A DNA stretch of 64,000 bases, taken from Patescibacteria group bacterium UBA6017. Lineage in GTDB: Bacteria > Patescibacteriota > Saccharimonadia > UBA4664. The notes under the pieces are model-generated. The model was not told the origin of the DNA and made no database searches. It was given only the letters and a program-made list of their open reading frames with translations. The stretch is taken from NCBI GenBank assembly GCA_002429485.1, contig DIZX01000015.1, positions 187,073 through 251,072 of the forward strand, read 5' to 3'. Both the position numbers and the translations under genes were made by a program. Numbering within the stretch: position 1 is the first letter of the stretch; each line of letters opens with the position of its first letter. Below are positions 1 to 64,000 of this stretch, piece after piece.

Positions 1-552
1 AATCCCGCATTCATCCCGAAAGCCCACCAGATTCACGCCGTCCATCGCCACGCACGAAAAAGCCCCTGTAAATAGAGGCCAAGCTGCTTCGATTGCGTCT
101 ACCATTGTCTTGCCGCTCTGCATATAACAAACAATACTCGCGGCCATCATATCCGAATCGTTCATACCGATCGTGGAAATACCGTGATCACCCAAAAATT
201 CTTCTAGCAAATCGGTTGTCGGCAGGTTGCCATTATGGGCAAAGGCAAAACCCGCCTCCGGGTGTACGATCGGCTGCAAATGAGCCCCATCACTATCGCC
301 GGAAGTAGCGTAACGGTTGTGGCCGAGCGACATCTTGCCCTTCAACCGAACCAAATCCGCTTCGTTATACACGTGAGCCACCAAGCCGGCTCCGGCGCGC
401 ACATGTATTCCCTGAGCATCAATACTAGCGATACCCGAACTCTCTTGACCGCGGTGCTGCAATGCCCATAACCCGTAATACGTCAGGCGGGCAGCGTCTG
501 GACTTGCCGTTACTACTCCGAACACCCCACACTTTTCACTGAGTTCTGGCAA
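1..552 (-). CDS. purF: amidophosphoribosyltransferase (PurF), N-terminal about 184 codons only; the 3' end runs off the window
   Basis: Minus-strand translation reads ...PELSEK-CGVFGVVTASPDAARLTYYGLWALQHRGQESSGIASID..., the Ntn class-II glutamine amidotransferase N-terminus with the catalytic Cys after a short propeptide (as in B. subtilis PurF). There is no in-frame ATG after the upstream stop; a TTG at 552 gives a 7-aa propeptide. Confidence 0.6.
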   Translation of the reverse strand, partial: MPELSEKCGVFGVVTASPDAARLTYYGLWALQHRGQESSGIASIDAQGIHVRAGAGLVAHVYNEADLVRLKGKMSLGHNRYATSGDSDGAHLQPIVHPEAGFAFAHNGNLPTTDLLEEFLGDHGISTIGMNDSDMMAASIVCYMQSGKTMVDAIEAAWPLFTGAFSCVAMDGVNLVGFRDECGI

Positions 553-722
553 AGCACTACTCTCTTAAGCTCTAATCTTAAAGTGCTTAGGTATAGAGTA
601 CAAGTTTTGTCACTCTCGATTAACCAATCTGAAAGCTCGACGCCGCCATCAAGCGCTCGGATTGGACTAGCCGGAGGGTATGAGCCCTCCGGCCGTACTG
701 GGTCCGGTCAGCAAGCCAGCGG

Positions 723-875
723 CTAGCGCTTTTTCTTCTTGCCGGTATCAATGTTTGCGTAGTCCTCCTCGGCCTTTTTCCTTTGCCGAGCAGTCATCGC
801 CGCGAGTTCATCGTCGGCTTGTTTTATCGCCCTTTTCAGGTCCTCGGGCAGACCTGCCTTGTTCTTATCGCTCAT
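723..875 (-). CDS. small Lys-rich hypothetical protein, 50 aa (MSDKNKAGLPEDLKRAIKQADDELAAMTARQRKKAEEDYANIDTGKKKKR)
   Basis: Not in the ORF track (under 60 aa). ATG at 875 is preceded by GGAGG with a 6-nt spacer; the reading frame is clean. Confidence 0.35.
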   Translation of the reverse strand: MSDKNKAGLPEDLKRAIKQADDELAAMTARQRKKAEEDYANIDTGKKKKR

Positions 876-1111
876 ATCAAACCTCCAGCAGATGGACTAT
901 TTGGAATCCGTAGGTTTTTTCTTCGACGAGGCCAATTCGTCGTAGCGAGCAACCGCCTTCCGTATCTGTTTCGGCGTGATGATTCGGGTGTACCGGTCTA
1001 ACTGCACATTTTTCTTCTCAGCTGACACTGGAGCTTTGCCTCGATTCGGTTGTATCGTGCGCTTCAAACTCCCGGTGGACTACAAACAAATGAACAGATC
1101 CATATAAACCT

Positions 1112-1141
1112 AAAAAGCGTACTATTTCAAGTACGCTTTTT
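1112..1141 (-). terminator. bidirectional intrinsic terminator hairpin (AAAAAGCGTACT-atttca-AGTACGCTTTTT) just downstream of the rpoD stop
   Basis: Perfect 12-bp stem flanked by an A-run and a T-run, 23 nt after the rpoD stop at 1164. Confidence 0.6.
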
Positions 1142-1163
1142 ATAGAGCTATTGCTTATCCGAC

Positions 1164-2270
1164 TTAGCGCAAGTAATCCTTGAGCTTCTTGCTCTCACGG
1201 TGCTTGCGCAACTTAGCGAGGGCTTTGGCCTCAATCTGACGAATGCGCTCACGCGTAACGCCAAATTCCTGACCTACCTCTTCAAGCGTGTGCGAGCGGC
1301 CGTCTTCGAGACCAAACCGCATGCGCAAGATCTTCTGCTCGCGAGGCGTCAGCAGTGCCAATACCTGATTCACGTGCTCCTTCAAGAGCTGGTGTGTAGC
1401 CGCCTCTTCAGGAGTCAGTGAATCCTCATCGGCAATGAAATCGCCCAGCTGAGAGTCCTCTTCCTCGCCCACCGGCGCCTCAAGACTCACGATATCCTGC
1501 TTAATCTTCAGGATGTGGTTGACCTTCTCCACATCCATTTCCATTTCAGCGGCAATTTCCTCCGGCAGCGGCTCGCGGCCTAATTCCTGCACCAAGCGGC
1601 GCTGAGTTCGAATCAGCTTGTTGATCGTCTCCACCATGTGTACCGGGATGCGAATCGTACGTGCCTGGTCGGCAATAGCACGGGTAATTGCCTGGCGAAT
1701 CCACCAGGTAGCGTAGGTCGAAAATTTATACCCCTTGGTATAGTCAAACTTCTCCACTGCCCGCAATAGTCCGGTGTTGCCCTCTTGGATGAGATCGAGC
1801 AGATCAAGCCCGCGGCCGATGTACTTCTTGGCAATCGACACCACCAGACGCATGTTGGCCTCAGCCATCGCGTCCTTAGCCGCTTTATCGCCAGATTCAA
1901 TCCGTTTGGCCAGCATTACTTCTTGCTCGCCGGTCAGCAGCGGAATTTTACCAATTTCGCGCAGATACAGCCGGACCGAGTCATCGGCAATATCTTTAAT
2001 GTAATCTTCGCTCGTATCAGGAGCATCCTCGTCTTCTTTGTCCCAAATCAATGAGTCCTTTTGGTCGGTGATCTCTACGCCCTGCTCAATCAAAGCCGCA
2101 TATAGCTCATCGAGCTCTTCGAGATTCTCTTCCGCTTCAGGTAGTACGCCGGCAATTTCCTGCTGCGTTACATAGCCCTGCTCTTTGCCTTTTGCAATCA
2201 GTCGCTCTACTTCGGGTGAGTAGCCGCCGGATCGTTCAAGTGTCTCTTCGTCAGCCGCCTTCTTCGCCAA
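1164..2270 (-). CDS. rpoD: RNA polymerase sigma-70 factor RpoD
   Basis: Region 2 to 4 motifs [61 protein letters not shown]; 368 aa. Confidence 0.95.
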
Positions 2271-2282
2271 AACTATTTTCTC

Positions 2283-4058
2283 CTAACCTTCTTCTTCGAT
2301 TACCGCCTGATATTGTTTCAACAGATTACTAACAAGCTGCACGTCGCCGTTCTTTTCGGCTTCGCGCAGTTTCCCGCTCAATATCTGTTTGATGTCTTTG
2401 TTCGATTGGATTTGCAGCCGTCTTGCCAGTCCGAATGCCTCGAAACTGCGGTCTGCGGGAGCTAGTTCAGTGAACTCCTGTTCGCCCCGTAACAGTAAGA
2501 TACTAATATAATCAGCCTGTTGTGTCAAAGCCTGAGCGATCACCGATGCCACCTCATTTCGGTTCTGCCGAATAGCCTCAAACACCTCCTGACGTTCGGG
2601 CGTCGTAAAGTCACGCGCTTCGAGATCATCGAGCGCCACTCTGGTCAACGGGTCCATCAGCGCCATCGCCAACAGCGACTCCTCAATTATCCGCCGTGCC
2701 GTCGGCTTTCCGCTCGACTGCACCACCGCCCGCCGCGTTATATCCCCGCTCCGATCCCTTTCCGCCGACCCACTGCCCGGTACAATCGCATCCGGCTTAT
2801 CGAGCTTGGCCTTCACGGCTTCTTCGCTCGTGCCGGTCTTGGCCGCCAACAGCTTCACGTAGTGATCCTGCTCCACCGGATCCCCCAGTCGTCTCAATGT
2901 CGACGCCAGCCTGTCCGTATACCCGCGCTTGCCCACGGCCGAATCCAGATCAAAATCGTGCGCAAATCTATCAAATAAATAATCCACGATGTATTTCGCC
3001 CCGTCGATAGCCTTCTTCCAGGCGTCCACGTCCTGTTGAATCAGCTCGTCCGCGTCCTTGATCCCCTCGGGCATCTCCACCATCCGCAGCGTCAGCCCCA
3101 ACTTCTGTCCGAGCTCAATCGCCCGTTCCGTCGCCGCCAACCCCGCCCGGTCCGCGTCAAATGCCAGCTTTATGTTCTTCGTGAGTTTCGAAAGAGTTCG
3201 CAGCTGCTCGAGCGTCAGCGCCGTCCCGCTAGCCGCCACCACCGCCTTCACCCCCGCTTGATGGCTCGCAACCACGTCCATATTGCCCTCGACCAGCACC
3301 ACTTCATCCCCCGCCCGAATCGCCTCTCGCGCCAATGCAAAGCCAAAAATCGCCTGCGACTTATCGTACAGCGCCGTCTGCGGAGTATTCAGATATTTCG
3401 GCAGGCTGTCATCGATCACTCGGCCCGTAAATCCCACCGGTCGGCCCTCGCGATCAGTAATCGTAAACATCACCCGTCCCCGAAACAGGTCGTAAATAGT
3501 GTTGCGGCCCTCTTTTTGACCCGCCAATCCCCCCTGCAATAATTCCTGCTGTGTGAACCCGTGCTTGGTCAAAAAATCCGTCAACGCATTCCACGAATCG
3601 GGCCCGTACCCTATCTGGAAATCCCGAATCGTTTCCCGCGTCAGCTTGCGCTTCTTGACCACGTATTCCAGCGCCTTCGGATTTTGCATCAACGACGCCT
3701 GAAAATACTTCACCGCCAACTCATGCGCCGCGTACAACCGGTCGCGCAGCCGACTCGCCTCTTTGTTATCGCCCTTCTTAGCCACCAGTTCCACCCCGGC
3801 TTTGCGCGCCAGCATCTCCAGGCACGTGCGAAAATCGACCCCCTCCATCTTCATCACAAAGCTAAAAATATCCCCGCCCTCACCACAGCCAAAACAGTGA
3901 TAAATCCCCTTCTCGGGACTCACCATAAAGCTCGCCGACTTCTCCTGATGAAACGGGCACGGCGCCTTCAGATTGCGCCCCGCCTGCTTCAACGGTACAT
4001 AGCCCCCGACCACTTCCGTGATCTCGAGCCGACTCTTTACCTCGGCAACCTCATCCAT
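2283..4058 (-). CDS. dnaG: DNA primase DnaG
   Basis: N-terminal CHC2 zinc finger CPFHQEKSASFMVSPEKGIYHCFGCGEGGD followed by TOPRIM-type regions; it lies immediately upstream of rpoD as in the classic rpsU-dnaG-rpoD arrangement. Confidence 0.95.
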   Translation of the reverse strand: MDEVAEVKSRLEITEVVGGYVPLKQAGRNLKAPCPFHQEKSASFMVSPEKGIYHCFGCGEGGDIFSFVMKMEGVDFRTCLEMLARKAGVELVAKKGDNKEASRLRDRLYAAHELAVKYFQASLMQNPKALEYVVKKRKLTRETIRDFQIGYGPDSWNALTDFLTKHGFTQQELLQGGLAGQKEGRNTIYDLFRGRVMFTITDREGRPVGFTGRVIDDSLPKYLNTPQTALYDKSQAIFGFALAREAIRAGDEVVLVEGNMDVVASHQAGVKAVVAASGTALTLEQLRTLSKLTKNIKLAFDADRAGLAATERAIELGQKLGLTLRMVEMPEGIKDADELIQQDVDAWKKAIDGAKYIVDYLFDRFAHDFDLDSAVGKRGYTDRLASTLRRLGDPVEQDHYVKLLAAKTGTSEEAVKAKLDKPDAIVPGSGSAERDRSGDITRRAVVQSSGKPTARRIIEESLLAMALMDPLTRVALDDLEARDFTTPERQEVFEAIRQNRNEVASVIAQALTQQADYISILLLRGEQEFTELAPADRSFEAFGLARRLQIQSNKDIKQILSGKLREAEKNGDVQLVSNLLKQYQAVIEEEG

Positions 4059-4099
4059 TCCTCTAGTATATACCAGTCACTACGAACAAAAGGCGAATA

Positions 4100-5098
4100 C
4101 TACGCCAAATTACTCCAGCTCAAGTCTGGCTTCACCCGTTCAATCAACTTAGCCGTCTGGCCGATACTCTTGCTCGCCACACTCTGGTCGTTCACAAAGT
4201 TCTCCATATCCTGCTCGCGGTGGCCATCGATCCCGTAGGTGGCAATACAGCCCGTGCGCTTCACCATCGCGCTCAAAGTCGGCTCCGCCCGTCGCGCCAT
4301 GCCGTTCATGGGGTTTCCCATCAGCTCCACGCCGTCAATCCGCCCGTCGCGCAGCATACCCTCGAGCATCTCGGCATCGATCTTGCGCGATGCCGTGTAC
4401 CAATGAGCCACAATCGCCACCCCGCCAGCCCCGCGGATTAACTTCACGGCACTATCGAGATCAATCGAATACAAATAATCCACATAAATCCCTGGAATAA
4501 ACGCATCATCGCTCAAAAATAATCGGTACGGATAATCGCTCGGCGGCCGCTCCATCATATGCGCGTAATCCATGGCCACCTTGGCGCTAGCCACCGCCGC
4601 CTTCTCCATTTCGGCCTTCATGACTTCAATAACTGCCGTATTTTCCACGTGAGAATTCAACGCCCGCACGATATGCGGCCGCCCGACCGTCTCGCCGCCC
4701 GAAGCCGCCAGGCAATCCGCAACGCTTATATTAAAACCAAGCCCCTTGAGATTGCCCACGATCCGCTCCATGCGTTCGATCCGCGCCGCTACCGCCTTGG
4801 TGCAATGTGCCAGTAACTCTGAATTAGTCGGATCCGTAAACAATCCCAGTATGTGCAAACTGCTCGTCACCCCGCCGCCCAATTCCACCGGCAACCCGCT
4901 CGAAATCTCGCATCCCAACAGCCACTTCACGGTGCCTTGATAGTCCTTCAAAATCTTCAGGTCAGCCGCGCTCGGCAGCGTATCGTGATCCGTAAACGCC
5001 ACCACGCTGACCTTATTGCGCCGCGCCGCCTCGAGCACTTCCAGATATGTTTGCGTACCATCCGAAGCAGTCGTGTGATTGTGTAATGATTCGTACAT
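4100..5098 (-). CDS. PHP-domain metal-dependent phosphoesterase
   Basis: N-terminus HNHTTASDGTQTYLEVLEAARRNKVSVVAFTDHD is a typical PHP (histidinol-phosphatase-like) signature. Confidence 0.75.
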   Translation of the reverse strand: MYESLHNHTTASDGTQTYLEVLEAARRNKVSVVAFTDHDTLPSAADLKILKDYQGTVKWLLGCEISSGLPVELGGGVTSSLHILGLFTDPTNSELLAHCTKAVAARIERMERIVGNLKGLGFNISVADCLAASGGETVGRPHIVRALNSHVENTAVIEVMKAEMEKAAVASAKVAMDYAHMMERPPSDYPYRLFLSDDAFIPGIYVDYLYSIDLDSAVKLIRGAGGVAIVAHWYTASRKIDAEMLEGMLRDGRIDGVELMGNPMNGMARRAEPTLSAMVKRTGCIATYGIDGHREQDMENFVNDQSVASKSIGQTAKLIERVKPDLSWSNLA

Positions 5099-5108
5099 GT
5101 GTGAGTTT

Positions 5109-5531
5109 CTACCGATCTTTTAGTCTGTAAACAAATTTCAGCCCCGACCAATCATTGGTCAGCGAGGCCACTTTAACGTCCACCAGCCCGGCTTTTAAAC
5201 CCAACTCGCGCACAATCCCCTCATTCAACCCGGTGTTCAGCCGCGAAGTCCGCTTAGCCCAGCTAATCCATAACATCCCGCTAGGCTCCAAATGTGAGGC
5301 CAAATTTGGCACCACCGCCCCGAGCTGTTCAAAGCTGGTGGCAAAGTATTGAATCACATCAAATCGGCCGCTCAGCCGGCTCGCGACATTGGCCCGCTCG
5401 CCAAGCTCCGGCATCAGCTCCATATACCCCTCGGGTGCGTGCATCACAATTAATCGGGCGCCAGATTTGACGCCCAACTTATCAATCACTTTTTGGTTCG
5501 GATTACCTGCCATCGCTGAGTATCTTATCAT
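5109..5531 (-). CDS. DUF3052-family protein
   Basis: C-terminal GMLWISWAKRTSRL...GLVDVKVASLTNDWSGLKFVYRLKDR matches my memory of DUF3052. The ORF track begins at 5639, but the N-terminal extension looks non-native; the likely start is the ATG at 5531 (MIRYSAMAGNPN...), with 5513 as an alternative. Confidence 0.55.
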   Translation of the reverse strand: MIRYSAMAGNPNQKVIDKLGVKSGARLIVMHAPEGYMELMPELGERANVASRLSGRFDVIQYFATSFEQLGAVVPNLASHLEPSGMLWISWAKRTSRLNTGLNEGIVRELGLKAGLVDVKVASLTNDWSGLKFVYRLKDR

Positions 5532-5557
5532 CTTGCCCGAGCAATCGTCGCATCCGC

Positions 5558-5875
5558 CTAGCCCTCGTTGGCGTACACCCGGGCATCTTCGCTCAATCCG
5601 CGCCAGTGACTTACGTGCACCGCCGGCACCCGCAGCCATTCCGGCAGAATCTGGCCGTTGCTCATCGCGTACGGCTCCGACCCTTTGAGCCCGCTCGCTT
5701 TATTAAATTCGAGGCTATCGAGCCGCACCACCAGATCGTCCTTCGAAAACCCAGCAAACGCTCGCCCCTGCGTGGTCAGCACCGACATCCCATACATCTT
5801 ACTCACCTTCACGTCCTCGCGGTGCGTCGTCACAAGGCGATTCACCAATTCCTGATACTGCTTTTTTGCCGACAC
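5558..5875 (-). CDS. TfoX N-terminal domain protein
   Basis: KMYGMSVLTTQGRAFAGFSKDDLVVRL...PEWLRVP resembles the TfoX/Sxy N-domain pattern (KMFGG...FA...LYLK). Confidence 0.5.
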   Translation of the reverse strand: MSAKKQYQELVNRLVTTHREDVKVSKMYGMSVLTTQGRAFAGFSKDDLVVRLDSLEFNKASGLKGSEPYAMSNGQILPEWLRVPAVHVSHWRGLSEDARVYANEG

Positions 5876-5890
5876 TATTTTGCTCCTTGG

Positions 5891-6283
5891 TTATTCTGCA
5901 CTGGTGTCGTTCTTCATCATCCCAAAAATGTTGCCTTCGGTGTCATGAAAATAGGCCAACCAGCCCACTCCCAGCACCGGCATTTTCGCCACCGCCTCGG
6001 TCCCGCCCGCCTTCAGCACCAACTCAATGGACTCATCCAGGTCATCCACCTGTATCGTGTTCACATAGCCCATCACCGGTGGCATATCGGAGGCCTTCGG
6101 GTTTTCGCCCATCCGCTTCACAATCGCGCCATCGATGCCGTCGTCATCCTCACCGGTCATCACCAGCCAATAATCCACGGGGCCATCCCACTTTTTAATT
6201 TCCCAATCAAATACGCTCTCGTAAAACATCGCTGCCCGCTCCGGATCGGCCGCGTTTATCTCGAAATGCACTACTCGTCCCAT
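5891..6283 (-). CDS. VOC-family (glyoxalase/bleomycin-resistance fold) protein
   Basis: 130 aa; VHFEINAADPERAAMFYESVFDWE...GGTEAVAKMPVLGVGWLAYFHDTEGNIFGM. Confidence 0.7.
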   Translation of the reverse strand: MGRVVHFEINAADPERAAMFYESVFDWEIKKWDGPVDYWLVMTGEDDDGIDGAIVKRMGENPKASDMPPVMGYVNTIQVDDLDESIELVLKAGGTEAVAKMPVLGVGWLAYFHDTEGNIFGMMKNDTSAE

Positions 6284-6292
6284 AAAAACCTC

Positions 6293-6601
6293 CTATTTAT
6301 GCACCAAACTATAAGAATGATCGATTAACTCTCGTACCAAATCATCAGGCAAGTCGCCATCCAGAGCAAGCGTATTCCAGTGAACTTTATTTAAATGGTA
6401 GCCTGAGGTAATTTCCGGATGTTCTTGCCGCAAGATTATTGCCCTAGTCGGCTCACATTTGAGACTAATGCTTTTCGGCGCGTCCACCGCCGGCATTATC
6501 GCGAATATCTTCCCGCCCACCTTCATCACCGTCACATCGGCCCCAAACGGATACGTTTCACGAGTGCCGGGCTTCTGCAGGCAATACTCTGCCACGTTCA
6601 T
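6293..6601 (-). CDS. MmcQ/YjbR-family DNA-binding protein
   Basis: 102 aa; [26 protein letters not shown]...LKCEP...[10 protein letters not shown]. Confidence 0.7.
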
Positions 6602-7035
6602 TTTCCGACCGTTTTAGGCGCAAAATCCAACGAGCACGAATTAATACAATACCTTTGACCCGTCTTTTCCGCCGGCCCATCTGGGAATACATGCCCCAAA
6701 TGCGCCCCGCAATTCGCACAGGTAGCCTCGGTGCGCACCATCCCAAAGCTCTTATCATCATGCAACTCCACCGTACCCGCTCTTGCCACATCATAAAAGC
6801 TCGGCCAGCCCGACCCGCTTTCAAACTTCATCTCGCTCGAGAATAGCTCCACGCCGCACGCCACGCATTTGTACGTACCGTCATCGTGATTATCTACATA
6901 TTCGCCCGTAAACGGCGCCTCAGTGCCTTTTTCCCGGACCACCCGATACTGCTCCGGCGTCAGCTTGGCCTTCCAATATTCATCCGGCTTATTCTTCAAA
7001 TCTTCTGCCATATTAGTACCTCTCATTATGCTCAC
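6598..7035 (-). CDS. msrB: peptide-methionine (R)-S-oxide reductase MsrB
   Basis: [28 protein letters not shown]...[16 protein letters not shown], the SelR zinc and catalytic motifs. Confidence 0.9.
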
Positions 7036-7066
7036 TCATCCCATTGGAAACACAATTTTACGCCCT

Positions 7067-7693
7067 TCAAAAATGATGAGCCAGTCGACGCCAGATACTG
7101 CTTAATCGATATCTCCACCCCCTCGGATAAGCGCTCAATACCGCTTCCAGAGCTGCCGGCAGCCGATCAATCGAGCTCGGGAAGCGATTTTTGCCCATAA
7201 AGTGCCCGCCCCCCATCACAATCACCTCCCGCGCCCTCAGCGCAATCGCCAACTGCTGACTTCGTTTGGGGGCAACCATGGGATCATTGTCCGAATAAAT
7301 CACTACTCGCGTTTTCGTCCGCTCAATAATCCGATCAAATTCCAGCGGCGGATCAAACAAAGCCCCGGGCTTATCCATAATCCCATCACCAAACCCCGCC
7401 ACCAGCACTAGTCCGGCAACTTTCACGTCCAACGGATAATCATTAATAAACCGCAGCGTCGTGGGCGTACCGAGAGAATAGCCCACCAAAGTCGTATTCC
7501 CGTCGAGCTCCCCCGCCGCGTCACTCAGAGTTTTTAGCCACAAGTCGAGCTTCGGCACCCGCGGGTTCGGCATAGCCGGAGTTATTACTTCAAACCCTCG
7601 CGCCTCAAGCTCGCCCGCCAACCAACTAATCCACAGATTTGCCGGGCTATCATTCCATCCGTGCGTAATTATTACTTTTCGTTTGGCTGCCAT
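7067..7693 (-). CDS. alpha/beta hydrolase, YdeN/RBBP9-like serine hydrolase
   Basis: VIITHGW...LVGYSLGT (GxSxG nucleophile elbow)...VIYSDNDPMV...GGHF. Confidence 0.65.
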   Translation of the reverse strand: MAAKRKVIITHGWNDSPANLWISWLAGELEARGFEVITPAMPNPRVPKLDLWLKTLSDAAGELDGNTTLVGYSLGTPTTLRFINDYPLDVKVAGLVLVAGFGDGIMDKPGALFDPPLEFDRIIERTKTRVVIYSDNDPMVAPKRSQQLAIALRAREVIVMGGGHFMGKNRFPSSIDRLPAALEAVLSAYPRGWRYRLSSIWRRLAHHF

Positions 7694-8239
7694 CTAATAA
7701 TTATATATGTACAACCGTGCCGCATGACTGGCGCTGCCCGCCAGCTCCATCTCTTTATCCGGCTTCCGGTTTGGTAACGGAAATTGCACGCTCACCACCC
7801 GCGCCCCTCGCGGCAGTTCAAGTTCGAACCTCGGCTCCAGCTCGGCCATCATTTTCGGCCCCAGATAGGCGAATACCCGCGTGGCCTCCTGAAGGTTCGC
7901 CTTCGAGATTTCGCCGCGTATCAGCCGAGCTTTCCCTCGTAGCCGCCGCACCGCCAGCCCCCAAACCACCCAATTGTTCTCAACGCCAATATACCGAGCC
8001 TTCGAATTACCGCTCCGCAATGCGGCAATCACCCTGCCGTCGCCGCAACCCAGATCGTAAACCACATCCCCGTCACGCACCCCAAGCTTCTCTGCCACCG
8101 TCATCGTCGCCCCGTCCGGCAGCACCACGTATGGCACTCTGTTTCGCAGCATAAAATAACCGTGAGCACCCATCACCGCCACAAACAGCGCAAGTACTAC
8201 AATCAACAATATCGTCCCGGTCGCAAGCAAAACGTTCAT
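7694..8239 (-). CDS. class I SAM-dependent methyltransferase with N-terminal TM anchor
   Basis: N-terminal hydrophobic helix, then VYDLGCGDGRV (motif I) and downstream MTase motifs. It abuts the hydrolase gene with a 0-nt gap. Confidence 0.7.
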   Translation of the reverse strand: MNVLLATGTILLIVVLALFVAVMGAHGYFMLRNRVPYVVLPDGATMTVAEKLGVRDGDVVYDLGCGDGRVIAALRSGNSKARYIGVENNWVVWGLAVRRLRGKARLIRGEISKANLQEATRVFAYLGPKMMAELEPRFELELPRGARVVSVQFPLPNRKPDKEMELAGSASHAARLYIYNY

Positions 8240-8373
8240 GCCTCTAGTGTAACTAAAAAACCAGCGCCTGGCCTGAAAATTTCAGAACAACCACAGGCAC
8301 TACAGCAAAAGTCGACCACACGTTACTAGGGGTTACTAATGTATACTCACCCTGAGGGAGTACCTCTTTTTTG

Positions 8374-9567
8374 ATGCTCAAGACCATGCCTCGTCCAACC
8401 CGTCCGAAGGAAGTGGTATCAGTGAGTGATTCCTACAGGCTCGATGGTGTGAACGTTGAAGCCGGTGACGACTTCTCGTCCCTCGTCGCGAAGGCAGCCG
8501 CTGTCACACACGGCAACTGCCCCTACCTCGAGGTCCTAGACCTCACCAGAGGAAATTTTCGCGGTCCCCGACCCTTCCGGGTTCGTGGCTTGCCGCTCGA
8601 TCAAGTTCTGTTCGACGCAGGACCAGATGGAGTAGGTACGAAGGTTCTTATGCACGATGCGCTGCTGTTGCACCGAAATGCTCCCCGTGATCTTCTCGCA
8701 ATGACATGCGGCGACATCACTCGGTTCGGTGGGCTGCCCGCGGCCTTCTGGAACGTCCTTGACGTTCGAAACCTCGGCGACCCTGGATCCGACAGCTTCA
8801 ATCTGTTTGCCGACATGCTCGGCGGACTCGTTGAGGCGGCGAATGAGCAGGGTCTCGTGATTCACAAGGGCGAAACGGCAGAACTCGGACCCTGCATTGG
8901 TTCCGACAATCCGAACCCCAGCGCTCCCTTCAACTGGGCAGGCGTGGCATTCGGCATCTTCCTGCAAGACAAGATCATCTACGGAGATCGTGTTCAACCC
9001 GGAGATACCGTTATCGCTCTCAGAGAGAACGGTTTCCGCAGCAACGGGATCAGTAGCGTTCGGAAGGCCTTCGCAATGCATTATGGCAAGGACTACTACG
9101 GCCCCGACGCACACGCGGATCTCCTTGCCGCCGCAACACCCTCAGTGCTCTACGACCGCTTCCTGGCCACCACCAACGGTTGGTACGAGGGAGACCTCCA
9201 GCCGTTAGTGGACGTTCGCCTCATCGCGCACATCACCGGAGGAGGCATCGGAAAGTTCGTTGAACTCCTCGCCCCGACTGGTCTGTCAGCTCGTCTCGAC
9301 GATCTCTTCGAACTCCCTCCAATCATGCGCAAGTGCGCCGACTGGCGCGGAATGACCGATGAAGAGGTCTATACCACCTGGAACGGTGGCCAGGGGGTCA
9401 TAGCGGTCATTTCTCCAGATGACACAACCCGATTCCTCAAGATGGCTGCTCGCTTCGGTATTGAGGCGAAAACCTGCGGAGAGATCATCAAGTCGCCCAA
9501 CACAACCGTCCAGGTCGAATCTATGTATAGAGGGGATGTTCTGACCTTCAACCACCACCAGCGTTAA
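8374..9567 (+). CDS. AIR-synthase-related (PurM-like) protein
   Basis: SYRLDGVNVEAGDDF...DAGPDGVGTKVLM plus a C-terminal HITGGGI region, the PurM/HypE/SelD superfamily signature. The ORF track starts at TTG 8371; ATG 8374 is preferred. Confidence 0.65.
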   Translation: MLKTMPRPTRPKEVVSVSDSYRLDGVNVEAGDDFSSLVAKAAAVTHGNCPYLEVLDLTRGNFRGPRPFRVRGLPLDQVLFDAGPDGVGTKVLMHDALLLHRNAPRDLLAMTCGDITRFGGLPAAFWNVLDVRNLGDPGSDSFNLFADMLGGLVEAANEQGLVIHKGETAELGPCIGSDNPNPSAPFNWAGVAFGIFLQDKIIYGDRVQPGDTVIALRENGFRSNGISSVRKAFAMHYGKDYYGPDAHADLLAAATPSVLYDRFLATTNGWYEGDLQPLVDVRLIAHITGGGIGKFVELLAPTGLSARLDDLFELPPIMRKCADWRGMTDEEVYTTWNGGQGVIAVISPDDTTRFLKMAARFGIEAKTCGEIIKSPNTTVQVESMYRGDVLTFNHHQR

Positions 9568-9596
9568 CCGGGTGTCACACCCCAACACGCAAATAC

Positions 9597-9640
9597 GGCC
9601 CTGTTGCGCACCAGTTGCGCAACAGGGCCCGCGTCTTTTC
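9597..9640 (+). terminator. intrinsic terminator (GGCCCTGTTGCGCA-ccagt-TGCGCAACAGGGCC followed by cgcgTCTTTTC)
   Basis: 14-bp perfect stem and a T-run, 30 nt after the stop of the PurM-like gene. Confidence 0.6.
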
Positions 9641-9669
9641 GTCCTAATCAATAAATTCTAAATAAATCC

Positions 9670-9759
<90 letters not shown>

Positions 9760-9849
9760 CGAACCGAGAACCTCGCCATTATACGGTGAAATGCCGCTCG
9801 AGAACAAGCTTCCGACAGATGAACTCCTTACCAGAGCAAAAAATACCCC

Positions 9850-9877
9850 TTGACATCCCGCGCAGATGTCCTATAGT
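9850..9877 (+). promoter_or_regulatory. near-consensus sigma-70 promoter, TTGACA-16 nt-TATAGT
   Basis: TTGACA at 9850-9855, 16-nt spacer, TATAGT at 9872-9877. No protein-coding gene follows before the terminator at 9941. Confidence 0.55.
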
Positions 9878-9883
9878 GGCCTT

Positions 9884-9968
9884 ACAACTAAATCAGCTAT
9901 GGTATCGAACGTCCTCCTGAACTGCATGGGTAAACCTAAAGCCCCGCAGCCGGGGGGCTTTTTGTTTT
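9884..9968 (+). ncRNA. candidate small RNA (about 85 nt) of unknown family
   Basis: Bounded by the consensus promoter and an intrinsic terminator (GCCCCGCAGCCGGGGGGC + TTTTTGTTTTT at 9941-9968). No ORF, no tRNA fold, and no SRP, 6S, tmRNA or RNase P signature recognised. Confidence 0.35.
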
Positions 9969-10124
9969 TATAGCGGCTTATCACCAGATTAGTTACCGTT
10001 CTTATCTCATGAATGTACTAGGCAGTCATGAGGTCACAACGCAAGTTTCACCTCAGGCTAGCATCCTAATGCTGGGTCGGCGACCCTTTCGCTAAGTTCT
10101 TTGACAGAAAGGTTGATCACGATC

Positions 10125-11141
10125 ATGTCCGGTTACGGAAGATCTGACGATTCAGGGCGCTCTCGCGCCTCCAGCAACATTGGAATGGCGGTCATCGCCC
10201 TCCTCGTGTTCGGCGCCATCTTCGGCATTGCCGCCTGGCTGCAATTCGACAAGACGGACGGCGGGCAGATCGCCGTTGTCCGCAACGGCGGTCCGTTCGA
10301 CAACAACAACATCCGCCAGGTCATCCAGCCCGCCTCCAGTCTCACCTGGACCGGTTGGTGGTCTTCCACCCACAAGTACCCTGCCCAGCAGCGGTTCTAC
10401 ACCATCACCGCCGACCCCAACGCCGGCGACAAGACCGGCGTGGACGTGGAGCAGATCCCGACCTCAGACGGCGTCGAGGTTGGTATCCAGGGCACCGTGT
10501 ACTTCACGCTCAACCGTGACCCTGCCACACTCAAGTCATTCGACAACAAGTATGGCACCCGGACCTACAAGGTCACGAGCGGTACCGGGGCAGACGCGAC
10601 AACGGAGTTCAAGACTGCCTGGGAAGACGAGGCCGGTTTCTCCGCGTTCCTCGATCAGATCATCCGGCCGGTCATCAGCAACGACCTCCGCCAACAGATC
10701 GGAAGCTTCCCTTGCGGCGAGCTCCAGGCCTCCTGCGCACTCGTGCAGAACGGAAACAACCCCCAGGCCGTCGCGGCCGTATCTGGAAAAAGCAACTTCA
10801 ACATTGCCAAGATCCAGAACTCGGTGAACAAATCTCTCCAGGATGACTTCAACACCACCCTGGGCGGGCCGTTCATCACCGATGTCCGTTTCAACCTGGC
10901 CAAGATCACCTTGCCCGACGCGGTGCAGACTGCGATCAACAAGGCCCAGGCCGCCTTCGCAGCAGTTGCGGAGTCGCGGGCAAAGGTGCAGCAAGCCTCG
11001 GCAGATGCCGCGGCCAACGCCCAGCGTCAGCTTGGCTACAAGAACTGCCCTGCCTGTGTCACCATCGACACGCTGAAGGCGATCCCGCCGAACGTCACCA
11101 CGTTCGCTCCGGGAGCCGGCTTCGGCATCACTTCGAAATGA
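10125..11141 (+). CDS. SPFH/band-7 (HflK/C-prohibitin-like) membrane protein
   Basis: N-terminal TM helix, GQIAVVRNGG, TSDGVEVGIQGTVYF, and a C-terminal Ala/Gln coiled-coil AAFAAVAESRAKVQQASADAAANAQRQ. The ORF track starts at TTG 10101; ATG 10125 has GAAAGG upstream. Confidence 0.75.
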   Translation: MSGYGRSDDSGRSRASSNIGMAVIALLVFGAIFGIAAWLQFDKTDGGQIAVVRNGGPFDNNNIRQVIQPASSLTWTGWWSSTHKYPAQQRFYTITADPNAGDKTGVDVEQIPTSDGVEVGIQGTVYFTLNRDPATLKSFDNKYGTRTYKVTSGTGADATTEFKTAWEDEAGFSAFLDQIIRPVISNDLRQQIGSFPCGELQASCALVQNGNNPQAVAAVSGKSNFNIAKIQNSVNKSLQDDFNTTLGGPFITDVRFNLAKITLPDAVQTAINKAQAAFAAVAESRAKVQQASADAAANAQRQLGYKNCPACVTIDTLKAIPPNVTTFAPGAGFGITSK

Positions 11142-11150
11142 GGTAAGCAG

Positions 11151-11486
11151 TTGAAAGAAATCGCTGGTTTGATCGTTGTCGCTTGCTTGGTCGGGGCGGT
11201 CTTCATGACGTTTCTCGTACTCACAAAGCGACTCGACTCCATGGTGCTCAGCCACCGGCTTCGGCGCACCAAGTGGCGCCGATACGAGTACGTCGACGAT
11301 GAGGGCGACACTCATGTCGTCCTTCGGCGCAGCGTCTACAACGGTGCCGAGGAAGTGTTCGCCGACCCAGACCGAGTGGTCTCCGTCATCTACGACCAAG
11401 ATCCGGAAGCCCGAAGAAAGCTTGCGGAAGCACGGCTCGAGGCCGACCTTCAGGTCAGCCAGACCAACTACCGCTTGCCGTCCTAG
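11151..11486 (+). CDS. small membrane-anchored hypothetical protein
   Basis: TTG start with GAGGT 7 nt upstream; one N-terminal TM helix; it immediately follows the SPFH gene. Confidence 0.4.
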   Translation: MKEIAGLIVVACLVGAVFMTFLVLTKRLDSMVLSHRLRRTKWRRYEYVDDEGDTHVVLRRSVYNGAEEVFADPDRVVSVIYDQDPEARRKLAEARLEADLQVSQTNYRLPS

Positions 11487-11638
11487 CCGAGCTAGACCAG
11501 CTCAGCCCAACCTTCCCTCATCGCGGAAGGTTGGGCACCAACCCGAGCGCTCAAATGCACTTGAGTCTTCAGGTTGAAAAGCTACCAAACCATAAGCGCT
11601 TCATGGCGTAAAACCCGCTCAAATGCTACTATTTAACA

Positions 11639-12388
11639 ATGAACGTAATCGAACTCAAGGACATCGGTATGGTCTTCACCGACCGATCCGAGCCCACCCT
11701 CGCCCTGAGCCACATCGACCTCGCTATAGGTAAAGGCGAATTCGTAGCCATTATCGGTCCTTCCGGCTCCGGCAAAAGCACCCTCATGAACGTCATCGGC
11801 CTGCTCGATACGCCTACCTCGGGCGAGTTCTATCTGGATGGCAATCTGGTGGCCAGCCTCAATGATTCCAGCCTCGCCAAGCTTCGCCGTGAGAAGATTG
11901 GCTTTGTCTTTCAGAGCTTCAATTTACTCCCGCGGCTCAGTGTGGTCCAAAACGTCGAGCTCCCGCTGGTTTACGGCGGCATACCGCCCAAGCAGCGCCG
12001 CGCCCGCGCCCTGGAGCTGCTCGGCCTCGTTGGCCTGCACGACCGCGCCAACTACAAGCCCCACCAGATCTCCGGCGGCCAAACCCAGCGCGTGGCTATC
12101 GCCCGAGCCCTCGCCAATCACCCCAGCCTCATTTTGGCCGACGAGCCCACCGGCAACCTGGACACCAAGGCCTCCAAGGCCATCATCGATGAACTCCGCC
12201 GTCTAAACCGCGACACCGGCGCCACCATCGTAATCGTCACCCACAACCCCGAAGTGGCCGTGCAGACCGATCGCACCGTGACCGTTCGCGATGGCGAAAT
12301 CGTCAACGACACCTCGCAAAAGGCCTCCAAGACTAAGTCAAAGTCCGCCCCGATCGCCGACTCACCCCACCGGAGGATAACCGTATGA
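11639..12388 (+). CDS. ABC transporter ATP-binding protein (MacB/LolD-type)
   Basis: Walker A GPSGSGKST, signature LSGGQTQRVAIARAL, Walker B ILADEPTGNLD. Confidence 0.9.
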   Translation: MNVIELKDIGMVFTDRSEPTLALSHIDLAIGKGEFVAIIGPSGSGKSTLMNVIGLLDTPTSGEFYLDGNLVASLNDSSLAKLRREKIGFVFQSFNLLPRLSVVQNVELPLVYGGIPPKQRRARALELLGLVGLHDRANYKPHQISGGQTQRVAIARALANHPSLILADEPTGNLDTKASKAIIDELRRLNRDTGATIVIVTHNPEVAVQTDRTVTVRDGEIVNDTSQKASKTKSKSAPIADSPHRRITV

Positions 12389-13608
12389 TGTTCTATGAAA
12401 ACTTCAAGATGGCTTTCGTCAGCCTCAGCAACGCGAAATTGCGCAGCTTCCTGACTATGCTGGGCATTATTATCGGTGTTGCAGCCGTCGTTTCAATCCT
12501 CGCCATCGGTGCCGGCGTCAAAAAAGCCGTCCAAGATCAGATCACCGGCGTGGTCAACGCCAACGCTATTGCCGTAGCTTCGGGTAAGATCAACCTCAAG
12601 AGTGGCGGGGGCGGCGGAGCCAGCTCAATCGGGGCTTCCACGCTCACCATCACCGACACCGATTATCTGTCCAAGCTCGATCACGTCCTAGCCGTGGCTC
12701 CCATGAGCCTCATTTCCGGTAATGTGTCCAACGGCAAAACTATCTCGAACAGTGAGCTCCTGATAGCCACCACTCCCCCGTTTAGTAAAACCCAGACCCT
12801 TAAATTCGCTTCGGGTAGGTTTATTAACGACTCCGACAAAGGCAAAGCCGTTGCAGTTCTAGGCGGCAATGCCAAACTTGATCTCTTCGGGACAGCGGAT
12901 GCCCTTGGTAAAACCATCAACATCCGCGGCACAACCTTCACCATCATCGGTTCGCTCAAAACTACCGACAGTGCCGCCTCCAGCTTTTCGGCCGGTCCCA
13001 GCCTCGAAAATGCCGTCTACCTGCCCTTCGATACTGCCACCAAAATAACCGGCAGCGTTCCTCCTATCGCCCGGCTCCTAGTTCAAGTCGATGAAGCCTC
13101 CAATGTAAACAGCGTTGCTGCAGCCATGAAATCAAAAATGATTAAGGGCCACGGCGGCCAAGAAGACTTCACCGTCCTCACCCAAAGCGATATTCTGTCG
13201 ACCGTCGACACCGTCCTTAGCCTGCTAACCACCTTTATTGTGGCCATTGCCAGCATCTCGCTTCTGGTCGGAGGCATCGGCATCATGAATATCATGCTCG
13301 TCTCCGTCACCGAACGCACCCGCGAGATCGGCCTGCGCAAAGCCATCGGCGCTTCGAGCTCCACCGTCCTGAGCCAGTTCCTGATCGAAGCGGTGGTAAT
13401 TAGCCTGGTCGGCGGAGGCATTGGCATTGCTGTAGCAATTGGGCTGGCCACTGGAGCCGGTAAACTCGCCAAAATCACTCCCGTCTTCACGCCCGAAGCC
13501 ATTGGTCTCGCCTTTGGCGTCTCCGCTGCCGTCGGAATTATCTTTGGTATTGCTCCGGCCATCAAAGCCGCCCGCAAGCGCCCCATCCAGGCCCTCAAAG
13601 CTATTTAA
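12385..13608 (+). CDS. ABC transporter permease, MacB-periplasmic-core plus FtsX domain
   Basis: N-terminal TM, large periplasmic domain, C-terminal FtsX-like 3-TM bundle. ATGA overlap with the upstream ATPase gene. Confidence 0.85.
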   Translation: MMFYENFKMAFVSLSNAKLRSFLTMLGIIIGVAAVVSILAIGAGVKKAVQDQITGVVNANAIAVASGKINLKSGGGGGASSIGASTLTITDTDYLSKLDHVLAVAPMSLISGNVSNGKTISNSELLIATTPPFSKTQTLKFASGRFINDSDKGKAVAVLGGNAKLDLFGTADALGKTINIRGTTFTIIGSLKTTDSAASSFSAGPSLENAVYLPFDTATKITGSVPPIARLLVQVDEASNVNSVAAAMKSKMIKGHGGQEDFTVLTQSDILSTVDTVLSLLTTFIVAIASISLLVGGIGIMNIMLVSVTERTREIGLRKAIGASSSTVLSQFLIEAVVISLVGGGIGIAVAIGLATGAGKLAKITPVFTPEAIGLAFGVSAAVGIIFGIAPAIKAARKRPIQALKAI

Positions 13609-13729
13609 CAAAGAAACAGCTCCCCTCGAAAATCGAGAAGAGCATGAGTGGGGGCCGAAACGGCCGGGTTCTCGACGAGAGTCGACCCCCACCACACTGT
13701 CGTGGAACCGCGCGGTTTGAGGCTTGGCC

Positions 13730-13975
13730 TCAGTCTGTTTCGGGCTGATGGGGCTTGGGAGGCTCGATCAGATCAGTCTTGTCCACGATCGTGGCACCCG
13801 CCTTTTCCAGCGCCGCCTTGTTTTTCCTGCCGTCATGAGCGCAGAAAAGCAACTCGGAACCGCCCCGGAATAGAGCCAGTACGTAGGCCCTGGCACCGCA
13901 GCCGGTGGTGTCGCAGCGGTCTGCAGCTTTGGGGAGCCATAGATCGCGGATATCGGTCGTTACGGTAGTGCTCAT
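13730..13975 (-). CDS. small Cys/His protein (MSTTVTTDIRDLWLPKAADRCDTTGCGARAYV...LLFCAHDGRK...), possibly zinc-binding; Actinobacteria-type DUF-like
   Basis: ATG at 13975 preceded by AGGAGG with a 6-nt spacer. The longer tracked ORF (to 14062) lacks an RBS. C-x4-C ... C-x-H spacing. Confidence 0.5.
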   Translation of the reverse strand: MSTTVTTDIRDLWLPKAADRCDTTGCGARAYVLALFRGGSELLFCAHDGRKNKAALEKAGATIVDKTDLIEPPKPHQPETD

Positions 13976-14234
13976 GGCAGTCCTCCTGGACATGGGCGCC
14001 GGCGAGTTCCGGACGAGCTGCTCTCGAAACCAATCGAGACCAAATCGCCCGAAACTTGCCAATCCATAGGCCCAGATACAAAAAAAGACGTACTCATTTC
14101 TAGCATTACGCTAGGAATAGAGTCGCCGCCCCTCAGGGTTTGCCCTTTTCTTTCCACGAACCAACTTGCTTAACACTTAAGGTACTAGAAATATAATGAC
14201 AGATGTAAGGCCAATGAGTCAAGCATAGCCGATA

Positions 14235-15017
14235 TTAGGCGATCGCTGGCTGAAAAAAGTGATGCGAAGCATGCAATTCTACCCTGGCATCATTGCGCAG
14301 AACCTGCCTCACTTCACCCCTCACCCGGGCCAACCCGCGGTGATTTATCTGCAGGTCCTTCGTGGCCTCGCGCGGCACCGAAATCTCCAGATGCCGATGG
14401 CCATGCTTAATCTCGGACAATGGTGGATAATAGCCCGTTTTAGCATCAATCGTCAGCAATGCTCCCTGCCATTCACCCACGAAATCATATCCCTTGAGAT
14501 CCTCCTCCACCGTGCCATATCGCACCGACCTGAGCTCAGGTAGACCCTGCAGTGCCGCGTGCAACGCCACCTCCGACGCTGCTCCGGTAATCTCCCCGCG
14601 CGCCCACTCGTCACGCCCCGAGCTGGCCGAAGCCAACCAATCCATCAAATCATCGCGCGAAAAATTATGCCCACACGATTCAATCAATCCGCGAAGCAAA
14701 TGATTGTAGCTGCATGCCTGATGGCGCAGCATTTCGTAATGGTGCCCTCGCTCCGTGAGCTCTTCATGATTCAATCCGCCGTGGTGCAGCGCCTCCCGAT
14801 CGTCATCGAGCATATCCTGAATCACCGCCTGCCGCCGAGCCAATGCCATCACCTCGCCCAATCGCTTCAATTCCGGATGATTCTCATCCTCCACAAATCG
14901 TTCCACCACTAGGTTTATAGCCTCGTGCAAGCCCAGCTTGCCGCGCTGAAGCTCAATGAGCAGGATGATGTCGTTCGCTCGTCGGGAAAAATCTTCAGCT
15001 GCCAAAGCTTTATTCAT
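14235..15017 (-). CDS. hypothetical protein (260 aa)
   Basis: Clean ORF downstream of the groEL terminator. Its C-terminal region GYDFVGEWQGALLTIDAKTG resembles a PD-(D/E)xK-like D...(D/E)xK spacing; this is weak. Confidence 0.5.
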   Translation of the reverse strand: MNKALAAEDFSRRANDIILLIELQRGKLGLHEAINLVVERFVEDENHPELKRLGEVMALARRQAVIQDMLDDDREALHHGGLNHEELTERGHHYEMLRHQACSYNHLLRGLIESCGHNFSRDDLMDWLASASSGRDEWARGEITGAASEVALHAALQGLPELRSVRYGTVEEDLKGYDFVGEWQGALLTIDAKTGYYPPLSEIKHGHRHLEISVPREATKDLQINHRGLARVRGEVRQVLRNDARVELHASHHFFQPAIA

Positions 15018-15056
15018 ACTCTAAGCCTAGCATTTTGAGCGTCACCGTACCAATTA

Positions 15057-15082
15057 AAAAGAGGCCCTAAGGCCTCTTTTTC
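15057..15082 (-). terminator. intrinsic terminator AAAAAGAGGCC-ctaa-GGCCTCTTTTT downstream of groEL
   Basis: Perfect hairpin with flanking A and T runs, 23 nt after the groEL stop. Confidence 0.65.
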
Positions 15083-15104
15083 TTGCGAGCTATTTGGGCC
15101 GGAC

Positions 15105-16775
15105 TTAGTAGTCCATGCCTCCCATACCCATGCCGCCAGGCATTCCGCCACCGCCGCCGGCTGAAGCACCCTTGTCTTCCGGAATGTCCACAATCAGCGA
15201 ACCCATCGTCATAGCAGTTCCAGCGATCGATACGGCGTTGGTGATCGCCTCACGAGTAACCTTGGCCGGGTCCACGATTCCCTTAAGCTTCATATCTACC
15301 AGTGCGTCGGGACTGTTTACATCAAAACCCTGGCCGCCCTTAGATGACAGTACTAATGGCAATTTCTCATCGGCGTTGAGGCCGGCGTTGCGCATCAATT
15401 CTCGAAAAGGCTGCACTAATGCGCGCTTGAGCACCAAGTGACCAGCCTCTTCGCTCGATCCGATCTTAGTCGGCTCAACCGTGAGTGTTTTAGACAGATC
15501 TACCAGCGTCACGCCGCCGCCAGGCACGATGCCCTCGGTCACAGCCGCTTTGGTGGCGTTCACGGCGTCATCCACGCGGAACTTCTTCTCCTCAATCTCA
15601 GTCTCGGTAGCTCCGCCGACTTTGATGACGGCCACTTTACCGGCCAAGGCGCTCAAGCGCTTCTCGAGATTCTCTTTGTCGTACTCACTCGTGGCGTTCT
15701 CGACCTGGGCGCGAATCTCATCAATCCTGCTAGCAACATCTTTTGTTTCGCCGTAGCCTTCAATAATCGTCGTACTATCTTTGCCGGCAATAATCTTGCG
15801 GGCGCCGCCGAGCATATCGAGGGTAGCATTCTCAAAGCTAAAGCCTTGCTCTTCGCTGATCACAGTTGCGCCGGTGAGAACCGCGATATCCTGCAGAGAA
15901 GCCTTGCGACGATCACCAAAGGCCGGAGCCTTGATGGCCAGGGTGCTAAACACTCCCTTGAGACGGTTCAAAATCAAGGTAGCCAGAGCCTCGCCCTCAA
16001 CGTCCTCAGCGATAATCACCAGCTCCTTCTTGCCGCCCTGAGCGATCTTCTCCAGCAACGGCAGAATGTCTTGAATGCTCGAAATCTTCTTATCGGTCAC
16101 CAAAATCAGCGGCTTCTCATAGCTAGCTTCCATCCGGGCAGTATCGGTCACCATGTATGGGCTCACGTAACCGCGATCAATCTTGAAGCCTTCCACAATC
16201 TCCGACTCAATGCCGAGAGTCTGACTTTGCTCCACCGTGACGGTCCCGTCGTTGCCGACCGCTTCGATTACATCGGCGATCAGCTCGCCAATTTCCGAAT
16301 CTCCCGCCGAAACTGTCGCCACTTGGGCAACTTTCTCGCGATTGCCGGCAATTTTCTCGGTCAATCCTTCCACGTGGTCGAGCACCTGCTTAGCCGCGTG
16401 ATCCAGACCCTTCTTGAGGTCCATTGGGTTGTGACCGGCCGCAATCAGGCGGTTGGCCTCATTAAGAATGTGATAAGTCAGCACAGTCGCGGTAGTGGTA
16501 CCGTCACCCACGGTGTCGTTGGTTTTGGAGGCGGCCTGCTTCACCAGCTCGGCACCCACACTGCGGCCCAGAGTTTCATCGTTGCGGTTCTCGATGTCCA
16601 CAGCCTTCGCTACCGTCACGCCGTCGTGAGTCACGGTCGGTCCGCCGTAGCTCTTGCTCAGCACCACGTTGCGGCCCTTAGGCCCCATCGTTACGCGCAC
16701 AGCTTCGTACAGCTCCCGCGCTCCGGCTAATACTCGCCCGCGGGCGTCATCGTCATAAAAAATCTTCTTTGCCAT
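15105..16775 (-). CDS. groL: chaperonin GroEL (60 kDa)
   Basis: AKKIFYDDDARGRVLAGAREL...GPKGRNVVL...C-terminal GGGMPGGMGMGGMDY tail. Confidence 0.97.
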   Translation of the reverse strand: MAKKIFYDDDARGRVLAGARELYEAVRVTMGPKGRNVVLSKSYGGPTVTHDGVTVAKAVDIENRNDETLGRSVGAELVKQAASKTNDTVGDGTTTATVLTYHILNEANRLIAAGHNPMDLKKGLDHAAKQVLDHVEGLTEKIAGNREKVAQVATVSAGDSEIGELIADVIEAVGNDGTVTVEQSQTLGIESEIVEGFKIDRGYVSPYMVTDTARMEASYEKPLILVTDKKISSIQDILPLLEKIAQGGKKELVIIAEDVEGEALATLILNRLKGVFSTLAIKAPAFGDRRKASLQDIAVLTGATVISEEQGFSFENATLDMLGGARKIIAGKDSTTIIEGYGETKDVASRIDEIRAQVENATSEYDKENLEKRLSALAGKVAVIKVGGATETEIEEKKFRVDDAVNATKAAVTEGIVPGGGVTLVDLSKTLTVEPTKIGSSEEAGHLVLKRALVQPFRELMRNAGLNADEKLPLVLSSKGGQGFDVNSPDALVDMKLKGIVDPAKVTREAITNAVSIAGTAMTMGSLIVDIPEDKGASAGGGGGMPGGMGMGGMDY

Positions 16776-16782
16776 AGCTGTC

Positions 16783-17046
16783 TTACCCCTTTACCACTGC
16801 GAGGACGTCTTCCTCTTTTACGATCAATAGCTCATCCGTGCCTTGCTTGAACCGGTTCGGGCCGTACTCGGTGTGCACGATTTTATCGCCCACTTTCACT
16901 TCCTTCACGTCCTTGCCCACGGCCAATACTTCGGCTATCTGCGTTTTTTCTTTGGCCTGATCCGGCAACAAAATTCCCGATGCAGTCTTAGACTCAGCTT
17001 CTACCGGTTTAGCCACGATGCGATCTGCCAATGGTTGTAGCGCCAT
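16783..17046 (-). CDS. groS: co-chaperonin GroES
   Basis: 87 aa; LQPLADRIVAKPVEAESKTASGILLPD...GDKIVHTEYG. Confidence 0.95.
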   Translation of the reverse strand: MALQPLADRIVAKPVEAESKTASGILLPDQAKEKTQIAEVLAVGKDVKEVKVGDKIVHTEYGPNRFKQGTDELLIVKEEDVLAVVKG

Positions 17047-17088
17047 GCTTTGCTCCTCATTTACGTTAAGTACACAATAAACTCTACT

Positions 17089-17115
17089 TTAGCACTCAAA
17101 GTATCCGAGTGCTAG
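17089..17115 (-). promoter_or_regulatory. CIRCE operator (HrcA-binding inverted repeat) upstream of groES
   Basis: TTAGCACTC-aaagtatcc-GAGTGCTAG, which matches TTAGCACTC-N9-GAGTGCTAA in 17 of 18 positions, 43 nt upstream of the groES start. Confidence 0.85.
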
Positions 17116-17132
17116 TATCGCACCCCTACTTA

Positions 17133-18671
17133 CTAAGAGCGCTCCATGCGCCGGAATATTCCATCCGGCTCCGCCAATGACAGCTCCACAATTTCATCGG
17201 CTCTAGCCTGCGAATCAGCCACACTATATATACGCAATTGAGGCGCATTCCCGGATGGGCGCAAATGCGCAACGTCGCCATTATCAAAATAGACTCTAAC
17301 TCCGTCGAGGGCATTAATTTCGGTCACTGAACCGAACTTAAGCTCAGCAGAAAAGAATTCTTCCAGTTCTTTACGAACTTCCGGAGTATCTTCACCAAAC
17401 TTCACCATAATTTCTTTGGACACAGCCACCGGAAAATTATCAATCAATCCTGCCTGCGAGAAGCGCTGCGGCAAACGACCAAATAGCTCCGATACCGGCA
17501 CGCCCGCCTCCAGCGCCGCGACCAGTGCCACCATTATTGGGAATGCCGCGTCACGGGTCGGCAGCGCCGTCAGCACCTTACCGCGAATTTCCATATCCGA
17601 GCCGGTCAAAAACCCGCCGTTGACCTCCCAGCCAACGACTCGTTTTGTACCTTCGGTCTCTTTCTCGGCCATCGCAGCAATCACATACGGCGAACCAATC
17701 TTCGTGTGGCTCCATCCCATACTTTTTTCGGTCAGATAACTATCAACCGCATCGCTCGTACTCACCGGATAGGCGGCAAAATCCACCTGCAGCCAATTAG
17801 CCACCACCGCACCCAGCACGTCGCCCCGATGAAACTCGCCAGTCTCATCAATCACAAATGGCCTATCGCTATCACCGTCGGTCGAAATAATCGCAAAAGC
17901 TCCCGGATTCTCCTTCGCCAACTTTCGAAAATACTCCGCATCGGACGGCTTCACGTTTTCACTGTCGATCGGCACGAATACCTCCGACCGACCCACCGGC
18001 ACCACTTCAGCACCTAGAGCTTCAAATAAAGTCAACAACAGATCGCGTCCCACCGCAGAATGCTGATATAACACCACCTTTTTGCCAGCCAGTACCCCCT
18101 CAAAAATACTCACGTATCGCTCGACGTACTCACTCGTTGCGGCAACCGCCACGTTGCCAAGCGCCGGAGACTGAACCAAAGCCCCGTCAGCATCGAATCC
18201 AGACTCACTAAACCCGGCTGAATTTTGCTGAGCTCTCACTGCGGCCACTGCCTGCTTGATAGCGCCTTCGTCGTTCTTCAGAATTTCGCCGTCGGTTTTG
18301 TAAAACTTAATCCCATTTCGATCAGCCGGAATGTGGCTGCCTGTCACCATTATGCCCGCTGCCTGTCGCTTCAGCGCATACGCCGCCAAGGCCGGAGTGG
18401 GAATTAACCCGCAGTACTCAACCCCGTACCCGCCATCAAGTATTGCCTTAGCAACGGCACCCAAAATACGAGGCGTGCTATCGCGGAGATCACCAGCCAA
18501 GTACACTTCGTCACCGGTCTTAATCTCACCGGCTTCAGCCAAAAATCGCAGAAATCCGGCTGCATTTATGTAGCATTCCAGGTCGGTCATGTCGGTGACC
18601 AACCCACGCAATCCTGATGTTCCAAAACTTAATTCTACCGGAGTGTACTTAAGCGACTGCAGTAAATTCAT
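17133..18671 (-). CDS. alpha-D-phosphohexomutase family protein (PGM/PMM-like)
   Basis: FGTSGLRG substrate loop and TGSHIPADRNGIKFY active-site Ser loop; 512 aa. Confidence 0.8.
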   Translation of the reverse strand: MNLLQSLKYTPVELSFGTSGLRGLVTDMTDLECYINAAGFLRFLAEAGEIKTGDEVYLAGDLRDSTPRILGAVAKAILDGGYGVEYCGLIPTPALAAYALKRQAAGIMVTGSHIPADRNGIKFYKTDGEILKNDEGAIKQAVAAVRAQQNSAGFSESGFDADGALVQSPALGNVAVAATSEYVERYVSIFEGVLAGKKVVLYQHSAVGRDLLLTLFEALGAEVVPVGRSEVFVPIDSENVKPSDAEYFRKLAKENPGAFAIISTDGDSDRPFVIDETGEFHRGDVLGAVVANWLQVDFAAYPVSTSDAVDSYLTEKSMGWSHTKIGSPYVIAAMAEKETEGTKRVVGWEVNGGFLTGSDMEIRGKVLTALPTRDAAFPIMVALVAALEAGVPVSELFGRLPQRFSQAGLIDNFPVAVSKEIMVKFGEDTPEVRKELEEFFSAELKFGSVTEINALDGVRVYFDNGDVAHLRPSGNAPQLRIYSVADSQARADEIVELSLAEPDGIFRRMERS

Positions 18672-18675
18672 CTAC

Positions 18676-20028
18676 CTACTCCTTGGATTCAATTATTCGG
18701 GTCAACTCCGCCAACTTCTCCTGCAGGACTGCTTCCGTATCAGCCTCAACGTTCAGTCGAACTAACGGCTCAGTATTACTCATTCGTACGTTAAACCACC
18801 AACCAGGGTAGTCCACCGTCAGCCCGTCGAGTTCATCCTGGGTGCCGTCCGAGTAAGCAACCTTGAGCTGCAAGACCTTGGCCTTGGCGTCCTCAACCTT
18901 GAAGTTCTGCTCCTCTGCAGTTGCGTATTTTTGGTACGGAATCACTAACTCGCTCAGCTTCTTGCCCGACTCTGCCAGCACGCTCACGATCGCCATCACA
19001 GCAATCAAACCCGAGTCGCTGAAGTAATTATCTTTAAAGTAATAGTGACCGGATAATTCAATCGCCAGCACCGCATCAAGTTCTCGCATCATACCCTTGA
19101 TCGCATCGCCGCCGACCTTGCTTCGTACCGCCTTACCGCCCGCGGCCTCGATCGTATCCTTCACGATGTGGCTCGTACGCACGTCGTACAAAATCGTTGC
19201 GCCCGGTTGAAGCTTCAAAAAATGCTCAGCTAAAATAGCTCCCATTATTGGCTCAGGCACGGGTACGCCCAGCTCGTCGATAATCCCGCCGCGGTCCCCA
19301 TCGCCATCAAACGCCAGCCCAAAATCGAGCTTTTTTTCGTCAATCAGCTTGCATATATCTACCAGTGTTTCAGTCAGGTGCGGATTCGCCACGTGGTTCG
19401 GAAATGTTCCGTCTAGCTCAAAGTACAGCCGGTCCACGCTAAACGGCAGCTTCTCTTCGAGCGCCGGGAATATAGCGCCCGCCATCCCGTTACCCGCATC
19501 CACTGCTATCCGTGAGGCCTCGAGCGCCGGCAAATTCACGAAAGTGAGAGTTTGCTCCACCCACTCGTTTACGATCGACCGTTGCTCTACCTTACCTATG
19601 CGATCGCTAGCCTTATAAGTGTCACTTACCACCGCCTGCTTAATATCCAGCAAACCGTTCGTCGCCCCCATCGGCACCGCGCCGCGGCCGCACAACTTAA
19701 TACCGTTATACTTACCCGGATTATGGCTGGCCGTTACCATCACCCCGCCAGCCAGCTCCTCGAATCTTCCGGCCGAAAAATACACCATATCTGTTGTAAC
19801 CAGACCAATATCCCAAACATCACGCCCTTGGCGAGTAAGCCCCAGAATTACTGCTTCTGCCAACTCAGCACTGTCGGTCCGCATGTCGCGCCCCACTACC
19901 ACGGGCCCATCTGTCGGCAAATAGTCTGCGACTGCCCGAGCGACTGCAAGCGCCACATCAGCGGTCAATTCTGTCCCGGAAATACCCCGGATATCGTACG
20001 CTTTGAAGATAGATTCTGTAATTTTCAT
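18676..20028 (-). CDS. phosphomannomutase/phosphoglucomutase (ManB/AlgC-type)
   Basis: FKAYDIRG...VTASHNPGKYNGIK. The ORF track begins at 20064, but the family N-terminus suggests ATG 20028 (MKITESIFKAYDIRG). Confidence 0.8.
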   Translation of the reverse strand: MKITESIFKAYDIRGISGTELTADVALAVARAVADYLPTDGPVVVGRDMRTDSAELAEAVILGLTRQGRDVWDIGLVTTDMVYFSAGRFEELAGGVMVTASHNPGKYNGIKLCGRGAVPMGATNGLLDIKQAVVSDTYKASDRIGKVEQRSIVNEWVEQTLTFVNLPALEASRIAVDAGNGMAGAIFPALEEKLPFSVDRLYFELDGTFPNHVANPHLTETLVDICKLIDEKKLDFGLAFDGDGDRGGIIDELGVPVPEPIMGAILAEHFLKLQPGATILYDVRTSHIVKDTIEAAGGKAVRSKVGGDAIKGMMRELDAVLAIELSGHYYFKDNYFSDSGLIAVMAIVSVLAESGKKLSELVIPYQKYATAEEQNFKVEDAKAKVLQLKVAYSDGTQDELDGLTVDYPGWWFNVRMSNTEPLVRLNVEADTEAVLQEKLAELTRIIESKE

Positions 20029-20094
20029 GCAAACATTGTAGCCCACCGACACCTGGGTAGCCAAACCGCCGAAGTTCTGCTAACTTTTTATACT

Positions 20095-20664
20095 ATGAGC
20101 AAGACAACCATCGCTATCTCCGGCATTGCCGGTTCATTCTCCGAAGAAGCCGCCCGCAAGTTTTTTCATGATGCAGCCATCGACGGCGAGATCATCTACG
20201 CCGTTACCGCCAAAGACACCTTCGAAGCCGTCGCCTCTGGTCGCACCAATTACGGCCTCATTCCGCTCGAAAACTCCAATGGCGGCATCGTACTCGAAAC
20301 CGTCCATGCTGCTGGCGACTACCTATATCACATCGAGAAAATTTTCGAAATCGACGTACACCAAAACCTTATCGTTATGCCGGGCACCAAGCGCGGCGAC
20401 ATCAAGAAGATCGTCTCGCATCAGCAAGCTCTGGCCCAATGTAAATTCTATCTGCGCCGCGAGTGGCCCAGCATCGACCACCTGGAGTACGCCGACACGG
20501 CCCTAGCCGCCAAAGACCTCGCCGAGGGCAAACTCGACCCCGACACCGCCGTCATCGCCTCGGTCGCAGCCGCCCAGATCTACCACCTCACCCTGCTCGA
20601 GCCATCAATTCAAGATCTCAAATTCAACTACACCTCGTTCATGGCCATCACCAAACATGTATAA
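20095..20664 (+). CDS. pheA: prephenate dehydratase, catalytic domain only (no ACT domain)
   Basis: IAISGIAGSFSEEAA...LIPLENSNGG...NYTSFMAI. The tracked ORF (19552..) has about 180 aa of antisense read-through before the real ATG at 20095. Confidence 0.75.
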   Translation: MSKTTIAISGIAGSFSEEAARKFFHDAAIDGEIIYAVTAKDTFEAVASGRTNYGLIPLENSNGGIVLETVHAAGDYLYHIEKIFEIDVHQNLIVMPGTKRGDIKKIVSHQQALAQCKFYLRREWPSIDHLEYADTALAAKDLAEGKLDPDTAVIASVAAAQIYHLTLLEPSIQDLKFNYTSFMAITKHV

Positions 20665-21457
20665 CCACAATCTGTTGATGTGCCGACCCGATTTTTTTCG
20701 GATCGCCTACCAGATCAACCCGTACATGGACATCTCGTTTCAACCGGACCCCGCCAAACTGGTTCCCGAATATGCCGCAATTACGTCCTCGCACGAGGCC
20801 GCTGGCCGCACCCTAAGCTTCATCGAGCCCGATCCTGCCTGGCCCGACATGGTTTATACCGCCAACGTCGCACTAGTACGCGGCAAACGAGCCGTGATGG
20901 CCAACCTGCCCAAAGAACGCGCCGGCGAGGTTAAGTTGGCCGGTGCTTGGCTGCGGGCTCATGGCTACGAGACCTTTGACTGCCCCGTAATGTTCAGCGG
21001 CCAAGGTGACGCCCTGCCGACCGGTACGGGAGCGGTGATCAAGGGCCGCGGCTGGCGCAGCCACCCCGACTCGGACCAATTCGTGGCCGACACGCTTGGC
21101 TATGAGGTTATTCCGGTCCAAAGCGTGAGCGCTGAATGGTACGACATCGATCTGTCGATTGGTATCATCAAGCCCGGCGTGATCGCAGTTTGCTTAGAAA
21201 CACTGGATCAAGCCAGCCAGGAACGCTTGTCCTCACGCTCCGATCTACGGATAATTCCCGTTAGCCTAAAAGAGGCCAGAAAAGCCGCCCTGAACCTGAT
21301 TTCAAACGGCACCACGGTAATGATCACGACGGGCGTACCAGATATGGCCGCAGCCTTGCGAGCCGAGGGCCTGATTGTAGTTGAGCTCTCAATTGAACAG
21401 TTATGGAAGGGTGGCGGCAGTATCCGCTGCAGCGCTCTGGCTCTCGACGCGAACTAA
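20657..21457 (+). CDS. amidinotransferase/DDAH-superfamily (guanidino-group modifying) enzyme
   Basis: 266 aa ending in the GGGSIRCSALAL catalytic Cys motif; fold-level call only. Confidence 0.6.
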   Translation: MYNHNLLMCRPDFFRIAYQINPYMDISFQPDPAKLVPEYAAITSSHEAAGRTLSFIEPDPAWPDMVYTANVALVRGKRAVMANLPKERAGEVKLAGAWLRAHGYETFDCPVMFSGQGDALPTGTGAVIKGRGWRSHPDSDQFVADTLGYEVIPVQSVSAEWYDIDLSIGIIKPGVIAVCLETLDQASQERLSSRSDLRIIPVSLKEARKAALNLISNGTTVMITTGVPDMAAALRAEGLIVVELSIEQLWKGGGSIRCSALALDAN

Positions 21458-22189
21458 ATCCGCCTCAATCTTGTCCAGATTCTGCGTAAATAGCTCCCGC
21501 ACCTGCGCCGCATACGGATTAAAATGCTGAATTGTCTCAAATAATTCCGGCGAATCACCCTGGACGATCCGCTTCACATCCAGCAGATGCTGATACGTCT
21601 TCGTTTTCAACGGAGTATCGGGAATATCAATTTCACCCAGCGCCTTACCCAGAAAAAAAGTTAATGCCTGCACGTATGCCATCTCCTGATCGTGCTCCTT
21701 CGGCGATATCACGCTCACTTCCAGTTCCAGCGTACCGGTCAAGAACTTCTGAATCCGATCCATCCGCGCGTCCCCTACCCGTACCGGCCACACCACCATC
21801 GGCAGCCCTTTGATCCCGCCGGACCCGCTTTGCGGGCCAAATAACGGATGCGTTGCCAAGATTTCGCACTCAGCAGGCAAAATCCGCTCCATCAGCTCCA
21901 CCGGAACCGTCTTCACACTCGATACGTCCACCACCAACGCTCCGGAGCGCAAATGCGGCACCATCCGTTCCAGCACCACCTCCAGGTTCTGTACCGGCAC
22001 ACTCGGCACCACGACCGGCTGAGACGCCGCTTCAGAAAAAGCTACCAACCTCGCGCCAGCCGCCTCCACCTCGTGCGGATTTGCCGTCCGACTGCTCACC
22101 ACCACTTCCGTGTACGGCGACAATTGCTCCGCCATAAACCGACCAAACACCCCAAATCCAATAATCCCGACTGGCCCAATACTAGCCAT
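21401..22189 (-). CDS. tyrA: prephenate (or arogenate) dehydrogenase
   Basis: Rossmann IGIIGFGVFG, THPLFGP, HDQEMAYVQALTFF. Confidence 0.8.
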   Translation of the reverse strand: MASIGPVGIIGFGVFGRFMAEQLSPYTEVVVSSRTANPHEVEAAGARLVAFSEAASQPVVVPSVPVQNLEVVLERMVPHLRSGALVVDVSSVKTVPVELMERILPAECEILATHPLFGPQSGSGGIKGLPMVVWPVRVGDARMDRIQKFLTGTLELEVSVISPKEHDQEMAYVQALTFFLGKALGEIDIPDTPLKTKTYQHLLDVKRIVQGDSPELFETIQHFNPYAAQVRELFTQNLDKIEADLVRVESQSAAADTAATLP

Positions 22190-23519
22190 GAGTTACCTGC
22201 CCGGCCGCCATCTTCATCCGTTCCCGTATCGCGGCCCGCGCACTGCCGTTCTCGTCCCACTCGTGCTCGCCATCAGCCCGCTCAATCGTCTTCTCGTGTC
22301 CTTTTCCCAGCAGCAGCACCGTGTCCCCAGCGTTGGCTTTGCCAATCGCGAACCGAATCGCCTCGGTGCGGTCATGCACCAAAAACAAATTATTATCCAC
22401 CTGCTTACCCGCACCAATCGCCCCACCCGCAATCTGCTGCATAATCATCTCACCATCGATATCCCGATCGTCTTCTTCCGTCACCACCACAATATCGGCC
22501 CACTTGCCGGCACTCGCACCCTGCTTGCCTCGCTTAGCCTCATCCCGCCGTCCGGCCGACCCAAACATCACAATCAACCTACCCTTGGCCATCGCGCGCA
22601 TTCCGCTCAATATTTTCTCAAAGCTGTCCGGCGTATGCGCAAAATCCACGATCACAGCAAAATCCTGACCCTCGTCGATCGCGTTCATCCGACCCTCAAC
22701 CGACTTCAACGCTCCCAGTCCCACCGCAATCTGATCACTATTCAAATCCAGCGCTCGCCCCACGCCCACGGCCGCCAGTGCATTAGATACATTAAAAATT
22801 CCCGGCAAATGAATCTGCACCGGATACTTCTCACCGCCCTCCACGTTCACCTCGAAATTACTGCCCGATCCAGCCCCTATTACCGTACTGGCCGTAATAT
22901 CGCCGTGTTCAAGGCTGTAAGTCAGAAAATTAGGCCCCATCACCTGCGCAAAAAACTCCGCACTCGGATCATCCGCATTAATAATCCCCCGAATCTGCAC
23001 CGTCCCAGCCGTATTCGCTACCGCGTGCTCAAACAGTAGACGCTTAGCTGCCCGATAATTCTCGAATGTACCGTGATAGTCCAGATGCTCATGCGTCACG
23101 TTCGTCATCACCGCCAGGCTATAGGGAATCCCCCACACTCGGTTCTGCGCCAGCGCGTGGCTTGTCGTCTCGAGCACCAGCCATTCAATCCCCTCAGCCC
23201 GCAGCTCCTTGATCCGCGCCAGCATCGCCCGCGTCGGCATCGTCGTCATATGCACGTGATTGTCGCGCCAGTGCTCCGGTGTCCCGTAGCCAATCGTGGT
23301 CATCAACCCAGTCTTAATACCGGCGTGATTCAACATGGTATAAATCATCGTCGAAGTCGTCGTCTTGCCATCAGTCCCGGTTACGCCGATCACCTTCATC
23401 CCCTTGGCCGGAAAGCCCATCACTACCTGCCACAATACCGACTCAGCCAAGTGCCCGTACGGCTCAATAGCCTTAAATAAACTCTTAGGGATCAACGATT
23501 TTACTAACTTACGAAACAT
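22182..23519 (-). CDS. Mur ligase family protein (MurE-like UDP-MurNAc-peptide ligase)
   Basis: P-loop GVTGTDGKTTTSTMI, TTSHAL...AVMTNVTHEHLDYHGTFENYRAAKRLLF. It is shorter than canonical MurE (445 aa), and the P-loop sits near the N-terminus. Confidence 0.7.
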   Translation of the reverse strand: MFRKLVKSLIPKSLFKAIEPYGHLAESVLWQVVMGFPAKGMKVIGVTGTDGKTTTSTMIYTMLNHAGIKTGLMTTIGYGTPEHWRDNHVHMTTMPTRAMLARIKELRAEGIEWLVLETTSHALAQNRVWGIPYSLAVMTNVTHEHLDYHGTFENYRAAKRLLFEHAVANTAGTVQIRGIINADDPSAEFFAQVMGPNFLTYSLEHGDITASTVIGAGSGSNFEVNVEGGEKYPVQIHLPGIFNVSNALAAVGVGRALDLNSDQIAVGLGALKSVEGRMNAIDEGQDFAVIVDFAHTPDSFEKILSGMRAMAKGRLIVMFGSAGRRDEAKRGKQGASAGKWADIVVVTEEDDRDIDGEMIMQQIAGGAIGAGKQVDNNLFLVHDRTEAIRFAIGKANAGDTVLLLGKGHEKTIERADGEHEWDENGSARAAIRERMKMAAGQVTHG

Positions 23520-23556
23520 AATTGCACCAACTTAATGCTTACGAGTATGCCACAAA

Positions 23557-24597
23557 CTAATACAAAAACTTTTCCGGCCTTCGGTTTGCCAGCCTCGCCG
23601 CCACACGTTCACCGGCCTTACGCCACAATTTGTACTTCAGTTCATTTAGCGGCAAATCCCATGCCCCCGCAAACTCAGTAATCTCAGGGTTAAACTTGCT
23701 CTTAAACGAGTACAATCCGTCCCGCGAATCGCCCGTGCCCACATCGGCACGGTTCGGCGTGCCCACCAAATCATATTTCGTAACACCATGCGCCATCAGC
23801 CAGCGCATCACCTCCCATTGAATCAGATATGAAGCGTTCAATTCGCGCTTCTTATCGAACGACCCGCCATCCTTGTACCAAGCTCGTTTTCCAATATACG
23901 TCGCAAACAGCCCCGCCAATACCTCACCCTCATGCCTCGCCAAAAATAATTGCGCCTGCCCAGCCACTATCTGCGACCGCCAATAGTCCAAAAAGTACGC
24001 CCGCGGCCGCAGCCCGTAATGCGCTCGCGCCTCGGTGGCCTTCATCAGTTCAAACATCACCTCGAGATTCTCGTCCGTAGACTCAGCCGCCTCCACGCTC
24101 ACCCCGCCAGCCTCGCTTTTGCGAATATTGCGCCGGGCGCTTTGATTAAACGACGCCAGCACCGTCTCCTCGCCGCCGCTCAAATCCACGAAAATCGTCG
24201 ATTTCGAACCGGGATCACGGTTCGCGCGCACCAACCCCAGTCCTATCAACTTGGCCCTATCAACCTCGTCCTCTAGGACTTCAGCCTCAAATCGTGCAAA
24301 AATCCCGGTCAAGTTGGCCGCTTTGGTCTGCCGTACAATCTCTTCCAGATCCTTCGGCGAACTCACCCCCGGCCCCTTCGGGCAATACCACATCTCTCCC
24401 TGGCCGCTTGCCTTGCGTACAAGCCACTGCACAGCCACCAACCCCGAAGCCGTCTGATACACGTATCGCACCGGCTGCCAGCCCCAACGGGCCTTAAAAT
24501 CGCCCCAGGCCAATGTCTGCAATGCGTTCCCGCCATCCGGATTAGCCACAATCAGCTCATCCCAACGGGTCAATTCTTCTTCAGTAGCCAGTCTCAT
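23557..24597 (-). CDS. FemAB-family aminoacyltransferase (peptidoglycan interpeptide-bridge formation)
   Basis: 346 aa; WDELIVANPDGGNALQTLAWGDFKA...; Fem/FemX-like length and motifs. Confidence 0.75.
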   Translation of the reverse strand: MRLATEEELTRWDELIVANPDGGNALQTLAWGDFKARWGWQPVRYVYQTASGLVAVQWLVRKASGQGEMWYCPKGPGVSSPKDLEEIVRQTKAANLTGIFARFEAEVLEDEVDRAKLIGLGLVRANRDPGSKSTIFVDLSGGEETVLASFNQSARRNIRKSEAGGVSVEAAESTDENLEVMFELMKATEARAHYGLRPRAYFLDYWRSQIVAGQAQLFLARHEGEVLAGLFATYIGKRAWYKDGGSFDKKRELNASYLIQWEVMRWLMAHGVTKYDLVGTPNRADVGTGDSRDGLYSFKSKFNPEITEFAGAWDLPLNELKYKLWRKAGERVAARLANRRPEKFLY

Positions 24598-24725
24598 GCC
24601 TGTAATTGTATGCCGAAAGACTTTTTTGAGCTAACGCTTATCATTGACGACTCGGCAATACTCACCCAGAATTATACAAATCCAGCCCCCGTGCTGGCGC
24701 TCCCCATGCCCAGAATTGAGAAATC

Positions 24726-25013
24726 ATGCCAAAGATTGAGATCGTCTACGCACGAATCGATATCGCCCGCGGCACCATCCTCCGGCTGCTCGATAACACG
24801 GTCCCGCCCGGCTGGTTCGCCGAATCTACCTTTGCCGCGCCATGGAATAGGCTCCCTCTGAACACCGAGCTTCGAGTCGGCACAGTACGCACAGGCAGAG
24901 AGGGTTTTGAGGACGATGCTGTTCTCGGCACCACCAAAGATCCTCTGGAAAACTTCGTACTGCCGTTGGAGTTCATCACCGCCGGACGCTTCCGACTCGT
25001 GTCAAACAGCTGA
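24726..25013 (+). CDS. hypothetical protein (95 aa)
   Basis: Clean ORF followed by a terminator hairpin at 25049-25090. Confidence 0.3.
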   Translation: MPKIEIVYARIDIARGTILRLLDNTVPPGWFAESTFAAPWNRLPLNTELRVGTVRTGREGFEDDAVLGTTKDPLENFVLPLEFITAGRFRLVSNS

Positions 25014-25048
25014 CCCAGTGGCCCTTCGACCCATCCGCCTCCGCGACA

Positions 25049-25090
25049 CCCCGCACCTACTTGTGCGGGGTCCCTCCGGGGGTTTAAGTT
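25049..25090 (+). terminator. intrinsic terminator (CCCCGCAC-ctactt-GTGCGGGG, then a second short GC stem and TTTAAGTTT)
   Basis: Perfect 8-bp GC stem followed by a T-rich tract. Confidence 0.5.
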
Positions 25091-25308
25091 TGCTCAACTC
25101 CGCAAGCGCAAAACCAACTTTTGAGTACGCACATTCGAGAACCTTTCTAGAGTTTAGAAACAACCATTACATTTGAGCGTGAATCATTAACAAAATTCTA
25201 AACCTTAGAACACTACTCAAAAAGTTACATCAACTTTTCGCAAACGGGGAACATCCCCTTAAAAGTAAAAAATTTAACCACCCCACAAAATTACGCTAAA
25301 CTAATCCC

Positions 25309-26106
25309 ATGAAGATCTACTCCTGGAACGTCAACGGCATCCGCGCAGTCATTCGCAAGGACGCCCTCAAACCATTCGTCCAATCCGAGCAACCCGACAT
25401 CCTTTGCCTCCAAGAAACTAAAGCCCAACCCGAAGAAATCGACCCAGGCCTGCCCGAATACCACGCCTACGTCAACTCGGCCGAGAAAAAGGGCTATTCC
25501 GGCACGGCTATTCTGTCCAAAACCGAGCCCATCACCACCAGCCACGGCCTGCCCGAAGACATTAAGCTGGGGTACGACATGACCGACAACGCCTACGGCG
25601 ACCCCAACACCGAGGGCCGCGTGCTCACAGCCGAATACGAGCAATTCTATCTCGTCACCGTCTACACCCCCAACGCCAAAGAAGACCTCAGCCGCATCCC
25701 CTTGCGCCGCGACCACTGGGACCCGGCCTTCCTCGAGTACTGCCAACTCCTCGAACTCACCAAGCCCGTCATTTTCTGCGGCGATCTCAACGTTGCCCAC
25801 ACCGAGCTTGATCTCGCCAATCCCAAGCCCAACCAAGGCAAAAAAGGCTTTACCCTCGAAGAGCGCGCCGGCTTCCAGCATTTCCTCGATGCCGGTTTCG
25901 TCGATACTTTCCGCATATTCACTCAGGGCAACGGCTTCTACACCTGGTGGAGCAACTTCGGCGGCGCCAGATCCCGCAACGTCGGTTGGCGCATCGACTA
26001 CTTCCTAGTCTCAGCCTCACTCAAGGATAAAATCACCGCCGCCGAGATCCACCCCGCCGTCATGGGCTCCGACCACTGCCCGGTAAGCATTACTCTCGAC
26101 ATATAA
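25309..26106 (+). CDS. xth: exodeoxyribonuclease III (AP endonuclease)
   Basis: MKIYSWNVNGIRA...ILCLQETK... and a C-terminal SDHCPV motif. Confidence 0.9.
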   Translation: MKIYSWNVNGIRAVIRKDALKPFVQSEQPDILCLQETKAQPEEIDPGLPEYHAYVNSAEKKGYSGTAILSKTEPITTSHGLPEDIKLGYDMTDNAYGDPNTEGRVLTAEYEQFYLVTVYTPNAKEDLSRIPLRRDHWDPAFLEYCQLLELTKPVIFCGDLNVAHTELDLANPKPNQGKKGFTLEERAGFQHFLDAGFVDTFRIFTQGNGFYTWWSNFGGARSRNVGWRIDYFLVSASLKDKITAAEIHPAVMGSDHCPVSITLDI

Positions 26107-26252
26107 ACCTCCACTTGAATCATTTCGCCGCAATATGGAATGTTGCAAAATATAGCATTACATGTTAGTCTATTTTTTATATTTGTCCCAAAACCCCATC
26201 AAGACAAGCACCTCAAAACCAGTCCACCCAACCAGTAGAAAGTGAGGCCGGC

Positions 26253-27017
26253 ATGACATTGCAAGAGCTACTTAAAGTCGCTTACGAGTCTGCCCAACAC
26301 AAGCTTCAAGCAGCCAGTGATGATAAAGACCGCGCAGTCATCGGGAAAAGCATGGAATTCAACATGCTGATTTCAACCAACCGCGCCAAGCTCGATCTTC
26401 TGGACGAGATCGAGCGCTGGCTGCGCGAACAACGGCTGATCGGCCGGAAGCCCCTCTGGTCCCGCGGTTCCTACGAACCTCACACCATGCTCTTTGAGCT
26501 GAGAAAGCCAAAAACCTACTCAAAGAGCCGGCTAACGAAAGACAGCCCTTGGGCGAAAGACCCTGATGTCAGTCTGGGCTTCAACGCAATCGGCACTTGG
26601 ATTCTTGAGCAATGTGATGCCGAACATCGGCATTGCTATAGTGGACTACTGTCCACCCTGGAAAGCCAGGAACTGCTCGCCGAGATACCGATCGAGATCA
26701 TTGTCACGGGTTTGGCCACCTACGCCGCCGAGCACAACCTCGGCGAACCGAACATCGACTTCGATCACATCACAGGAGGAAGTATGCCCGATTCCGGAAA
26801 CGAGAGTAGCTCGCCGATGGCACCCGCCGTCGAACGTGCCCCTGTCATCCCGGTTGTTGCCGTCGGCGCCGACCCCCAAGACTCGACCCGTGTTTCGGCA
26901 ACCTTCGAGATCATGGTATCAATCACCGCCAAAGATTCGGCAACCATCGATGGCCATCTTGCCGAGCTCAAGGCTATCGCCAAAGGCCTCGGATGGACTA
27001 TCCGGCCAACCAACTGA
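26253..27017 (+). CDS. hypothetical protein (254 aa)
   Basis: Clean ORF; AT-rich promoter-like region upstream (26110-26250); no recognisable domain. Confidence 0.5.
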   Translation: MTLQELLKVAYESAQHKLQAASDDKDRAVIGKSMEFNMLISTNRAKLDLLDEIERWLREQRLIGRKPLWSRGSYEPHTMLFELRKPKTYSKSRLTKDSPWAKDPDVSLGFNAIGTWILEQCDAEHRHCYSGLLSTLESQELLAEIPIEIIVTGLATYAAEHNLGEPNIDFDHITGGSMPDSGNESSSPMAPAVERAPVIPVVAVGADPQDSTRVSATFEIMVSITAKDSATIDGHLAELKAIAKGLGWTIRPTN

Positions 27018-27188
27018 CACCCGCCATCCCGGCACCCCGGCCCGGCTCCGCAACACCAGCGCAGAGCCGGGCCATCGTCATATCAAGAGGTACTAACTTC
27101 AATCCTAAGCTCGAGTTCTTTATATTGACAAGTACAGTCTTATGTCGTATAAAGAAATACCAGTCGTACCTTAAACCTAGGAGTAATA

Positions 27189-27962
27189 ATGTCAGACAGT
27201 GGCAGCTCGGCCGTCGGAACTTTTGTTGTCATGGGCGTCGCCTACTTGTTCGCTGAAGCACTCGCAACCATGTTGGTGATATCATTCATCGGCGCAGTCG
27301 TAGCAATCGCAGTTCTCGGCGTAGTTATAGTGGTCGCGATCGGCTCCTTCATTGGCAGTCTCGGCATGGCCATCGAAGAGCGCAACATACCATGGGTTCT
27401 TGACCATTTCCTAGCGCCCTTGGCCGGCGCGCTCGTAGCAACCATATTCTTTGGTCCGATACTACACTGGAGTACTGATCTCCTCGCCTCCATCAACGAG
27501 ATGGAGCATTCGAGCTTGATCGGAATCTTTGTGGGCCTGGCTTTGGGTATACTTGGCCTTGTGATCATCTTTGGAGCGCCGTGCATTGCCGTTCTGGCTT
27601 TGTACTCAGACTATGCAGTAGTGCGGCTACTCTCCTATGCGGGATTCATCGTTACGGGTGCGTACTGGGGGGATGATGGCCATCATGCTTTTCAGGTACC
27701 ACGGCTTGCCACCGATCGGCCTAGTTGTACCAGAATGCAACTGCATTCCGACCCCAAGCTAAGGTTCGTTCTACAACCCCAGTCATCCAGACACCCGCGC
27801 GTACCGTCGGTACATGCTCCCCTAGGTAAGACTGACGTACGACCGACCAACCGACCCGCACCTCTTCCGAGGGGTGCGGGTCCTTACTTTTTAAGCTCCT
27901 ACCTACCCCGCAGTCCCCGGCCAACCCGCTTGGCCACCGGCCACAAACTTTCCCAGAGCTGA
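27189..27962 (+). CDS. integral membrane protein (4 predicted TM helices); the C-terminal 90 codons are doubtful
   Basis: Residues 1-165 are hydrophobic and protein-like. The tail is Arg/Pro-rich, contains an intrinsic terminator (27853-27892), and overlaps the FemAB gene on the other strand. Confidence 0.4.
   Translation: MSDSGSSAVGTFVVMGVAYLFAEALATMLVISFIGAVVAIAVLGVVIVVAIGSFIGSLGMAIEERNIPWVLDHFLAPLAGALVATIFFGPILHWSTDLLASINEMEHSSLIGIFVGLALGILGLVIIFGAPCIAVLALYSDYAVVRLLSYAGFIVTGAYWGDDGHHAFQVPRLATDRPSCTRMQLHSDPKLRFVLQPQSSRHPRVPSVHAPLGKTDVRPTNRPAPLPRGAGPYFLSSYLPRSPRPTRLATGHKLSQS
27853..27892 (+). terminator. intrinsic terminator GACCCGCACC-tcttccgagg-GGTGCGGGTC + CTTACTTTTT
   Basis: 10-bp perfect stem plus T-run; it lies inside the 3' end of the tracked ORF 27189..27962. 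Confidence 0.55.
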
Positions 27963-28876
27963 TATCCCAACCGGTTCAAGGGAAAATCATACGTCCCGAT
28001 GTAATCGGTTTCATCCGGCCCGAAGCCGTCCTTAAACCGACTCACGCCTTCATTCAACCTTCCGTTGAAGTCATAAATTTCGTAACCCGCGGCCTTCATG
28101 GCTCGCATGGCCTCCCATTTCAAGATGTAGTTCGCCTTCATCTCCGCCCCCACCGCATTGACGCCGCCGTACAGCTCATACGCCGTCCTGCCCGCCGCCG
28201 CCAGCCACAAGAATGCTACCGGTTTACCCTCAAAATACGCGTAATACAGATAATTGCTGTCACCCAGTTCACGCTCCAGTGTCTCGTAGTATTCCTGGCT
28301 GTGAATGCCAAATCCGGCCCTCTTCGCCGTGTCGACGTACAGCTCATACATTGCCGCCGTCTCGCCCTTGCCCGCCCGAACCACGCTCACTCCGTCGCGC
28401 TCTGCCTTGCGAATGTACTGACGATGCTTGCGGCTCATCGGCTCCTGAATTTCCTCTTCGGTCTCGGTCAGATCAATCGTGTACGTGGCCGCCAGCTGCA
28501 AGCGGTTCTTAGAATGCACCCAACCACCAGGGGCGTGGCTCGTCCAAGCTGGCTCAATCCGCACATACAACCCGTTGTTTGCCCGCGCCCAGCGCGTGAG
28601 AGCATCCAGCAACTGCGCCGCCAACTCGCTCCCCGGCTCCACCACCGGCCCGCGCGGCGCATACACAATCCAGTACGACAGCCGCGGCAGCCGCCACAGC
28701 AGCACCTGCACCCCGGCTGCAATCTGGTCGCCGTCCATTAAAGCTAATCGGGTCGGAATCCACTCATTCCGGCTCTTGGTGTCGCCCCAGCCCCACAATT
28801 GCAAAGGGTGCCCCCAGGGGCTCTCCGACACAAACTTGTCCCACGCGGCTTTATCGGTAATTTCGACAAGTTCCAT
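27899..28876 (-). CDS. FemAB-family aminoacyltransferase, second paralog
   Basis: MELVEITDKAAWDKFVSESPWGHPLQLWGWGD... The tracked ORF starts at 28951, but the family N-terminus suggests ATG 28876. Confidence 0.75.
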   Translation of the reverse strand: MELVEITDKAAWDKFVSESPWGHPLQLWGWGDTKSRNEWIPTRLALMDGDQIAAGVQVLLWRLPRLSYWIVYAPRGPVVEPGSELAAQLLDALTRWARANNGLYVRIEPAWTSHAPGGWVHSKNRLQLAATYTIDLTETEEEIQEPMSRKHRQYIRKAERDGVSVVRAGKGETAAMYELYVDTAKRAGFGIHSQEYYETLERELGDSNYLYYAYFEGKPVAFLWLAAAGRTAYELYGGVNAVGAEMKANYILKWEAMRAMKAAGYEIYDFNGRLNEGVSRFKDGFGPDETDYIGTYDFPLNRLGYQLWESLWPVAKRVGRGLRGR

Positions 28877-28967
28877 ACGGGCATTGTATCTCAACTCCGT
28901 GCAAATGCGACCTTTTCGAGCGTGGTTGCACCAGCTGGACAATAAATCCACTAGACAAGCAAAATAT

Positions 28968-28981
28968 TAGGTATATACCTA
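28968..28981. promoter_or_regulatory. 14-bp perfect palindrome TAGGTATATACCTA in the divergent intergenic region (candidate operator)
   Basis: Self-complementary AT-rich palindrome between the FemAB paralog (minus) and the hypothetical gene at 29056 (plus). Confidence 0.3.
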
Positions 28982-29055
28982 TATCAGAGCAATTACAAAA
29001 AACGCTAGCACAATCCACTGTTTTATCTGGAGCTCGAGGGGAGCTGTCGTCAATA

Positions 29056-29418
29056 ATGTCCATTGAACCGCAAGCCGTAATGTGTACCGAACTGGAGCAG
29101 GTCGAGGAGCTCCCTCTTGGTCACGATGCAGTCATCGCTGGCTCCCCTCTCGATAGGTGGCTCAGGCGAACCTACACCGATAAAGGCAACGAGTGGCCGC
29201 CCATCATCTGGGTTGTCGACATCACTCGGCTCACCGAGACCGAGCTCACAACCCGATTCAAGAAAATCGGCTGGGACAAAAAGTTCGTCCTCGTTCCACT
29301 GACGAACCCCCACCTGAGAGACTACGCCCTGAACCTAGTCATGAGAGACCACCTCATGACTGTCCGTCGCCGTGGCGCACGTGTTGGCAAAGAGGCTCCT
29401 GTAGCCTCGGGCAGCTAA
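29056..29418 (+). CDS. hypothetical protein (120 aa)
   Basis: Clean ORF; no recognisable domain. Confidence 0.4.
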   Translation: MSIEPQAVMCTELEQVEELPLGHDAVIAGSPLDRWLRRTYTDKGNEWPPIIWVVDITRLTETELTTRFKKIGWDKKFVLVPLTNPHLRDYALNLVMRDHLMTVRRRGARVGKEAPVASGS

Positions 29419-29796
29419 CAACGCTCAACTCCAGCCCAATCCGTTGTTTCCTCTAGTTACAAAGGAGCAAGTCATAGACGAGCAAGACATCAGTCTGGAA
29501 CCGAACGCCGAACTGATGGCAGCAAATATGACCTGTTGGCCAAGCACCGGCTGCAAATGCGACATTTGTTGCCACAAGGGCACGCTTGAGATAAAAACGG
29601 TCCCCTCGAAGTAGATCGGACCCAACCCAACAACCCTCGCCTAGGGGCGGCCACAGATTCGAATAATGAATCGCCGGCCGCCCCACCGAGAGTCGGAATA
29701 CATCACTCTAACCGAGTCCACAAGACTCGAGCTTTACACCCTACGTGAAGCCCGAGTCTTTCGCATTTCTAGGCCAACTGAGGTAGAATCAACCAC

Positions 29797-30825
29797 ATGT
29801 TAATCCTCGGACTCGAAACATCCTGCGATGAAACCGCCGCCGCCGTGGTCAAAGACGGCCGGCACGTATTGTCGAATATCGTCGCCTCCCAAATCGATAT
29901 CCATGCGCAGTACGGCGGCGTAGTGCCCGAAATTGCCGCCCGCAGCCATATCGAGGTCATCCTGCCCGTCATCAACGAGGCCCTCTCGACCGCCGGCGTC
30001 ACTTGGGATGATATCGACGGCATCGCCGTCACGGCCGGTCCGGGACTCTTCGGCAGCCTGCTCATCGGCACCCTCACCGCCCGCACCATTGCCCACATTC
30101 GCCACAAGCCCCTCTACGCCGTCAATCACGTGGTAGCGCACACTTTCGCCAACATGCTCATCGATCCCCAACCCGAATTTCCCCTCCTGGCCCTGTCAGT
30201 ATCCGGTGGCCACTCCCACCTGCTATTATTCGAATCCCCGCTCAAATACCGCCTCCTCGGCCGCACCCGCGACGACGCCGGCGGCGAAGCCTTCGACAAG
30301 GTCGCCAAAATGATGGGCCTACCCTACCCGGGCGGCGTCAGCATCGATAAGCTTGCCCCAGAAGGCGACGACCGCGCCTACAAACTCCCCATCTCCCGCC
30401 TCGACGGTACCCTAGATTTCAGCTTCTCCGGACTCAAAACCGCCGTATTGCGCACCCTCCAAACCGAAATCGGCGGCGATTTCCGCACCCACTCCAGTGA
30501 ACTCCCCGGGCGCCTCACCGACACCCAAATCAAAAACATGGCCGCCAGCTTCCAGCGCACCATCTATGAGACTCTCGTCGGTCAGCTGCTTCGCGCCTAC
30601 AACCAATATCATCCCAAATCCGTTGTGATTGCCGGCGGCGTATCTGCCAGTCGTCGTCTCCGCGCCGAGGTCTCGCGCCAAATCCCCCTTGAAATGAACT
30701 ACGCCCCCATGCAACTGTGCACCGACAACGGTGCCATGATTGCCGCTATGGGCTACGAATTGGCCAAAGCCAAACTGACCACCAACCCCCTCGAACTCAA
30801 AACCGACCCCAGCCTGGCGATTTAG
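29797..30825 (+). CDS. tsaD: tRNA N6-adenosine threonylcarbamoyltransferase TsaD (Kae1/Gcp)
   Basis: MLILGLETSCDETAAAVV...GGVVPEIAARSH... Confidence 0.95.
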   Translation: MLILGLETSCDETAAAVVKDGRHVLSNIVASQIDIHAQYGGVVPEIAARSHIEVILPVINEALSTAGVTWDDIDGIAVTAGPGLFGSLLIGTLTARTIAHIRHKPLYAVNHVVAHTFANMLIDPQPEFPLLALSVSGGHSHLLLFESPLKYRLLGRTRDDAGGEAFDKVAKMMGLPYPGGVSIDKLAPEGDDRAYKLPISRLDGTLDFSFSGLKTAVLRTLQTEIGGDFRTHSSELPGRLTDTQIKNMAASFQRTIYETLVGQLLRAYNQYHPKSVVIAGGVSASRRLRAEVSRQIPLEMNYAPMQLCTDNGAMIAAMGYELAKAKLTTNPLELKTDPSLAI

Positions 30826-31392
30826 TTAGAGCTTCACCGCCCCTTGCCGATACACCGTAATCGCACCGTCATCCTCCACCCCGATGATCGTCGACGGCGC
30901 ACGTCCCGACAAATCACCTCCATCCACGTAGAAGTCCACCTTATTCTCGAAATAATCCTGGGCCTCACTCAGATTCACTGCCCCGGGCTCTCCCGGACGA
31001 TTTGCGCTCGTAGTCACCAATGGACCCGTTTGCTCCAATACCTTCCGTAATCCCTCATCCGCCACCACCCGAAAAGCCTGGCGGCCGGTATCCTGATGCA
31101 AATAACCCAGCTCATCCCCCAGCGGCATCTCCACGCTCAACGGACCCGGCCACCACTGCTCGACGCGACTCAAATACCGCTCCTGTAAGCCTAAATCTAA
31201 CAATTGCTGCACGCTGGCCGCAACCACCGTTCCCGGTTTGTGAGTACGCTGCTTTAAGCCGTAAAACCGCTCCACCGCCGCTTTATCCGCGGCGCGCGCC
31301 ACCAGCCCGTAGACCGTATCCGTCGGCATCACTCCCACCCCACCGTCTTGGAGGACAGTAATTACGTCATCGTAGCTATTCGAGGTCATCAT
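30826..31392 (-). CDS. tsaC: L-threonylcarbamoyladenylate synthase TsaC (YrdC/Sua5 domain)
   Basis: GGVGVMPTDTVYGLVARAADKAAVERFYGLKQR; convergent with tsaD, 0-nt gap. Confidence 0.85.
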   Translation of the reverse strand: MMTSNSYDDVITVLQDGGVGVMPTDTVYGLVARAADKAAVERFYGLKQRTHKPGTVVAASVQQLLDLGLQERYLSRVEQWWPGPLSVEMPLGDELGYLHQDTGRQAFRVVADEGLRKVLEQTGPLVTTSANRPGEPGAVNLSEAQDYFENKVDFYVDGGDLSGRAPSTIIGVEDDGAITVYRQGAVKL

Positions 31393-31579
31393 CGGCTCAG
31401 TATACGCTTGACCTAGGCTGCCGAAAAGCGTATTTTCCTCATATGCAACTGCAAAAAGTAATGATTATTGAGCTGATTATCCCCTCGCACTCCGCGCGGC
31501 TCTAGTTGTTGATCACAAAAACAAGCTCCAGCCCCGCGCCAATCGCGGGGCTTTCTAGTTCATAACGAAAGGATCTGCC

Positions 31580-32014
31580 ATGTCTACACCACACCCTCAA
31601 TCGCCCGCTCCTGAGACCGCTTACGGCCCCTACTCCCCCATTACCCGGGCGGGTGAACTTTTCTTCGTTTCAGGACAAGTTGGCATCGACCCTGCTAATA
31701 AAACCGCTCCACTTACTATCGAACAGCAAACAGCGCAGGCCATGGCTAATCTGAGCCAAGTTCTCGAAACCGCAGGCCTAACCCTTGATAATGTCGTAAA
31801 AACCACCGTCTTTCTTACCGACATGTCAGACTTTTCAGCTATGAATACCGAATATCTACGCCATTTCGATGTCCCGCGCCCTGCCCGCAGCACCGTCGGT
31901 GTTGCCGAGCTGCCCCGCCTCGGCGGCGACGTACCGTTGTTTGTCGAAATCGAAGCCATAGCCAGCACCACGGCCGCACCAAACCTCAACAGTCAGGACC
32001 TCCCCAATGCCTAG
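31580..32014 (+). CDS. ridA: RidA-family reactive-intermediate (enamine/imine) deaminase
   Basis: YjgF/chorismate-mutase-like pattern ...VKTTVFLTDMSDF...VGVAELPRLGGDVPLFVEIEAIA; overlaps ilvA by 8 nt. Confidence 0.85.
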   Translation: MSTPHPQSPAPETAYGPYSPITRAGELFFVSGQVGIDPANKTAPLTIEQQTAQAMANLSQVLETAGLTLDNVVKTTVFLTDMSDFSAMNTEYLRHFDVPRPARSTVGVAELPRLGGDVPLFVEIEAIASTTAAPNLNSQDLPNA

Positions 32015-33539
32015 CCATACCCACACCCTAGATCTGCAAAGCGCCGTCAGCGACACCCTTCTAGCCAACGTCTACGATGTCGCCATCAAAACCCCGCTCG
32101 AATCCGCCGGCAAACTCAGTGCGCGCCTAAATAGTCGGGTCTACCTCAAACGCGAAGATCTCCAACCGGTCCATTCCTTCAAGCTCCGCGGCGCCTACAA
32201 CAAAATAGTCCACCTATCAGACGAGGAGCGCGCCCGCGGCGTTATCACCGCCAGCGCCGGCAATCACGCCCAAGGAGTGGCTCTGGCAGGTCAGAAGCTC
32301 GGCCTCTCCGCCCTCATTGTCATGCCCCGCACCACCCCCGAAATCAAGATCGACGCCGTGCGCTCTTACGGTGCCGAAGTTGAGCTTGCCGGCGACAGCT
32401 ATTCCGACGCCGCCGCTCATAGCCACACCCGCGCCGTTCAAACTGGCCGCACCTACGTCCACCCCTTCGACGACCCGCTCGTCATCGCCGGCCAAGGCAC
32501 CATCGGGCGTGAGATTCTGGATCAACTGCCAAAAACTACCCACATCTTCGTCCCGGTTGGCGGCGGCGGCCTCATCTCCGGTATCGCCCAATACGTGAAG
32601 GCGCTGCGCCCAGACATCCAGATCATCGCCGTCGAACCCGAAGACAGTAACGTCCTCCAGGCCTCCCTCGATGCCGGCGAACGCGTCATCCTACCCCACG
32701 TCGGCATCTTTGCCGACGGCGTCGCCGTCAAGCAGCTCGGAACCACCACCTTCGACATCTGCCGCGAGCTGGTGGATGAGTGCCTCACCGTCTCCACCGA
32801 CGAACTCTGCGCCGCCATAAAGGCCGTCTACGAGGACACTCGCAGTATCGTGGAGCCCTCCGGCGCCCTGGCTGTCGCCGGTATCACCAAGTACGCCGCC
32901 GATCACGACCTGAAAGATGCGCGTCCTGTGGCCATCTGTTCCGGCGCCAATCTCACCTTCGAACGCCTGCAGTTCATCGCCGAACGCACCCTCCTAGGTA
33001 GTGGCAAAGAGGCCTTATTTACGGTCGAAATGCCAGAAAAACCCGGCGCCCTCCAGTATTTCTGCCAAGAAGTCGTCAACGGCCACAACATCACCCAGTT
33101 TGCCTACCGTCTCCACGACCGTGCCAAAGCTCACGTGTTCGTCGGCATCAATATCGCAGACGCCAAAGACAAAGCTGCCTTCATGGCCAAAATGACCAAA
33201 AACAGCTACAAATTCACTGACCTTTCCCTTGACGATGCCGCAAAAGAGCATCTACGCCACATGGTCGGCGGCCCAGCCCCAGAGGCCAAGTCTGAACTCC
33301 TTTACGAGATCAACTTCCCTGAAAGACCCGGCGCCCTCGGTGACTTCCTGGCCCACGTCAACAATGCCTACAACATCAGCCTCTTCCACTACCGTGGTAT
33401 GGGCGGCGACACCGGCCACGTACTCATCGGCTTCGAAACCGACGATGCCGCCATCCTCGAAGCCAAGCTCGCCCCATCCTACGACTTCACGCGCATCACG
33501 TCGCAAGCCGCCCAGGTGTTCCTGGGAATGCATAGCTAA
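32007..33539 (+). CDS. ilvA: biosynthetic threonine ammonia-lyase (threonine dehydratase) with tandem C-terminal regulatory domains
   Basis: PLP-Lys motif HSFKLRGAYNK, GGGGLISG; 510 aa. Confidence 0.9.
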   Translation: MPSHTHTLDLQSAVSDTLLANVYDVAIKTPLESAGKLSARLNSRVYLKREDLQPVHSFKLRGAYNKIVHLSDEERARGVITASAGNHAQGVALAGQKLGLSALIVMPRTTPEIKIDAVRSYGAEVELAGDSYSDAAAHSHTRAVQTGRTYVHPFDDPLVIAGQGTIGREILDQLPKTTHIFVPVGGGGLISGIAQYVKALRPDIQIIAVEPEDSNVLQASLDAGERVILPHVGIFADGVAVKQLGTTTFDICRELVDECLTVSTDELCAAIKAVYEDTRSIVEPSGALAVAGITKYAADHDLKDARPVAICSGANLTFERLQFIAERTLLGSGKEALFTVEMPEKPGALQYFCQEVVNGHNITQFAYRLHDRAKAHVFVGINIADAKDKAAFMAKMTKNSYKFTDLSLDDAAKEHLRHMVGGPAPEAKSELLYEINFPERPGALGDFLAHVNNAYNISLFHYRGMGGDTGHVLIGFETDDAAILEAKLAPSYDFTRITSQAAQVFLGMHS

Positions 33540-33710
33540 AGGCAATAGTTGACAAACACGACATTATAGCGTAGAGTATATAACCATGATTATCGATTTT
33601 TGATAATCTGAACACCCTTGAAATCTTGTGCTTCAAAAATCACCGGCTCAATGCTGGTGATTTCTCGCGAACACCCGTCCGCGAGCCACCACCACGCCCT
33701 GGAGGTCAGC

Positions 33711-34577
33711 ATGACGCTCTACGTAGCAGTCGATTGTGGCGGAACCAAGTTGGCCTTCGCGGCCTACCGCAGCCTCACCGACCAGATCCCCATCTGCCCC
33801 GGCTTTACTATCACGACCTCCGGCAACTACGCCGAAGACCTTGAGTCGCTCAAAACCGGCATCAAGCGTGCAGCGATCGAAGCCGGTTACTCACCCAAAG
33901 ACATCACCGCCATCGGCATCACCTTGCCGGGCCGCCTCAACGCAGCCCGGACGATGCTCGAAGCAGCTGGCAACGTCACGGAGTGGGTCGACAAGGAGAT
34001 CTTCCGCGATCTCCAGTCGGCCTTCGGGTGCCACATGATCCTCGGCAACGACGGCGAAGGCCAGGCCCTGGCCGAAGCCATCCTCAACCCCGAGCTCGCC
34101 GGTAAAGAGCTCCTGCTGGTTGCCCCCGGCACCGGCATTGCCATTGCTCGCATTCACGATGTGGACGGCAGAATGGTGTCCATGGCCACCGAAGGCGCCC
34201 ACCAGATCATCAACCCGCTTGGCTCCACGCCACGTATGTGCGGCTGCGGGCACAACAACTGCTGGGAAAGCTACGCGAGTGGCGACGGCATCGAGAAACG
34301 CTACGGCAAGCCCGCCTCCGAGCTCACGCTCGAAGAGTGGGACGAAGTCGCCTTCTGGATGGAAGTTGGCATCGCCAACTGCCTCAGTCTGCACATGGTT
34401 CCCATCGTGGTTCTGGGTGGCGGCGTCATCGCCGGCCAGACCCACCTAGTGGCCAATCTCGCCAAGCGTCTTGGCTCACGCCGCATGAACACACCCTCTC
34501 CAGACGTGATCCAGTCCGGATTCGGCGAACGAGCCGGCACCCTCGGTGCCCTCGCCATGTTGACGCTGGCGGCCTAG
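33711..34577 (+). CDS. ROK-family sugar kinase (glucokinase-like)
   Basis: VAVDCGGTK ATP motif, ROK zinc motif CGCGHNNCWESYASG. GGAGG lies 5 nt before ATG 33711; the tracked ORF begins earlier at 33618. Confidence 0.8.
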   Translation: MTLYVAVDCGGTKLAFAAYRSLTDQIPICPGFTITTSGNYAEDLESLKTGIKRAAIEAGYSPKDITAIGITLPGRLNAARTMLEAAGNVTEWVDKEIFRDLQSAFGCHMILGNDGEGQALAEAILNPELAGKELLLVAPGTGIAIARIHDVDGRMVSMATEGAHQIINPLGSTPRMCGCGHNNCWESYASGDGIEKRYGKPASELTLEEWDEVAFWMEVGIANCLSLHMVPIVVLGGGVIAGQTHLVANLAKRLGSRRMNTPSPDVIQSGFGERAGTLGALAMLTLAA

Positions 34578-34819
34578 TCACCAGAAGCATCACAAGAAGC
34601 ACAGTTCAAGGGCAGCGCGCGGGCAACCCCCGCGCGCTCCACCCCCTAGTTAATTAGCAAGAAAGTTAATTACCTGAGGAGCGGAAAAGCCAATTATTGC
34701 GCTTAACCTACCCAAACCGAGCCCAAACCGCTACACTTGGCCACATGATGCGCTTGCGTTTACCAAAACGCCGGCAAAATCTCTCACCACATAACGACAA
34801 CGTTTGAGAGGACAACCCT

Positions 34820-37414
34820 ATGAGCCGCGAGCTCGACAAAGCCTACGATCCATCCAAATACGAATCCGCCATTTACGCCAAGTGGGAGTCTTCCGGCGCC
34901 TTCAAGCCTAATCCCAAGGCTACCAAAGCCCCCTTTACCATCATCATGCCGCCCCCCAACGCCAACGGCGACCTCCACCTCGGCCACGCCATGTTCGTCA
35001 TCGAAGACATCATGACCCGGTACCGCCGTATGCAGGGCCACCCCACCCTCTGGCTCCCCGGCACCGACCACGCCGGTATTGAGACTCAGGTAGTCTTCGA
35101 GCGCCAGCTCGCCAAAGAGGGCAAGTCACGCTTCGACTTCACCCCTTCCGAGTTCTACGACGCCGTCATGAAGTACACCCGCGCCAACCAGCACAACATC
35201 ATCAACCAACTCCGCTCCCTCGGCTTCTCCGCCGACTGGTCCCGCCTCAAATTTACCCTCGACGACGATATCACGTCGATCGTCTATGACACCTTCATCC
35301 AGATGCACGCCGACGGCCTAGTCTACCGCGCCAACCGCATTGTCAACTGGTGCCCACGCTGCAACGCCGCCTTCGCGGACATCGAAATCAGGCACCGCGA
35401 CCAGATCGACCCACTATACTACATCAAGTACGGCCCCTTCGTGCTCGCCACCGTCCGCCCCGAAACCAAGTTCGGCGACACCGCCATCGCCGTCAATCCC
35501 AAAGACGTGCGCTACACCCAGTACGTTGGCAAGGCGATCGAGGCCGAAAGCGTCCTCGGCCACAAATTCCAGATCCAGGTCATCGCCGACAATCACGTCG
35601 ACCCCGCATTCGGCACCGGCGCAGTTAAAGTCACCCCTGCCCACGACCCCAACGACTGGGAAATGGGCCTACGCCACCACCTTCCGGTCGTACCCGTCAT
35701 AGGCACCGACGGCCGCCTCCTCGAAATCGCCGGCAAATACGCCGGCATGCCCGCCGCCGAAGCCCGCGTCGCCGTCGCCGCCGACATGGAAACCAAAGGC
35801 CTCATGGATCACATCGACCTAAGCTACTCCCACTCCATTGCCTACCATGACCGCTGCGGCACCCCCATCGAACCCCTCGTCACCGAACAATGGTGGCTAA
35901 GTGTCGATAAACTCAAAACCGCCGCCATTACGGCCGTCAAATCCAGCGAAATCAAGATTATCCCTGCTCGCTTCGAGAAAGTCTACATCGAATGGCTCGA
36001 AAACTTGCGTGACTGGAATATCTCCCGCCAAATCTGGTGGGGCATCCGCATTCCCGTGTACTACCGCGTAGGCAACTCAGCCGCCGGCAACGCCGACACC
36101 ACCAAAACCCCCTACCTCATTGCCAAGACCGAAGCCGAAGCCCGCGAATACTACGGTGAAGGCAACTACGAAGCCGAGACCGACACCTTCGACACCTGGT
36201 TCAGTTCCAGCCAATGGCCCTTTGCCACCCTCGGCTACCCCGACGGCCCCGATTTCCAGCAGTTCTACCCCACCACCGTCATGGAAACCGGCCGCGACAT
36301 CCTCTTCCAGTGGGTCTCCCGCATGGTCATGCTCGGCCTCTACCGCACCGGCCAAGTCCCCTTCCGCACCGTCTACCTCCACGGCATGATCAACGACGAA
36401 CACGGCAAGAAAATGAGCAAATCCAAGGGCAATGTAATCAACCCGCTCAAAATGACCGAGAAGTACGGCACCGACGCCCTGCGCCTGGCGCTCACCATCG
36501 GCATCACCCCCGGCAACGACGGCGCTCTCTCCGAAGCCAAAATCGAAGGCTACCGCAACTTCAACAACAAACTCTGGAACGTCGCGCGCTTCATCCTCGG
36601 CCAGCTCCCCGACGACTACTCCCCCGCCATCCCTGAGCTCCGCTCCCCCGCCGACCACTGGCTCATGTCGAGGCTAAATACCGCCGTTACCGACGTCACT
36701 GGGGCCATCAAAGACTACCGCTTCTCCGATGCCGGCCAACAGATCTACAGCCTGCTCTGGGACGACTTCGCCGACTGGTACCTCGAAGCCTCCAAGTCCT
36801 CCCCCAACCACGACCTCCTCGTGCATGCCCTAGAAACTATTCTCACGCTCGTCCACCCCATCGCCCCCTTCGTTTCCGAAGCTATCTGGGGCGAGCTCCC
36901 CGGCAGGTCCAGCCAGCTCATCACTACAGCCTGGCCCGTAGTAGACACTACAAGAACAAAAACTGTACTATCTGTTGATCAGATACGGGAATTTGATGAA
37001 GTCGTCGCCATTGTCCGCGAAATTCGCACTACCCGCGCCGAGCTGGGTCTCGACAAAGTTACCGCGGTCTACGCATCCGGTGACATGTGGAGCCTCAACG
37101 GCGATCTCATCGCTCGCTTAGCCCGCAATCTGACCATCGAATCCAGGAATGAATCGAACGGATTACTTATCCATAGCTCGTCGACCAAAGCTTGGCTCGA
37201 AGCCGACCAGAAGGCCATTGCCCAAACCATCCATCGGCTCCATAAACAGCTCGACGAAAAACGCGCCCACCTGGCCAGCCTCGAGGCCAAGCTCAGCAAC
37301 GCCAAGTACGTGCAGTCCGCCCCGGCCAAGCTAGTGGGGGAGACCCGTACTCTTCACGCCGAAACCGTAGCATCTATCACCAAGCTCGATGATCAGCTCG
37401 CCAAGCTCGGCTAA
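34820..37414 (+). CDS. valS: valine--tRNA ligase
   Basis: HIGH motif PPPNANGDLHLGHA, KMSKS motif KMSKSKGN, C-terminal coiled coil; 864 aa. Confidence 0.97.
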   Translation: MSRELDKAYDPSKYESAIYAKWESSGAFKPNPKATKAPFTIIMPPPNANGDLHLGHAMFVIEDIMTRYRRMQGHPTLWLPGTDHAGIETQVVFERQLAKEGKSRFDFTPSEFYDAVMKYTRANQHNIINQLRSLGFSADWSRLKFTLDDDITSIVYDTFIQMHADGLVYRANRIVNWCPRCNAAFADIEIRHRDQIDPLYYIKYGPFVLATVRPETKFGDTAIAVNPKDVRYTQYVGKAIEAESVLGHKFQIQVIADNHVDPAFGTGAVKVTPAHDPNDWEMGLRHHLPVVPVIGTDGRLLEIAGKYAGMPAAEARVAVAADMETKGLMDHIDLSYSHSIAYHDRCGTPIEPLVTEQWWLSVDKLKTAAITAVKSSEIKIIPARFEKVYIEWLENLRDWNISRQIWWGIRIPVYYRVGNSAAGNADTTKTPYLIAKTEAEAREYYGEGNYEAETDTFDTWFSSSQWPFATLGYPDGPDFQQFYPTTVMETGRDILFQWVSRMVMLGLYRTGQVPFRTVYLHGMINDEHGKKMSKSKGNVINPLKMTEKYGTDALRLALTIGITPGNDGALSEAKIEGYRNFNNKLWNVARFILGQLPDDYSPAIPELRSPADHWLMSRLNTAVTDVTGAIKDYRFSDAGQQIYSLLWDDFADWYLEASKSSPNHDLLVHALETILTLVHPIAPFVSEAIWGELPGRSSQLITTAWPVVDTTRTKTVLSVDQIREFDEVVAIVREIRTTRAELGLDKVTAVYASGDMWSLNGDLIARLARNLTIESRNESNGLLIHSSSTKAWLEADQKAIAQTIHRLHKQLDEKRAHLASLEAKLSNAKYVQSAPAKLVGETRTLHAETVASITKLDDQLAKLG

Positions 37415-38739
37415 TTTGGTCGCCTGAGCAGGATCGCCTGAGCATCGGCCGAAGTCACCGTCCAGCCATCAGCCTTCAGATCGCGCACAATTTCAGCGTG
37501 CTTGGGCCGAATCAATACACAGCCGATGTTGTACTGAGCAAAATCGCTATTTCGAGCCCGCACGTCGGTCAGATCTCTCATCCAATTCGCCAGATAATTC
37601 TCGCCCGCGTACTTCCAGGACGGCATGCGGCCGTCGATATAGATTTTTGTCTGCGGCAACTGCCAAATGAGATAGCCGCCAAAATCATAATCATTAAACA
37701 AATTCCCGTGGCAGGGCTGCTCGCGCAGTTGAGCCACCTGGGCGACGGGGGACTGATTGTCGGGATGTGAAATTATCGCCAATACCGGCATCGCCACCAC
37801 TACAAGCGCCAGCGTCGGCACCGCCAATGTTTGCAACCGCGATTTCAAGCTCAAATGACCCCGCAGCCGATCGTATCGCTCGCTCAGCAAGCCCAGGGCC
37901 GCTACTACAAATAGGGGAAACTGGCGCATCGAAGCCAGTGCTGTTATCAGCATCAAGCTCGGAAGTATAAATTTGCGTTGACGCCAGCCGGAAACCGAAC
38001 CAATCCCCAGATACATCACGATAAATAATCCGCTCAGCAGCCCCACCGTCATCGGCCGCCATTCCACTACATTTGTACGTAGATTTGCATCAGACAGCGT
38101 CCGCCATATTTCGACGTACACTCTCGGACCGTACGGATTCACGAATGTCGCCAGTACGCACGCAGCGAATACCCATCGGTACTTCCGGTCACGCACGGCG
38201 GCCGCCAGCAGCACCAACAAACCAATCACAAAACCCCCGTGCAAGTTCGCCCACAAGAGAAACAACGGCACCAGGGGCCAATAAATCTTCTTACTGACCG
38301 CCAGCAGTACCAGAGCAAAAAACAGCGCCGTCCATGCATTCGGCCGGGCCGTAATCGTATCCAGCACCGCCGCCACTCCCACCGCCAATACCGGCCAGCG
38401 GGCAGATCTGGACGCTACCGCCAGCGCCGCCGTCCAGATAGCCGCAAACATTACCGCCACGCCCGCGAATCCACCTACGCCGTACGCCCCCACGATAATA
38501 ATGTCGCTCAGCCATTCGTGGTTAATCCAGGGGAAACCTGCTGCCGTATAAGTGAAAATATCGTGAGCAGGTATACCGTGAGCCAAGATATCTCGCCCCG
38601 ACTGCAAATGCCAGCCAAAGTCAGGATCAAGCCGCACCCAAAACACCGTGAATATTATGCTAAACAGCCCAACGCACGGCAGCACCCAATGCGGTACCCG
38701 TCGCACCCGCACCCTCAAGCCACCCAAGAGTTTCTTCAT
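37411..38739 (-). CDS. polytopic integral membrane protein (about 11 TM), possibly a GT-C-type glycosyltransferase or O-antigen-ligase-like
   Basis: Strongly hydrophobic throughout. Its stop overlaps the valS stop convergently (CTAA). Confidence 0.6.
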   Translation of the reverse strand: MKKLLGGLRVRVRRVPHWVLPCVGLFSIIFTVFWVRLDPDFGWHLQSGRDILAHGIPAHDIFTYTAAGFPWINHEWLSDIIIVGAYGVGGFAGVAVMFAAIWTAALAVASRSARWPVLAVGVAAVLDTITARPNAWTALFFALVLLAVSKKIYWPLVPLFLLWANLHGGFVIGLLVLLAAAVRDRKYRWVFAACVLATFVNPYGPRVYVEIWRTLSDANLRTNVVEWRPMTVGLLSGLFIVMYLGIGSVSGWRQRKFILPSLMLITALASMRQFPLFVVAALGLLSERYDRLRGHLSLKSRLQTLAVPTLALVVVAMPVLAIISHPDNQSPVAQVAQLREQPCHGNLFNDYDFGGYLIWQLPQTKIYIDGRMPSWKYAGENYLANWMRDLTDVRARNSDFAQYNIGCVLIRPKHAEIVRDLKADGWTVTSADAQAILLRRPN

Positions 38740-38766
38740 CCTCTTATGCTACTATCAAATCAAATT

Positions 38767-39591
38767 ATGCACAGCTCACCAACCTCAAATACCAAGATTC
38801 TCGTCCTCGCCACAGTGGTGATTATTGCCTCTGCTGCAGCCTTAGCGGCTAGCTGGCCGGTTGCCGTAGTAGCCGCGCGCGCGCAAGCCGCCAGCCTAAT
38901 AGGGGAGGCGGGGAGTGCAAACTCAGCCGAAGCTGCCACCGATTATCAGCTCGCCACTCGGCTCGATCCATCTAACCCCGCTGGTTTCGTAGGCCTCGCC
39001 CACACGCAAATCCTCGCCGGGCACGCCGATGCTGCGCTCGTTACGCTCGATCGGGCAGGGGAGGGGAGTGAGGCGGGCAGATTGCGCCTGCGCACCCTCA
39101 TTGAGCTTGGCCGCACCAACGAAGCAGCCGACCGCGCCGCCTCATTCGCAGTTCACGGCCGCAGCGACTCCGACATCCTGCTCGCCGGCTTGGCCTACGC
39201 ATTGGCCGGCCGCACCACAGACATACCCGCACTGATACCGCTTGTGGGCTCACCAGAGGCCGCGCAGCGCCTTTCTCGGGCGTCATCCGGCGATCTACCC
39301 TTGGCCGCCGAACTCTACGCTAGCGGGCTTCCAGAGAGCTCGAGAACTTTGCTGATGAAGCAACCTACCTCATTTGAGCGTAACTTGCTCCTCGCTAAGA
39401 TCCTCTACGCCCGCCACTCGCAACCGGACCTCGCCTCTGCCGCCAATTATCTCAAAATCGCCGTCGCCCTCGATCCCAGCGGCATTGCGGCACGCCAATT
39501 GCTGGCAAGCGTGTATTCCGACAGCAGTCTCCATGCCGAAAGCGCCGCTCAAACCGTTTTAATTACCAAACTTCAGTCCGGTCGACCATAA
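38767..39591 (+). CDS. membrane-anchored TPR-like repeat protein
   Basis: The tracked ORF (38239..) is antisense read-through of the upstream gene. The real start is probably ATG 38767 (MHSSPTSNTKILVLATVVIIASAAALA...), followed by Ala/Leu-rich helical repeats. Confidence 0.55.
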   Translation: MHSSPTSNTKILVLATVVIIASAAALAASWPVAVVAARAQAASLIGEAGSANSAEAATDYQLATRLDPSNPAGFVGLAHTQILAGHADAALVTLDRAGEGSEAGRLRLRTLIELGRTNEAADRAASFAVHGRSDSDILLAGLAYALAGRTTDIPALIPLVGSPEAAQRLSRASSGDLPLAAELYASGLPESSRTLLMKQPTSFERNLLLAKILYARHSQPDLASAANYLKIAVALDPSGIAARQLLASVYSDSSLHAESAAQTVLITKLQSGRP

Positions 39592-39676
39592 GCGTTATCT
39601 GTTGAGCCGTACGGCCGCCGTACCTCAAAAATGAAAATAAGCGTTTTGAAGCAAGTTTTCATAATCGATTTAATGC

Positions 39677-39692
39677 GCTGGCGGAGAGGGAG
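39677..39692 (-). repeat. 15 to 16-nt direct repeat of the 3' end of tRNA-Ser(CGA) (TGGCGGAGAGGGAGAT on the plus strand)
   Basis: Matches 39806-39821 (the tRNA 3' end including CCA) over 15 consecutive nt, about 115 nt beyond the tRNA 3' end. Confidence 0.5.
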
Positions 39693-39771
39693 ATATCGTC
39701 GCTGCGCGACCTCCGCTCACTGCGTTCTCTACGCCGAACTAGCCTGAGTCCGAATCAACCTAGCGCCAAAG

Positions 39772-39803
39772 AAAAACCCCCAGCGCGAGGTTGGGGGTTT
39801 TTC
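39772..39803 (-). terminator. intrinsic terminator AAAAACCCCC-agcgcgaggtt-GGGGGTTTTT immediately 3' of tRNA-Ser(CGA)
   Basis: Perfect GC stem with flanking A and T runs; bidirectional geometry. Confidence 0.6.
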
Positions 39804-39805
39804 TT

Positions 39806-39895
39806 TGGCGGAGAGGGAGAGATTCGAACTCTCGGAAGCCTTGCGGCCTCACCGCATTTCGAGTGCGGCGCACTAGTCCACTATGCGACCTCTCC
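39806..39895 (-). tRNA. tRNA-Ser (anticodon CGA)
   Basis: Manual fold: acceptor GGAGAGG, anticodon loop CTCGAAA, long variable arm, T-arm GAGAG-TTCGAAT-CTCTC, CCA encoded. Confidence 0.9.
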
Positions 39896-40129
39896 AAATC
39901 CATTCCGCTTATGTTTTGGAATGAAAATAAATATAACCAACTTAAGGTAGCATATTTCACCTGATTTGTTGAGGCTAAGAAATTTGCAACAGCTCAAGCG
40001 CCGGGGTCGAATTATACTCACAACAAATTCGGTTTAGCTCAAGCGCCGGTCACACTGCCCAACCGAAATCAATTAAGACAGCCTATAAGGGGAAAATAAA
40101 AACCCCACTTTCACGTGAGGTGTTTATTT

Positions 40130-40205
40130 TGGTGCGCCCGGGAGGACTTGAACCTCCGACCCCCGCCACCGCAAGGCGATGCTCTATCCACTGAGCTACG
40201 AGCGC
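40130..40205 (-). tRNA. tRNA-Arg (anticodon read as GCG)
   Basis: 76 nt; acceptor GCGCTCG/CGGGCGC, D-arm GCTC-AGTGGATA-GAGC, anticodon arm TCGCC-TTGCGGT-GGCGG, T-arm GGAGG-TTCAAGT-CCTCC, CCA encoded. Confidence 0.8.
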
Positions 40206-40257
40206 ATGATCTGTTAGTACCGTCAGACTTTAGCACAGCTCACGGTCAAAATAAAGG

Positions 40258-40896
40258 CTAAAAGCGCACGTACCGCGTAATCCGCTCGATAACGTCGAGC
40301 GGGCGGTCTTCCCGGGGCAGGTGCAATTCGAGGTGCCCCACAATTTCATCAAAATCTACTGTGTCGAATAAAATCACCCTGCGCGGGCTCAATCGCTTTG
40401 TCGGCTCCAGGTCAATCGAATGCCATTCCTCGTCCGGGATCACGCCAAATGACCGAAACTCAGCAAACGGATACAGACTGCCGTCAATATGCACCCCCTG
40501 GTCGCTGAGTTCATACTGCATTACTCGCGGAGGCTTGTGTGCATACACCGCCAAAGCACCCCCCATGGCAATGAAAACGACTACCTCAAGCCATAAATGC
40601 AGCCAAGCGGCCAATCCGGCCAATACCGCCACGATAAGCCCGAGAGCACCATACCAGGCTTTCGATTTATGATTATGAACGTACTCGGAAGCTTGCCAGC
40701 TAAACGCCACTTCAGGCTCGGATTCAGCCGAGCTATCATCATCGGCTTCAACCGAGCCTTCATCACCCGCATCTAAGTCCGGGGCTTGTTCGTCCAGCTC
40801 AGTTACCTGAGCTGCTTCTACTTCGCTGTCATCGACGGCTTCGACCGGTTGCTGACTGAGCTCATCGCCCATAATGCTTATCCTCTTGCCAAACAT
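40258..40896 (-). CDS. hypothetical membrane protein with acidic N-terminal region
   Basis: An Asp/Glu-rich N-terminus, two TM helices, and a C-terminal domain of about 90 aa that may be a bacterial PH-like domain. An alternative start at 40872 has AAGAGGA upstream. Confidence 0.55.
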   Translation of the reverse strand: MFGKRISIMGDELSQQPVEAVDDSEVEAAQVTELDEQAPDLDAGDEGSVEADDDSSAESEPEVAFSWQASEYVHNHKSKAWYGALGLIVAVLAGLAAWLHLWLEVVVFIAMGGALAVYAHKPPRVMQYELSDQGVHIDGSLYPFAEFRSFGVIPDEEWHSIDLEPTKRLSPRRVILFDTVDFDEIVGHLELHLPREDRPLDVIERITRYVRF

Positions 40897-40943
40897 TATG
40901 GCGCAAGCAGCGCCCAGTGTACAATATGCGTGTCAGCCTACCT

Positions 40944-41031
40944 GGAGGGGTCGCATAGCGGCCGAGTGCACCGGTCTTGAAAACCGGAGACCTTCACGGG
41001 TCCGTGGGTTCGAATCCCACCCCCTCCGCCA
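40944..41031 (+). tRNA. tRNA-Ser (anticodon TGA)
   Basis: GGAGGGG-TC-GCA-TAGCGGCCGAG-TGC-A-CCGGT-CTTGAAA-ACCGG, long variable arm, TGGGTTCGAATCCCA, CCA encoded. Confidence 0.9.
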
Positions 41032-41102
41032 AGTAGCTCGACCGCGGATTCGAACGTCGCCGGTTCGGTCGACGCCCGAAAGGGCAAGAGTGGCACAGCC
41101 AC

Positions 41103-41122
41103 AATCCCACCCCCTCCGCCAA
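41103..41122 (+). repeat. 20-nt direct repeat of the 3' end of tRNA-Ser(TGA) (AATCCCACCCCCTCCGCCAA), a candidate att-site scar
   Basis: Identical to 41013-41032. The 70-nt spacer contains a T-arm-like fragment GCGGATTCGAAC. Confidence 0.6.
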
Positions 41123-41151
41123 TTTATGCACTAAACATCGAGATCACCAGT

Positions 41152-41805
41152 ATGAGCCCAGAAAATCTATCAGAAGATCAGCAACCTGATTCAGAGGAAA
41201 TACAGCGGCACGCCGACCTCACGAATGATCTGCTCAACATTCGAGCCGAGGCCGCCCAAGAAGCCGACTATGACCCCCAGCCTATGCCGGAAGCTGGCCC
41301 CGAAGCAGGGCCGGAGAGAGATCAAATCTTCGAACAGGCCAGCGCCGAACGCGGCGGCTTTCTCCGAGACACCCTCACCTCCTCGCTAGTCAGCAACGGC
41401 CTCGACCTCGTTCCGTTCGTGGGCGGCGGCAAAATGCTCGTCGAATCAATCGCCGGCCAAACACTCAACGGAGAAGAGATGACCGGCAAAAACCGGATTA
41501 TTCACGCCGCCATGGGCGCCGGCAGCCTCGGGCTGGACCTCACTGGTATCGGCGAGGCCAGGGAGAGCGCGATGCTCGCGGGTAAAAGCGTAGGCCTAGT
41601 CGGTAAACTCGCAGCCAAACTAACCGAACGCGGAGCCGTCAAATCTGGCCGAATTTTCGAGATATCGGCCGCCTTTATGGCCGCTCACCCGGATCTGACC
41701 GCAGAAGCCGAACGTGCGGCGGAATCTCAGATCAAACATCAAATTAGCAACATCAAATCCTACCGCCTGCGTAACCAGCCGCTAGACAATGCCGAGGCAG
41801 CCTAG
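41152..41805 (+). CDS. hypothetical protein (217 aa), acidic N-terminus with a Gly/Ala-rich core
   Basis: Clean ORF with no recognisable domain. Confidence 0.5.
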   Translation: MSPENLSEDQQPDSEEIQRHADLTNDLLNIRAEAAQEADYDPQPMPEAGPEAGPERDQIFEQASAERGGFLRDTLTSSLVSNGLDLVPFVGGGKMLVESIAGQTLNGEEMTGKNRIIHAAMGAGSLGLDLTGIGEARESAMLAGKSVGLVGKLAAKLTERGAVKSGRIFEISAAFMAAHPDLTAEAERAAESQIKHQISNIKSYRLRNQPLDNAEAA

Positions 41806-41985
41806 ATGACTAAACCCGAACTCGCCCAAATCATCAACCAGCTAGTCTCGCTCGGCGAAGACCAGGCTGAGCTCAATATTTGGCTGGAAATATTCGACTA
41901 CTTAGAGCCAGCGCAACAAACCGAGCTCGAATTAAACCTATCCCAAGAACTCGAGGCCCTCAAATCATCACCGCCAACCGCCTAA
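41806..41985 (+). CDS. small hypothetical protein (59 aa, MTKPELAQIINQLVSLGEDQAELNIWLEIFDYLEP...)
   Basis: Not in the ORF track (59 aa). The ATG abuts the stop of the upstream gene (TAG-ATG), and the frame is protein-like. It overlaps the 5' half of tracked ORF 41880..42236. Confidence 0.3.
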   Translation: MTKPELAQIINQLVSLGEDQAELNIWLEIFDYLEPAQQTELELNLSQELEALKSSPPTA

Positions 41986-42236
41986 AACTACCTCCGTTTA
42001 CCCTCCGCCTCAAGCTTGGCCTCGGCCTAATCTACCTTGCCGGCCTGGGCTGGGGCGCCGAATTCATCATCCCCTTCACGCACATCAGCCATAAATTCGT
42101 AATCTGGATAATCGTCCTCGTTGCGGCCGAGATCTGTTTTGTCGCCGGAGTCGCCATCCTCGGCAAGGCTCTCTACCGAGAACTCAAAACTCGCCTCAGC
42201 GCCATACTGATCTCTCGCCAACCCCCTCAAAACTAA
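41880..42236 (+). CDS. small membrane protein (2 TM in the C-terminal 80 aa); the 5' limit is unclear
   Basis: The C-terminal part is LGLGLIYLAGLGWGAEFIIPF...IWIIVLVAAEICFVAGVAILG. The N-terminal 35 codons look like off-frame translation of the 59-aa ORF, so a frameshift is possible. Confidence 0.3.
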   Translation: MAGNIRLLRASATNRARIKPIPRTRGPQIITANRLKLPPFTLRLKLGLGLIYLAGLGWGAEFIIPFTHISHKFVIWIIVLVAAEICFVAGVAILGKALYRELKTRLSAILISRQPPQN

Positions 42237-42285
42237 CCGCCTCATAGAAAAACCCCGCGGCAATCATGCCTACGGGGCTTTTCTA

Positions 42286-42378
42286 TGGCGGAGAGGGAGA
42301 GATTCGAACTCTCGCGGGGGATTACTCCCCCCTACAGGTTTAGCAAACCCGCCCCTTCAGCCACTTGGGTACCTCTCC
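42286..42378 (-). tRNA. tRNA-Ser (anticodon GCT)
   Basis: Acceptor GGAGAGG, anticodon arm CGGGT-TTGCTAA-ACCTG, long variable arm, T-arm GAGAG-TTCGAAT-CTCTC, CCA encoded. A terminator-like hairpin lies at 42250-42282. Confidence 0.9.
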
Positions 42379-42488
42379 GTGCTAGCTGAACCTGGATACT
42401 ATACCGCGCAGAAAGCTTTCACTCAAGACCCGTACGACTTTTATGTATACTAAAATCTAAGCGCGAAAAGTTAAGCCGGAGAAAGAAA

Positions 42489-43115
42489 ATGGGCGAATAC
42501 GGACCATCCAATCAAGATCCAAACCCAAATCAAGCCATAAAGTTTATTGAGTCACTCGATGACACAGAAGATGGCAACGAAATGTCCCTGAAGCGTTGGC
42601 CGAGCATCGATACATTGCATGAAGCCGAAACCTTAGCCGATAGAATCAGCCGACAATTCTTCAGAATGGATTCCGTAATGGGAATCGCCCTCAATAAATT
42701 AAGGCAGTCGGGTAAAGTTAATTTCAAGCTCGTACAAGACTCCCTTAGCGGCCAAGATGACCCCAATGGCCTCGTCCATCCGCTAATCGAAGGCACCGAA
42801 ACCGAGCGTGAAGCGGCAGCCAAGAGTATTGAAGCATTCCTTGAGCAAAATGATGAAATAATTGAAGGCTTGACCCTTCAAGACGATGGCTTCGCCAAAG
42901 CCGAAGAGCTCGAATCCGACGAAAAACTACCCTATGGCTACTCTCAACGGCTACGCGCCAGCTCCATCAAGGCTGATATAAAGTATTTCGAGGACAGCAA
43001 TCAAGGCGACAAAGCCGCGGCGGCCAAAGCTCAAATTGACCAGCTTATCGCCGAAGGATTTAGTCCATTAACCAACGAAGAAATTGCCGAATTAATCGAC
43101 GTCACAGCGATTTAG
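42489..43115 (+). CDS. hypothetical acidic protein (208 aa)
   Basis: Clean ORF in a lower-GC stretch; no recognisable domain. Confidence 0.55.
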   Translation: MGEYGPSNQDPNPNQAIKFIESLDDTEDGNEMSLKRWPSIDTLHEAETLADRISRQFFRMDSVMGIALNKLRQSGKVNFKLVQDSLSGQDDPNGLVHPLIEGTETEREAAAKSIEAFLEQNDEIIEGLTLQDDGFAKAEELESDEKLPYGYSQRLRASSIKADIKYFEDSNQGDKAAAAKAQIDQLIAEGFSPLTNEEIAELIDVTAI

Positions 43116-43176
43116 GCCTCCAACTGACCCCCCCAAAAAAATACCTACCTCCCCGTATTCTCGGTATACTAACCTT

Positions 43177-44601
43177 ATGGATTCTGAACGATCAACACCT
43201 GGCTCAAGCCCAGACTCAACCTTCAACACCGAACTATCGGACAAACTACTGAGCGCGTCCCAGCTCGATGATGCCCTGGAGCTCGCGCAGCCCCTTGTTG
43301 GCACCGACTCGCGGGAGTCACCGGAAGTAATAGACCTGGTGACCCAGACCATTACCACTGCCTCAAACCCTCTCGAACTCTCCAGACTCTTCGTCCAGAC
43401 AGCAGGCAGTCTATCCGAGCACGACATCGAGCCGGGCTCCATGGACATGCCATCGTTTGCACGCCTAACTCGCCTCATCAAAGACACGGCAGGGGACGAG
43501 CACCAAACCGCGGAAATTGAACGCTTCTGCGCCAACTGGAAAATCAATCACGAGTACGCACAGGCCTACGAACGCTACGTTGCCCCCGTCGCCGAATCCG
43601 GACCAATAAGCTCAATAAAACCCCAGCTCGAGCCCCGTCTAGAGGATGTACCCTCACTGCAGGAGGCCCTATCCAGAGCCGGCTTGTCGCCCGATGTGGC
43701 CAAGGATATTTTCGCTACCTGGAACAGCTATCCAGCGCTGTCGGCCGACCCTAGCCGACTAGGTGATCCATCGAATTCAAGCGTAAGCCCGCAGGATGTC
43801 GAAGAGGCCACCCTCAAACAACGCGCCATGATCTCAAGCCAAGTCGAGGCCTTAATCGGGTACGCTGATGAATATGGCAAAGACGAACTCGCGAGCATTA
43901 TCACCACCTTCGGCATCCATAACTTCAGCCGCTACCGACCCGGGCAGCTCCATCAACAGCTCATGGACTGGAACGATCCATCTAAGTCATTCGAAAACGT
44001 AATCGTCTCCGCGGTCGCAGACTGGAATGGCACGCTCAGCCGAGCTGGTTCTCAACTCATGAGCCAAAAGAGCGACTCGTCGATCTACTTCGAAGCCGGA
44101 GGTCCCACATCGCTCGCCAAAGACCTTGTAGCCATCGGTGACCGAGATAGAGCCTATGGCCGCGATCCGCTCAAGGACAGCTCCGTGAAAAACGTTATTA
44201 TTTACGGTCACTCAAATAGCGACATCATCCAGCTCGGCGTGAACGGCGAAGGCATTACTGTTTCTGATTATGTTGAAGTTCCCGGCAACAAGACCGGCAT
44301 CAAGACCGGCATCAAAAGTCGTCTGAATGACTACCGACGCCATCTAGGCAACGATTTCCGCCTCATCCTCAAGTCATGCTCTACTACCGGCTCGCCATCC
44401 GGCGTACGCAACATCGCTGAGACCCTTAGCGATGAACACGGGGTCAAAGTCGCCGGCTCACCCCTGCCCACTACCGGCGAAATTATCATAAATCCAGACG
44501 GCGAAGTATTTTTTCAGGTCAATAAGCAGCCCGAAAACAGCAAATCAGAAGCTGAAATTATCCCTGCCGTAGTCTACGACGGTCGAAAATTAGCAGCCTA
44601 A
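43177..44601 (+). CDS. hypothetical protein (474 aa) with a possible Cys/His-containing hydrolase-like C-terminal domain
   Basis: Clean ORF. The C-terminal 150 aa contain VIIYGHSNSD and LILKSCSTTGSPSG. No confident family assignment. Confidence 0.6.
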   Translation: MDSERSTPGSSPDSTFNTELSDKLLSASQLDDALELAQPLVGTDSRESPEVIDLVTQTITTASNPLELSRLFVQTAGSLSEHDIEPGSMDMPSFARLTRLIKDTAGDEHQTAEIERFCANWKINHEYAQAYERYVAPVAESGPISSIKPQLEPRLEDVPSLQEALSRAGLSPDVAKDIFATWNSYPALSADPSRLGDPSNSSVSPQDVEEATLKQRAMISSQVEALIGYADEYGKDELASIITTFGIHNFSRYRPGQLHQQLMDWNDPSKSFENVIVSAVADWNGTLSRAGSQLMSQKSDSSIYFEAGGPTSLAKDLVAIGDRDRAYGRDPLKDSSVKNVIIYGHSNSDIIQLGVNGEGITVSDYVEVPGNKTGIKTGIKSRLNDYRRHLGNDFRLILKSCSTTGSPSGVRNIAETLSDEHGVKVAGSPLPTTGEIIINPDGEVFFQVNKQPENSKSEAEIIPAVVYDGRKLAA

Positions 44602-44605
44602 CCTA

Positions 44606-45268
44606 CTAGTGCCGCGCTACTGCCACCGCCCACACTGATCCGGCTCCGGCAGAGCGCAGCGCATCAGCACAGGCCGACAATGTAGCGCCAGTAGTTACCA
44701 CGTCGTCCACCAGAAGCACTTTCTGGCCCTCTAAGGCGCGAATCGCATAAAAAGCTCCACTTGCCTGCTCTAGACGGTTGCGCCTGTCTAAACCGATCTG
44801 ATGAGTCGCAGTGAGCCTCCCGAGCAGAGGTTGGTAGGGGAGGCCGGCTCGCAGCGCCACCGCCTTGGCCAGTAACTCCGATTGATTGTATCCGCGCTCG
44901 CGGTGTCTCGAGGCAGCCACCGGCACACTCGTCACCAGTTGGACCTCCGGCCAGTCCTGAGCAGTCCGTAGCAGAAGCTTCGCAGCCGTTTCGGTAGCCG
45001 CCCGCAAACGATGGAATTTTAGCCTCAAAATCAGCTCCTTCACGACACCGTCATAGCGAGCCGCCACACTGACCCCCGCCAGAACAGTGCCTCGCAGACA
45101 CACCTCACAGGTACGTCCCCGCAAATTAGTCCGGCCGCAGGCATAACAAGATGTCCGGTCCGGCAGGCTCAAGGCGTCCAGGCACGTTGTACAAATTACA
45201 TCACCTTCGAATCCGCATCCCAAGCAATTAATGGGCGCAAAAATCTCCAAAATTCGGCTAAAAATCAC
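44606..45268 (-). CDS. comFC: ComF-family protein (ComFC; double zinc ribbon plus phosphoribosyltransferase domain)
   Basis: CLGCGFEGDVICTTCLDAL...CYACGR...CEVC, and the PRTase motif VLLVDDVVTTGATL. Confidence 0.8.
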   Translation of the reverse strand: MIFSRILEIFAPINCLGCGFEGDVICTTCLDALSLPDRTSCYACGRTNLRGRTCEVCLRGTVLAGVSVAARYDGVVKELILRLKFHRLRAATETAAKLLLRTAQDWPEVQLVTSVPVAASRHRERGYNQSELLAKAVALRAGLPYQPLLGRLTATHQIGLDRRNRLEQASGAFYAIRALEGQKVLLVDDVVTTGATLSACADALRSAGAGSVWAVAVARH

Positions 45269-45354
45269 CCGCTTGCTTGCCTTTCAACTCAACGTTTGGC
45301 TATAATAGGGAAAACTTACCTGCATCGCAAATTACAAAGCAGGCCTGTAAAATC

Positions 45355-45822
45355 ATGAAGTCATTAACGCGGAGGCTCACCTGCATGCCGGGCAAGAAAA
45401 ACGCTCCCCTCAACGATCAAGAAAACGTATTACAAGATGACTTCCTAGACACCTCCGTCGAGGGTGAGGAAGACTGGATGGCCGAGGCCGAAGGGCAGCT
45501 AGCCGTCGACGTCTATCAGACCAAAGAAAACGTCGTCATCAAGGCTCCCATCGCCGGAGTTACGCCGGACAAGATTGATATCGAAGTCGCCGAAGACGTC
45601 GTTACCATCCGCGGCGAGCGTATCGAAGAAAAAGAAGTCGATCGCGAGCACTACTACGTGCAGGAATGCTACTGGGGTTCATTCTCCCGCTCAGTCATTC
45701 TGCCGACCTCGACTATCGCCGAGAAGGCTGCCGCCTCCCTCAAGGACGGCGTACTTACCGTTACCATACCCAAGGTAGCTCAGGACAAGGTAAAGAAGAT
45801 CAAGGTCAAGCCGGTAGTCTAA
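45355..45822 (+). CDS. Hsp20/alpha-crystallin-family small heat-shock protein
   Basis: Alpha-crystallin domain LAVDVYQTKENVVIKAPIAGVTPDKIDIEVAEDVVTIRGER...DGVLTVTIPK. Candidate promoter TTGCCT-18-TATAAT at 45277-45306. Alternative starts at 45277 or 45385. Confidence 0.8.
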   Translation: MKSLTRRLTCMPGKKNAPLNDQENVLQDDFLDTSVEGEEDWMAEAEGQLAVDVYQTKENVVIKAPIAGVTPDKIDIEVAEDVVTIRGERIEEKEVDREHYYVQECYWGSFSRSVILPTSTIAEKAAASLKDGVLTVTIPKVAQDKVKKIKVKPVV

Positions 45823-45844
45823 GCCAGCCCCCTTTAGATCCCGA

Positions 45845-45876
45845 GAAACACCGCCTCACCGGCGGTGTTTCTATTT
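45845..45876 (+). terminator. intrinsic terminator GAAACACCGCC-tcacc-GGCGGTGTTTC + TATTT after hsp20
   Basis: 11-bp perfect stem 23 nt after the stop. Confidence 0.6.
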
Positions 45877-45897
45877 GAGGACGGCAATCCGGACAAT

Positions 45898-45926
45898 AAA
45901 AAAGGACCCTTGCGGGTCCTTTTTTG
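45898..45926 (-). terminator. bidirectional terminator AAAAAGGACCC-ttgc-GGGTCCTTTTT 3' of the pilin-like operon
   Basis: Perfect stem with flanking A and T runs, 12 nt downstream of the stop at 45939. Confidence 0.6.
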
Positions 45927-45938
45927 GTCGGAGGGTGA

Positions 45939-46388
45939 TTAGTTGGCTTTGGATAAAGCATTAATCACGAACTGGACGAGGGCGAAGGATATCACCGCCA
46001 CCACTATACCGACAATGGCATAAAGGATTGTGTCTTTGGCGGCCGTAACGTTCTTGGAGTCACCGTTCGAGACCACGTAGCGCAAGCCGCCGATGATCAA
46101 GTAGATCACCGAGATAGCACCGACGAGGAAGATCAAGGTGTTGGCAATCACGGTGAAAATACCGCCCTGTCCGAACAAGTTATCCTTCTGGCTGCCACCC
46201 TGAGAGCATGAAGCGCCAGCGGTCAGCGGATCAGTAGCGTTGCCACTCGCGTCACAGTTTGATGCAGCTCCGAAGGCCGGGGAGGCCGAAATCATCACAC
46301 CCGCAACGGATGCGGATCCTACTCCCAGCACCAGGACGAGCGCCTGGAGCGAGAGCGCAACTTTCTTTAATAATCTCTCTATACCCAT
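45939..46388 (-). CDS. T4SS pilin-like protein, paralog 1 (VirB2/TrbC-like: signal peptide plus two C-terminal hydrophobic helices)
   Basis: N-terminal signal peptide, a Cys pair (NCDAS...ASCSQ), then IFLVGAISVIYLIIGGLRYVVSNGDSKNVTAAKDTILYAIVGIVVAVISFAL. It has its own promoter (TTGCTA-17-TAATGT at 46427-46455) and an AAGGAG RBS. Confidence 0.6.
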   Translation of the reverse strand: MGIERLLKKVALSLQALVLVLGVGSASVAGVMISASPAFGAASNCDASGNATDPLTAGASCSQGGSQKDNLFGQGGIFTVIANTLIFLVGAISVIYLIIGGLRYVVSNGDSKNVTAAKDTILYAIVGIVVAVISFALVQFVINALSKAN

Positions 46389-46456
46389 TAGAATCTAATC
46401 TCCTTAATAAAATTCAATTTGATGTGACATTAGCATAAGCGTTAACGACTAGCAAT

Positions 46457-46780
46457 CTACTTTCCTATAGTAGTCGTCACGAACTGCACTATCGCATACG
46501 CTACGATTGCTACGATTACACCTATGATAGCGTACATGATGGTGTCCTTGGCGGCCGTCACGTTCTTCGAATCACCGTTGGAGGTCACGTAACGCAACCC
46601 GCCGAGAATAATCATAATGACAGATAGGGCACCGATAAGTATCGTCAAAAAGTTGGCGACATTTGCAAAGATATGAGCCAAGCTCACATTGTTGCAATTA
46701 GCCCCACTCGCACAAGCCTGATTTGCTCCGGCCGTAATATTACTCGCTGCTGTTCCCAGTAAAACAACCAAACTACTCAT
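46457..46780 (-). CDS. T4SS pilin-like protein, paralog 2
   Basis: Signal peptide, Cys pair (CASGANC), and the shared core LGGLRYVTSNGDSKNVTAAKDTIMYAIIGVIVAIVAYAI. AGGAGA lies 6 nt before the ATG. Confidence 0.6.
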   Translation of the reverse strand: MSSLVVLLGTAASNITAGANQACASGANCNNVSLAHIFANVANFLTILIGALSVIMIILGGLRYVTSNGDSKNVTAAKDTIMYAIIGVIVAIVAYAIVQFVTTTIGK

Positions 46781-46800
46781 TTACATTCTCCTAAATTATG

Positions 46801-47106
46801 CTATTTCCCGAGCGCCGCAGCGATTCCGTCCACGATCGCGTAAGCCATGATCGCCAGTATCACCCCAGCAATTGCATATTGGAGCGAATCCCGCCCCTGC
46901 TGATACCGCTTGGCATCACCAGCCGATAAAGTGATTTGCAGCCCTCCTACAATCACGAATATTACCGCCAGCATGCCAATTATTATTATAAGCGTATGCG
47001 CAATACTTGCGAACCCCGTACTCAAATTTGTAGCGGAACTCGGGCAATTGTTGATCGTTTTGCACGAAATACCGTATAGCACCGCGACCAACCAACCGCC
47101 CATCAT
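46801..47106 (-). CDS. T4SS pilin-like protein, paralog 3
   Basis: Cys pair CKTINNC; core VGGLQITLSAGDAKRYQQGRDSLQYAIAGVILAIMAYAI. Its start abuts the stop of paralog 4. Confidence 0.55.
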   Translation of the reverse strand: MMGGWLVAVLYGISCKTINNCPSSATNLSTGFASIAHTLIIIIGMLAVIFVIVGGLQITLSAGDAKRYQQGRDSLQYAIAGVILAIMAYAIVDGIAAALGK

Positions 47107-47451
47107 CTAAAAGTTCCCCGAAATAAACGTAACTGCGGCATACGACATAATAATTAATATTAGGCCCGTTACCGTATTGATGAGGATTTCTTTCGCCCGT
47201 TTCACCCTGGACGGATCTCCTGTCGAGGTAATGTAGTAAATTGCCGCCACTAATATTGCAATGATCGCCAGCGAACCGGATATCGCAATCAAAATTCGCA
47301 TTATGTTCCCGATAATCTTTGCAACCTCTGTCAGTGAGGAAATCTGAATTTCATTCTTCGAATTACACAGGCCGTCGTAAAGACTCGGAAGCACCCCGTG
47401 CGTGGTACCGCAGTCCGCGGCGGCCATATGAAATAGCTGCAAAAAGATCAT
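47107..47451 (-). CDS. T4SS pilin-like protein, paralog 4
   Basis: Cys pair (ADCG...GLCNS); core IYYITSTGDPSRVKRAKEILINTVTGLILIIMSYAAV. Its start abuts the stop of paralog 5. Confidence 0.55.
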   Translation of the reverse strand: MIFLQLFHMAAADCGTTHGVLPSLYDGLCNSKNEIQISSLTEVAKIIGNIMRILIAISGSLAIIAILVAAIYYITSTGDPSRVKRAKEILINTVTGLILIIMSYAAVTFISGNF

Positions 47452-47928
47452 CTACAGCAACCCTCCGGGTACCAGGAAGTTCAAGATCGCCACCATCATC
47501 AAGTAGAGTACCAGCGCGGTAACGGCGTTCATTATTCGTCCCTTAGCGTTCTTCACGTTCGACGGATCGCCGCCCGAAACAATGTACTGAACACCCGCGA
47601 TCACCAGGACCAATATAATTATCCCGCCAATCAGGCTGTTTACCAGAAAAAGTATCTGCTTAAGGTAAAAAATGATTGCTCCGCCGGTCTTGGGATCGTT
47701 CGGAACCTCCACCTGACCCGACTTGCATGATCCCTGAGATCCACCGGCTGCGATCGGCAGCGCTAAACAGACCGGACCGCCGCCCCCGGTAATATCGGCC
47801 GGCGCCTTTGCTGCGGCGCCCACTTCAGCTGGCACCACATACGCTTGGCTACCCAAAACAACAACGTCCAGTGGCGCCGATACAACAGCCGCAAACGCAA
47901 CAAACAGGAATAAACTTAAGCGCTTCAT
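47452..47928 (-). CDS. T4SS pilin-like protein, paralog 5 (first gene of the pilin operon)
   Basis: Signal peptide, Cys pair (PVCLAL...GSCKSG); core VQYIVSGGDPSNVKNAKGRIMNAVTALVLYLMMVAIL. Confidence 0.55.
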   Translation of the reverse strand: MKRLSLFLFVAFAAVVSAPLDVVVLGSQAYVVPAEVGAAAKAPADITGGGGPVCLALPIAAGGSQGSCKSGQVEVPNDPKTGGAIIFYLKQILFLVNSLIGGIIILVLVIAGVQYIVSGGDPSNVKNAKGRIMNAVTALVLYLMMVAILNFLVPGGLL

Positions 47929-47935
47929 TAGGTGT

Positions 47936-47965
47936 ATTGTACCGACCCGCCCACCTAAAAGTCAA
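47936..47965 (-). promoter_or_regulatory. promoter for the pilin operon: TTGACT-18 nt-TACAAT with the -10 ending 7 nt before the ATG (probably leaderless)
   Basis: On the minus strand: TTGACT tttaggtgggcgggtcgg TACAAT acaccta ATG. Confidence 0.5.
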
Positions 47966-48002
47966 AAACTCTAATGCTTTGAACGCGGAGGTTATTTAAG
48001 AT

Positions 48003-48037
48003 TTGACTTCATTTATATAGCATAAGCGTTGTACAAT
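48003..48037 (+). promoter_or_regulatory. promoter for the T4SS structural operon: extended -10 TGTACAAT ending 7 nt before ATG 48045 (probably leaderless); weak -35
   Basis: TTGACT at 48003-48008 (23-nt spacer, so a weak -35) and TGTACAAT at 48030-48037. The 13-nt motif TAGCATAAGCGTT at 48018-48030 is also present at 46431-46443. Confidence 0.45.
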
Positions 48038-48044
48038 ATGACAC

Positions 48045-51000
48045 ATGAGACGTAGGTGGTTCGGAATATTCCTCATGGCGTGGGCGTTTATGTCCCCACT
48101 GTTTGCGTTCGCCCCGGCGGCAGAAGCCGCCCCGCCCTCCGAGTGCCACTGGACTGACCCAAACCACATCGTTTGTGATGGCACCAGCACCTACACCAAG
48201 ACTGCATTCCAAAATACAACCATCTACCGATCGGATATAAGCCACTTTATTGCAAATATCAACGCCGCCCATACGGCTGGAACATTCACCGAAATCACCC
48301 AATCGCCCCAGACGGCCAATACATACCCGATGGCGCTTGGCAGCCCGGCTAATGCCACAACTACACCCAAAAATCCGCCGTCTACCTCCCTTGCCTGCTC
48401 CTGGACAGACAAAACACTCATTCAGTGCGGCACCGAACAATTTAAATTTATTCATATAGCAGCGCAAAACCAAGATCGCTGGGTCAATAGTGCCACCAGC
48501 TTCATTGCCAACGTATCGGCCAACAAGACCGCCGCCACCCATTACACCATGCTTCAATCGGGATTGCCCGGACCTACCAATCCGGTCACCCTTAGCAATC
48601 CGGCCAACGCCACCAAAAACCCAGCTGCTCCTGGCGGAGGTCCAACCGCCGATAAACCCGTCAACTGTGAAGCAGGCGCCTTCACTTGGCTCGTCTGCGG
48701 CAGCATCAAAATCCTCGTCGGTGTCGTCGACACCATTACTAACGATGTTATCGTTCCGTTCCTCAAAGAACCCCCGCTCGACAAAAACCAAAAAGAATTT
48801 GCCCCAGTCTATGCCATCTGGTCAGCATTTCGAAACGTTGCCAGCGTCTTCTTCATCCTCGTCTTCTTCCTGGTGATTATCGGCACCGCCCTCGGCTTCG
48901 ACAACTACACCATTAAGAAGGTTCTCCCGCACCTGGTAGCAGGCGCCATTTTGATGCCGTTCTCGTGGTATCTATGTGCCTTTTTGGTCGATATCGGCAA
49001 TGTGCTTGGCCAAGGCATCGTCGTACTCATGACTAATATTATTATTATCGGCACGCCCAAAGTAGATCTCACCTCGAATTTCACCACCTTATTCCTCGGT
49101 GTCGGCGGGGGAGTAGGCACTTTCGCATTAATCGGTGCCGCAACCATCCTGGGGTTCTGCGCCATAATCTCGCTGCTAATTGCCTTCGCCGGCGTATTTC
49201 TGACCCTGGTATTCCGCAAAATATTAATTCTGTTTCTGATCATCATCAGCCCGTTTGCCCTCCTGGCCTGGGTCCTGCCCAACACCGAGAAGTGGTTCAA
49301 AGAATGGTGGCAAAACTTCCTCAAGCTCGTTATGCTCTATCCCATCATCATGATGCTGATCGAGGTTGGCCGTCTGTTCTCCGCCACTGCCACCGCCGCC
49401 TCCCCCGGCGCCATCTGTGCCGCCGGCGATACGGCCTGTCAGGCGACAGCCTGGGTAGCACCATTCTTCGCCATCGCCGGACTCACCGTCCCGCTCTTTA
49501 TCATCCCGTTTGCCTTCAAGTTTGCCGGCAAGGGTCTCGCGGCGGGCAGCGGCGCCATCAACAAGCTTGGCGGCGGCATCGACAAGAAATACGGAAAGGA
49601 CAGCGCCCTCGCCAAGGACCTCGCCGAAGGGCGCCAGCGCAAGAATGTGGCAGCTGCCAAGATTGCCGAAAGCAACGCCAAGAGCGCTCATGGCCTTCAC
49701 AAGACCGCCCTGAACCGCAAAGCCGCCATGAACTGGCGCCGAGCCGGGTTGGCGGGCAGTACCGGCAGCGCCAAGCTGAGGCGCGGTGAGGCCGTCGGCA
49801 AAGCTGATAAAGAATTAAGTACGATTGATGCCGATAACCGTATGTCCAAAGAAGCAGATCCGGAAGACTTCCGGCAGCGCCGCCTCTCCACCACGCAGAG
49901 CATCCTCGACGAGAAGGCTGCCAACCGCGGTGCCCGCCAAGGTGTATTAGAAGGTTACAATGGCGCGGGCGCTCCAGGCGCACGAGACAAGCAGCACCAG
50001 GCTCGCATCAACTCCCGCGACAATTATCTGGCTGCAGCCGGAAAAGCCAAGGGCGAGATCGAAGACGACGCTCTCAACGAACGCGAACGAGTCAATCGCA
50101 CCGGCAATTACGTCAGCCCATCCATGAAAATGGCCGCCGCTCACGATACAGCCGCCCTTTCGGCCTCGGATGCTCGCGGAACAGCCAGAGGCATCGTTGA
50201 GGGCGGGGCTGAGGCTGAGCGTATCATTCAAAGTCAAACCGGCTTAAACGCCGCTGATGCCCGCGATCTTCGGCTCCGTAATGTAGCTAAAGCCAAAAGC
50301 AACATCCAAAGCGCTTCGGCAGTCACGACCCAACAAACTGCTAACACCAATGTAACCGCCAATGCCGAGCTCGATCGCCAGCAGATCGCAGCCGCCGGCG
50401 GCCATATGTCCCCCCAGCAAGCCCGCAGTCTACGTATGCAGAACCTATCCGCCGCCACTCACTCTCAAGAGCGTGAAAAGATTGGTGCCGCCGAAGGTCA
50501 GATCGATGCCCGAAATGCCATCACCGCCTCCGCCGGCCAGGAAAACATGGGCCGCCTGGTAACTGGTGAGCGGATGGCCGCCCGCGAGCAGCTCTCCAGC
50601 GCCCGGACCTTGCGCGAAGCCCGCGCCGACTTCCAAGCCACTCCCGAAGGCTATATGTCGACCGCTGACTCACTCAAGGCCAGCCGTTTGGAAGCCAACA
50701 AGCGTATAGGTGCCAGCATAGGCGCCCAAAAACAAGAGATCGCCCAGGAGCAGGAAGATATCGCCAAAGCCCTGCGCGACGGTAACCCTGCCCCCAGACT
50801 GGCCGACCACGTAATCGCCGGCACCGAAGCCGCCAAATCTAAGACCGCTCAAGACTCCGCCCAGCGCCTGGCCGCCGTCAACGCCGTCCGTACCGGCACC
50901 GCTGCCAGCACCAGACAGCACACCGACGCCGCCGTCTATACGGCCGAGCGCAGCACCGCCATCGCCGACGCCGCCGTCAAAGCCACCGCCAGCGCCGTTA

Positions 51001-52586
51001 ACGCCCAAATCGCCGCCGTTGCCGGGGAGAAGGGCTTATCTACAGCCGCCGCCGCCCAAGCCGTCCGCACCGATAATCTCAAAGTCGCTGCGCGCGCCAA
51101 AGAAATAACTACGAACGCAGAATTTGCTACTACTCCCGCAAAAGACAGAGGCGTCATCAAGGCGTATGAAGCCGCCATCGAACAGGCCCGAGAAGCCCCC
51201 CTCCGAAAAGCCAAGGTAGCAGCCTTTGAGCGTGCCGATGAAAATGCCCGCACCGACACCTATGAACAGTCCTATCAAATCGCAAAAGCCGCCAAAATGA
51301 CGGACAAGGCAGGCAAGATCGTGAAAGACGCCGCAGGCAACGAGGTTCTCAAGTTCACCGAAGGCGAAGCCCGAGACTATGCCGCAAAAGCCAGAGATAC
51401 GCTCGGCGCCGAAAGGGGCCAAAAAGCTGGTCGCGAGGCAGCCGACAAAATCACAGCCGTAGGCAAGTTGAATTCCGCAGATGCCGAACGAGCCGTGATC
51501 GCATCCTCCGCAACAGCCGCAGAAGAATTAGCCATGCGCACAGAAGCCTCCTCGCAAGCCCAAACTGCCGCCCTCAATCAGGCCGTTGAATCGTCTGCCA
51601 CAAAACTCGATGCTAGAGAGCGCCTAGCCGTCCAGACCGAAGGTTCCGTTGCAACACTAGCTGCCGAATCTGGAGCCGCCAGAGCCCGCTACGACCTTAC
51701 TCGTCCCGGACAATCGTTAAACCAATCCTATCAAGCTGCCGAAGACCACGTAGTAAAGTCCGAACGGCTAAAAATAATAGGTGATCGCGTCGAAAAAGCC
51801 GGCAATGAAGACTTTACCTTTATGGGCAAAGACGGAGTGCCACACTCCGACAGTGTCAAAAACGCCGACTTAGGCCCAGACGGCGTCAAAGCCCAGGACG
51901 ATGAAATCAGGAGGTTGCTCAAAGATGGTTACCAAGACCCCGAAAACGAAGATCGCGCCCTCGCGCTCGTAGGCAGACTGTCGTTAACGGGCAGCGGCAG
52001 AGAAAGAGTTCGCGCAATTCAACGTGACCTATTTGGAAGAACTGAAGACCAATTGATCGATCCCACCAGATTTAAGGGCCGGGCCAGTGAGCTCTGGGAG
52101 ATCGTGCAGTCAAAAAACAAATCTGATGTATCCAAGGACTTCTTCATGCCCGAACCTGCCGCCTATGACGGCTACAGCTCATCCGAGTTTGGTCGCTCTG
52201 GTTGGGGAGAAAAGAAAAATTACTTCGAATTCGCCAAAAGAGTAGACAAAGATAATATTTACGACGAATCTACTCGAAATATCCAACAAGCCCTAACCAA
52301 CGCTCAAGTTACAAAGGAACTGAATTCCGATGACTACGCTCAAATGTGGATCTATATGCAAGACCCCAAGGCCCTAACTGCTCTGGCCACACGAGACACA
52401 GACGCAGGGAAAGGCAAAACAGGCCTCGACATCGTAAAGAAGATATATGCGTCAGGTGGCGCGGCTGAAGCCGAAAAGAGATGGTTAGAAAAACAAGGCG
52501 GCGACCCAAGCAGGAATATTCTCAAACAATACGCAGATTCTGGCTTCACTGTTTTACCGCCAGTGCCACCCCCTCCGACCCCCTAG
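48045..52586 (+). CDS. VirB6/TrbL-like T4SS inner-membrane protein with an N-terminal Cys-pair repeat domain and an about 1000-aa Ala/Lys/Glu-rich C-terminal extension
   Basis: 1513 aa. It has a signal peptide; three C-x9-C motifs (CHWTDPNHIVCDG, CSWTDKTLIQCGT, CEAGAFTWLVCGS); a polytopic core of about 8 TM helices between residues 230 and 500; then a low-complexity Ala-rich helical tail. Confidence 0.7.
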   Translation: MRRRWFGIFLMAWAFMSPLFAFAPAAEAAPPSECHWTDPNHIVCDGTSTYTKTAFQNTTIYRSDISHFIANINAAHTAGTFTEITQSPQTANTYPMALGSPANATTTPKNPPSTSLACSWTDKTLIQCGTEQFKFIHIAAQNQDRWVNSATSFIANVSANKTAATHYTMLQSGLPGPTNPVTLSNPANATKNPAAPGGGPTADKPVNCEAGAFTWLVCGSIKILVGVVDTITNDVIVPFLKEPPLDKNQKEFAPVYAIWSAFRNVASVFFILVFFLVIIGTALGFDNYTIKKVLPHLVAGAILMPFSWYLCAFLVDIGNVLGQGIVVLMTNIIIIGTPKVDLTSNFTTLFLGVGGGVGTFALIGAATILGFCAIISLLIAFAGVFLTLVFRKILILFLIIISPFALLAWVLPNTEKWFKEWWQNFLKLVMLYPIIMMLIEVGRLFSATATAASPGAICAAGDTACQATAWVAPFFAIAGLTVPLFIIPFAFKFAGKGLAAGSGAINKLGGGIDKKYGKDSALAKDLAEGRQRKNVAAAKIAESNAKSAHGLHKTALNRKAAMNWRRAGLAGSTGSAKLRRGEAVGKADKELSTIDADNRMSKEADPEDFRQRRLSTTQSILDEKAANRGARQGVLEGYNGAGAPGARDKQHQARINSRDNYLAAAGKAKGEIEDDALNERERVNRTGNYVSPSMKMAAAHDTAALSASDARGTARGIVEGGAEAERIIQSQTGLNAADARDLRLRNVAKAKSNIQSASAVTTQQTANTNVTANAELDRQQIAAAGGHMSPQQARSLRMQNLSAATHSQEREKIGAAEGQIDARNAITASAGQENMGRLVTGERMAAREQLSSARTLREARADFQATPEGYMSTADSLKASRLEANKRIGASIGAQKQEIAQEQEDIAKALRDGNPAPRLADHVIAGTEAAKSKTAQDSAQRLAAVNAVRTGTAASTRQHTDAAVYTAERSTAIADAAVKATASAVNAQIAAVAGEKGLSTAAAAQAVRTDNLKVAARAKEITTNAEFATTPAKDRGVIKAYEAAIEQAREAPLRKAKVAAFERADENARTDTYEQSYQIAKAAKMTDKAGKIVKDAAGNEVLKFTEGEARDYAAKARDTLGAERGQKAGREAADKITAVGKLNSADAERAVIASSATAAEELAMRTEASSQAQTAALNQAVESSATKLDARERLAVQTEGSVATLAAESGAARARYDLTRPGQSLNQSYQAAEDHVVKSERLKIIGDRVEKAGNEDFTFMGKDGVPHSDSVKNADLGPDGVKAQDDEIRRLLKDGYQDPENEDRALALVGRLSLTGSGRERVRAIQRDLFGRTEDQLIDPTRFKGRASELWEIVQSKNKSDVSKDFFMPEPAAYDGYSSSEFGRSGWGEKKNYFEFAKRVDKDNIYDESTRNIQQALTNAQVTKELNSDDYAQMWIYMQDPKALTALATRDTDAGKGKTGLDIVKKIYASGGAAEAEKRWLEKQGGDPSRNILKQYADSGFTVLPPVPPPPTP

Positions 52587-52659
52587 CCCTCTAGCCCTCT
52601 AGCCCGCCGACCCATATTAGCGTAAGCTTAATGTGAGATAGAGGTGGAGTTCCCGAAAC

Positions 52660-53469
52660 ATGGGCCAGTATAAGGTGCCGCAAAACGTAGAGGCCGAGGA
52701 CAAGATTCTTGGCCCGTTAACTTTCAAGGAGTTTATCTACTTCTTGATGGGTTTTGGTTGGGCCGCGCTGAGCTTTGCCATCTTCCGTCAAATTCCCGTC
52801 CTCATGGTCGTCATCGGCTTTCCGCCCACCACGCTATTGCTGCTGCTGGCCTTCTACAACCGCGACGGCCAAAGCTTTGAGCAGCTCCTGGTAGCCATGG
52901 TGGGTTTCTTTGCCACCTCCCGCCGCCGCGCCTGGTCCAAAGATGACATCATCGAAACCTTCCACGTGGAGGCCACCGTCATCGCCGCCGAGGCCACCCA
53001 GCGCAATTCGGCCGAAGTCCGCGGTGAGCTCGAAAAACTCGCCAACCTCATCGATTCCCGCGGCTGGAACCACCCCCAGGAGCCCGAACCCTCACAGATC
53101 ATGCCATCTATCGCCCACACCGACCGCATCGTGCCCACGCCGCCGCCAACCCCCGGTGAAGTACCCACCGATATCCTCGACCTGCAGCAAAGTCCGCTGG
53201 CCCAAAACCTTGCCGAGCTACTACGCGCGGCAGCCGAAGACGTTCGCGAAGAGGCTATCCAGCAAATGGCCGGCAAGCCAGTCCGGCCCGTAAAAGGCGC
53301 TCCAGCCCCCACAAGCATAAGCGGCGTGACAGCCGCGTCGCCGAACGATATACTTCAATTAGCAACGCAGAGTGATGAGTTAAGTGTGACGCAGATTGCC
53401 GCCCAGGCCACCCGCCGGGTTGCGCTGCCAAACGGACAAACCTTGGAGATTCCCGTCAATGGCAGCTAA
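52660..53469 (+). CDS. PrgI-family (VirB3-like) T4SS membrane protein
   Basis: N-terminus KVPQNVEAEDKILGPLTFKEFIYFLMGFGWAALSFAIF matches the PrgI-family pattern (VPKDI..YEEK..GLT.RQ), followed by two TM helices. It overlaps the next gene by 11 nt. Confidence 0.65.
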   Translation: MGQYKVPQNVEAEDKILGPLTFKEFIYFLMGFGWAALSFAIFRQIPVLMVVIGFPPTTLLLLLAFYNRDGQSFEQLLVAMVGFFATSRRRAWSKDDIIETFHVEATVIAAEATQRNSAEVRGELEKLANLIDSRGWNHPQEPEPSQIMPSIAHTDRIVPTPPPTPGEVPTDILDLQQSPLAQNLAELLRAAAEDVREEAIQQMAGKPVRPVKGAPAPTSISGVTAASPNDILQLATQSDELSVTQIAAQATRRVALPNGQTLEIPVNGS

Positions 53470-54193
53470 CGCCAATACACATTCCGGTAAAAGCGCCCAA
53501 GATACCCTCCTGATCGCCGAGATCAAGGATGGCATCGTGGTCATGAAAGATGGCTCCCTCCGAGGCGTTATTCTCAGCAGCGCCATCAACTTCGACCTCA
53601 TGAGTCCCAGCGAGCAAGAGGCCGTCGAATCAGCCTATCAGGGCTTCCTCAACTCGCTGCATTTCCCCGTACAAATCTCCATTAAGAGCCAAAAAATCGA
53701 TATCACCGGCTACCTCGAGAAGCTCGATGCGCTCCGTGCTGAGCAACCCAATGAGCTCCTTGGCGTCCTGATGGACGACTACATCGCCAACATTCGCGCC
53801 CTCGTGGAAGAGGTCAATATTATGGACAAGCAGTTCTACGTGGTCATCCCGTATTTCCCCCCGTCCGCCGTTCAAAAAAGCAACAGCCTGATCGATAAGC
53901 TCAAAGGCGCCTTTGAATCCACCCCGATGATTACCGTCAGCGAGGAAGATTTCAAGAAGAACAAAACCGAGCTCTCGCAAAGAATGGCTCTGGCCGCCAA
54001 CGGCATGACCCAAATGGGCGTCCGCGCCATCTCGCTCGGCACCCAAGAGTTGGTTGACCTTTACTATTCCTGGTACAACCCCGACGTCGCCGTCAACCAA
54101 AAACTCATCGACACCTCACAGCTCGGCACGCCAGCCGTCACCAAGGGAGTCGGCTCCGCGCCGCGCGGCCCGCTACCGGGAGCACCACTGTAA
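53459..54193 (+). CDS. VirB4 N-terminal domain protein (split VirB4, part 1)
   Basis: IAEIKDGIVVMKDGSLRGVILSSAINFDLMSPSEQEAVESAYQGFLNSLHFPVQISIKSQKID is a typical VirB4/TraE N-domain. It ends at TAATG, which overlaps the next ATG. Confidence 0.7.
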   Translation: MAANANTHSGKSAQDTLLIAEIKDGIVVMKDGSLRGVILSSAINFDLMSPSEQEAVESAYQGFLNSLHFPVQISIKSQKIDITGYLEKLDALRAEQPNELLGVLMDDYIANIRALVEEVNIMDKQFYVVIPYFPPSAVQKSNSLIDKLKGAFESTPMITVSEEDFKKNKTELSQRMALAANGMTQMGVRAISLGTQELVDLYYSWYNPDVAVNQKLIDTSQLGTPAVTKGVGSAPRGPLPGAPL

Positions 54194-56064
54194 TGGGACT
54201 ATTTGGGAAAAAACCTGCTGCCACCGTCGACCAAGCTCAACTCGAACAGATGCAAAAATCGATGGAGTCTCGCGAAGCTGAGCTCATTTACCGTCAAGGT
54301 ATCGTCACCATGCGCGACCTCATCGCGCCGCCCTCAATCGAGGTGGAATCGGCCTATCTTCGCCTTGGCAAGCGCTACTGCAAGACTATCTATGTTTATG
54401 GCTACCCCCGCCAAGTTTTCACGGGCTGGTTATCGCCCATTATTAACCTCGACGAACTCGTCGATCTCTCGCTCTTTATCTACCCAGTCGAGAGCCAAGT
54501 GGTACTCACCAACCTCCGCCGCAAAATGGGCCAGCTCGAGGCCAGCTACAGTATCAACCAAGAAAAAGGCCTCGTTCGCGACCCTGGCCTAGAGGCCGCC
54601 ATTCAAGATGCCGAAGAACTCCGCGACAAGCTGCAAGTAGGGGAGGAGCGCTTCTTCCGTTTTGGACTTTACCTCACCATGTACGCTGACACGCTGGACA
54701 ACCTCAACCAAACCACGCGCAAGATTGAAGGTATCTTCGGTCAGTCACTGGTCTATACCAAACCCACCACTATGCAGATGGAACAGGGCTTCAACTCCAC
54801 CACCCCGCTCGGAACCGATCAGATGCAGATCAGCCGCAACATGAACACCGGCGCGCTCTCCACGAGCTTCCCCTTTACCTCCTCCGAACTCTCCCGCAAT
54901 GAAGGCATCCTTTATGGCCTCAACCGGCACAACAACGGCCTGGTACTCTTCGACCGGTTCAGCCTCGAAAACGCCAACATGGTGGTGTTCGCCAAGTCCG
55001 GCGCCGGTAAATCCTTCGCCATCAAGCTGGAGGCCCTGCGTAGCCTCATGATGGGCGTCGAATGCATCATTATTGACCCGGAAGACGAGTACAAGCCCCT
55101 CTGTGAGGCCGTCGGTGGAACCTACCTGCGCCTCAGCCTGGCCTCCAAGACTCGCATCAATCCCTTCGACCTTCCGCGCGTGTTCGACCAAGACGAGGCC
55201 GATAACGCTCTGCAGGCCAACATCATCTCGCTCCACGGCCTCCTGCGCCTCATGATGGGCGGCGCCACCGTCAATACCTCTACCGGCGCCACGCTGTCCT
55301 CGCCGCTTTCACCCGGCGAAGAAGCCGATCTGGATGCCGCCATCATCAACACCTACGCCCGCGCCGGCATCACCCGCGACCCGCTCACCCACAGCGCCAC
55401 CCCGCCCACCATGAACGACCTCTACAACACCCTCGCCTCCATGACCGGCACCGGCCCCGGCCTCGCCCAGCGCCTCCGCCAGTACACCACTGGCACCTTC
55501 TCTGGCATCTTCTCCGAACAATCCAACGTTGAGCTCGACAACCCCTTCCTGGTCTTCAACATCCGCGATCTCGAAGACGCCCTCCGCCCCGTCGGCATGT
55601 ACATTGTCCTCAACTACATCTGGAATAAAGTTAAATCCGACCGCCGCAAGCGCCTGCTCATTATTGACGAGGCCTGGCAGCTCATGAAGTACGACGATTC
55701 TGCCAACTTCATGTTCTCGCTCGCCAAACGCGCCCGCAAATACTACCTCGGCCTCACCACCATCTCGCAGGACGTCGAAGACTTCCTCGGCAGCAAGATG
55801 GGCCGCGCCGTGGTGGCCAACTCCTCCCTCCAGCTGCTGCTCAAGCAGGCCCCCAGCGCCACCGACATCATCGCCGAAACTTTCAAGCTCACCCAAGAAG
55901 AAAAGAACCGCCTCAGCCAATTCCCGGTGGGCGAGGGCCTATTCTTTGCCGGCCTCAACCATGTCATCATCCGCATCTTAGCGTCCGATACCGAGACCCA
56001 GCTCATATCAACTAATCCCGGCGGTACCAAAACCCCTCCGCCGACCGGAGGTGAGGCTCAATAA
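54193..56064 (+). CDS. VirB4-family T4SS ATPase (CagE/TrbE/VirB domain; split VirB4, part 2)
   Basis: Walker A VVFAKSGAGKSF, Walker B LLIIDEAWQLM, and the central motif YVYGYPRQVFTGWLSPII...DLSLFIYPV. Confidence 0.9.
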   Translation: MGLFGKKPAATVDQAQLEQMQKSMESREAELIYRQGIVTMRDLIAPPSIEVESAYLRLGKRYCKTIYVYGYPRQVFTGWLSPIINLDELVDLSLFIYPVESQVVLTNLRRKMGQLEASYSINQEKGLVRDPGLEAAIQDAEELRDKLQVGEERFFRFGLYLTMYADTLDNLNQTTRKIEGIFGQSLVYTKPTTMQMEQGFNSTTPLGTDQMQISRNMNTGALSTSFPFTSSELSRNEGILYGLNRHNNGLVLFDRFSLENANMVVFAKSGAGKSFAIKLEALRSLMMGVECIIIDPEDEYKPLCEAVGGTYLRLSLASKTRINPFDLPRVFDQDEADNALQANIISLHGLLRLMMGGATVNTSTGATLSSPLSPGEEADLDAAIINTYARAGITRDPLTHSATPPTMNDLYNTLASMTGTGPGLAQRLRQYTTGTFSGIFSEQSNVELDNPFLVFNIRDLEDALRPVGMYIVLNYIWNKVKSDRRKRLLIIDEAWQLMKYDDSANFMFSLAKRARKYYLGLTTISQDVEDFLGSKMGRAVVANSSLQLLLKQAPSATDIIAETFKLTQEEKNRLSQFPVGEGLFFAGLNHVIIRILASDTETQLISTNPGGTKTPPPTGGEAQ

Positions 56065-58547
56065 TGGCTACTGGTTTTAAATCTTACCGGACTAAACCTA
56101 CCGACGGTTCTGACGAACCTATAAGCAACAGTCCGCAGATGAATGACGACAACCTAACAAATGGTCCGATAGTCCCAGCCCAGCCCGACGGCGCCCCTCT
56201 CACCCCCCACGAGCAAGCCACCATTGATCAAATGGAGGCCGGTTTTGACACCGACAGCATCCCGGAGCCAGAGCAGCCAGCACAGTCCGGCTCCGAGCCG
56301 GCTTCTTCGGCCGGCCAACCCTCGGGCCAATCCGCAGCCAACCACGCTCCTCGCTCCGATGCCAAGGCCCAGCCCGACGCCAACCCGGAAAATACCGACA
56401 CCCCTAGCGCGGAAGATAAGAAACAAGCCGCCGAAGATGAGGCTGCCGACGAAAAAAAGTCCATGGCCAAACAAGCCTCCAAGGATACCGCCAGGCGAAC
56501 CGCCCTCTACGCCGGCGCCGAAATCGGTAAAGAGATCGTCAAAGACGCCGCCAAGGATGTTGCGCATGGAGCGGCCCAAAACGCCGCCAAACATGAAGCC
56601 AAAAAAGTCACGGGCGCCATGATCAAGGGCGCCGCTAAATCCGGTGTCAAAAAGGCCGCCAAGAAAACTCTCAAGCGGGCGATCTTCAAGTACATTTTTG
56701 GGTTTGGCATCCCCACGCTCGGCATTATCGGGATTCTCTTCTTCCTCCTCTTATTCAAGAGCGTCCACATCCGCAATATCTATATCGATTACGAATTCGC
56801 CAAATTCGACCGCGCCTTTAGCCGCCGCCTCCAAAAGGCCGCCAAAGAAGCTCAAGCCAAGGGCACGCCCACGACCGAAGTCGCCGCCGATGCCACCCCC
56901 GAGGAACAGCTCAAAGGCGCCAACAAGGATGCCATCGATCAGATCAAAAATGATCCGGCGGCGATGGAAAAAGAAGCTAAGGCCGGCACCGATTTTGAGC
57001 AAACCAAGGCCGGCGTCGGTGGCGAGACGGATCTAGAATTCGGCATTAAACGCAGCGTGGCTCCGGAGGACGAAACCGACCCCAGGAAAGCTCAAACCGC
57101 CGTGGAAACTGAAATTAAAGACGAAATCAGGGGTCCCAAAGGTACTACAGGTGATCCGGGGCCGTTGAAAAATGCCGTCGACGAAGCCAACAAGCAAGCC
57201 GACGCGGGAGCTACCCCCGAAGAGATCAGGGCCGGCGCCATTAAAAACGTCGGCAGCCTGCTGTCGGGTGTCACCGGTAAGGCCGCCGCCGCCCTTTTCA
57301 TCGCCACCATGGGCTGTATTGCCCGCGATATCTATGTCACAAGCGTCGACTTATTTTCCCAAATTAAACTCAGCGCTTTGGCTCGTACTGCCGCCTCCAT
57401 CGCCAAGCACGCCGACTGCCATCGCGAAGTCGACAACCATTGCGGCCTCGCCAGTGAAGCGGCCGTTTCCCAGATGTTCGATTCCGCCACCGAATCATTC
57501 ATCAATACTGCCGGCTACCAACGCGCCACCAACCAACCCGTCAGCTACGCCAAGTCCAACCGTGACCTCGATCCGGCCATGGAACCAGTAAATCATGGTA
57601 CCGGGCTCGCCGGCGAGCTTATGGGTATCATCAATAGCGTCAATAGCGTCGCCAACTTTCCCGGCCTAGGCTCGGTCTGCACCATAGTGCTAACCCCGGC
57701 CTTCCAGATCACCGCCACCATCTCCCTCGTCCTCGCCCAGGTCGCCCTGGCCATTAGTGGTGTTGCCGACTTTGGCCTCAGCGATGTTGTTCTAGCTGCC
57801 GTTACTACTGCAGCCCAAATCCTCGCCACCAAGGCGGGCACTGCCCTCGCCGTCGATGCCGTCCTTCATTATTCGGGCCTCATTTTCCGCGGCCCCTTCA
57901 CGCCCACCCAAATGGGCAACATGATGGATGCCGGCTCCAAGGTCATGAGCTCCGACGCCTGCATGCGCAGCGGCTGCCACCAGCTCACCCCCGCCCAAAA
58001 CCAGCAGCTCTCCGACTCCATCCACCACGACCAGGTCGAGTACGCCCAGCGCCAAGGCATAGCCTACCGCCTCTTCAGCCCCGAAAACCCCAACTCGGTC
58101 CTTGGTCTCGTCGCCGACCGTGTTCCTTCCCACGTCGGCAGCGCCGTCACCATGGTCCAAACCGCCATCATCAACAACGCCGTACCCGGCCGATGGCTCA
58201 AGATGCTTGGCCAGCTGGCCGCTGCCAGCCCCACCACGGCCTATGCCGCCACGGCCGAATACCAAACCTACAACCTGCCGGATTGGGGCGTCCCGGACAG
58301 CGAAGCTGACAAATACGGCGTTATCGAAAACAGCCGCTGGGTAGAGGCCAATATCGATGCCGCTACCAAGACCAAATTCGAAGACTGCTTCAATACCCCG
58401 ATGAACAAAATGCTTACCAAACCCGGACTGACTGACCTTGCCTTCTGCAACGACATTACCGAACCTATTACTCGCTACCGCATCTTCAAGCTCGATCAGC
58501 GCGCCTCCCACGCCCTTGTAGTTCTCAATAATAATCAGGCCAAATAA
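56064..58547 (+). CDS. T4SS-embedded membrane protein of unknown function (827 aa)
   Basis: An about 200-aa disordered Pro/Gln/Ala/Lys-rich N-terminal region, a TM helix (IFGFGIPTLGIIGILFFLLLF), then a large Cys-containing domain with further hydrophobic segments. TAATG overlap with the VirB4 gene. Confidence 0.5.
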   Translation: MATGFKSYRTKPTDGSDEPISNSPQMNDDNLTNGPIVPAQPDGAPLTPHEQATIDQMEAGFDTDSIPEPEQPAQSGSEPASSAGQPSGQSAANHAPRSDAKAQPDANPENTDTPSAEDKKQAAEDEAADEKKSMAKQASKDTARRTALYAGAEIGKEIVKDAAKDVAHGAAQNAAKHEAKKVTGAMIKGAAKSGVKKAAKKTLKRAIFKYIFGFGIPTLGIIGILFFLLLFKSVHIRNIYIDYEFAKFDRAFSRRLQKAAKEAQAKGTPTTEVAADATPEEQLKGANKDAIDQIKNDPAAMEKEAKAGTDFEQTKAGVGGETDLEFGIKRSVAPEDETDPRKAQTAVETEIKDEIRGPKGTTGDPGPLKNAVDEANKQADAGATPEEIRAGAIKNVGSLLSGVTGKAAAALFIATMGCIARDIYVTSVDLFSQIKLSALARTAASIAKHADCHREVDNHCGLASEAAVSQMFDSATESFINTAGYQRATNQPVSYAKSNRDLDPAMEPVNHGTGLAGELMGIINSVNSVANFPGLGSVCTIVLTPAFQITATISLVLAQVALAISGVADFGLSDVVLAAVTTAAQILATKAGTALAVDAVLHYSGLIFRGPFTPTQMGNMMDAGSKVMSSDACMRSGCHQLTPAQNQQLSDSIHHDQVEYAQRQGIAYRLFSPENPNSVLGLVADRVPSHVGSAVTMVQTAIINNAVPGRWLKMLGQLAAASPTTAYAATAEYQTYNLPDWGVPDSEADKYGVIENSRWVEANIDAATKTKFEDCFNTPMNKMLTKPGLTDLAFCNDITEPITRYRIFKLDQRASHALVVLNNNQAK

Positions 58548-58549
58548 CA

Positions 58550-59842
58550 ATGCGACGCTTACTACTCATCCTTTCCCTCGCCCTTGTTCCGTTTCAGGCG
58601 CTAGCCGTCACGCCCGCCACCAGCCATATCCTCAACTATCAATCTACCTTCTACGACCCCGCCGACACTGGCCAAACTTGCGGCAGCCCCACGAGCGGTG
58701 GCGCTCCCGCTGGCAGCGGCAACCCCAGCGGTACGCAAGTTCAACACGCTCAATCCATCATCGGTATTGCGAAAACCTTAAACATGGGCAAGCAAGGCGC
58801 TCTCATTGGGCTTATGGTTGCCCTAGCCGAATCCAGTCTTCAAAATTACGCCAATGACGGCTCATTTCAACCCAGCTATGCACCTTTAAAGGCAATTTCT
58901 GAAGCCCTTCCGCACGACGCCGTCGGCAGAGATCATGACTCCGTCGGCTTGTTTCAGCAGCGCGCGGTTGATGGCAGCTGGGGGCCAGTGAGCCCCTCCA
59001 AGGACCTGGCCGGAAACGTTAAATGGCTCATGACCCCAACCTATTCCGCCGAGGCCTTCTTTGCCATGCCGGCCGGGAAAGGTGACACCAAAGCCCTGAC
59101 GAACGTCTCTGGGTGGCAGACCATGGACCCTGCAGTCGCTGCCCAAAAAGTCCAGGCGTCAGGCGACCCTAGTGGCGGCAACTACCGACGTCAGCAGTCC
59201 GCCGCCGAAGCCCTATTAACTAAATACTATGACTCTTCGCCCGCCATAGCGCTCCCAGTACCATTGGCTAAGGGTGGCGGCGGTGGCGGTGGCGGCAACG
59301 GGGGATCGAGCGGAGGGACTGCGAACAGCTCATGCCCCGATACCTCAGCTCCTACCACCGGAGGCCCGATCTCGGGCTGCACCAACCCCATCACCGATCA
59401 TCGCTGGCAGCCCGCCCGAACAGATCAGGGCGTCGACTACGTCGAGAACGCCAACATCCCCGTCCGTGCCATCTGCGACGGCACCATAGTGGAAACCGAT
59501 GGCGGCGGCTGGCCGGGCGGATACTTTGTAATCATAAAAATGTCGGCCGGCCCTTACATAGGAAAATGCACCTTTGTTGCCGAACATCTCAGTAATGTAT
59601 TGCCCAAGGGCACAAAAGTGAAAGCCGGACAACAAATTGCCACCACCCTGCCGGGTTACCCCTGGACTGAATGGGGCTGGGCCGCCGGACCTCAGACCCC
59701 TAGCACGACGTATAATGGCGCCGCAGATGGGTCCTCTATGCCGGGAGGAAAAGCCTTTGCCCGTTTCCTCCGCCACCTCGGAGCCAAAACCCAACAAGAC
59801 CCCGGTCCTGGCCCCGAATACGCCGGCAGCAATTGTAATTAA
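58550..59842 (+). CDS. secreted two-domain cell-wall hydrolase (SLT/lysozyme-like N-domain, poly-Gly linker, M23/LytM-like C-domain); functional analogue of VirB1/PrgK/TcpG
   Basis: Signal peptide; ALAESSLQNYANDG...DHDSVGLFQQR (E-S...GLxQ transglycosylase-like); G8-NGGSSGG linker; C-domain DQGVDYV...GKCTFVAEHLSNV...KAGQQIATT (M23-like, but the canonical HxH is not obvious). Confidence 0.6.
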   Translation: MRRLLLILSLALVPFQALAVTPATSHILNYQSTFYDPADTGQTCGSPTSGGAPAGSGNPSGTQVQHAQSIIGIAKTLNMGKQGALIGLMVALAESSLQNYANDGSFQPSYAPLKAISEALPHDAVGRDHDSVGLFQQRAVDGSWGPVSPSKDLAGNVKWLMTPTYSAEAFFAMPAGKGDTKALTNVSGWQTMDPAVAAQKVQASGDPSGGNYRRQQSAAEALLTKYYDSSPAIALPVPLAKGGGGGGGGNGGSSGGTANSSCPDTSAPTTGGPISGCTNPITDHRWQPARTDQGVDYVENANIPVRAICDGTIVETDGGGWPGGYFVIIKMSAGPYIGKCTFVAEHLSNVLPKGTKVKAGQQIATTLPGYPWTEWGWAAGPQTPSTTYNGAADGSSMPGGKAFARFLRHLGAKTQQDPGPGPEYAGSNCN

Positions 59843-59879
59843 CGTTTACTAATTTTCATTACGGAAAGGCCACAACACC

Positions 59880-60554
59880 ATGAATCCAGACTTCCCAGAC
59901 CAAACCAGCCCAGATCCAATGAAGCCAGCTTCAAGCCGCAAAAAAATAATCATCCTTGTAGCCCTCGGGGTAATCTGTCTAATCGGCCTATTAACCTTCA
60001 CGCAAAATCGATCCAAAAAAGTCTCTCAAACCTCGACAAGCCCACAACCGTCCAGCGTCGCTCACGCCACCTCCACCCCGCTTCCCGACCCTCATCCCGC
60101 TCGAGACGTTATTGCCTTAGTCACCAACTACGTACAAGCCCGAGAGAATTCCGTAGGAGCAGATCAGGCGACTCCGAATTCCTGGCTGGCCTCGGTTAAA
60201 CCAATTTCAACAACGGCCTGGTTTGCCGAGCTCCAACCCGGACAAAAAGGATCCGCCGGAAGCGCAACTGCCGAATTTAACCTGGCACACAACAACGACT
60301 ACATTGTCTCGGCCAATCTTAGTAAATGTATCTGGAATTTTAAGCTCGGCCTTCCCACCCCCAACGCCGGCGATATCTATTGCGAGCTCACCGACAGCAC
60401 CCTCTCCCGTTCCACGCAAGCCGTCATACCCGACGAGTCCCTACCGTTTGGCTGGAGCCACAACGGCGCACAAGCAGCGGTAACCCTCAAATTAATCAAA
60501 CAAAATGGCACTTGGCTCATCAACGACGACACTAGTGGCGCCGATCAGGATTAA
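59880..60554 (+). CDS. bitopic membrane protein, possible VirB8/PrgL-like (NTF2-fold) T4SS component
   Basis: Short cytoplasmic N-terminus, one TM helix, Ser/Pro linker, and an about 150-aa C-terminal domain. Both its position (last gene, after the hydrolase) and its topology match PrgL/TcpC. No sequence motif was recognised. Confidence 0.35.
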   Translation: MNPDFPDQTSPDPMKPASSRKKIIILVALGVICLIGLLTFTQNRSKKVSQTSTSPQPSSVAHATSTPLPDPHPARDVIALVTNYVQARENSVGADQATPNSWLASVKPISTTAWFAELQPGQKGSAGSATAEFNLAHNNDYIVSANLSKCIWNFKLGLPTPNAGDIYCELTDSTLSRSTQAVIPDESLPFGWSHNGAQAAVTLKLIKQNGTWLINDDTSGADQD

Positions 60555-60558
60555 CTTT

Positions 60559-60834
60559 CTACCCTCGCAGCTGTCCGATACTGATTGCCAGCCGCTTCGG
60601 CCGCTCACCAGCCAAATTCTCTACAAGGTTTAGCAGTTCCACCTGCCGCATCCGCAGCTCTCCCGCCACCCCCGCGCTGGGCGTCTCCAGCCGCAGTGTT
60701 CCCTGGTGCAGCTGCCGGGCCCGCACCTTCTGTGGGTACCAGTCGTCCAACACCTTTTGGATCCCCACCAGCACATCCTCACGGTCCATCCCCAGCTTCG
60801 CCCTCAAGCGTGCAAAATAATCCGGCTCAAGCAT
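60559..60834 (-). CDS. DUF721 (DciA-like) protein
   Basis: About 92 aa; LVGIQKVLDDWYPQKVRARQL...LRLETPSAGVAGELRMRQVELLNLVENLAGERPKRLAISIG. It overlaps recF (ATGCTTGA). The tracked ORF extends to 60897. Confidence 0.55.
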   Translation of the reverse strand: MLEPDYFARLRAKLGMDREDVLVGIQKVLDDWYPQKVRARQLHQGTLRLETPSAGVAGELRMRQVELLNLVENLAGERPKRLAISIGQLRG

Positions 60835-61894
60835 GTGCTGCCTCCGTAGAAATAATTTTGTGAGCGGTCTTAAACTCCCGTGCGATAGCGTCAGCATCGG
60901 TCGTCGTCACCATCGTCTGATAACCTTCCAGCCGGTTGAGCAGGTACCCGCGCCGATATTTATCGAGCTCGCTAAACACATCGTCGAGCAATAGTAGGGG
61001 ACGCACCCCCGTGTGCTCCTCGGCATACCCCAGCTCCGCCAGCTTCATCGCCAGCACCAACGTGCGAGTCTCACCCCGTGAGGCCACCTTGGTAATGTCA
61101 TTATTTTTAAAGTAAATCCGAAAATCTTCCCGGTGTGGCCCAATCGTGGTAAATCCCGCCCCCAAATCCCGCGTGAGATTACGCGCCAATGCCTCCAGAA
61201 ATTCATCTTCATACACCCCCTGAACGCTTGGAATATACTCAAACCCCACCTCCACCGTCTCACCTGCAATATCCCGGTAGAGCAGGGGAGTGGCCCCCGA
61301 CAGTACCCGCAGCAGCTCTTGACGCTGACGGTATATTTCCACCGCCAATTCAGCCAACTTAATGTCCCAGGTAAATATTTGCTGCCGAATCCGCTCCATG
61401 TCGAAACCGTCCAGCAATGCGTTGCGTTGCTTCAGTACCCGCCGGTATTGCTGCAAAGTCGTCAAATAAGTCCGATCCGTTTGACTCAATAAAAAGTCCA
61501 GATACCGCCGCCGGGCCTCGGGCGCGCCCGCTACCAACTCCAAGTCGGTCGGTTCAAACAGTGTCACCTGGATCTGGCCTACGTGCCCCACCAGAGTACG
61601 TTTCACCCCGTCGTGAGTAATCTTTTTTTCAGTTGTTTCGCCGGCCGCGTAGCCAATCGCATACTCCGTGACGTCGGTATGAGCCACCACCCGAAAATGA
61701 TCCTGCCCGTGCCGCACCAGATCACGGTCCTTGGCTCGAAAGCTCTTCGTCGAGGCCAGCACGTACAAACTCTCCAGTAAATTGGTCTTGCCGCTGGCAT
61801 TCGGGCCCACCACTAACGTCACATCCGGATGCAGCTCAAACTGAGCCGTGTCGTACGAGCGAAAATTTGTCAGCTCCAAGCTCTGTATCCTCAT
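60827..61894 (-). CDS. recF: DNA replication and repair protein RecF
   Basis: MRIQSLELTNFRSYD...VGPNASGKTNLLESL (Walker A) and a C-terminal signature and Walker B region. Confidence 0.95.
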   Translation of the reverse strand: MRIQSLELTNFRSYDTAQFELHPDVTLVVGPNASGKTNLLESLYVLASTKSFRAKDRDLVRHGQDHFRVVAHTDVTEYAIGYAAGETTEKKITHDGVKRTLVGHVGQIQVTLFEPTDLELVAGAPEARRRYLDFLLSQTDRTYLTTLQQYRRVLKQRNALLDGFDMERIRQQIFTWDIKLAELAVEIYRQRQELLRVLSGATPLLYRDIAGETVEVGFEYIPSVQGVYEDEFLEALARNLTRDLGAGFTTIGPHREDFRIYFKNNDITKVASRGETRTLVLAMKLAELGYAEEHTGVRPLLLLDDVFSELDKYRRGYLLNRLEGYQTMVTTTDADAIAREFKTAHKIISTEAAHA

Positions 61895-62054
61895 AGACTC
61901 ATTGTATCTGATTCAGATTTGTTTACCTCCCCAAGCATAACCTTGACAGAATTGTACATTTAAACTATTATATAACTTGAACGAGCGTGCGCCGGTACGC
62001 CATTCGTTATCTCACCCGAGATTGACAACCCAGTTCCCATTGGAGGGAAGAATC

Positions 62055-62672
62055 ATGACGCTCAGGTCGTTTTTTCGCACTCTGAAGCTTGTTGCAGCGA
62101 TCGGCGTCATCGCGACGCTAGCTGCTGCTTGTGCATCAGGTACCACCAAGTCTGTCGCGCCCTCACCGGCGCGATCAACTTCGGCTGCATCCGCCGAACC
62201 AGCTGCGTCGATTCCCAACCTCGCCCAGCTCCCGACGGATCGCGAGTGCCGCTTCATCTCCCAAGATGATGCAGCCAAGGCCCTCGGATACAACCCAGGA
62301 CTCCCGCACATCGACAAGTCTGGGGTCATCTCAGGCACCGCCAAACGGTGTGCGTTCGGGTCTCCGGCGTACTTCAACCCCAGGCCGTACCTCGACATCA
62401 GCTTCATGAAGTTCGCCTCACCGATGGTTGCCAACCTGACCCTCGGCCTGATTCGCGAAAATCTGATCGCGACCTACGTTCCCGGTACCGTCAAAGATGT
62501 CGCAATCGGAGATTCCTCCGTGTACATGCCCTTCACCGATGGTGGTACCAGCTACGTCTCCAGCCACGGCATGATCGTCATGATCCTGTACTACCGACGC
62601 GGCACTACCGCCGAAGGTAACAAGACCGTGCTCAACGACCTCGCACGAGCGGTGGTACGCCATCTCTCATAG
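62055..62672 (+). CDS. lipoprotein (DUF3558-like, Actinobacteria-type)
   Basis: GGAGGG lies 6 nt before ATG 62055. Signal peptide plus lipobox LAAAC-ASG, two conserved-looking Cys (DRECRF, AKRCAF). Clearly GC-richer than the flanking genes. The tracked ORF starts earlier at 61977. Confidence 0.6.
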   Translation: MTLRSFFRTLKLVAAIGVIATLAAACASGTTKSVAPSPARSTSAASAEPAASIPNLAQLPTDRECRFISQDDAAKALGYNPGLPHIDKSGVISGTAKRCAFGSPAYFNPRPYLDISFMKFASPMVANLTLGLIRENLIATYVPGTVKDVAIGDSSVYMPFTDGGTSYVSSHGMIVMILYYRRGTTAEGNKTVLNDLARAVVRHLS

Positions 62673-62775
62673 CTCCAACTACGCCCCCGACGGGGCCCCC
62701 ACCCATCACAAGAAAGTGAGGCCACGTCGGGGGCCTCACCATGTCAACGCAATTATTTCGAATATTTAGTGGGTT

Positions 62776-63885
62776 TTAAGTCCGCAACGGCATCACAATG
62801 TGAAGATAATCATCCGTCGCATTTTCACCGGCCGGCGATATCACGCACGGGCTCAGCTTGCCGCTGATTGCCACCGTCACCATCGGGCTCTTCACCGCCG
62901 CCAACGCGTCCGTGAGGTATCGGGCATTCAGCGAAATTTCGCCGTCCTCACCATTAACTTCACATTCGGCCGACGACTTATTGCCGCCCACCTCGGAATC
63001 ATTCGACACCACACTCACTTCGCCCTCAGATTTGATTTCCAACCGAATACTGCCGGCGCTTTCCCTGGCAAATAAACTTGCCACCTTGGTAATTCGTGCC
63101 AGCTCTGCCGTGGCAATATCGAACGATGTCTCGGCGCTCTCGGGGATAATTCTCCGGTAAGGGGGAAACTGCCCCTCGATCAATCTCGACACTACCTCGA
63201 CGTCAGCGATTCTAAACATCACCTGGTTCTCATCCACGTAAACTTCCACGTCACCCTCTGCGTCGCCTAGAAGCTTCACCAGCTCTTGCATCGTGCGAGC
63301 TGGCACGAGGACTGAAAACTCCTTAGGAGCACCCTGGGGCAGCTCTATGCGCTTCTCAGCTAAGCGGTAAGAGTCGGTTGCCACAATAAACAATGATTCA
63401 TCTTCGATATACATATACACCCCGGCCAATACCGGCCTGGCCTCGTCCGCCGATGCCGCCACCACTACCTGGGCCAGCGCATCCCGAAATATCACCGCAT
63501 CCAGTGTCAGCGCGGGGTCGCTCGTGAGTGTCGGGATCAAGGGAAACTCTTCCGCCGAGATCCCGTTGATCTTCGACTCGTAATGAGGGCTCTTGACCGT
63601 CAATACGCTATCCAGCCCATGCAACTCAATATTGCCGTGGGGGAGACTTGATACAAACTCCGCGAATAGGCGAGCAGGCACGGTCAATGATCCCTGCTCC
63701 TCCACCTTCGAACCAATCCAATAATTAATCCCGATCTCGAGATTGGTCGCCGACAATCTCAATCGATTGCCGTCAGTAGCCAATAAAACATTCGCGAGTA
63801 CCGGTAGGCTAGCTCTGGTTGACACTACCCGACCAACGCTGGCGAGAGCTCGAGAGAGATTCTCCTGGGTTAAACTGAGTCTCAA
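62776..63885 (-). CDS. dnaN: DNA polymerase III beta sliding clamp
   Basis: MRLSLTQENLSRALASVGRVVSTRASLPVLANVLLATDGNRLRLSATNLEIGI...; 369 aa. An AT-rich region lies upstream (63886-64000). Confidence 0.95.
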   Translation of the reverse strand: MRLSLTQENLSRALASVGRVVSTRASLPVLANVLLATDGNRLRLSATNLEIGINYWIGSKVEEQGSLTVPARLFAEFVSSLPHGNIELHGLDSVLTVKSPHYESKINGISAEEFPLIPTLTSDPALTLDAVIFRDALAQVVVAASADEARPVLAGVYMYIEDESLFIVATDSYRLAEKRIELPQGAPKEFSVLVPARTMQELVKLLGDAEGDVEVYVDENQVMFRIADVEVVSRLIEGQFPPYRRIIPESAETSFDIATAELARITKVASLFARESAGSIRLEIKSEGEVSVVSNDSEVGGNKSSAECEVNGEDGEISLNARYLTDALAAVKSPMVTVAISGKLSPCVISPAGENATDDYLHIVMPLRT

Positions 63886-64000
63886 AACTTTTCCTCCCCT
63901 TACGAGCTTTTCTTCATTATACAGATATTAATTAAAAGTAATCGTAGTAATCATAAGGGCTGTGGAAGATGGGTATAAGTCAGTTTATGGCTTACTGCTG

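Follow-up and report, generated by a model that had tools for sequence, protein, structure and literature searches.

The T4SS locus and its divergent promoters

The window, by which is meant the whole 64,000-nt stretch of DNA analysed here, belongs to a member of the Saccharimonadia (Saccharibacteria/TM7) and has a G+C content of 55.8%. A T4SS locus of the monoderm type spans 45.9–59.8 kb of the window. The locus is chromosomal and apparently carries no relaxase. The genes are as follows.

45939–47928, minus strand: five tandem T4SS_pilin genes (PF18895)
47928 down to 46457, minus strand: pilin operon of four genes
47452–47928, minus strand: first pilin gene and head of the operon, PF18895 T4SS_pilin, ATG at 47928–47926, signal peptide MKRLSLFLF...
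45939–46388, minus strand: distal pilin gene (pilin paralog 1), a separate transcription unit
48045–52586, plus strand: VirB6/TrbL-like gene, 1513 aa, homologs with PF19590, M1 invariant in the alignment; heads the plus-strand T4SS operon
52660, plus strand: ATG of prgI, part of the T4SS locus
54193, plus strand: VirB4-like ATPase gene, part of the T4SS locus
58550, plus strand: M23 peptidase gene, which together with an 827-aa gene forms the downstream part of the T4SS locus

Monoderm-type T4SS loci with arrays of VirB2-like pilins have been described in Patescibacteria (PMC12102498). The locus in the window shows the same tandem T4SS_pilin array, TrbL/VirB6-like protein, PrgI, VirB4-like ATPase and M23 peptidase. 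The cis elements reported here are additional to that description, in which the words "promoter" and "operon" do not occur. The nearest locus found, L001 (JBBRSS010000005.1), encodes a VirB6-like protein 78% identical to that of the window. This protein has a very long low-complexity C-terminal extension rich in Ala, Gln, Lys and Glu, which ends in a proline run in the window, and its length among relatives varies from 810 to 2469 aa (the extension is found e.g. in L003, L004, L007 and L012).

Directly after the T4SS locus, at window positions 60827–63885 on the minus strand, are recF, with a leaderless-type promoter, and a probable dnaN. The recF and dnaN genes usually flank the replication origin. 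As they adjoin the T4SS locus, the locus lies beside the replication-origin region. A T4SS near this region has been noted for some Patescibacteria (PMC12102498). At the other end, two perfect 12-bp hairpins (45844–45872 and 45898–45925) are found where the HSP20 and distal pilin genes converge, and the second, AAAAAAGGACCC/GGGTCCTTTTTT, has the appearance of an intrinsic terminator acting in both directions.

The region between the ATG codons of the first pilin gene and the VirB6-like gene is 116 bp long and reads as two back-to-back sigma-70-type promoters.

47936–47941, minus strand: pilin-operon -10 box TACAAT, followed by the 7-nt spacer ACACCTA (47929–47935) and the ATG; position kept in relatives
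47960–47965, minus strand: pilin-operon -35 box TTGACT, 18 nt from the -10 box; 10/12 matches in a promoter scan
48032–48037, plus strand: VirB6-like operon -10 box TACAAT, followed by the 7-nt spacer ATGACAC (48038–48044) and the ATG at 48045
48008–48013, plus strand: weak -35-like TTCATT, 18 nt from the VirB6 -10 box, in a block conserved with L001; its -35 role is predicted

The pilin promoter thus reads TTGACT-N18-TACAAT-N7-ATG on the minus strand, a canonical sigma-70 layout that an independent promoter scan scored at 10/12, and the VirB6 promoter reads TTCATT-N18-TACAAT-N7-ATG on the plus strand with a weak -35. The first-pass annotation had placed a TACAAT hexamer 7 nt upstream of each of the two start codons, and this geometry is read exactly on both strands. 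The AGTCAA of the pilin -35 is conserved in L001, L003, L004, L006, L009, L012, L024, L025 and L030. The TG of an extended -10 is absent both at the VirB6 promoter of the window (gTTG-TACAAT) and at the pilin-operon promoter. With neither a good -35 box nor a proper TGn, the VirB6 promoter of the window looks weak alone and may therefore depend to a greater extent on whatever binds the 10-bp element described below.

The sequence GTACAATA is present in three copies in the window vs 0.48 expected. The third copy (40919–40926, plus strand) serves as the -10 region in a promoter that precedes tRNA-Ser(tga) by 18 nt, and its context, TGTACAATATG, is identical to the context in the VirB6 promoter.

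Probable leaderless start sites in the window and in related loci

The position of the two -10 boxes was taken in the first-pass annotation to mean that transcription starts at or next to the A of each ATG. Several features of the window support this in silico: the genome-wide enrichment of the spacing, the absence of SD sequences, the ATG starts, the signal-peptide N-termini, the canonical -35 box of the pilin promoter and the conservation of the spacing in relatives. A TAnnnT with a spacer of 6–7 nt is found before 13 of 67 crude open reading frame starts, as compared with 1.9% of 1730 control ATGs (binomial p = 4e-10). All 13 of these genes start with ATG and just one also displays an SD-like word. 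They include dnaG, tsaD, sua5, femAB, exoIII, recF and an ABC ATPase gene, and the start codons are confirmed by Pfam domains that begin at residues 1–23. SD sequences are themselves enriched at the other genes of the window (21/67 vs 10%, p = 1e-6) and are present at internal operon genes, namely the internal pilin genes, prgI and virB4.

No SD sequence is present upstream of either divergent ATG, where the spacers are ACACCTA and ATGACAC. Neither gene has an in-frame start upstream, and M1 is invariant in the alignment with homologs. Both N-terminal sequences are signal-peptide-like, consisting of M(K/R)R... and then a hydrophobic stretch, and both begin at these ATGs.

The spacing was followed in a comparison set of 33 related loci from genomes and metagenomes, all of which were retrieved by way of a T4SS gene. 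In about 29 loci with VirB6 homologs, a TAnnnT is situated 6 nt (16 loci), 7 nt (about 7 loci) or 9 nt (5 loci) from the ATG, and the start of the protein is conserved as M(K/R)RRW.... The first pilin gene of the relatives keeps the arrangement -35/N17–18/-10/N6–7/ATG even as the spacer sequences have diverged.

A different arrangement is found in the more distant L008, L010, L014 and L017/L018, where the leaderless pilin promoter diverges from a gene of 800–890 aa. This gene has a GTG start (VFT..IWKR) positioned 8 nt after a -10 box (TTGACA-N17-TAnnnT), and it is possibly leaderless, or nearly so, with initiation at the GTG.

The two TACAAT hexamers might instead be coincidental, with the real promoters situated further upstream and producing conventional leaders. 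The TTGACT at 48003–48008, upstream of the plus-strand gene, could be read in this way. As a candidate -35 box for the VirB6 gene this hexamer was rejected, since it is separated from TACAAT by 23 nt and is not conserved in L001; it also shows no -10 partner. The lack of an SD sequence before both ATGs, a spacing kept in about 29 loci and the enrichment of the same geometry genome-wide also argue against upstream promoters, which are considered very improbable.

Leaderless transcription is thus the best-supported reading of both TACAAT boxes, and it is well supported in silico. Transcription from both boxes would most likely begin no more than 1 nt away from the A of the respective ATG. In the proposed mechanism, RNA polymerase would start at these positions from sigma-70-type promoters, both first genes would be translated from leaderless mRNAs without an SD sequence, and the internal genes of the operons would be translated by way of their SD sites. 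Since the same geometry is found at housekeeping genes such as dnaG, tsaD and recF, leaderless starts appear to be a genome-wide habit and not a speciality of the T4SS. The layout would apply to roughly a fifth of the genes of this organism, housekeeping genes included. If a fifth or more of the genes of Saccharibacteria are leaderless, as is probable, start-codon annotation can be improved, and the leaderless promoters would offer compact, well-defined native promoters for new genetic systems in the phylum.

The pattern is that of group C of GeneMarkS-2, where the first gene of an operon has a Pribnow box 6–8 nt away and internal genes have SD sequences (PMC6028130). Group C is represented by Actinobacteria and Deinococcus and by the leaderless transcriptome of M. 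tuberculosis. The window resembles it in the -10 spacing, in the absence of SD sequences at genes with an AUG start, in SD-led internal genes, and in a dual genome pattern where a sizeable fraction of the genes is of the leaderless type. However, the organism belongs to the Patescibacteria/Saccharimonadia, all cases here start with ATG, and the pattern here is a prediction from sequence. A literature search found no description of leaderless mRNAs, transcription start sites or promoters in Saccharibacteria/Patescibacteria. Neither leaderless sigma-70 promoters nor divergent pairs of promoters are new as such; here they are reported in silico for a Saccharimonadia T4SS locus and, in a more general way, for the genome that carries it.

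A 10-bp element at four places in the T4SS locus

The first-pass annotation had also noted that a 13-nt sequence is shared by the VirB6 promoter and the promoter of pilin paralog 1. Both exact copies of TAGCATAAGCGTT are present, at 46431–46443 and 48018–48030, both read on the plus strand; on the minus strand the sequence is AACGCTTATGCTA. The conserved unit is a 10-bp core, GCTnAYGSTA, or in fuller form GCT[T/A/C]A[T/C]G[C/G/T]TA, and the 13-mer represents its reverse complement. The copies of the core and the features of the distal pilin promoter are as follows.

48018–48030: 13-mer in the VirB6 promoter spacer; core GCTTATGCTA on the minus strand, 48027 to 48018; inverted layout common to L001, L021 and L029
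47970–47979, plus strand: decayed core copy TCTAATGCTT, abutting the pilin -35 box; relatives show the VirB6 promoter or the distal core copy here
46440–46431, minus strand: core GCTTATGCTA at the distal pilin gene, overlapping the promoter spacer and the start of the -10 box
46427–46455, minus strand: distal pilin promoter, TTGCTA (46455–46450), 17-nt spacer, TGc-TAATGT (46432–46427)
46405–46400, minus strand: SD sequence AAGGAG of the distal pilin gene, ATG at 46388–46386; predicted 5′ UTR of about 32 nt from a putative transcription start
52627–52618, minus strand: third intact core GCTTACGCTA (plus-strand TTAGCGTAAGCTTAAT), between the VirB6 stop at 52586 and the prgI ATG at 52660

The earlier proposal that the shared sequence is a common regulator-binding site remains plausible, but the unit is the 10-bp core on the minus strand, which is inverted at the VirB6 gene here. 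The third intact copy at 52618–52627 and the decayed copy at 47970–47979 had been missed. At pilin paralog 1 the shared sequence overlaps the extended -10 box of that gene itself (TGcTAATGT).

A sigma-70-like sequence, TTAACG-N18-TATAGT (46442–46471, plus strand), starts inside the 13-mer and is directed antisense into pilin gene 2, where it overlaps the stop codon. This sequence may be an antisense promoter or no more than a chance match.

In related loci the core takes up four fixed places. In the first (class V, about 20 loci) it abuts the VirB6 -10 box in the orientation of the gene, giving GCT(A/C)ATGc-TAnnnT-N6/7-ATG. The second (class P) consists of the distal pilin promoters. In a 10-genome alignment of these, TTTGC, GCTTATG and TA...T are invariant (10/10) and the remaining spacer is variable. 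The distal pilin promoter of the window has an extended -10 (TGcTAATGT), as do the VirB6 promoters of the relatives. The third is a distal copy: wherever the intergenic region is long, it directly adjoins the -35 box of the pilin operon. The fourth (class G) is a near-invariant 16-mer, TTAGCGTAAGCTT(A/T)A(T/A), situated between the VirB6 stop and prgI in 15 loci: the window (52612–52634), L001, L003–L007, L009, L011, L014, L016, L024–L026 and L030. It is missing in L012, where prgI begins only 22 nt after VirB6. The window belongs to a sub-clade with L001, L021 and L029, and the inverted VirB6 copies of these four loci display TA(G/C)CATAAGCGTTG(TG) and then the -10 box, with the 10-bp core intact.

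The class G 16-mer is preceded by a C-rich tract or a hairpin, and a conserved GTGAGG follows 12–16 nt downstream. This 16-mer could be a promoter or operator of the prgI operon, or a minus-strand antisense promoter directed into the 3′ end of VirB6.

The core is strongly overrepresented between genes. The window and 29 non-redundant related loci give 54 intergenic matches vs 1.5 ± 1.3 in shuffled sequences, and nearly all of these are at the four syntenic places. Within the window, the 614 nt of intergenic DNA in the T4SS locus contain three matches, and the other 6754 nt of intergenic DNA contain none. Matches in coding sequence are loose variants or represent the codons for conserved "AYAI" residues of the pilins. 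Elsewhere the core is found only before two leaderless genes, a PKD-domain protein gene (L002) and a gene for an unknown 433-aa protein (L006), and both of these are beside T4SS clusters. On the basis of the flanks of the T4SS-retrieved loci and 45 kb of the window, the element thus appears to be confined to the T4SS locus in this clade.

Could the two 13-mers be a functionless repeat, arising by chance or from a recent duplication? A repeat search shows that many repeats of 11–13 nt occur by chance within a stretch of 7.2 kb, and the significance of the 13-mer therefore rests on its location and on the comparison with relatives. When the two intergenic regions are aligned locally, the best score is 26 vs 16 ± 2.3 for shuffled sequences, and one of 300 shuffles reached 26; the outer 2–3 nt of the 13-mer differ in L001. 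These points are consistent with a chance repeat. However, the core is syntenic in about 30 genomes, with VirB6 proteins that share no more than 25–78% identity with that of the window, and the 54 intergenic matches are far above the number expected. A chance or duplication origin appears already contradicted by these comparative data and is given hardly any weight.

The annotation had further listed ATAAGCG(T/C)T at 11588, 39640 and 39905 as recurrences of the motif, and this part does not hold. On the plus strand, ATAAGCGYT is found at 7127, 11592, 39588 and 39637, and the minus strand has copies at 4721 and 24633. The sequence around 39905 offers nothing but CATAAGCGG, on the minus strand. 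About three of the ATAAGCGYT copies are inside coding sequence and none shows a link to the T4SS. The 9-mer is enriched (8 vs 0.85 expected) but was rejected as part of the element, as the copies outside the T4SS locus are in coding or unrelated intergenic sequence and show no fixed distance to a -10 box.

A proposed operator or promoter module

The 10-bp element is conserved apart from polymerase elements and recurs at several promoters of one gene set, as is expected of an operator. A second reading is that GCTnAYGSTA is a lineage-specific module intrinsic to RNA polymerase recognition, i.e. an enlarged extended -10 or "-16" region of the TRTGn type, with the promoters still leaderless. Such a module would give strong T4SS promoters without a good -35, and the inverted and prgI-upstream copies would be leftovers or minus-strand promoters. 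All class V and class P copies are in one register relative to the -10. In at least 26 instances this register is exactly that of an extended -10 box, with TG at -15/-14, and the final TA of the core forms the first two bases of the -10 hexamer. The sequence aTGcTAnnnT is frequent at other promoters of the window, and the more distant L017 keeps only TATGg-TAATCT. The copies upstream of prgI take the minus-strand form GCTTACGC-TAAnnT in 10 of 12 loci, followed by a G-rich discriminator-like sequence. All of these features are compatible with a part of the promoter itself.

TRTGn is the consensus of the "-16 region" promoters of Gram-positive bacteria. The distal pilin promoter (TATGc-TAATGT) and the VirB6 promoters of the relatives ((A/C)ATGc-TAnnnT) resemble this consensus and the extended -10 (TGn). 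However, the conservation here extends three bases further upstream, with GCT at -20 to -18, and the 10-mer is also found inverted and away from any -10 box. In the VirB6 promoter of the window, TTG directly abuts the hexamer and there is no TGn.

Other copies do not fit a promoter module. The inverted copies in the window, L001, L021 and L029 are followed on their own strand by TATATA, TAAATA, TAAAAG or TAAATG, and the final T is never present. With no valid hexamer, the core is conserved in these four loci without a role as a -10 extension. For the same reason the inverted 13-mer was ruled out as a second minus-strand promoter of the pilin operon. The distal copy beside the pilin -35 box has no possible role as a -10 extension. 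The GCTn prefix is absent from all non-T4SS promoters of the window, even those with aTGcTAnnnT, and the prgI-upstream copies have CG and not TG. With these points set against the common -10 register, a polymerase-intrinsic module is considered unlikely, though it deserves far more weight than a chance repeat or upstream promoters.

Two leaderless-type promoters elsewhere in the window, at 11616–11632 (plus strand) and 15040–15024 (minus strand), have CGCTCAAA(A)TGCTA in common, immediately ahead of the remaining -10 bases. They serve an unrelated ABC ATPase gene (11639) and an unknown 260-aa gene (14235–15017). This sequence resembles the T4SS core but has 2–3 extra bases.

The missing GCTn at other promoters, the copy next to the -35 box, the inverted copies and the CG upstream of prgI thus favour an operator. 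The symmetry of the element and the gene content of the locus weigh against it. The core shows no consistent dyad or CIRCE-like partner and no clear helical-phase repeat, only an internal repeat of 5–6 nt (GCTTA/GCTA), and a perfect inverted repeat, GCATAAGC-N6-GCTTATGC, is found in L016 alone. Neither a DNA-binding domain nor a candidate gene for a regulator turned up in the loci, as far as their proteins were scanned or carry precomputed annotations. With this evidence on both sides, a protein-binding operator that overlaps core promoter elements is tentatively favoured over an intrinsic module, at somewhat below an even chance. A more specific form of this reading is put forward with slightly more reserve: GCTnAYGSTA may be the operator of a dedicated regulator that jointly controls the VirB6 operon, the major-pilin gene, the minor-pilin operon and the prgI-virB4 unit. 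The element would then serve a putative DNA-binding regulator that co-ordinates T4SS and pilus genes, and this regulator would probably be a repressor because the element overlaps core promoter elements. Considered jointly, leaderless divergent promoters and a 10-bp element acting as a regulator's operator are probably the best explanation of the locus.

Divergent promoters controlled by operators are known from conjugative T4SS and other loci, such as those with the KorA/KorB operators of IncP plasmids, and from tetR/tetA. The locus in the window is similar in that the promoters are back to back and a short repeated element lies over the core promoter at several units. It differs in that the candidate operator has no clear palindrome and in that the locus is chromosomal, apparently with no relaxase. 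The T4SS-locus-specific 10-bp element is new as a sequence; as to kind, it is an operator or a promoter module.

Saccharibacteria are obligate epibionts, and a secretion/pilus apparatus is needed for the epibiotic life of Saccharimonadia. To our knowledge, almost no gene regulation has been described in Saccharibacteria. An element that is conserved across the class and confined to the T4SS/pilus genes would offer a handle on how the host-contact machinery is switched on and off. The finding becomes more interesting if a dedicated regulator is found. If GCTnAYGSTA is indeed the operator of such a regulator, Saccharimonadia/CPR bacteria would have their first defined cis-regulatory regulon, and this regulon would govern the secretion/pilus apparatus.

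An Rfam search of the window found tRNAs alone. Four of these form a cluster at 39.8–42.4 kb, consisting of three tRNA-Ser genes and one tRNA-Arg gene. The cluster holds a partial duplicate of a tRNA-Ser 3′ end (TGGCGGAGAGGGAGA...) at 39679–39700, about 130 nt from the intact gene (39806–39895, minus strand), and this duplicate may be an integration or excision scar. Just upstream of it, two copies of ATAAGCGTT (39588 and 39637) flank a hairpin.

Follow-up and report, generated by a model that had tools for sequence, protein, structure and literature searches.

The 64,000-nucleotide stretch of DNA analysed here (the window) carries a chromosomal, origin-proximal T4SS operon of an uncultured Candidatus Saccharimonadia bacterium, and recF and dnaN adjoin the locus. 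The operon lies on the forward strand and begins with a gene for a giant 1513-aa protein (48045..52586), followed by genes for a PrgI-family (VirB3-like) protein of 269 aa (52660..53469), a TrsD-like protein of 244 aa (53459..54193), a short VirB4 ATPase of 623 aa (54193..56064), an 827-aa protein encoded directly 3' of the ATPase gene (56064..58547) and a 430-aa protein with an M23 peptidase domain (58550..59842). Divergent from the operon, on the reverse strand, is an array of five VirB2-like T4SS pilin genes (45939..47928; single ORFs at 45939-46388, 46457-46780, 46801-47106, 47107-47451 and 47452-47928), all five of which matched the Pfam family PF18895 T4SS_pilin above the gathering score. 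The pilin array is also present in the orthologous loci L002 and L003.

The PrgI-like protein matched PF12666 PrgI with 46.8 bits (cut-off 27), and the 430-aa protein matched PF01551 Peptidase_M23 with 31.4 bits (cut-off 28.7). Its domain suggests that the latter is likely the cell-wall hydrolase of the system, with a VirB1-like role; in orthologous loci the same slot holds genes with other hydrolase domains (SLT_2, Glyco_hydro_3, lysozyme, VanY). The 1513-aa protein is probably a membrane component of the VirB6/TrbL type in extended form: a Pfam scan of the protein itself returned a weak Big_3_2 match only, and precomputed annotation places PF19590 TrbL_3 on its orthologues of 1520 aa in L002 and 2221 aa in L001. 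The 827-aa protein had no significant match in Pfam, NCBIfam or PHROGs, and a protein of 820-960 aa occupies the equivalent position in L001, in L002 and in plasmids of Geobacillus and C. difficile. The T4SS context of the VirB4 gene is thus made up of the PrgI/VirB3-like gene, the five pilins and the M23 hydrolase, with TrbL_3 in the orthologues.

A first-pass annotation of this DNA had described VirB4 as split into two ORFs, and their coordinates (53459-54193 and 54193-56064) were recovered when the sequence was re-read. The span given for the first ORF stands and the length of 245 aa does not, the ORF consisting of 244 codons and a stop codon. The two genes meet in a TAATG stop/start overlap (54191..54195, forward strand), with the stop TAA at 54191-54193 and the ATG at 54193-54195, and the last bases of the TrsD-like coding sequence include an SD-like GGGAG (54178..54182, forward strand), 10 nt 5' of the ATPase ATG. 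A second TAATG overlap (56062..56066, forward strand) joins the ATPase gene to that of the 827-aa protein, so that the ATPase gene has this junction on both sides, as had been claimed. The 11-nt overlap reported for the PrgI-like ORF and the first VirB4 ORF was likewise found, the stop TAA of the former being at 53467-53469 and the ATG of the TrsD-like gene at 53459. The other two starts are also preceded by SD-like cores, GGAG at 53445-53448 (TrsD-like) and GGAGG at 56047-56051 (827-aa protein).

A lone TAATG overlap is common in bacterial operons and is no proof by itself. Among 78 other species-level Saccharimonadia loci, however, 53 have a 1-nt overlap of the TrsD-like and ATPase genes (TAATG, TGATG or TAGTG), and the remaining loci, about a third, show short spacers or overlaps of other lengths there. 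An SD core was present at -20 to -4 of the ATPase start in 48 of the 54 junctions with a 1-nt overlap, versus 9.4% of control windows taken within the same gene. By these counts the conservation of the overlap is beyond chance, and the gene pair has two sequence marks of translational coupling, the overlap and the internal SD. Strict termination-reinitiation coupling is not universal, given the third of loci with other junctions. The 11-nt overlap of the PrgI-like and TrsD-like genes is kept in 10 related loci, with overlaps of 1-53 nt in further close relatives. For the second TAATG, the same 1-nt overlap occurs in L002 (10606/10606), and L001 has no overlap and a 90-nt gap.

We identified the 623-aa protein from its sequence as a VirB4 family T4SS ATPase. 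It scored 362.3 bits with NF045971 (CD1110 VirB4-like; cut-off 325), and further domain matches in Pfam were to PF19044, AAA_10 and DUF87. Scores below the other VirB4 cut-offs (111.5 vs 643 for TIGR00929; 249.7 vs 590 for NF045975) are expected, since the ATPase is divergent and lacks the N-terminus. The solved VirB4 C-terminal domain (CTD) 4ag5_A aligned with an E value of 3e-47, ATPase residues 230-606 pairing with chain residues 2-388 of 392; in this layout residues ~1-229 are the N-terminal domain's second half and residues ~230-606 the RecA-like C-terminal ATPase domain. The Walker A motif (GAGKS, residue 270) and the Walker B motif (IIDEAW, residue 490) are both intact, and their positions are invariant in an alignment of fused relatives. 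With these motifs present and no internal stops in the two ORFs, both halves are intact, in agreement with the first-pass annotation.

The 244-aa protein appears to be a distant relative of TrsD/TraD (Pfam PF26593). It matched the NCBIfam TrsD/TraD model NF041427 with 36.9 bits (E value 3e-9; profile positions 12-142 of 201), far below the curated cut-off of 200 (pSK41 TrsD itself scores 227.6), which makes it a distant relative outside the narrow NF041427 subfamily. Using hhalign, the 65-sequence TrsD-like family aligned to pSK41 TrsD with a probability of 88.7% (E value 2.6e-6; 176 columns; family query 9-205 vs 30-216), and BLASTP of the protein against pSK41 TrsD gave 28% identity, with only 81 residues covered. 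A Pfam scan of the 244-aa protein returned no family, the Pfam copy used being probably without the PF26593 model; precomputed annotation (E value ≤1e-5 at the loci) places PF26593.2 (Pfam 'TraC-like') on the identical database protein P0001 and on all 120 homologues listed. Of 2362 homologues, the 120 best measure 240-256 aa with few exceptions, three at 216-241 aa and one of 416 aa, and the short form was found in 149 of the best 150 cluster representatives at 50% identity. A VirB3-like gene and a VirB4 gene shortened at its N-terminal end flank the TrsD-like gene in the window, in pSK41, in the Geobacillus and C. difficile plasmids and in the Saccharimonadia orthologues.

An AF2 model of the TrsD-like protein (pLDDT 84) was compared with the PDB using Foldseek, and the top 14 hits were all TrwK/VirB4 of R388 with probabilities of 0.97-1.00 (11 at 1.00). 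The fold similarity is modest (TMq 0.34-0.45, E value about 1e-3), and since the target coordinates were not returned, it is the profile coordinates that place the protein at the N-terminal sub-domain. Searching the PDB by sequence and by profile with the TrsD-like protein found no VirB4.

On the CD1110 profile the TrsD-like protein lies at 11-79 and the ATPase at 182-731; the corresponding positions are 18-177 and 238-729 on TIGR00929 (VirB4_CagE), and 111-233 and 277-893 on NF045975. The ATPase matches thus begin at 182, 238 and 277, respectively, and a complete VirB4 N-terminal domain is not contained in the 623-aa chain. Within the TrsD-like family (n=65), the N-terminus of NF045975 was matched by 64 members, TrsD by 61 and CD1110 by 46. 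Judged from these coordinates, the two proteins together give a collinear, complementary cover of full-length VirB4 (~11-180 and 182-731). Because the TrsD-like protein corresponds to the first ~180 positions only, and the ATPase keeps ~230 residues before the crystallised CTD, the cut falls inside the VirB4 N-terminal domain; the profile and 4ag5 coordinates contradict the earlier placement of the cut between an N-domain and the ATPase body. The ATPase start on CD1110 is at 182-183 in pSK41 TraE, in Geobacillus and in the window, and at 158 in Haloarcula. A cut point common to pSK41/pGO1-type plasmids, other Bacillota plasmids and a haloarchaeal plasmid indicates that the fission of VirB4 is old, and the same shared cut point, with TrsD and TraE as the two parts in S. 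aureus pSK41, supports the distant TrsD/TraD identity of the 244-aa protein.

The orthologous loci did not present the picture of fused genes beside a single damaged copy. A fused gene was found in 0 of the 78 other species-level Saccharimonadia loci, dozens of independently assembled Saccharimonadia genomes share the two-gene layout and its junction, at identities as low as about 50%, and dN/dS against the nearest species was 0.045 for the TrsD-like gene and 0.052 for the ATPase gene, which indicates strong purifying selection on both. Together with the SD conserved inside the first gene, the recurrent layout and these ratios bear out the claim of the first-pass annotation that this is a genuine two-gene VirB4 and not a pseudogene or an indel.

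Natural fusions do exist, in ~70 clusters of 860-910 aa that have PF26593 and PF19044 together; the source names, taken from a few of these clusters, were Candidatus Berkelbacteria or Patescibacteria MAGs, one of these being Saccharimonadales. In the 898-aa fusion P0268, residues 12-223 align to the TrsD-like protein (33% identity) and residues 312-886 to the ATPase (51% identity), with a low-complexity linker of roughly 90 aa between the halves. The AF2 model of the natural fusion (pLDDT 60, pTM 0.42; linker pLDDT <50) was too poor to reveal docking of the halves. The Candidatus Berkelbacteria fusions (for example P0268 and a 906-aa ORF of CP066695.1) resemble the window in having PF26593 and then PF19044/DUF87, 3' of a PrgI-like gene, and differ in being a single ORF in which a proline/alanine-rich, poorly conserved linker of ~90 aa takes the place of the stop/start junction. 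A PrgI-TrsD fused cluster was seen in one possible case only (P0093, on a 3-kb contig), which could reflect a mistake in assembly or gene calling.

The staphylococcal pGO1/pSK41 system (MPF_FATA, pGO1 subclass) has a matching gene order, in which genes for a small membrane protein (TraC), TrsD (227 aa) and a DUF87/VirB4-like ATPase (672 aa) are tightly packed. Its ATPase starts at position 183 of CD1110, versus 182 in the window, and the two ATPases align end to end with 25% identity. In contrast, the TrsD homology is very distant, a 14-nt gap separates the two pSK41 genes where the window has TAATG, and the pSK41 system belongs to a conjugative plasmid and includes a relaxase and VirD4, whereas that of the window is chromosomal, next to recF/dnaN, and has a five-gene pilin array. 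Full-length VirB4/TraC/TrwK proteins, such as R388 TrwK and the CD1110-family VirB4 of Gram-positive ICEs, have profiles that the window proteins cover collinearly; the CTD of the window ATPase is homologous to 4ag5, and TrwK chains are the best fold matches of the TrsD-like model. The full-length proteins are one chain of ~750-820 aa, and the window has two polypeptides, cut inside the N-terminal domain. VirB3-VirB4 fusion proteins occur in some conjugative systems. They too show that gene boundaries vary in the membrane-proximal VirB3/VirB4 module, where the window has an 11-nt overlap of the PrgI-like and TrsD-like genes, although the direction is opposite, fusion there and fission here.

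For the Patescibacteria T4SS, Quinonero-Coronel et al. 2025 (PMC12102498) and Wang et al. 2023 (PMC10633639) describe the same components (VirB4, TrsD, PrgI/VirB3, VirB6-like proteins and VirB2-like pilin arrays), origin-proximal and with TrsD adjoining virB4; against those descriptions, the window shows no substantive difference and is one more Saccharimonadia case. According to the 2025 paper (PMC12102498), TrsD is remotely homologous to the N-terminus of VirB4, is the most abundant Patescibacteria T4SS component (2272 homologues, 1664 of them adjoining VirB4) and is essential in Southlakia epibionticum ML1. The searched passages of PMC12102498 contain no statement that TrsD supplies exactly the segment absent from the short VirB4, and no mention of in-frame TrsD-VirB4 fusions or of Berkelbacteria. 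The two-gene VirB4 of the window is therefore a conserved, clade-ordinary and already described TrsD plus VirB4 layout, neither new nor broken; it is that of the pGO1/pSK41-type Gram-positive systems, and PMC12102498 reports it to be widespread among Patescibacteria. As the layout is in the literature, it adds little new biology; the complementarity of TrsD and the short VirB4 and the Berkelbacteria fusions are small additions of the present analysis.

Taken together, we consider it probable, at roughly three chances in four, that the VirB4 motor is encoded here in two adjacent genes, TrsD-like and short VirB4, which derive from an old fission, remain in one operon and would be rejoined non-covalently as proteins. 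In this reading the expressed operon runs from the PrgI/VirB3-like gene through the TrsD-like and VirB4 genes to those of the 827-aa protein and the hydrolase. Given the stop/start overlaps and the SD that each upstream gene carries close to its 3' terminus, ribosomes ending TrsD may re-initiate, or be recruited, at the ATPase start, and such coupling would give co-ordinated and probably near-equimolar amounts of TrsD and ATPase. TrsD would then bind the remaining N-terminal domain of the ATPase non-covalently and sit, with PrgI/VirB3, on the side of the VirB4 hexamer nearest the membrane, and the canonical VirB4 architecture so rebuilt would energise assembly and secretion.

A wider proposal, which we put forward tentatively and rate at somewhat short of an even chance, is that TrsD is itself the first sub-domain of the N-terminal domain of VirB4, split off in a single ancient fission that Patescibacteria, haloarchaeal plasmids and Gram-positive plasmids of the pGO1 type have in common; in Berkelbacteria a disordered linker would have joined the parts again secondarily. 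Its separate state could let the cell set or regulate the number of N-terminal modules docked on the VirB4 hexamer and VirB3/PrgI.

It is unlikely, though the most serious of the alternatives, that the TrsD-like protein descends from a VirB4 N-terminal sub-domain but now works independently as an accessory factor, such as a chaperone of assembly, a regulator or an adaptor, and is not a stoichiometric, permanently bound piece of the motor. The literature gives TrsD no function and reports Gracilibacteria TrsD homologues without VirB4 association; many homologues have variable N-terminal extensions of 50-230 aa, and the gene is separate in lineages as distant as Bacillota plasmids, Patescibacteria and haloarchaea, which would have left time for functional divergence. 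An accessory role fits poorly with the adjacency, overlapping junction and conserved SD across Saccharimonadia, with the in-frame natural ATPase fusions in Berkelbacteria, and with the finding that the segment absent from the short VirB4s is exactly what TrsD supplies.

Programmed -1 frameshifting or stop-codon bypass, yielding a fused VirB4 besides or instead of the two proteins, would suit the ATPase ORF, which overlaps the TrsD-like ORF and occupies its -1 frame, and in Berkelbacteria the fused form evidently works. We regard it as very improbable: a slippery heptamer is absent at the junction (...CCACTGTAATGG...), the features that are conserved are a start codon and an SD, and the junctions of relatives occur in all relative frames, from -47 to +187 nt and with in-frame stops, which is incompatible with a conserved frameshift site. 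An artefact or a recent lesion as the cause of the split (an indel from sequencing or assembly, or a frameshifted pseudogene of a normally fused VirB4) has next to no probability and is refuted by the comparative data, for although a 1-nt indel alone could also leave two ORFs like these, in different frames with one shared base, the identical architecture in independent assemblies, the proper ATG and SD of the second ORF, the dN/dS of about 0.05 in both parts and the intact catalytic motifs all oppose it.

The T4SS of Saccharibacteria is essential for epibiotic life. If TrsD is the missing first piece of VirB4, then for the T4SSs of monoderms and Patescibacteria both structural models and annotations should handle TrsD and VirB4 as one functional motor; for annotation, the lesson is that 'short VirB4' genes are not truncated and that the small ORF upstream is not a hypothetical protein. 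The reading of TrsD as a detached VirB4 sub-domain would, if true, offer a concrete hypothesis for the essentiality of TrsD and give it a defined structural role in T4SS assembly in monoderms and Patescibacteria.

The VirB4 region of the window is occupied by two plus-strand ORFs, a TrsD-like ORF of 244 amino acids (ATG at 53459, TAA at 54191-54193) and an ATPase ORF of 623 amino acids (54193-56064) that begins at the ATG at 54193-54195, and the two have in common a TAATG stop/start at 54191-54195. The ORF map and the sequence bear out the arrangement described in the first-pass annotation, and the sequence also contains the second TAATG reported there (56062-56066), which joins the ATPase gene to an 827-aa ORF (56064-58547, +), and the 11-nt overlap of the PrgI-like ORF (52660-53469, +) with the start of the TrsD-like ORF. 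The length of the latter ORF is 244 and not 245 residues, the higher figure including the stop codon. After the 827-aa ORF and a gap of 2 nt, a 430-aa ORF begins at 58550 (+). SD-like sequences on the same strand precede the starts of the TrsD-like ORF (GGAG, 53445-53448), the ATPase ORF (GGGAG, 54178-54182) and the 827-aa ORF (GGAGG, 56047-56051). A single TAATG is by itself unremarkable in compact operons; the TrsD/VirB4 junction consists of overlapping stop and start codons together with an embedded SD, within a single tightly packed operon.

The 623-aa protein is a VirB4-type ATPase. It matched P-loop_TraG, AAA_10 and DUF87 in Pfam and scored 362 bits against NCBIfam NF045971 (VirB4-like, CD1110 family), for which the curated cut-off is 325. 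Residues 230-606 aligned with the whole of the solved VirB4 C-terminal domain 4ag5 (E 3e-47), and both Walker motifs are intact, A as GAGKS at residue 270 and B as IIDEAW at residue 490. On three full-length VirB4 profiles, this protein starts at position 182 of 752 (CD1110), 238 of 792 (TIGR00929) and 277 of 894 (NF045975), while the 244-aa protein covers positions 11-79, 18-177 and 111-233, respectively. Since these positions are complementary, the two ORFs jointly span a full VirB4 collinearly. The first-pass annotation had placed the boundary between the N-domain and the ATPase domain; the cut instead falls inside the VirB4 N-terminal domain, because the ATPase ORF keeps residues 1-229, which precede the crystallized C-terminal domain.

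The top NCBIfam match of the 244-aa protein was NF041427, the TrsD/TraD family conjugative transfer protein (E 3e-9), and models for this small TrsD-like protein exist in both NCBIfam and Pfam. Among 65 diverse family members, 64 matched the N-terminus of NF045975, 61 matched TrsD, 46 CD1110 and 22 TIGR00929. When the PDB was searched for folds resembling an AlphaFold2 model of the protein (pLDDT 84, pTM 0.72), TrwK/VirB4 chains from the R388 plasmid took all 14 top places, with probabilities of 0.97-1.00, TMq 0.34-0.45 and E about 1e-3. These hits came from PDB entries 7O41 and 8RTB, the R388 structures of Macé et al., where the VirB4 N-domain reportedly touches VirB3 and VirB8. Searches of PDB chains with the N-terminal part, by sequence (phmmer) or profile (hmmsearch), recovered no VirB4, and PHROGs gave only marginal, meaningless matches.

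A large protein collection yielded 2362 homologues of the 244-aa protein. The best 120 of these were 70-100% identical, all carried the Pfam domain PF26593 (TraC-like), and nearly all came from Candidatus Saccharimonadia or Patescibacteria and measured 240-256 aa, the exceptions in length being three shorter proteins (216-241 aa) and one of 416 aa. Likewise, 149 of the best 150 among 2046 matching representatives of 50%-identity clusters were short proteins. The order pilin array, TrbL_3 giant, PrgI, TrsD-like, ATPase, 820-960-aa protein and hydrolase was kept in two orthologous loci, one at 92% identity and the other, on a 1.1-Mb contig, at 71%, and both retained the 11-nt and 1-nt overlaps. 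Statistics for the PrgI/TrsD junction are reliable for close relatives only, since N-terminal extensions defeat the start-codon heuristic in distant loci. We surveyed the TrsD-like/ATPase junction in 80 loci at 49-92% identity, one genome per species, found with a 14-sequence alignment. In none of the 78 loci having both parts was the gene fused, which answers the comparison with orthologous loci called for at first pass. A 1-nt stop/start overlap (TAATG, TGATG or TAGTG) was present in 53 of the 78, and the remainder had small gaps or overlaps. An SD core (GGAG, GAGG or AGGA, located 4-20 nt ahead of the ATPase start codon) was found at 48 of 54 overlapping junctions, the window included, versus 9.4% of control windows from the same gene. 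The C-terminal peptides encoded over these SD-bearing junctions vary (...PGAPL*, ...RELQ* and ...GGPF*), and the SD is kept nonetheless.

Natural fusions of the two parts were found elsewhere. The 898-aa database homologue P0268 contains both in one chain, with the N-terminal part aligning at residues 12-223 (33% identity) and the ATPase at residues 312-886 (51% identity), separated by a Pro/Ala-rich linker of about 90 aa. A search with P0268 returned approximately 70 clusters of 860-910 aa carrying PF26593 and ATPase domains; the few with an organism name were Candidatus Berkelbacteria or Patescibacteria MAGs, including one Saccharimonadales. In these genomes, too, a PrgI-like gene precedes the fusion gene. 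To examine how the two parts dock, P0268 was modelled with AF2 from 39 fused homologues; with a pLDDT of 60 overall and <50 in the second half of the N-domain, and a pTM of 0.42, the model was too poor for inter-domain inference. We considered P0336 (582 aa, 83% identical to P0268) as a split Berkelbacteria protein and rejected it as a fission, because the DNA there is an unbroken ORF of 906 aa and the 582-aa protein results from annotating a start inside it. At that locus (CP066695.1 of Candidatus Berkelbacteria, L088 3029-5749) the annotation as deposited has a 582-aa ATPase and leaves approximately 950 nt unannotated, while the DNA is a single uninterrupted TrsD::VirB4 ORF. Since the annotation skips the first part of the fusion, short VirB4 entries in Berkelbacteria may be mis-called starts. 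The 416-aa homologue P0093 (JGI, 3-kb contig, single cluster) has a PrgI domain in frame with the TrsD-like domain; it may be a true fusion of VirB3 and TrsD, which would be rare, or stem from a frameshift or faulty assembly. Other longer homologues (300-480 aa) were tried as PrgI-TrsD fusions, and none of the nine tested contained PrgI, so that no trend emerges.

The same split was found on plasmids outside Patescibacteria. A tblastn search of plasmids gave 99 records, mostly from Bacillus, Clostridium and relatives, with a few haloarchaea. Geobacillus pGspE55-1 and a C. difficile plasmid have the order PrgI, TrsD-like (318-322 aa), DUF87 ATPase (636-640 aa) and a protein of about 900 aa, and S. 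aureus pSK41 has TraC (135 aa), trsD (227 aa), the DUF87/VirB4-like TraE (672 aa), a membrane protein and a CHAP hydrolase. In hhalign, 176 columns of the window TrsD-like family aligned with pSK41 TrsD (88.7%, E 2.6e-6), and the two ATPases aligned from both N-termini onward. On the CD1110 profile the ATPase starts at position 182 in the window, 183 in both the Geobacillus plasmid and pSK41, and 158 in a Haloarcula plasmid, and the Geobacillus TrsD-like protein spans positions 2-174. The Haloarcula pelagica plasmid NZ_CP126164.1 (L006 4977-8929) encodes a 556-aa protein with a TrsD-like N-terminus (24% identity, E 6e-4) followed by a 761-aa VirB4-like ATPase, so that the split layout appears to reach archaeal plasmids. 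The agreement in ATPase start positions indicates a common cut point, which points to a single ancient fission or, what amounts to the same, a two-gene ancestral state. The "TraD" of a paper on pELF plasmids was discarded as a match, being a VirD4 homologue.

The T4SS operon is chromosomal and surrounded by housekeeping genes. It adjoins a likely replication origin, since recF (60827-61894, -) and dnaN (62776-63885, -) lie directly downstream, and this position agrees with reported origin-proximal T4SS of Patescibacteria. GC skew is negative over the entire 64-kb window whatever the gene strand. A tandem set of five VirB2-like pilin genes (PF18895; 45939-47928, -), which differ from one another in sequence, is oriented divergently from the operon. 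Such arrays are unusual for a monoderm-type T4SS and have been reported for Saccharimonadia (PMC12102498). The 827-aa protein had no match in Pfam, NCBIfam or PHROGs, and a protein of 820-960 aa directly follows the VirB4 gene in Saccharimonadia and in the Geobacillus and C. difficile plasmids; it is a conserved, unnamed T4SS component. The window also contains four different tRNA-Ser isoacceptors (GGA, CGA, TGA and GCT; genes at 9670-9759, 39806-39895, 40944-41031 and 42286-42378), three of which are grouped with a tRNA-Arg (40130-40205) within 2.6 kb. It further encodes a full-length threonine dehydratase of the biosynthetic type (32007-33539, +), carrying one PALP domain and a pair of regulatory Thr_dehydrat_C domains; this is slightly surprising, as amino-acid biosynthesis is described as absent from the lineage.

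The arrangement in the window is a correct rediscovery of a layout that is already known. According to Quinonero-Coronel et al. (2025, PMC12102498), TrsD, a protein of the MPF_FATA subclass pGO1, has been assigned no function, is the most abundant Patescibacteria T4SS component (2272 homologues, 1664 of them VirB4-associated) and is essential in Southlakia epibionticum ML1. Epibiotic growth requires this T4SS cluster (Wang et al. 2023, PMC10633639). The passages of PMC12102498 that were searched contained no mention of TrsD-VirB4 fusions or Berkelbacteria, and no statement that the short VirB4 is missing exactly the segment supplied by TrsD. To the known layout the present analysis adds, modestly, the fusions, the filling of that segment by TrsD and the conservation of the internal SD.

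TrsD-like and VirB4 proteins are complementary pieces of VirB4 that co-occur and are under purifying selection (dN/dS versus the nearest species of 0.045 and 0.052, respectively). We put at roughly 75% the reading that their synthesis is coupled and that TrsD is docked on the ATPase, membrane-proximal with PrgI/VirB3. That TrsD is now an independent accessory or regulatory factor is considerably less probable. There is very little likelihood that the split is an artefact or reflects frameshifting; it is very unlikely that programmed frameshifting is conserved there, given that the window junction has no slippery site and that the junctions of relatives occur in all relative frames with variable geometry. 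A sequencing indel or pseudogene is excluded by homologue lengths, gene order, junction geometry across the 78 loci and dN/dS, all of which agree with the genuine two-gene VirB4 proposed at first pass. Under coupled synthesis, ribosomes ending on trsD would re-initiate or be captured at the virB4 start, co-ordinating production of the two proteins. TrsD would bind what is left of the N-terminal domain on the ATPase and, together with PrgI/VirB3, would make up the portion of the VirB4 hexamer nearest the membrane.

Follow-up and report, generated by a model that had tools for sequence, protein, structure and literature searches.

A conserved bitopic subunit of the Saccharimonadia T4SS as candidate scaffold for cell-wall hydrolases

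The VirB6-like proteins ConG of ICEBs1 and Orf15 of Tn916, with a length of about 750-815 residues, are encoded between a VirB4 homologue and a hydrolase, in the gene orders conE-conG-cwlT and orf16-orf15-orf14. Both are polytopic channels of the TrbL/VirB6 type with about seven TM segments. To our knowledge, the operons of pCF10 and pCW3 contain no gene at this position that matches the protein described here. The hydrolases PrgK (pCF10), TraG (pIP501) and CwlT (ICEBs1) are VirB1-like proteins that are encoded just after virB4 and essential for T4SS function, and in each of them an N-terminal anchor is followed almost directly by extracytoplasmic peptidoglycan (PG)-hydrolase domains. PrgK consists of a TM segment, a degenerate LytM domain, a phage-tail-lysozyme-like muramidase and a CHAP domain, and it is bound by PrgL as TraG is bound by TraM, and both interactions presumably serve to position the hydrolase at the T4SS (PMC11323569). 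PrgL (pCF10), TraM (pIP501) and TcpC (pCW3) belong to the VirB8-like scaffolds, bitopic proteins in which a short cytoplasmic N-terminus is joined by one TM helix to an extracytoplasmic domain; the fold of the VirB8 family is of the NTF2-like alpha+beta type and spans about 150 residues.

Saccharimonadia are ultra-small epibiotic bacteria. Epibiotic growth requires their T4SS, which is devoid of relaxase and coupling proteins (PMC10633639), and in the corresponding loci no VirB8 homologue has been recognised (PMC12102498) and no VirB5 homologue reported (PMC12102498 section 13; PMC12857230). In the origin-proximal cluster of Candidatus Southlakia epibionticum ML1, virB4 (SEML1_0008) is directly followed by SEML1_0007 and subsequently by genes for a lysozyme-type hydrolase and a PEGA protein (PMC10633639). 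SEML1_0007, which was found by Tn-seq to be essential for epibiotic growth (Wang et al. 2023, PMC10633639, Tables S1 and S2), contains 1113 residues with a C-terminal DD-peptidase (Hedgehog/M15) as the only recognised domain, and it appears in the literature merely as 'peptidase homologue' or VirB1-like, leaving its core of about 600 residues undescribed.

The window investigated in this study, a contiguous stretch of 64,000 nucleotides, is part of a Saccharimonadia (CPR/Patescibacteria) chromosome near recF/dnaN and not of a plasmid-type element. Its T4SS (Table 1) is of the chromosomal, origin-proximal type of Patescibacteria (PMC12102498, PMC10633639), which is the appropriate frame of reference for the target gene located between virB4 and the hydrolase. 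The first-pass annotation had described its open reading frame exactly as we find it and had correctly remarked on the missing positional counterpart in pCF10 and pCW3; the gene is, however, not an insertion as had been proposed, since all related loci carry it at the same place. Its product is a membrane protein of bitopic architecture whose ectodomain is all-alpha. Its ATG start codon overlaps the stop codon of virB4 (TAATG), and two nucleotides separate its own stop codon from the ATG of the next gene. The start is backed by an orthologue (P0002 in locus L001) with the same N-terminus (MATGFKSY) and the same 1-nt overlap, and a database entry of 802 residues that is 100% identical to the target (P0001) is called from Met26.

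Table 1. Features of the T4SS locus and of the target protein in the window.
Feature	Positions	Strand	Evidence
Array of five VirB2-like pilin genes	45939..47928	-	Pfam PF18895 T4SS_pilin above gathering score, all five
Polytopic VirB6-like protein, 1513 aa	48045..52586	+	TM count; precomputed TrbL_3 matches in orthologue and positional equivalents
PrgI family protein (VirB3-like)	52660..53469	+	Pfam PF12666, E 4.3e-12
TrsD/TraC-like protein, free-standing VirB4 N-terminal-like domain	53396..54193	+	NCBIfam TrsD, E 3.1e-9
VirB4 ATPase of the CD1110 family, in translational coupling with target	54193..56064	+	NCBIfam NF045971, E 4.9e-108; Pfam P-loop_TraG
Target CDS (827 aa), conserved subunit of the Saccharimonadia T4SS	56064..58547	+	ORF and translation
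N-terminal tail, residues 1-204, mostly disordered, predicted cytoplasmic	56064..56675	+	pLDDT, alignment
K/A-rich stretch, residues 161-200	56544-56663	+	Within N-terminal tail
Single TM helix, residues 205-235, predicted N-in/C-out	56676..56768	+	KD, family conservation
Juxtamembrane helix, residues 232-262, VHIRNIYIDYEFAKFDRAFSRRL	56757..56849	+	Conservation, pLDDT
All-alpha ectodomain, ~590 aa, residues 236-827	56769..58544	+	AF2 model, Cys covariation
Cluster of moderately hydrophobic, small-residue-rich helices, residues 526-600	57639..57863	+	KD, pLDDT
Downstream partner, 430 aa	58550..59842	+	Pfam M23; PHROG endolysin and tape-measure lysozyme matches
224-aa bitopic protein at locus end, before recF	59880..60554	+	TM at 23-41

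Of the 12 distinct related loci that we examined, all contain the target, and in each of them a PG-hydrolase gene is found directly 3' of it. It directly follows virB4 in all 10 loci with a visible upstream gene (L011 and L015 show only a cut-off gene fragment upstream), at a distance of -1 to 22 nt in the nine loci measured. The 10 loci share the order virB6-like, prgI, trsD-like, virB4, target and PG-hydrolase in proximity to recF/dnaN/dnaA, and this synteny extends to members of about 18% identity, for which the profile E-values are 1e-7 to 1e-18. The chromosomal T4SS of Patescibacteria carries a gene at this position as standard. An exhaustive profile search retrieved 281 family representatives, confined to Saccharimonadia-type contigs insofar as organism names are given, which, together with a dN/dS of 0.18 between the target and its L001 orthologue, identifies it as a real coding gene. 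Compared to VirB4 with a dN/dS of 0.05, the target evolves fast. The gene is so far unannotated and its ectodomain core without any known database family: we found no match in Pfam, NCBIfam, PHROG, PDB sequences or, with Foldseek, in PDB and BFVD, and no homology to a well-known unrelated protein. Elsewhere in the locus, the 1513-residue VirB6-like protein comprises a signal peptide, about eight TM segments at residues 210-489 and, towards the C-terminus, a long charged region, and its L001 orthologue shows a weak TrbL match. Orthologues of the TrsD/TraC-like protein carry a precomputed PF26593 TraC-like match, and the 224-residue bitopic protein has no family or PDB match. The system apparently makes a VirB2-like pilus, which is unusual for a monoderm.

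The target starts with a long tail, whose disorder had been anticipated and is reflected in pLDDT values below 50 at residues 1-45, 59-95, 97-116 and 142-186 of an AF2 model. Family members have tails of 3 to 301 residues; for the target, the alignment occupancy of this region is 0.3 and its identity to the family consensus 0.08. The one clear TM helix recognised in the first-pass annotation shows a Kyte-Doolittle (KD) peak of 2.37 at residues 211-229 and is universal (66/66 family members). It is extended outward by a juxtamembrane helix with pLDDT values of 91-98, which contains invariant columns among close homologues and a histidine (H235) that is kept in 74% of 129 members. Lysine and arginine residues flanking the TM helix amount to 4.3 on its N-terminal compared to 1.7 on its C-terminal side, with an excess on the former in 109 of 129 members. 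The number of cysteines, which ranges from 4 to 20, is even in 125 of 129 members, and the cytoplasmic VirB4 proteins of the same loci contain 0-3 cysteines, often in odd number. Because of the positive-inside charge distribution and the strictly paired cysteines, the large domain is expected outside the cell, and the composition of the protein thus indicates an N-in/C-out topology.

The cysteine-containing domain, which had been estimated at 600 residues and comprises about 590, was predicted with confidence as an all-alpha structure of 30 helices (pLDDT 82.8, pTM 0.84). Its eight cysteines form four covarying pairs, 418/539, 452/460, 633/638 and 775/795, which co-occur in 27/27, 31/31, 123/126 and 113/126 cases, respectively. 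S678, G624, P688 and A728 are invariant positions. The additional hydrophobic segments that had been proposed are real (residues 396-428 and 526-600, KD 1.2-2.0), although only moderately hydrophobic and inconsistently present in the family. Over residues 526-600, where model confidence is lowest (pLDDT 37-69), the family-averaged KD is 1.0-1.4; one or more segments with KD >=1.6 are present in most but not all members, and about a quarter have none.

The family is connected to cell-wall enzymes. C-terminal extensions of at least 100 residues are found in 89 of 129 members, and those identified are domains of the cell-wall enzyme type (VanY/M15, SGNH, M23), with VanY in 15, SGNH/GDSL in six and M23 in two of 52 members; further extensions carry a LAS-peptidase motif or LytM-like sequence. 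In the family consensus, the VanY-type domains retain their SxHxxGxAxD and H motifs and therefore have the appearance of active enzymes, not of regulators. The copy in the window contains no enzyme domain. The protein encoded downstream is instead composed of a signal/anchor helix, a lysozyme-like domain (residues 59-232) and a LytM-like domain (residues 264-430), the latter two corresponding to the degenerate LytM and phage-tail-lysozyme-like domain types of PrgK. Its residues 264-430 are 56% identical (E 5e-58) and 54% identical (E 4e-45) to the LytM-like C-terminal extensions of two target homologues (P0008 and P0004, respectively), and since the same domain is thus fused in homologues and separate in the window, it establishes a Rosetta-stone link between the target and the downstream hydrolase. 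This LytM-like domain is degenerate, with the first Zn-ligand histidine replaced by aspartate and, as judged from its sequence, no HxH motif, and EnvC is among its weak PDB matches. The enzyme repertoire is wholly different between genomes with 98%-identical DnaN. The gene is thus real, kept at its position and tied to hydrolases by fusion and fission; a fusion denotes functional linkage rather than a particular role.

It is well supported that the target is, as suggested in the first-pass annotation, a candidate lineage-specific T4SS component; in our reading it would be a structural part of the chromosomal, origin-proximal system of Saccharimonadia. Since its relatives are fused to or adjoin enzymes that cut the cell wall, it most likely brings such enzymes to the secretion machine, and we consider it somewhat probable that it is a bitopic scaffold coupling hydrolases to this T4SS. 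The fusions, the Rosetta-stone relation and the extracytoplasmic disulfide signature point to this role rather than to the adhesin or channel extension envisaged initially. In such an arrangement, the variable tail would reside in the cytoplasm and a single TM helix would lead to a disulfide-stabilised ectodomain on the outer face of the membrane, most likely serving as platform that keeps peptidoglycan-modifying enzymes at the machine. These would in most relatives come fused to the C-terminus and in the window be supplied by the next gene, with its lysozyme-like and degenerate LytM-like domains. The target would be assembled into the T4SS and physically bind the separate hydrolase, and the wall being cut could belong either to the bacterium itself or to the actinobacterium that hosts it. 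By analogy, the protein is best read as a functional counterpart of PrgL/VirB8 combined with the PrgK anchor. It resembles PrgL, TraM and TcpC in its bitopic layout, yet the fold of its much larger all-alpha ectodomain is unrelated both to theirs and to PrgK, and we found no sequence or profile similarity to the VirB8-like scaffolds; and unlike in PrgK, TraG and CwlT, a conserved ectodomain forms the constant element of this family, whereas its enzyme domains are optional and interchangeable. SEML1_0007 is probably its counterpart in strain ML1, as judged from position, size and a C-terminal domain as in VanY-fused members, although the target is shorter and lacks the peptidase. An ectodomain of 590 residues is far larger than a simple tether needs, the four invariant residues are not explained by a tethering role, and the low-confidence helices at 526-600 could be membrane-active, which argues against a pure scaffold.

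These helices are central to a different and in our view unlikely interpretation, where the ectodomain would reach the host and insert them into its membrane or wall, comparable to alpha-pore-forming toxins or phage tape-measure/ejection proteins, to form the distal end of a conduit with the attached hydrolases opening the host peptidoglycan. A helical protein with hydrophobic segments and a PG hydrolase resembles the layout of tape-measure/ejection proteins, and the top Foldseek matches, although far from significant (E >= 0.6, TM 0.06-0.14), come from alpha-pore-forming toxins of the tripartite type and from tape-measure proteins. The helices, too weak for constitutive TM segments and the sole region of low confidence in a model that is confident elsewhere, would fit such a function, as would the fast evolution, the exchange of enzymes between closely related genomes and a T4SS that is essential for epibiotic growth and devoid of relaxase and coupling proteins (PMC10633639). 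However, the strong N-terminal TM helix anchors the target in the membrane of its producer, about a quarter of the members lack a segment with KD >= 1.6 in the region, and the covariation of C418 and C539, located in or beside the hydrophobic segments, points to a likely disulfide that would staple these helices into the fold. The fusion and synteny data that underlie the scaffold would also agree with a regulator, whose ectodomain holds the enzymes inactive until the machine is assembled or the host contacted, in analogy to the restraint of the PrgK muramidase by LytM/CHAP and the control of amidases by EnvC/FtsX. The LytM-like domain that shuttles between target and neighbouring gene is degenerate, and such domains are regulatory in other systems (PMC11323569). 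Regulation and scaffolding are not distinguished by any feature of the sequence, and the apparently active VanY-type fusions argue against this role, which we consider improbable.

An equivalence to VirB5, where the target would act as nucleator, tip or adhesin of the VirB2-like pilus, appears more doubtful still. VirB5 proteins are all-alpha, as is the target ectodomain, whose fast evolution would suit a surface adhesin; moreover, the locus contains five T4SS_pilin genes, with no VirB5 homologue reported for loci of this kind (PMC12102498, PMC12857230). Yet the target is three to four times the size of VirB5, it carries a strong, uncleaved-looking TM anchor with a long cytoplasmic tail in place of a signal peptide, Pfam VirB5 found no match in 52 members even at E <= 1, and the hydrolase fusions would be left unexplained. 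A divergent VirB6-type channel equivalent to ConG or Orf15, finally, would account for the identical position, the similar size and the additional hydrophobic segments, but this assignment is largely refuted and we regard it as very improbable. Besides the one universal TM helix, the segments are weak and inconsistent, the paired cysteines place residues 418-795 outside the cell, no TrbL, TrbL_3 or CD1112-type match was obtained for the target and 52 relatives, and hhalign detects no relation to the VirB6-like protein of the same locus. The target thus differs from the polytopic ConG and Orf15 also in that its locus already encodes a separate polytopic VirB6-like protein, whose orthologues match TrbL_3.

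The open reading frame that the first-pass annotation had placed between virB4 and a hydrolase gene of the T4SS locus is found at this position, where it starts with an ATG, comprises 827 codons and is tightly packed between its neighbours, with its start codon overlapping the VirB4 stop (TAATG) and two bases separating its own stop from the ATG of the following gene. Its start is ambiguous in public data, where a JGI protein of 802 residues and 100% identity (P0001) is called from Met 26, thus leaving 56064–56141 (residues 1–26) in question. The long N-terminus is supported by the closest orthologue, P0002 from the related locus L001, which shares the MATGFKSY beginning and the same 1-nt overlap with virB4, together with the TAATG coupling in the window. 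A comparison with this orthologue yields dN/dS values of 0.18 for the target, 0.05 for VirB4, 0.03 for RecF and 0.01 for DnaN, ratios that are rough since dS is about 1 and thus near saturation, yet which clearly reflect purifying selection on the target frame and an evolution several times faster than that of its neighbours. The value of 0.17 obtained for the VirB6-like protein of the locus is as high as that of the target. The described anatomy is borne out as well. AF2 assigns a pLDDT below 50 to most of residues 1–186, consistent with the proposed disorder of the N-terminus, the lysine- and alanine-rich stretch that had been singled out corresponds to residues 161–200, and a single strong transmembrane helix (205–235, Kyte-Doolittle (KD) peak 2.37) leads into the core. 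The protein contains eight cysteines and, as proposed, additional segments of moderate hydrophobicity (396–428 and 526–600).

The word-indexed search returned 10 relatives of the target, and with an exhaustive profile search, run over 1.84 billion representatives, the family grew to 281 representatives (E ≤ 1e-3), with 96 retained at E ≤ 1e-10 and 40 at E ≤ 1e-30. Most measure 800–1300 residues; a further search with a 66-sequence profile added no members. Every named homologue and locus belongs to a MAG of Candidatus Saccharimonadia, Saccharimonadales or Saccharibacteria, and the names of the clusters were taxonomically no more specific than 'Saccharimonadales'. The genomic context was viewed for 12 distinct members ranging from 69% down to about 18% identity, with P0058, P0104, P0147 and P0154 as distant homologues (profile E-values 1e-7 to 1e-18). 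The target gene directly follows virB4 in all 10 loci with a visible upstream gene, at a distance of −1 to 22 nt in the nine that were measured; at L011 and L015 the upstream side shows only a cut-off gene fragment, while the downstream hydrolase and recF/dnaN/dnaA are visible. A peptidoglycan-hydrolase gene follows in 12/12 loci, near recF/dnaN/dnaA, and the virB6-like/prgI/trsD-like/virB4 cluster adjoins dnaA-dnaN-recF in the window and in L001, L004–L009, L012, L013 and L014, an arrangement that agrees with published descriptions (PMC12102498; PMC10633639). We had looked for the absence of the gene from orthologous loci and found it present in all 12, as expected for the proposed T4SS component of this lineage. 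It is the term 'inserted' that does not apply, since the gene is a constant member at the same place in every locus examined, and in these Saccharimonadia loci the target family is as constant as VirB4. The T4SS of the window is the chromosomal, origin-proximal system that Quinonero-Coronel et al. (2025; PMC12102498) described for Patescibacteria and that is essential for epibiotic growth of Southlakia epibionticum as defined by Tn-seq (Wang et al., 2023; PMC10633639).

The core of the protein (residues 236–827) is not represented in the libraries searched. No match of the target was obtained in Pfam, NCBIfam, PHROGs or PDB sequences, and Pfam scans of 52 members of the family, with thresholds of E ≤ 1e-3 and E ≤ 1, gave no recurrent match on the core, with only C-terminal enzyme domains being recognised. 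Similarly, the 66-sequence profile retrieved from PDB sequences only VanY/LdcB-type carboxypeptidases, via a C-terminal part that is absent from the window protein; weak matches to VirB2 (E 1.8–4.3) were dismissed as noise. The AF2 model of residues 197–827 calculated from the 66-sequence alignment (mean pLDDT 82.8, pTM 0.84), which is reproduced in a full-length run, contains thirty helices and essentially no strands. Foldseek found nothing significant for this model (best E 0.64 in PDB and 0.63 in BFVD), and significant structural similarity to ClyA-type or tripartite alpha-pore-forming toxins or to phage tape-measure proteins was not found. In light of these null results, the ectodomain is one with no detectable relative rather than a proven new fold. 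Besides the near-invariant cysteines, Ser 678 in the motif FSPENPNS (671–678) is the sole fully invariant residue, being present in 129/129 aligned members, among which a conserved His or Asp partner suggestive of a catalytic triad was not seen.

The topology of the protein is reflected in two compositional signals. Lysine and arginine residues near the transmembrane helix average 4.3 in the N-terminal and 1.7 in the C-terminal flank, with the former being richer in 109 of 129 members, which indicates an N-in, C-out orientation. Independent of this signal and stronger is the distribution of cysteines, whose number ranges from 4 to 20 and is even in 125/129 members and which co-occur at positions 452/460 (27/27), 633/638 (31/31), 418/539 (123/126) and 775/795 (113/126), whereas the cytoplasmic VirB4 of the same loci contains 0–3 cysteines, often in odd number. 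Their gain and loss in pairs is a disulfide signature, which places the region 418–795 outside the cytoplasm. The C-terminal site of enzyme fusions also agrees with this topology. Since the weakly hydrophobic segments are located within this outside region and show low family-averaged KD values of 1.0–1.4 (with roughly one member in four never reaching 1.6), we read them as ectodomain helices rather than constitutive membrane spans. They form the part of the model with the lowest confidence (pLDDT 37–69), and a conditional membrane-active role of these segments is possible. A polytopic arrangement with five transmembrane helices was rejected, as it would expose C452/C460 and C418/C539 to the cytoplasm and as many members lack the weak segments.

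A second pronounced feature of the family concerns its relation to cell-wall enzymes. A C-terminal extension of at least 100 residues past the end of the window protein is found in 89 of 129 members; 38 are without it, including the window protein itself, which ends with the core and contains no peptidoglycan-hydrolase domain. Pfam recognised such domains in 23 of the 52 scanned members (VanY in 15, SGNH/GDSL in 6 and M23 in 2), and other extensions either carry an SxHxxGxAxD...HxH pattern, which we read as a LAS-metallopeptidase motif, or are LytM-like with a weak PDB match to an M23 peptidase (E 0.005). The next gene always encodes peptidoglycan-directed domains, whose combinations vary between loci and include GH3 with phage-tail lysozyme and VanY, GH3 with amidase_3, lysozyme with SGNH and a C39-like domain, glucosaminidase with amidase_3 and NlpC/P60, SLT with amidase_3 and CHAP, SLT_2 with M23, M23 alone and a C39-like domain alone. 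The window and L001, whose DnaN and VirB4 are 98% and 95% identical, have in their hydrolases only the first 44 residues in common (61% identical), including the N-terminal hydrophobic anchor: the window gene encodes lysozyme-like and LytM-like domains in 430 residues, its counterpart (L001, 12475–14685) GH3, phage-tail lysozyme and VanY in 736 residues. The hydrolase gene after the target is a hot spot of recombination or cassette exchange. The LytM-like domain of the downstream protein shares 56% and 54% identity with the C-terminal extensions of the target homologues P0008 and P0004 (E 5e-58 and 4e-45). Such a domain can thus form the tail of either a target homologue or the next protein, a Rosetta-stone (fusion/fission) indication that both work together. 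In the window, the domain appears from its motifs to be catalytically degenerate, with DQGVDY in place of the HYGVDY of S. aureus LytM converting the first zinc-ligand His to Asp and, in our own reading of the sequence, TEWGW in place of the absent HxH motif. Similar domains are the LytM of PrgK, which is metal-free, and the dLytM domains of EnvC and NlpD, which are regulatory.

A resemblance to PrgK from pCF10 is also seen in the domain make-up of the downstream protein, as both combine a degenerate LytM-type with a phage-lysozyme-type domain, in PrgK a metal-free LytM and a phage-tail-lysozyme-like muramidase (Sun et al., 2024; PMC11323569). The binding partner of PrgK is PrgL, a bitopic scaffold of the VirB8-like type, and that of TraG in pIP501 is TraM; these interactions are considered to recruit the hydrolase to the channel (PMC11323569). 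For the target, a bitopic N-in, C-out topology like that of VirB8-type proteins is supported by the positive-inside rule and cysteine parity, and a linkage to hydrolases, which it may bind, by fusion and fission. In contrast to the NTF2-like alpha+beta domain of VirB8, PrgL, TraM and TcpC, its model is purely alpha-helical apart from isolated bridge residues, and no profile match to these proteins was obtained. It equally differs from the VirB1-like proteins PrgK, TraG, CwlT and TcpG, which carry the hydrolase domain that the window target does not have. We classify the finding as a T4SS module of the cell-wall-hydrolase and scaffold type. Among the Patescibacterial T4SS surveyed earlier, VirB8 homologues were almost confined to one class, ABY1, and searching the proteins of Southlakia by structure identified none (PMC12102498); Table S2 of Wang et al. 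(PMC10633639) lists one NTF2-like protein, SEML1_0012, which is non-essential. In the window, the 224-aa bitopic protein downstream of the hydrolase could be a VirB8 candidate, as its ectodomain, a helix followed by strands, looks NTF2-like by eye; neither family or PDB matches nor sequence support for this identity were found.

With moderate confidence, we propose that the target serves the Saccharimonadia T4SS as a bitopic subunit and acts as a scaffold for cell-wall enzymes. Its variable disordered tail would extend in the cytoplasm toward the ATPase side, its transmembrane helix and a conserved juxtamembrane helix would be placed among the membrane components, and the disulfide-stabilised helical ectodomain would hold the enzymes, covalently in most relatives and as a separate partner in the window. 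Our data show the conservation and position of the gene, the topology signals in its composition and the fusion and fission, from which we infer hydrolase binding, incorporation into the machine and the substrate of the enzymes. The latter might, as a speculation, be the host wall, as hinted by three features that are unusual for a housekeeping VirB1 function, namely the fast evolution, the wholesale enzyme exchange between near-identical genomes and the SGNH domains, which, we speculate, could act on O-acetylated peptidoglycan. That the target would regulate the hydrolases instead of serving as passive scaffold, two functions that sequence alone does not tell apart, is unlikely.

The position of the gene, which we take to be the same as that of ConG in ICEBs1 and Orf15 in Tn916, had first suggested a channel protein of the VirB6/TrbL/ConG/Orf15 type. 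This identity is essentially refuted by the presence of one strong transmembrane helix in 66/66 members instead of at least five, the location of 418–795 outside the cytoplasm indicated by the paired cysteines, the failure of TrbL (PF04610), TrbL_3 (PF19590) and NCBIfam VirB6-type models to match the target and of these Pfam models to match any of 52 relatives at E ≤ 1, and by the separate VirB6-like gene already contained in the locus, to whose 1513-aa product an internal paralogy was rejected at an hhalign probability of 1.7%. A VirB5-like role at the pilus would suit a system that has pilins and for whose loci VirB5 is unreported in the literature consulted; it is highly improbable for a protein of 827 residues with a 200-aa cytoplasmic tail, whose membrane anchor and hydrolase fusions it leaves unexplained, since VirB5/TraC minor pilins are secreted, all-alpha and about 220 residues long (PF07996), and this Pfam family matched none of the 52 scanned members. 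An attractive but unlikely alternative, built on non-significant structural matches and on analogy, is that the hydrophobic helices penetrate the host envelope. Rather unlikely is also the combined view that the ectodomain is a new fold and, spanning the wall and engaging the host, makes up the distal part of a T4SS that is essential and non-conjugative, with interchangeable enzymes (DD/LD-carboxypeptidase, O-acetyl-esterase-type SGNH, LytM-like and lysozyme) matched to the wall chemotype of the actinobacterial host and hydrophobic helices that breach or fuse with its envelope. If it held, the target would be one of the determinants of host range in epibiotic CPR bacteria.

In the Southlakia cluster, the gene directly after virB4 is SEML1_0007, which is essential and encodes 1113 residues with a Hedgehog/DD-peptidase domain (951–1105) as sole recognised feature (PMC10633639). 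The protein resembles the VanY-fused target-family members of about 1100 residues and agrees with the family in position, size class and C-terminal DD-peptidase architecture, which makes it a putative orthologue of the target; a literature search found no paper discussing the gene. As both the T4SS cluster and, for one species, the essential nature of the gene located here are already published, ours is not a new system. The T4SS of Saccharibacteria was the first for which essentiality to its own carrier bacterium was demonstrated; a relaxase, an essential coupling protein and a recognised VirB8 are all missing from it. Our work defines a family of 281 representative clusters that is without annotation in any library searched and that fusion and fission link to a set of cell-wall enzymes undergoing rapid exchange. 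In the only species open to genetics, the gene at the corresponding place is essential. The view of the gene behind virB4 as no more than a peptidase is also corrected, the peptidase being the dispensable part and the unannotated core the conserved one. The link to the enzymes provides a concrete entry point for testing how the machine passes through one or two walls of the Gram-positive type, and perhaps for studying host specificity. Our literature search found no recognition of the ~600-aa core, rather than the peptidase, as conserved element, as a large unannotated family or as extracytoplasmic and disulfide-bonded, nor of the exchange of enzyme domains between the family and the neighbouring gene.

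Features of the T4SS locus and its surroundings in window coordinates
Feature	Position	Strand	Remarks
217-aa protein	41152–41805		Weak Pre-toxin TG (PT-TG) match, E 2.7e-4, below gathering score
ORF	42489–43115		No family match
ORF	43177–44601		No family match
Five VirB2-like pilin genes	45939–47928	−	T4SS_pilin matches, all five above gathering score
VirB6-like polytopic protein, 1513 aa	48045–52586	+	About 8 TM segments; TrbL_3 matches in orthologue and positional equivalents
PrgI (VirB3-like)	52660–53469	+	
Free-standing TrsD/TraC-like domain	53396–54193	+	Separate ORF for VirB4 N-terminal part
VirB4			CD1110 family; directly upstream of target
Target, 827 aa	56064–58547	+	
Ser 678 of target	58095–58097		
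Hydrolase, 430 aa	58550–59842	+	Directly after target; N-terminal hydrophobic helix; lysozyme-like 59–232 (PHROG endolysin and tape-measure lysozyme matches)
LytM-like (M23-like) domain of hydrolase	59339–59842		Residues 264–430
224-aa bitopic protein	59880–60554		TM at 23–41
recF and dnaN		opposite	After 224-aa protein

The five divergent pilin genes form a tandem array transcribed divergently from the remaining T4SS operon, which agrees with published reports on Saccharimonadia pilin arrays. At 1513 residues, the VirB6-like protein is of unusual length, with its transmembrane region being followed by about 1000 residues rich in Ala, Glu, Lys and Gln that are probably helical or of low complexity. 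A Pfam scan of the window protein was without TrbL match, and its orthologue in L001 (71% identical) shows a weak match to TrbL (E 0.0047) and a precomputed one to TrbL_3. With its TTG start as listed, the TrsD/TraC-like frame has 74 nt in common with the 3' end of prgI; its true start is probably located further downstream, since the corresponding call in L001 overlaps by only about 10 nt. Large open reading frames sampled elsewhere in the window encode mostly housekeeping proteins (DnaG, GroEL, two phosphoglucomutases, a Mur ligase, threonine dehydratase and ValRS), with two being without Pfam match and none encoding a coupling protein or relaxase. The region 41152–44601, a few kb from the T4SS, could constitute a polymorphic-toxin-like cassette. 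Finally, the GC skew is negative in every 2-kb bin of the whole window (−0.10 to −0.33) and shows no change of sign, although the window end adjoins dnaN and recF, and the origin and its skew switch are thus probably located just past the right-hand end.
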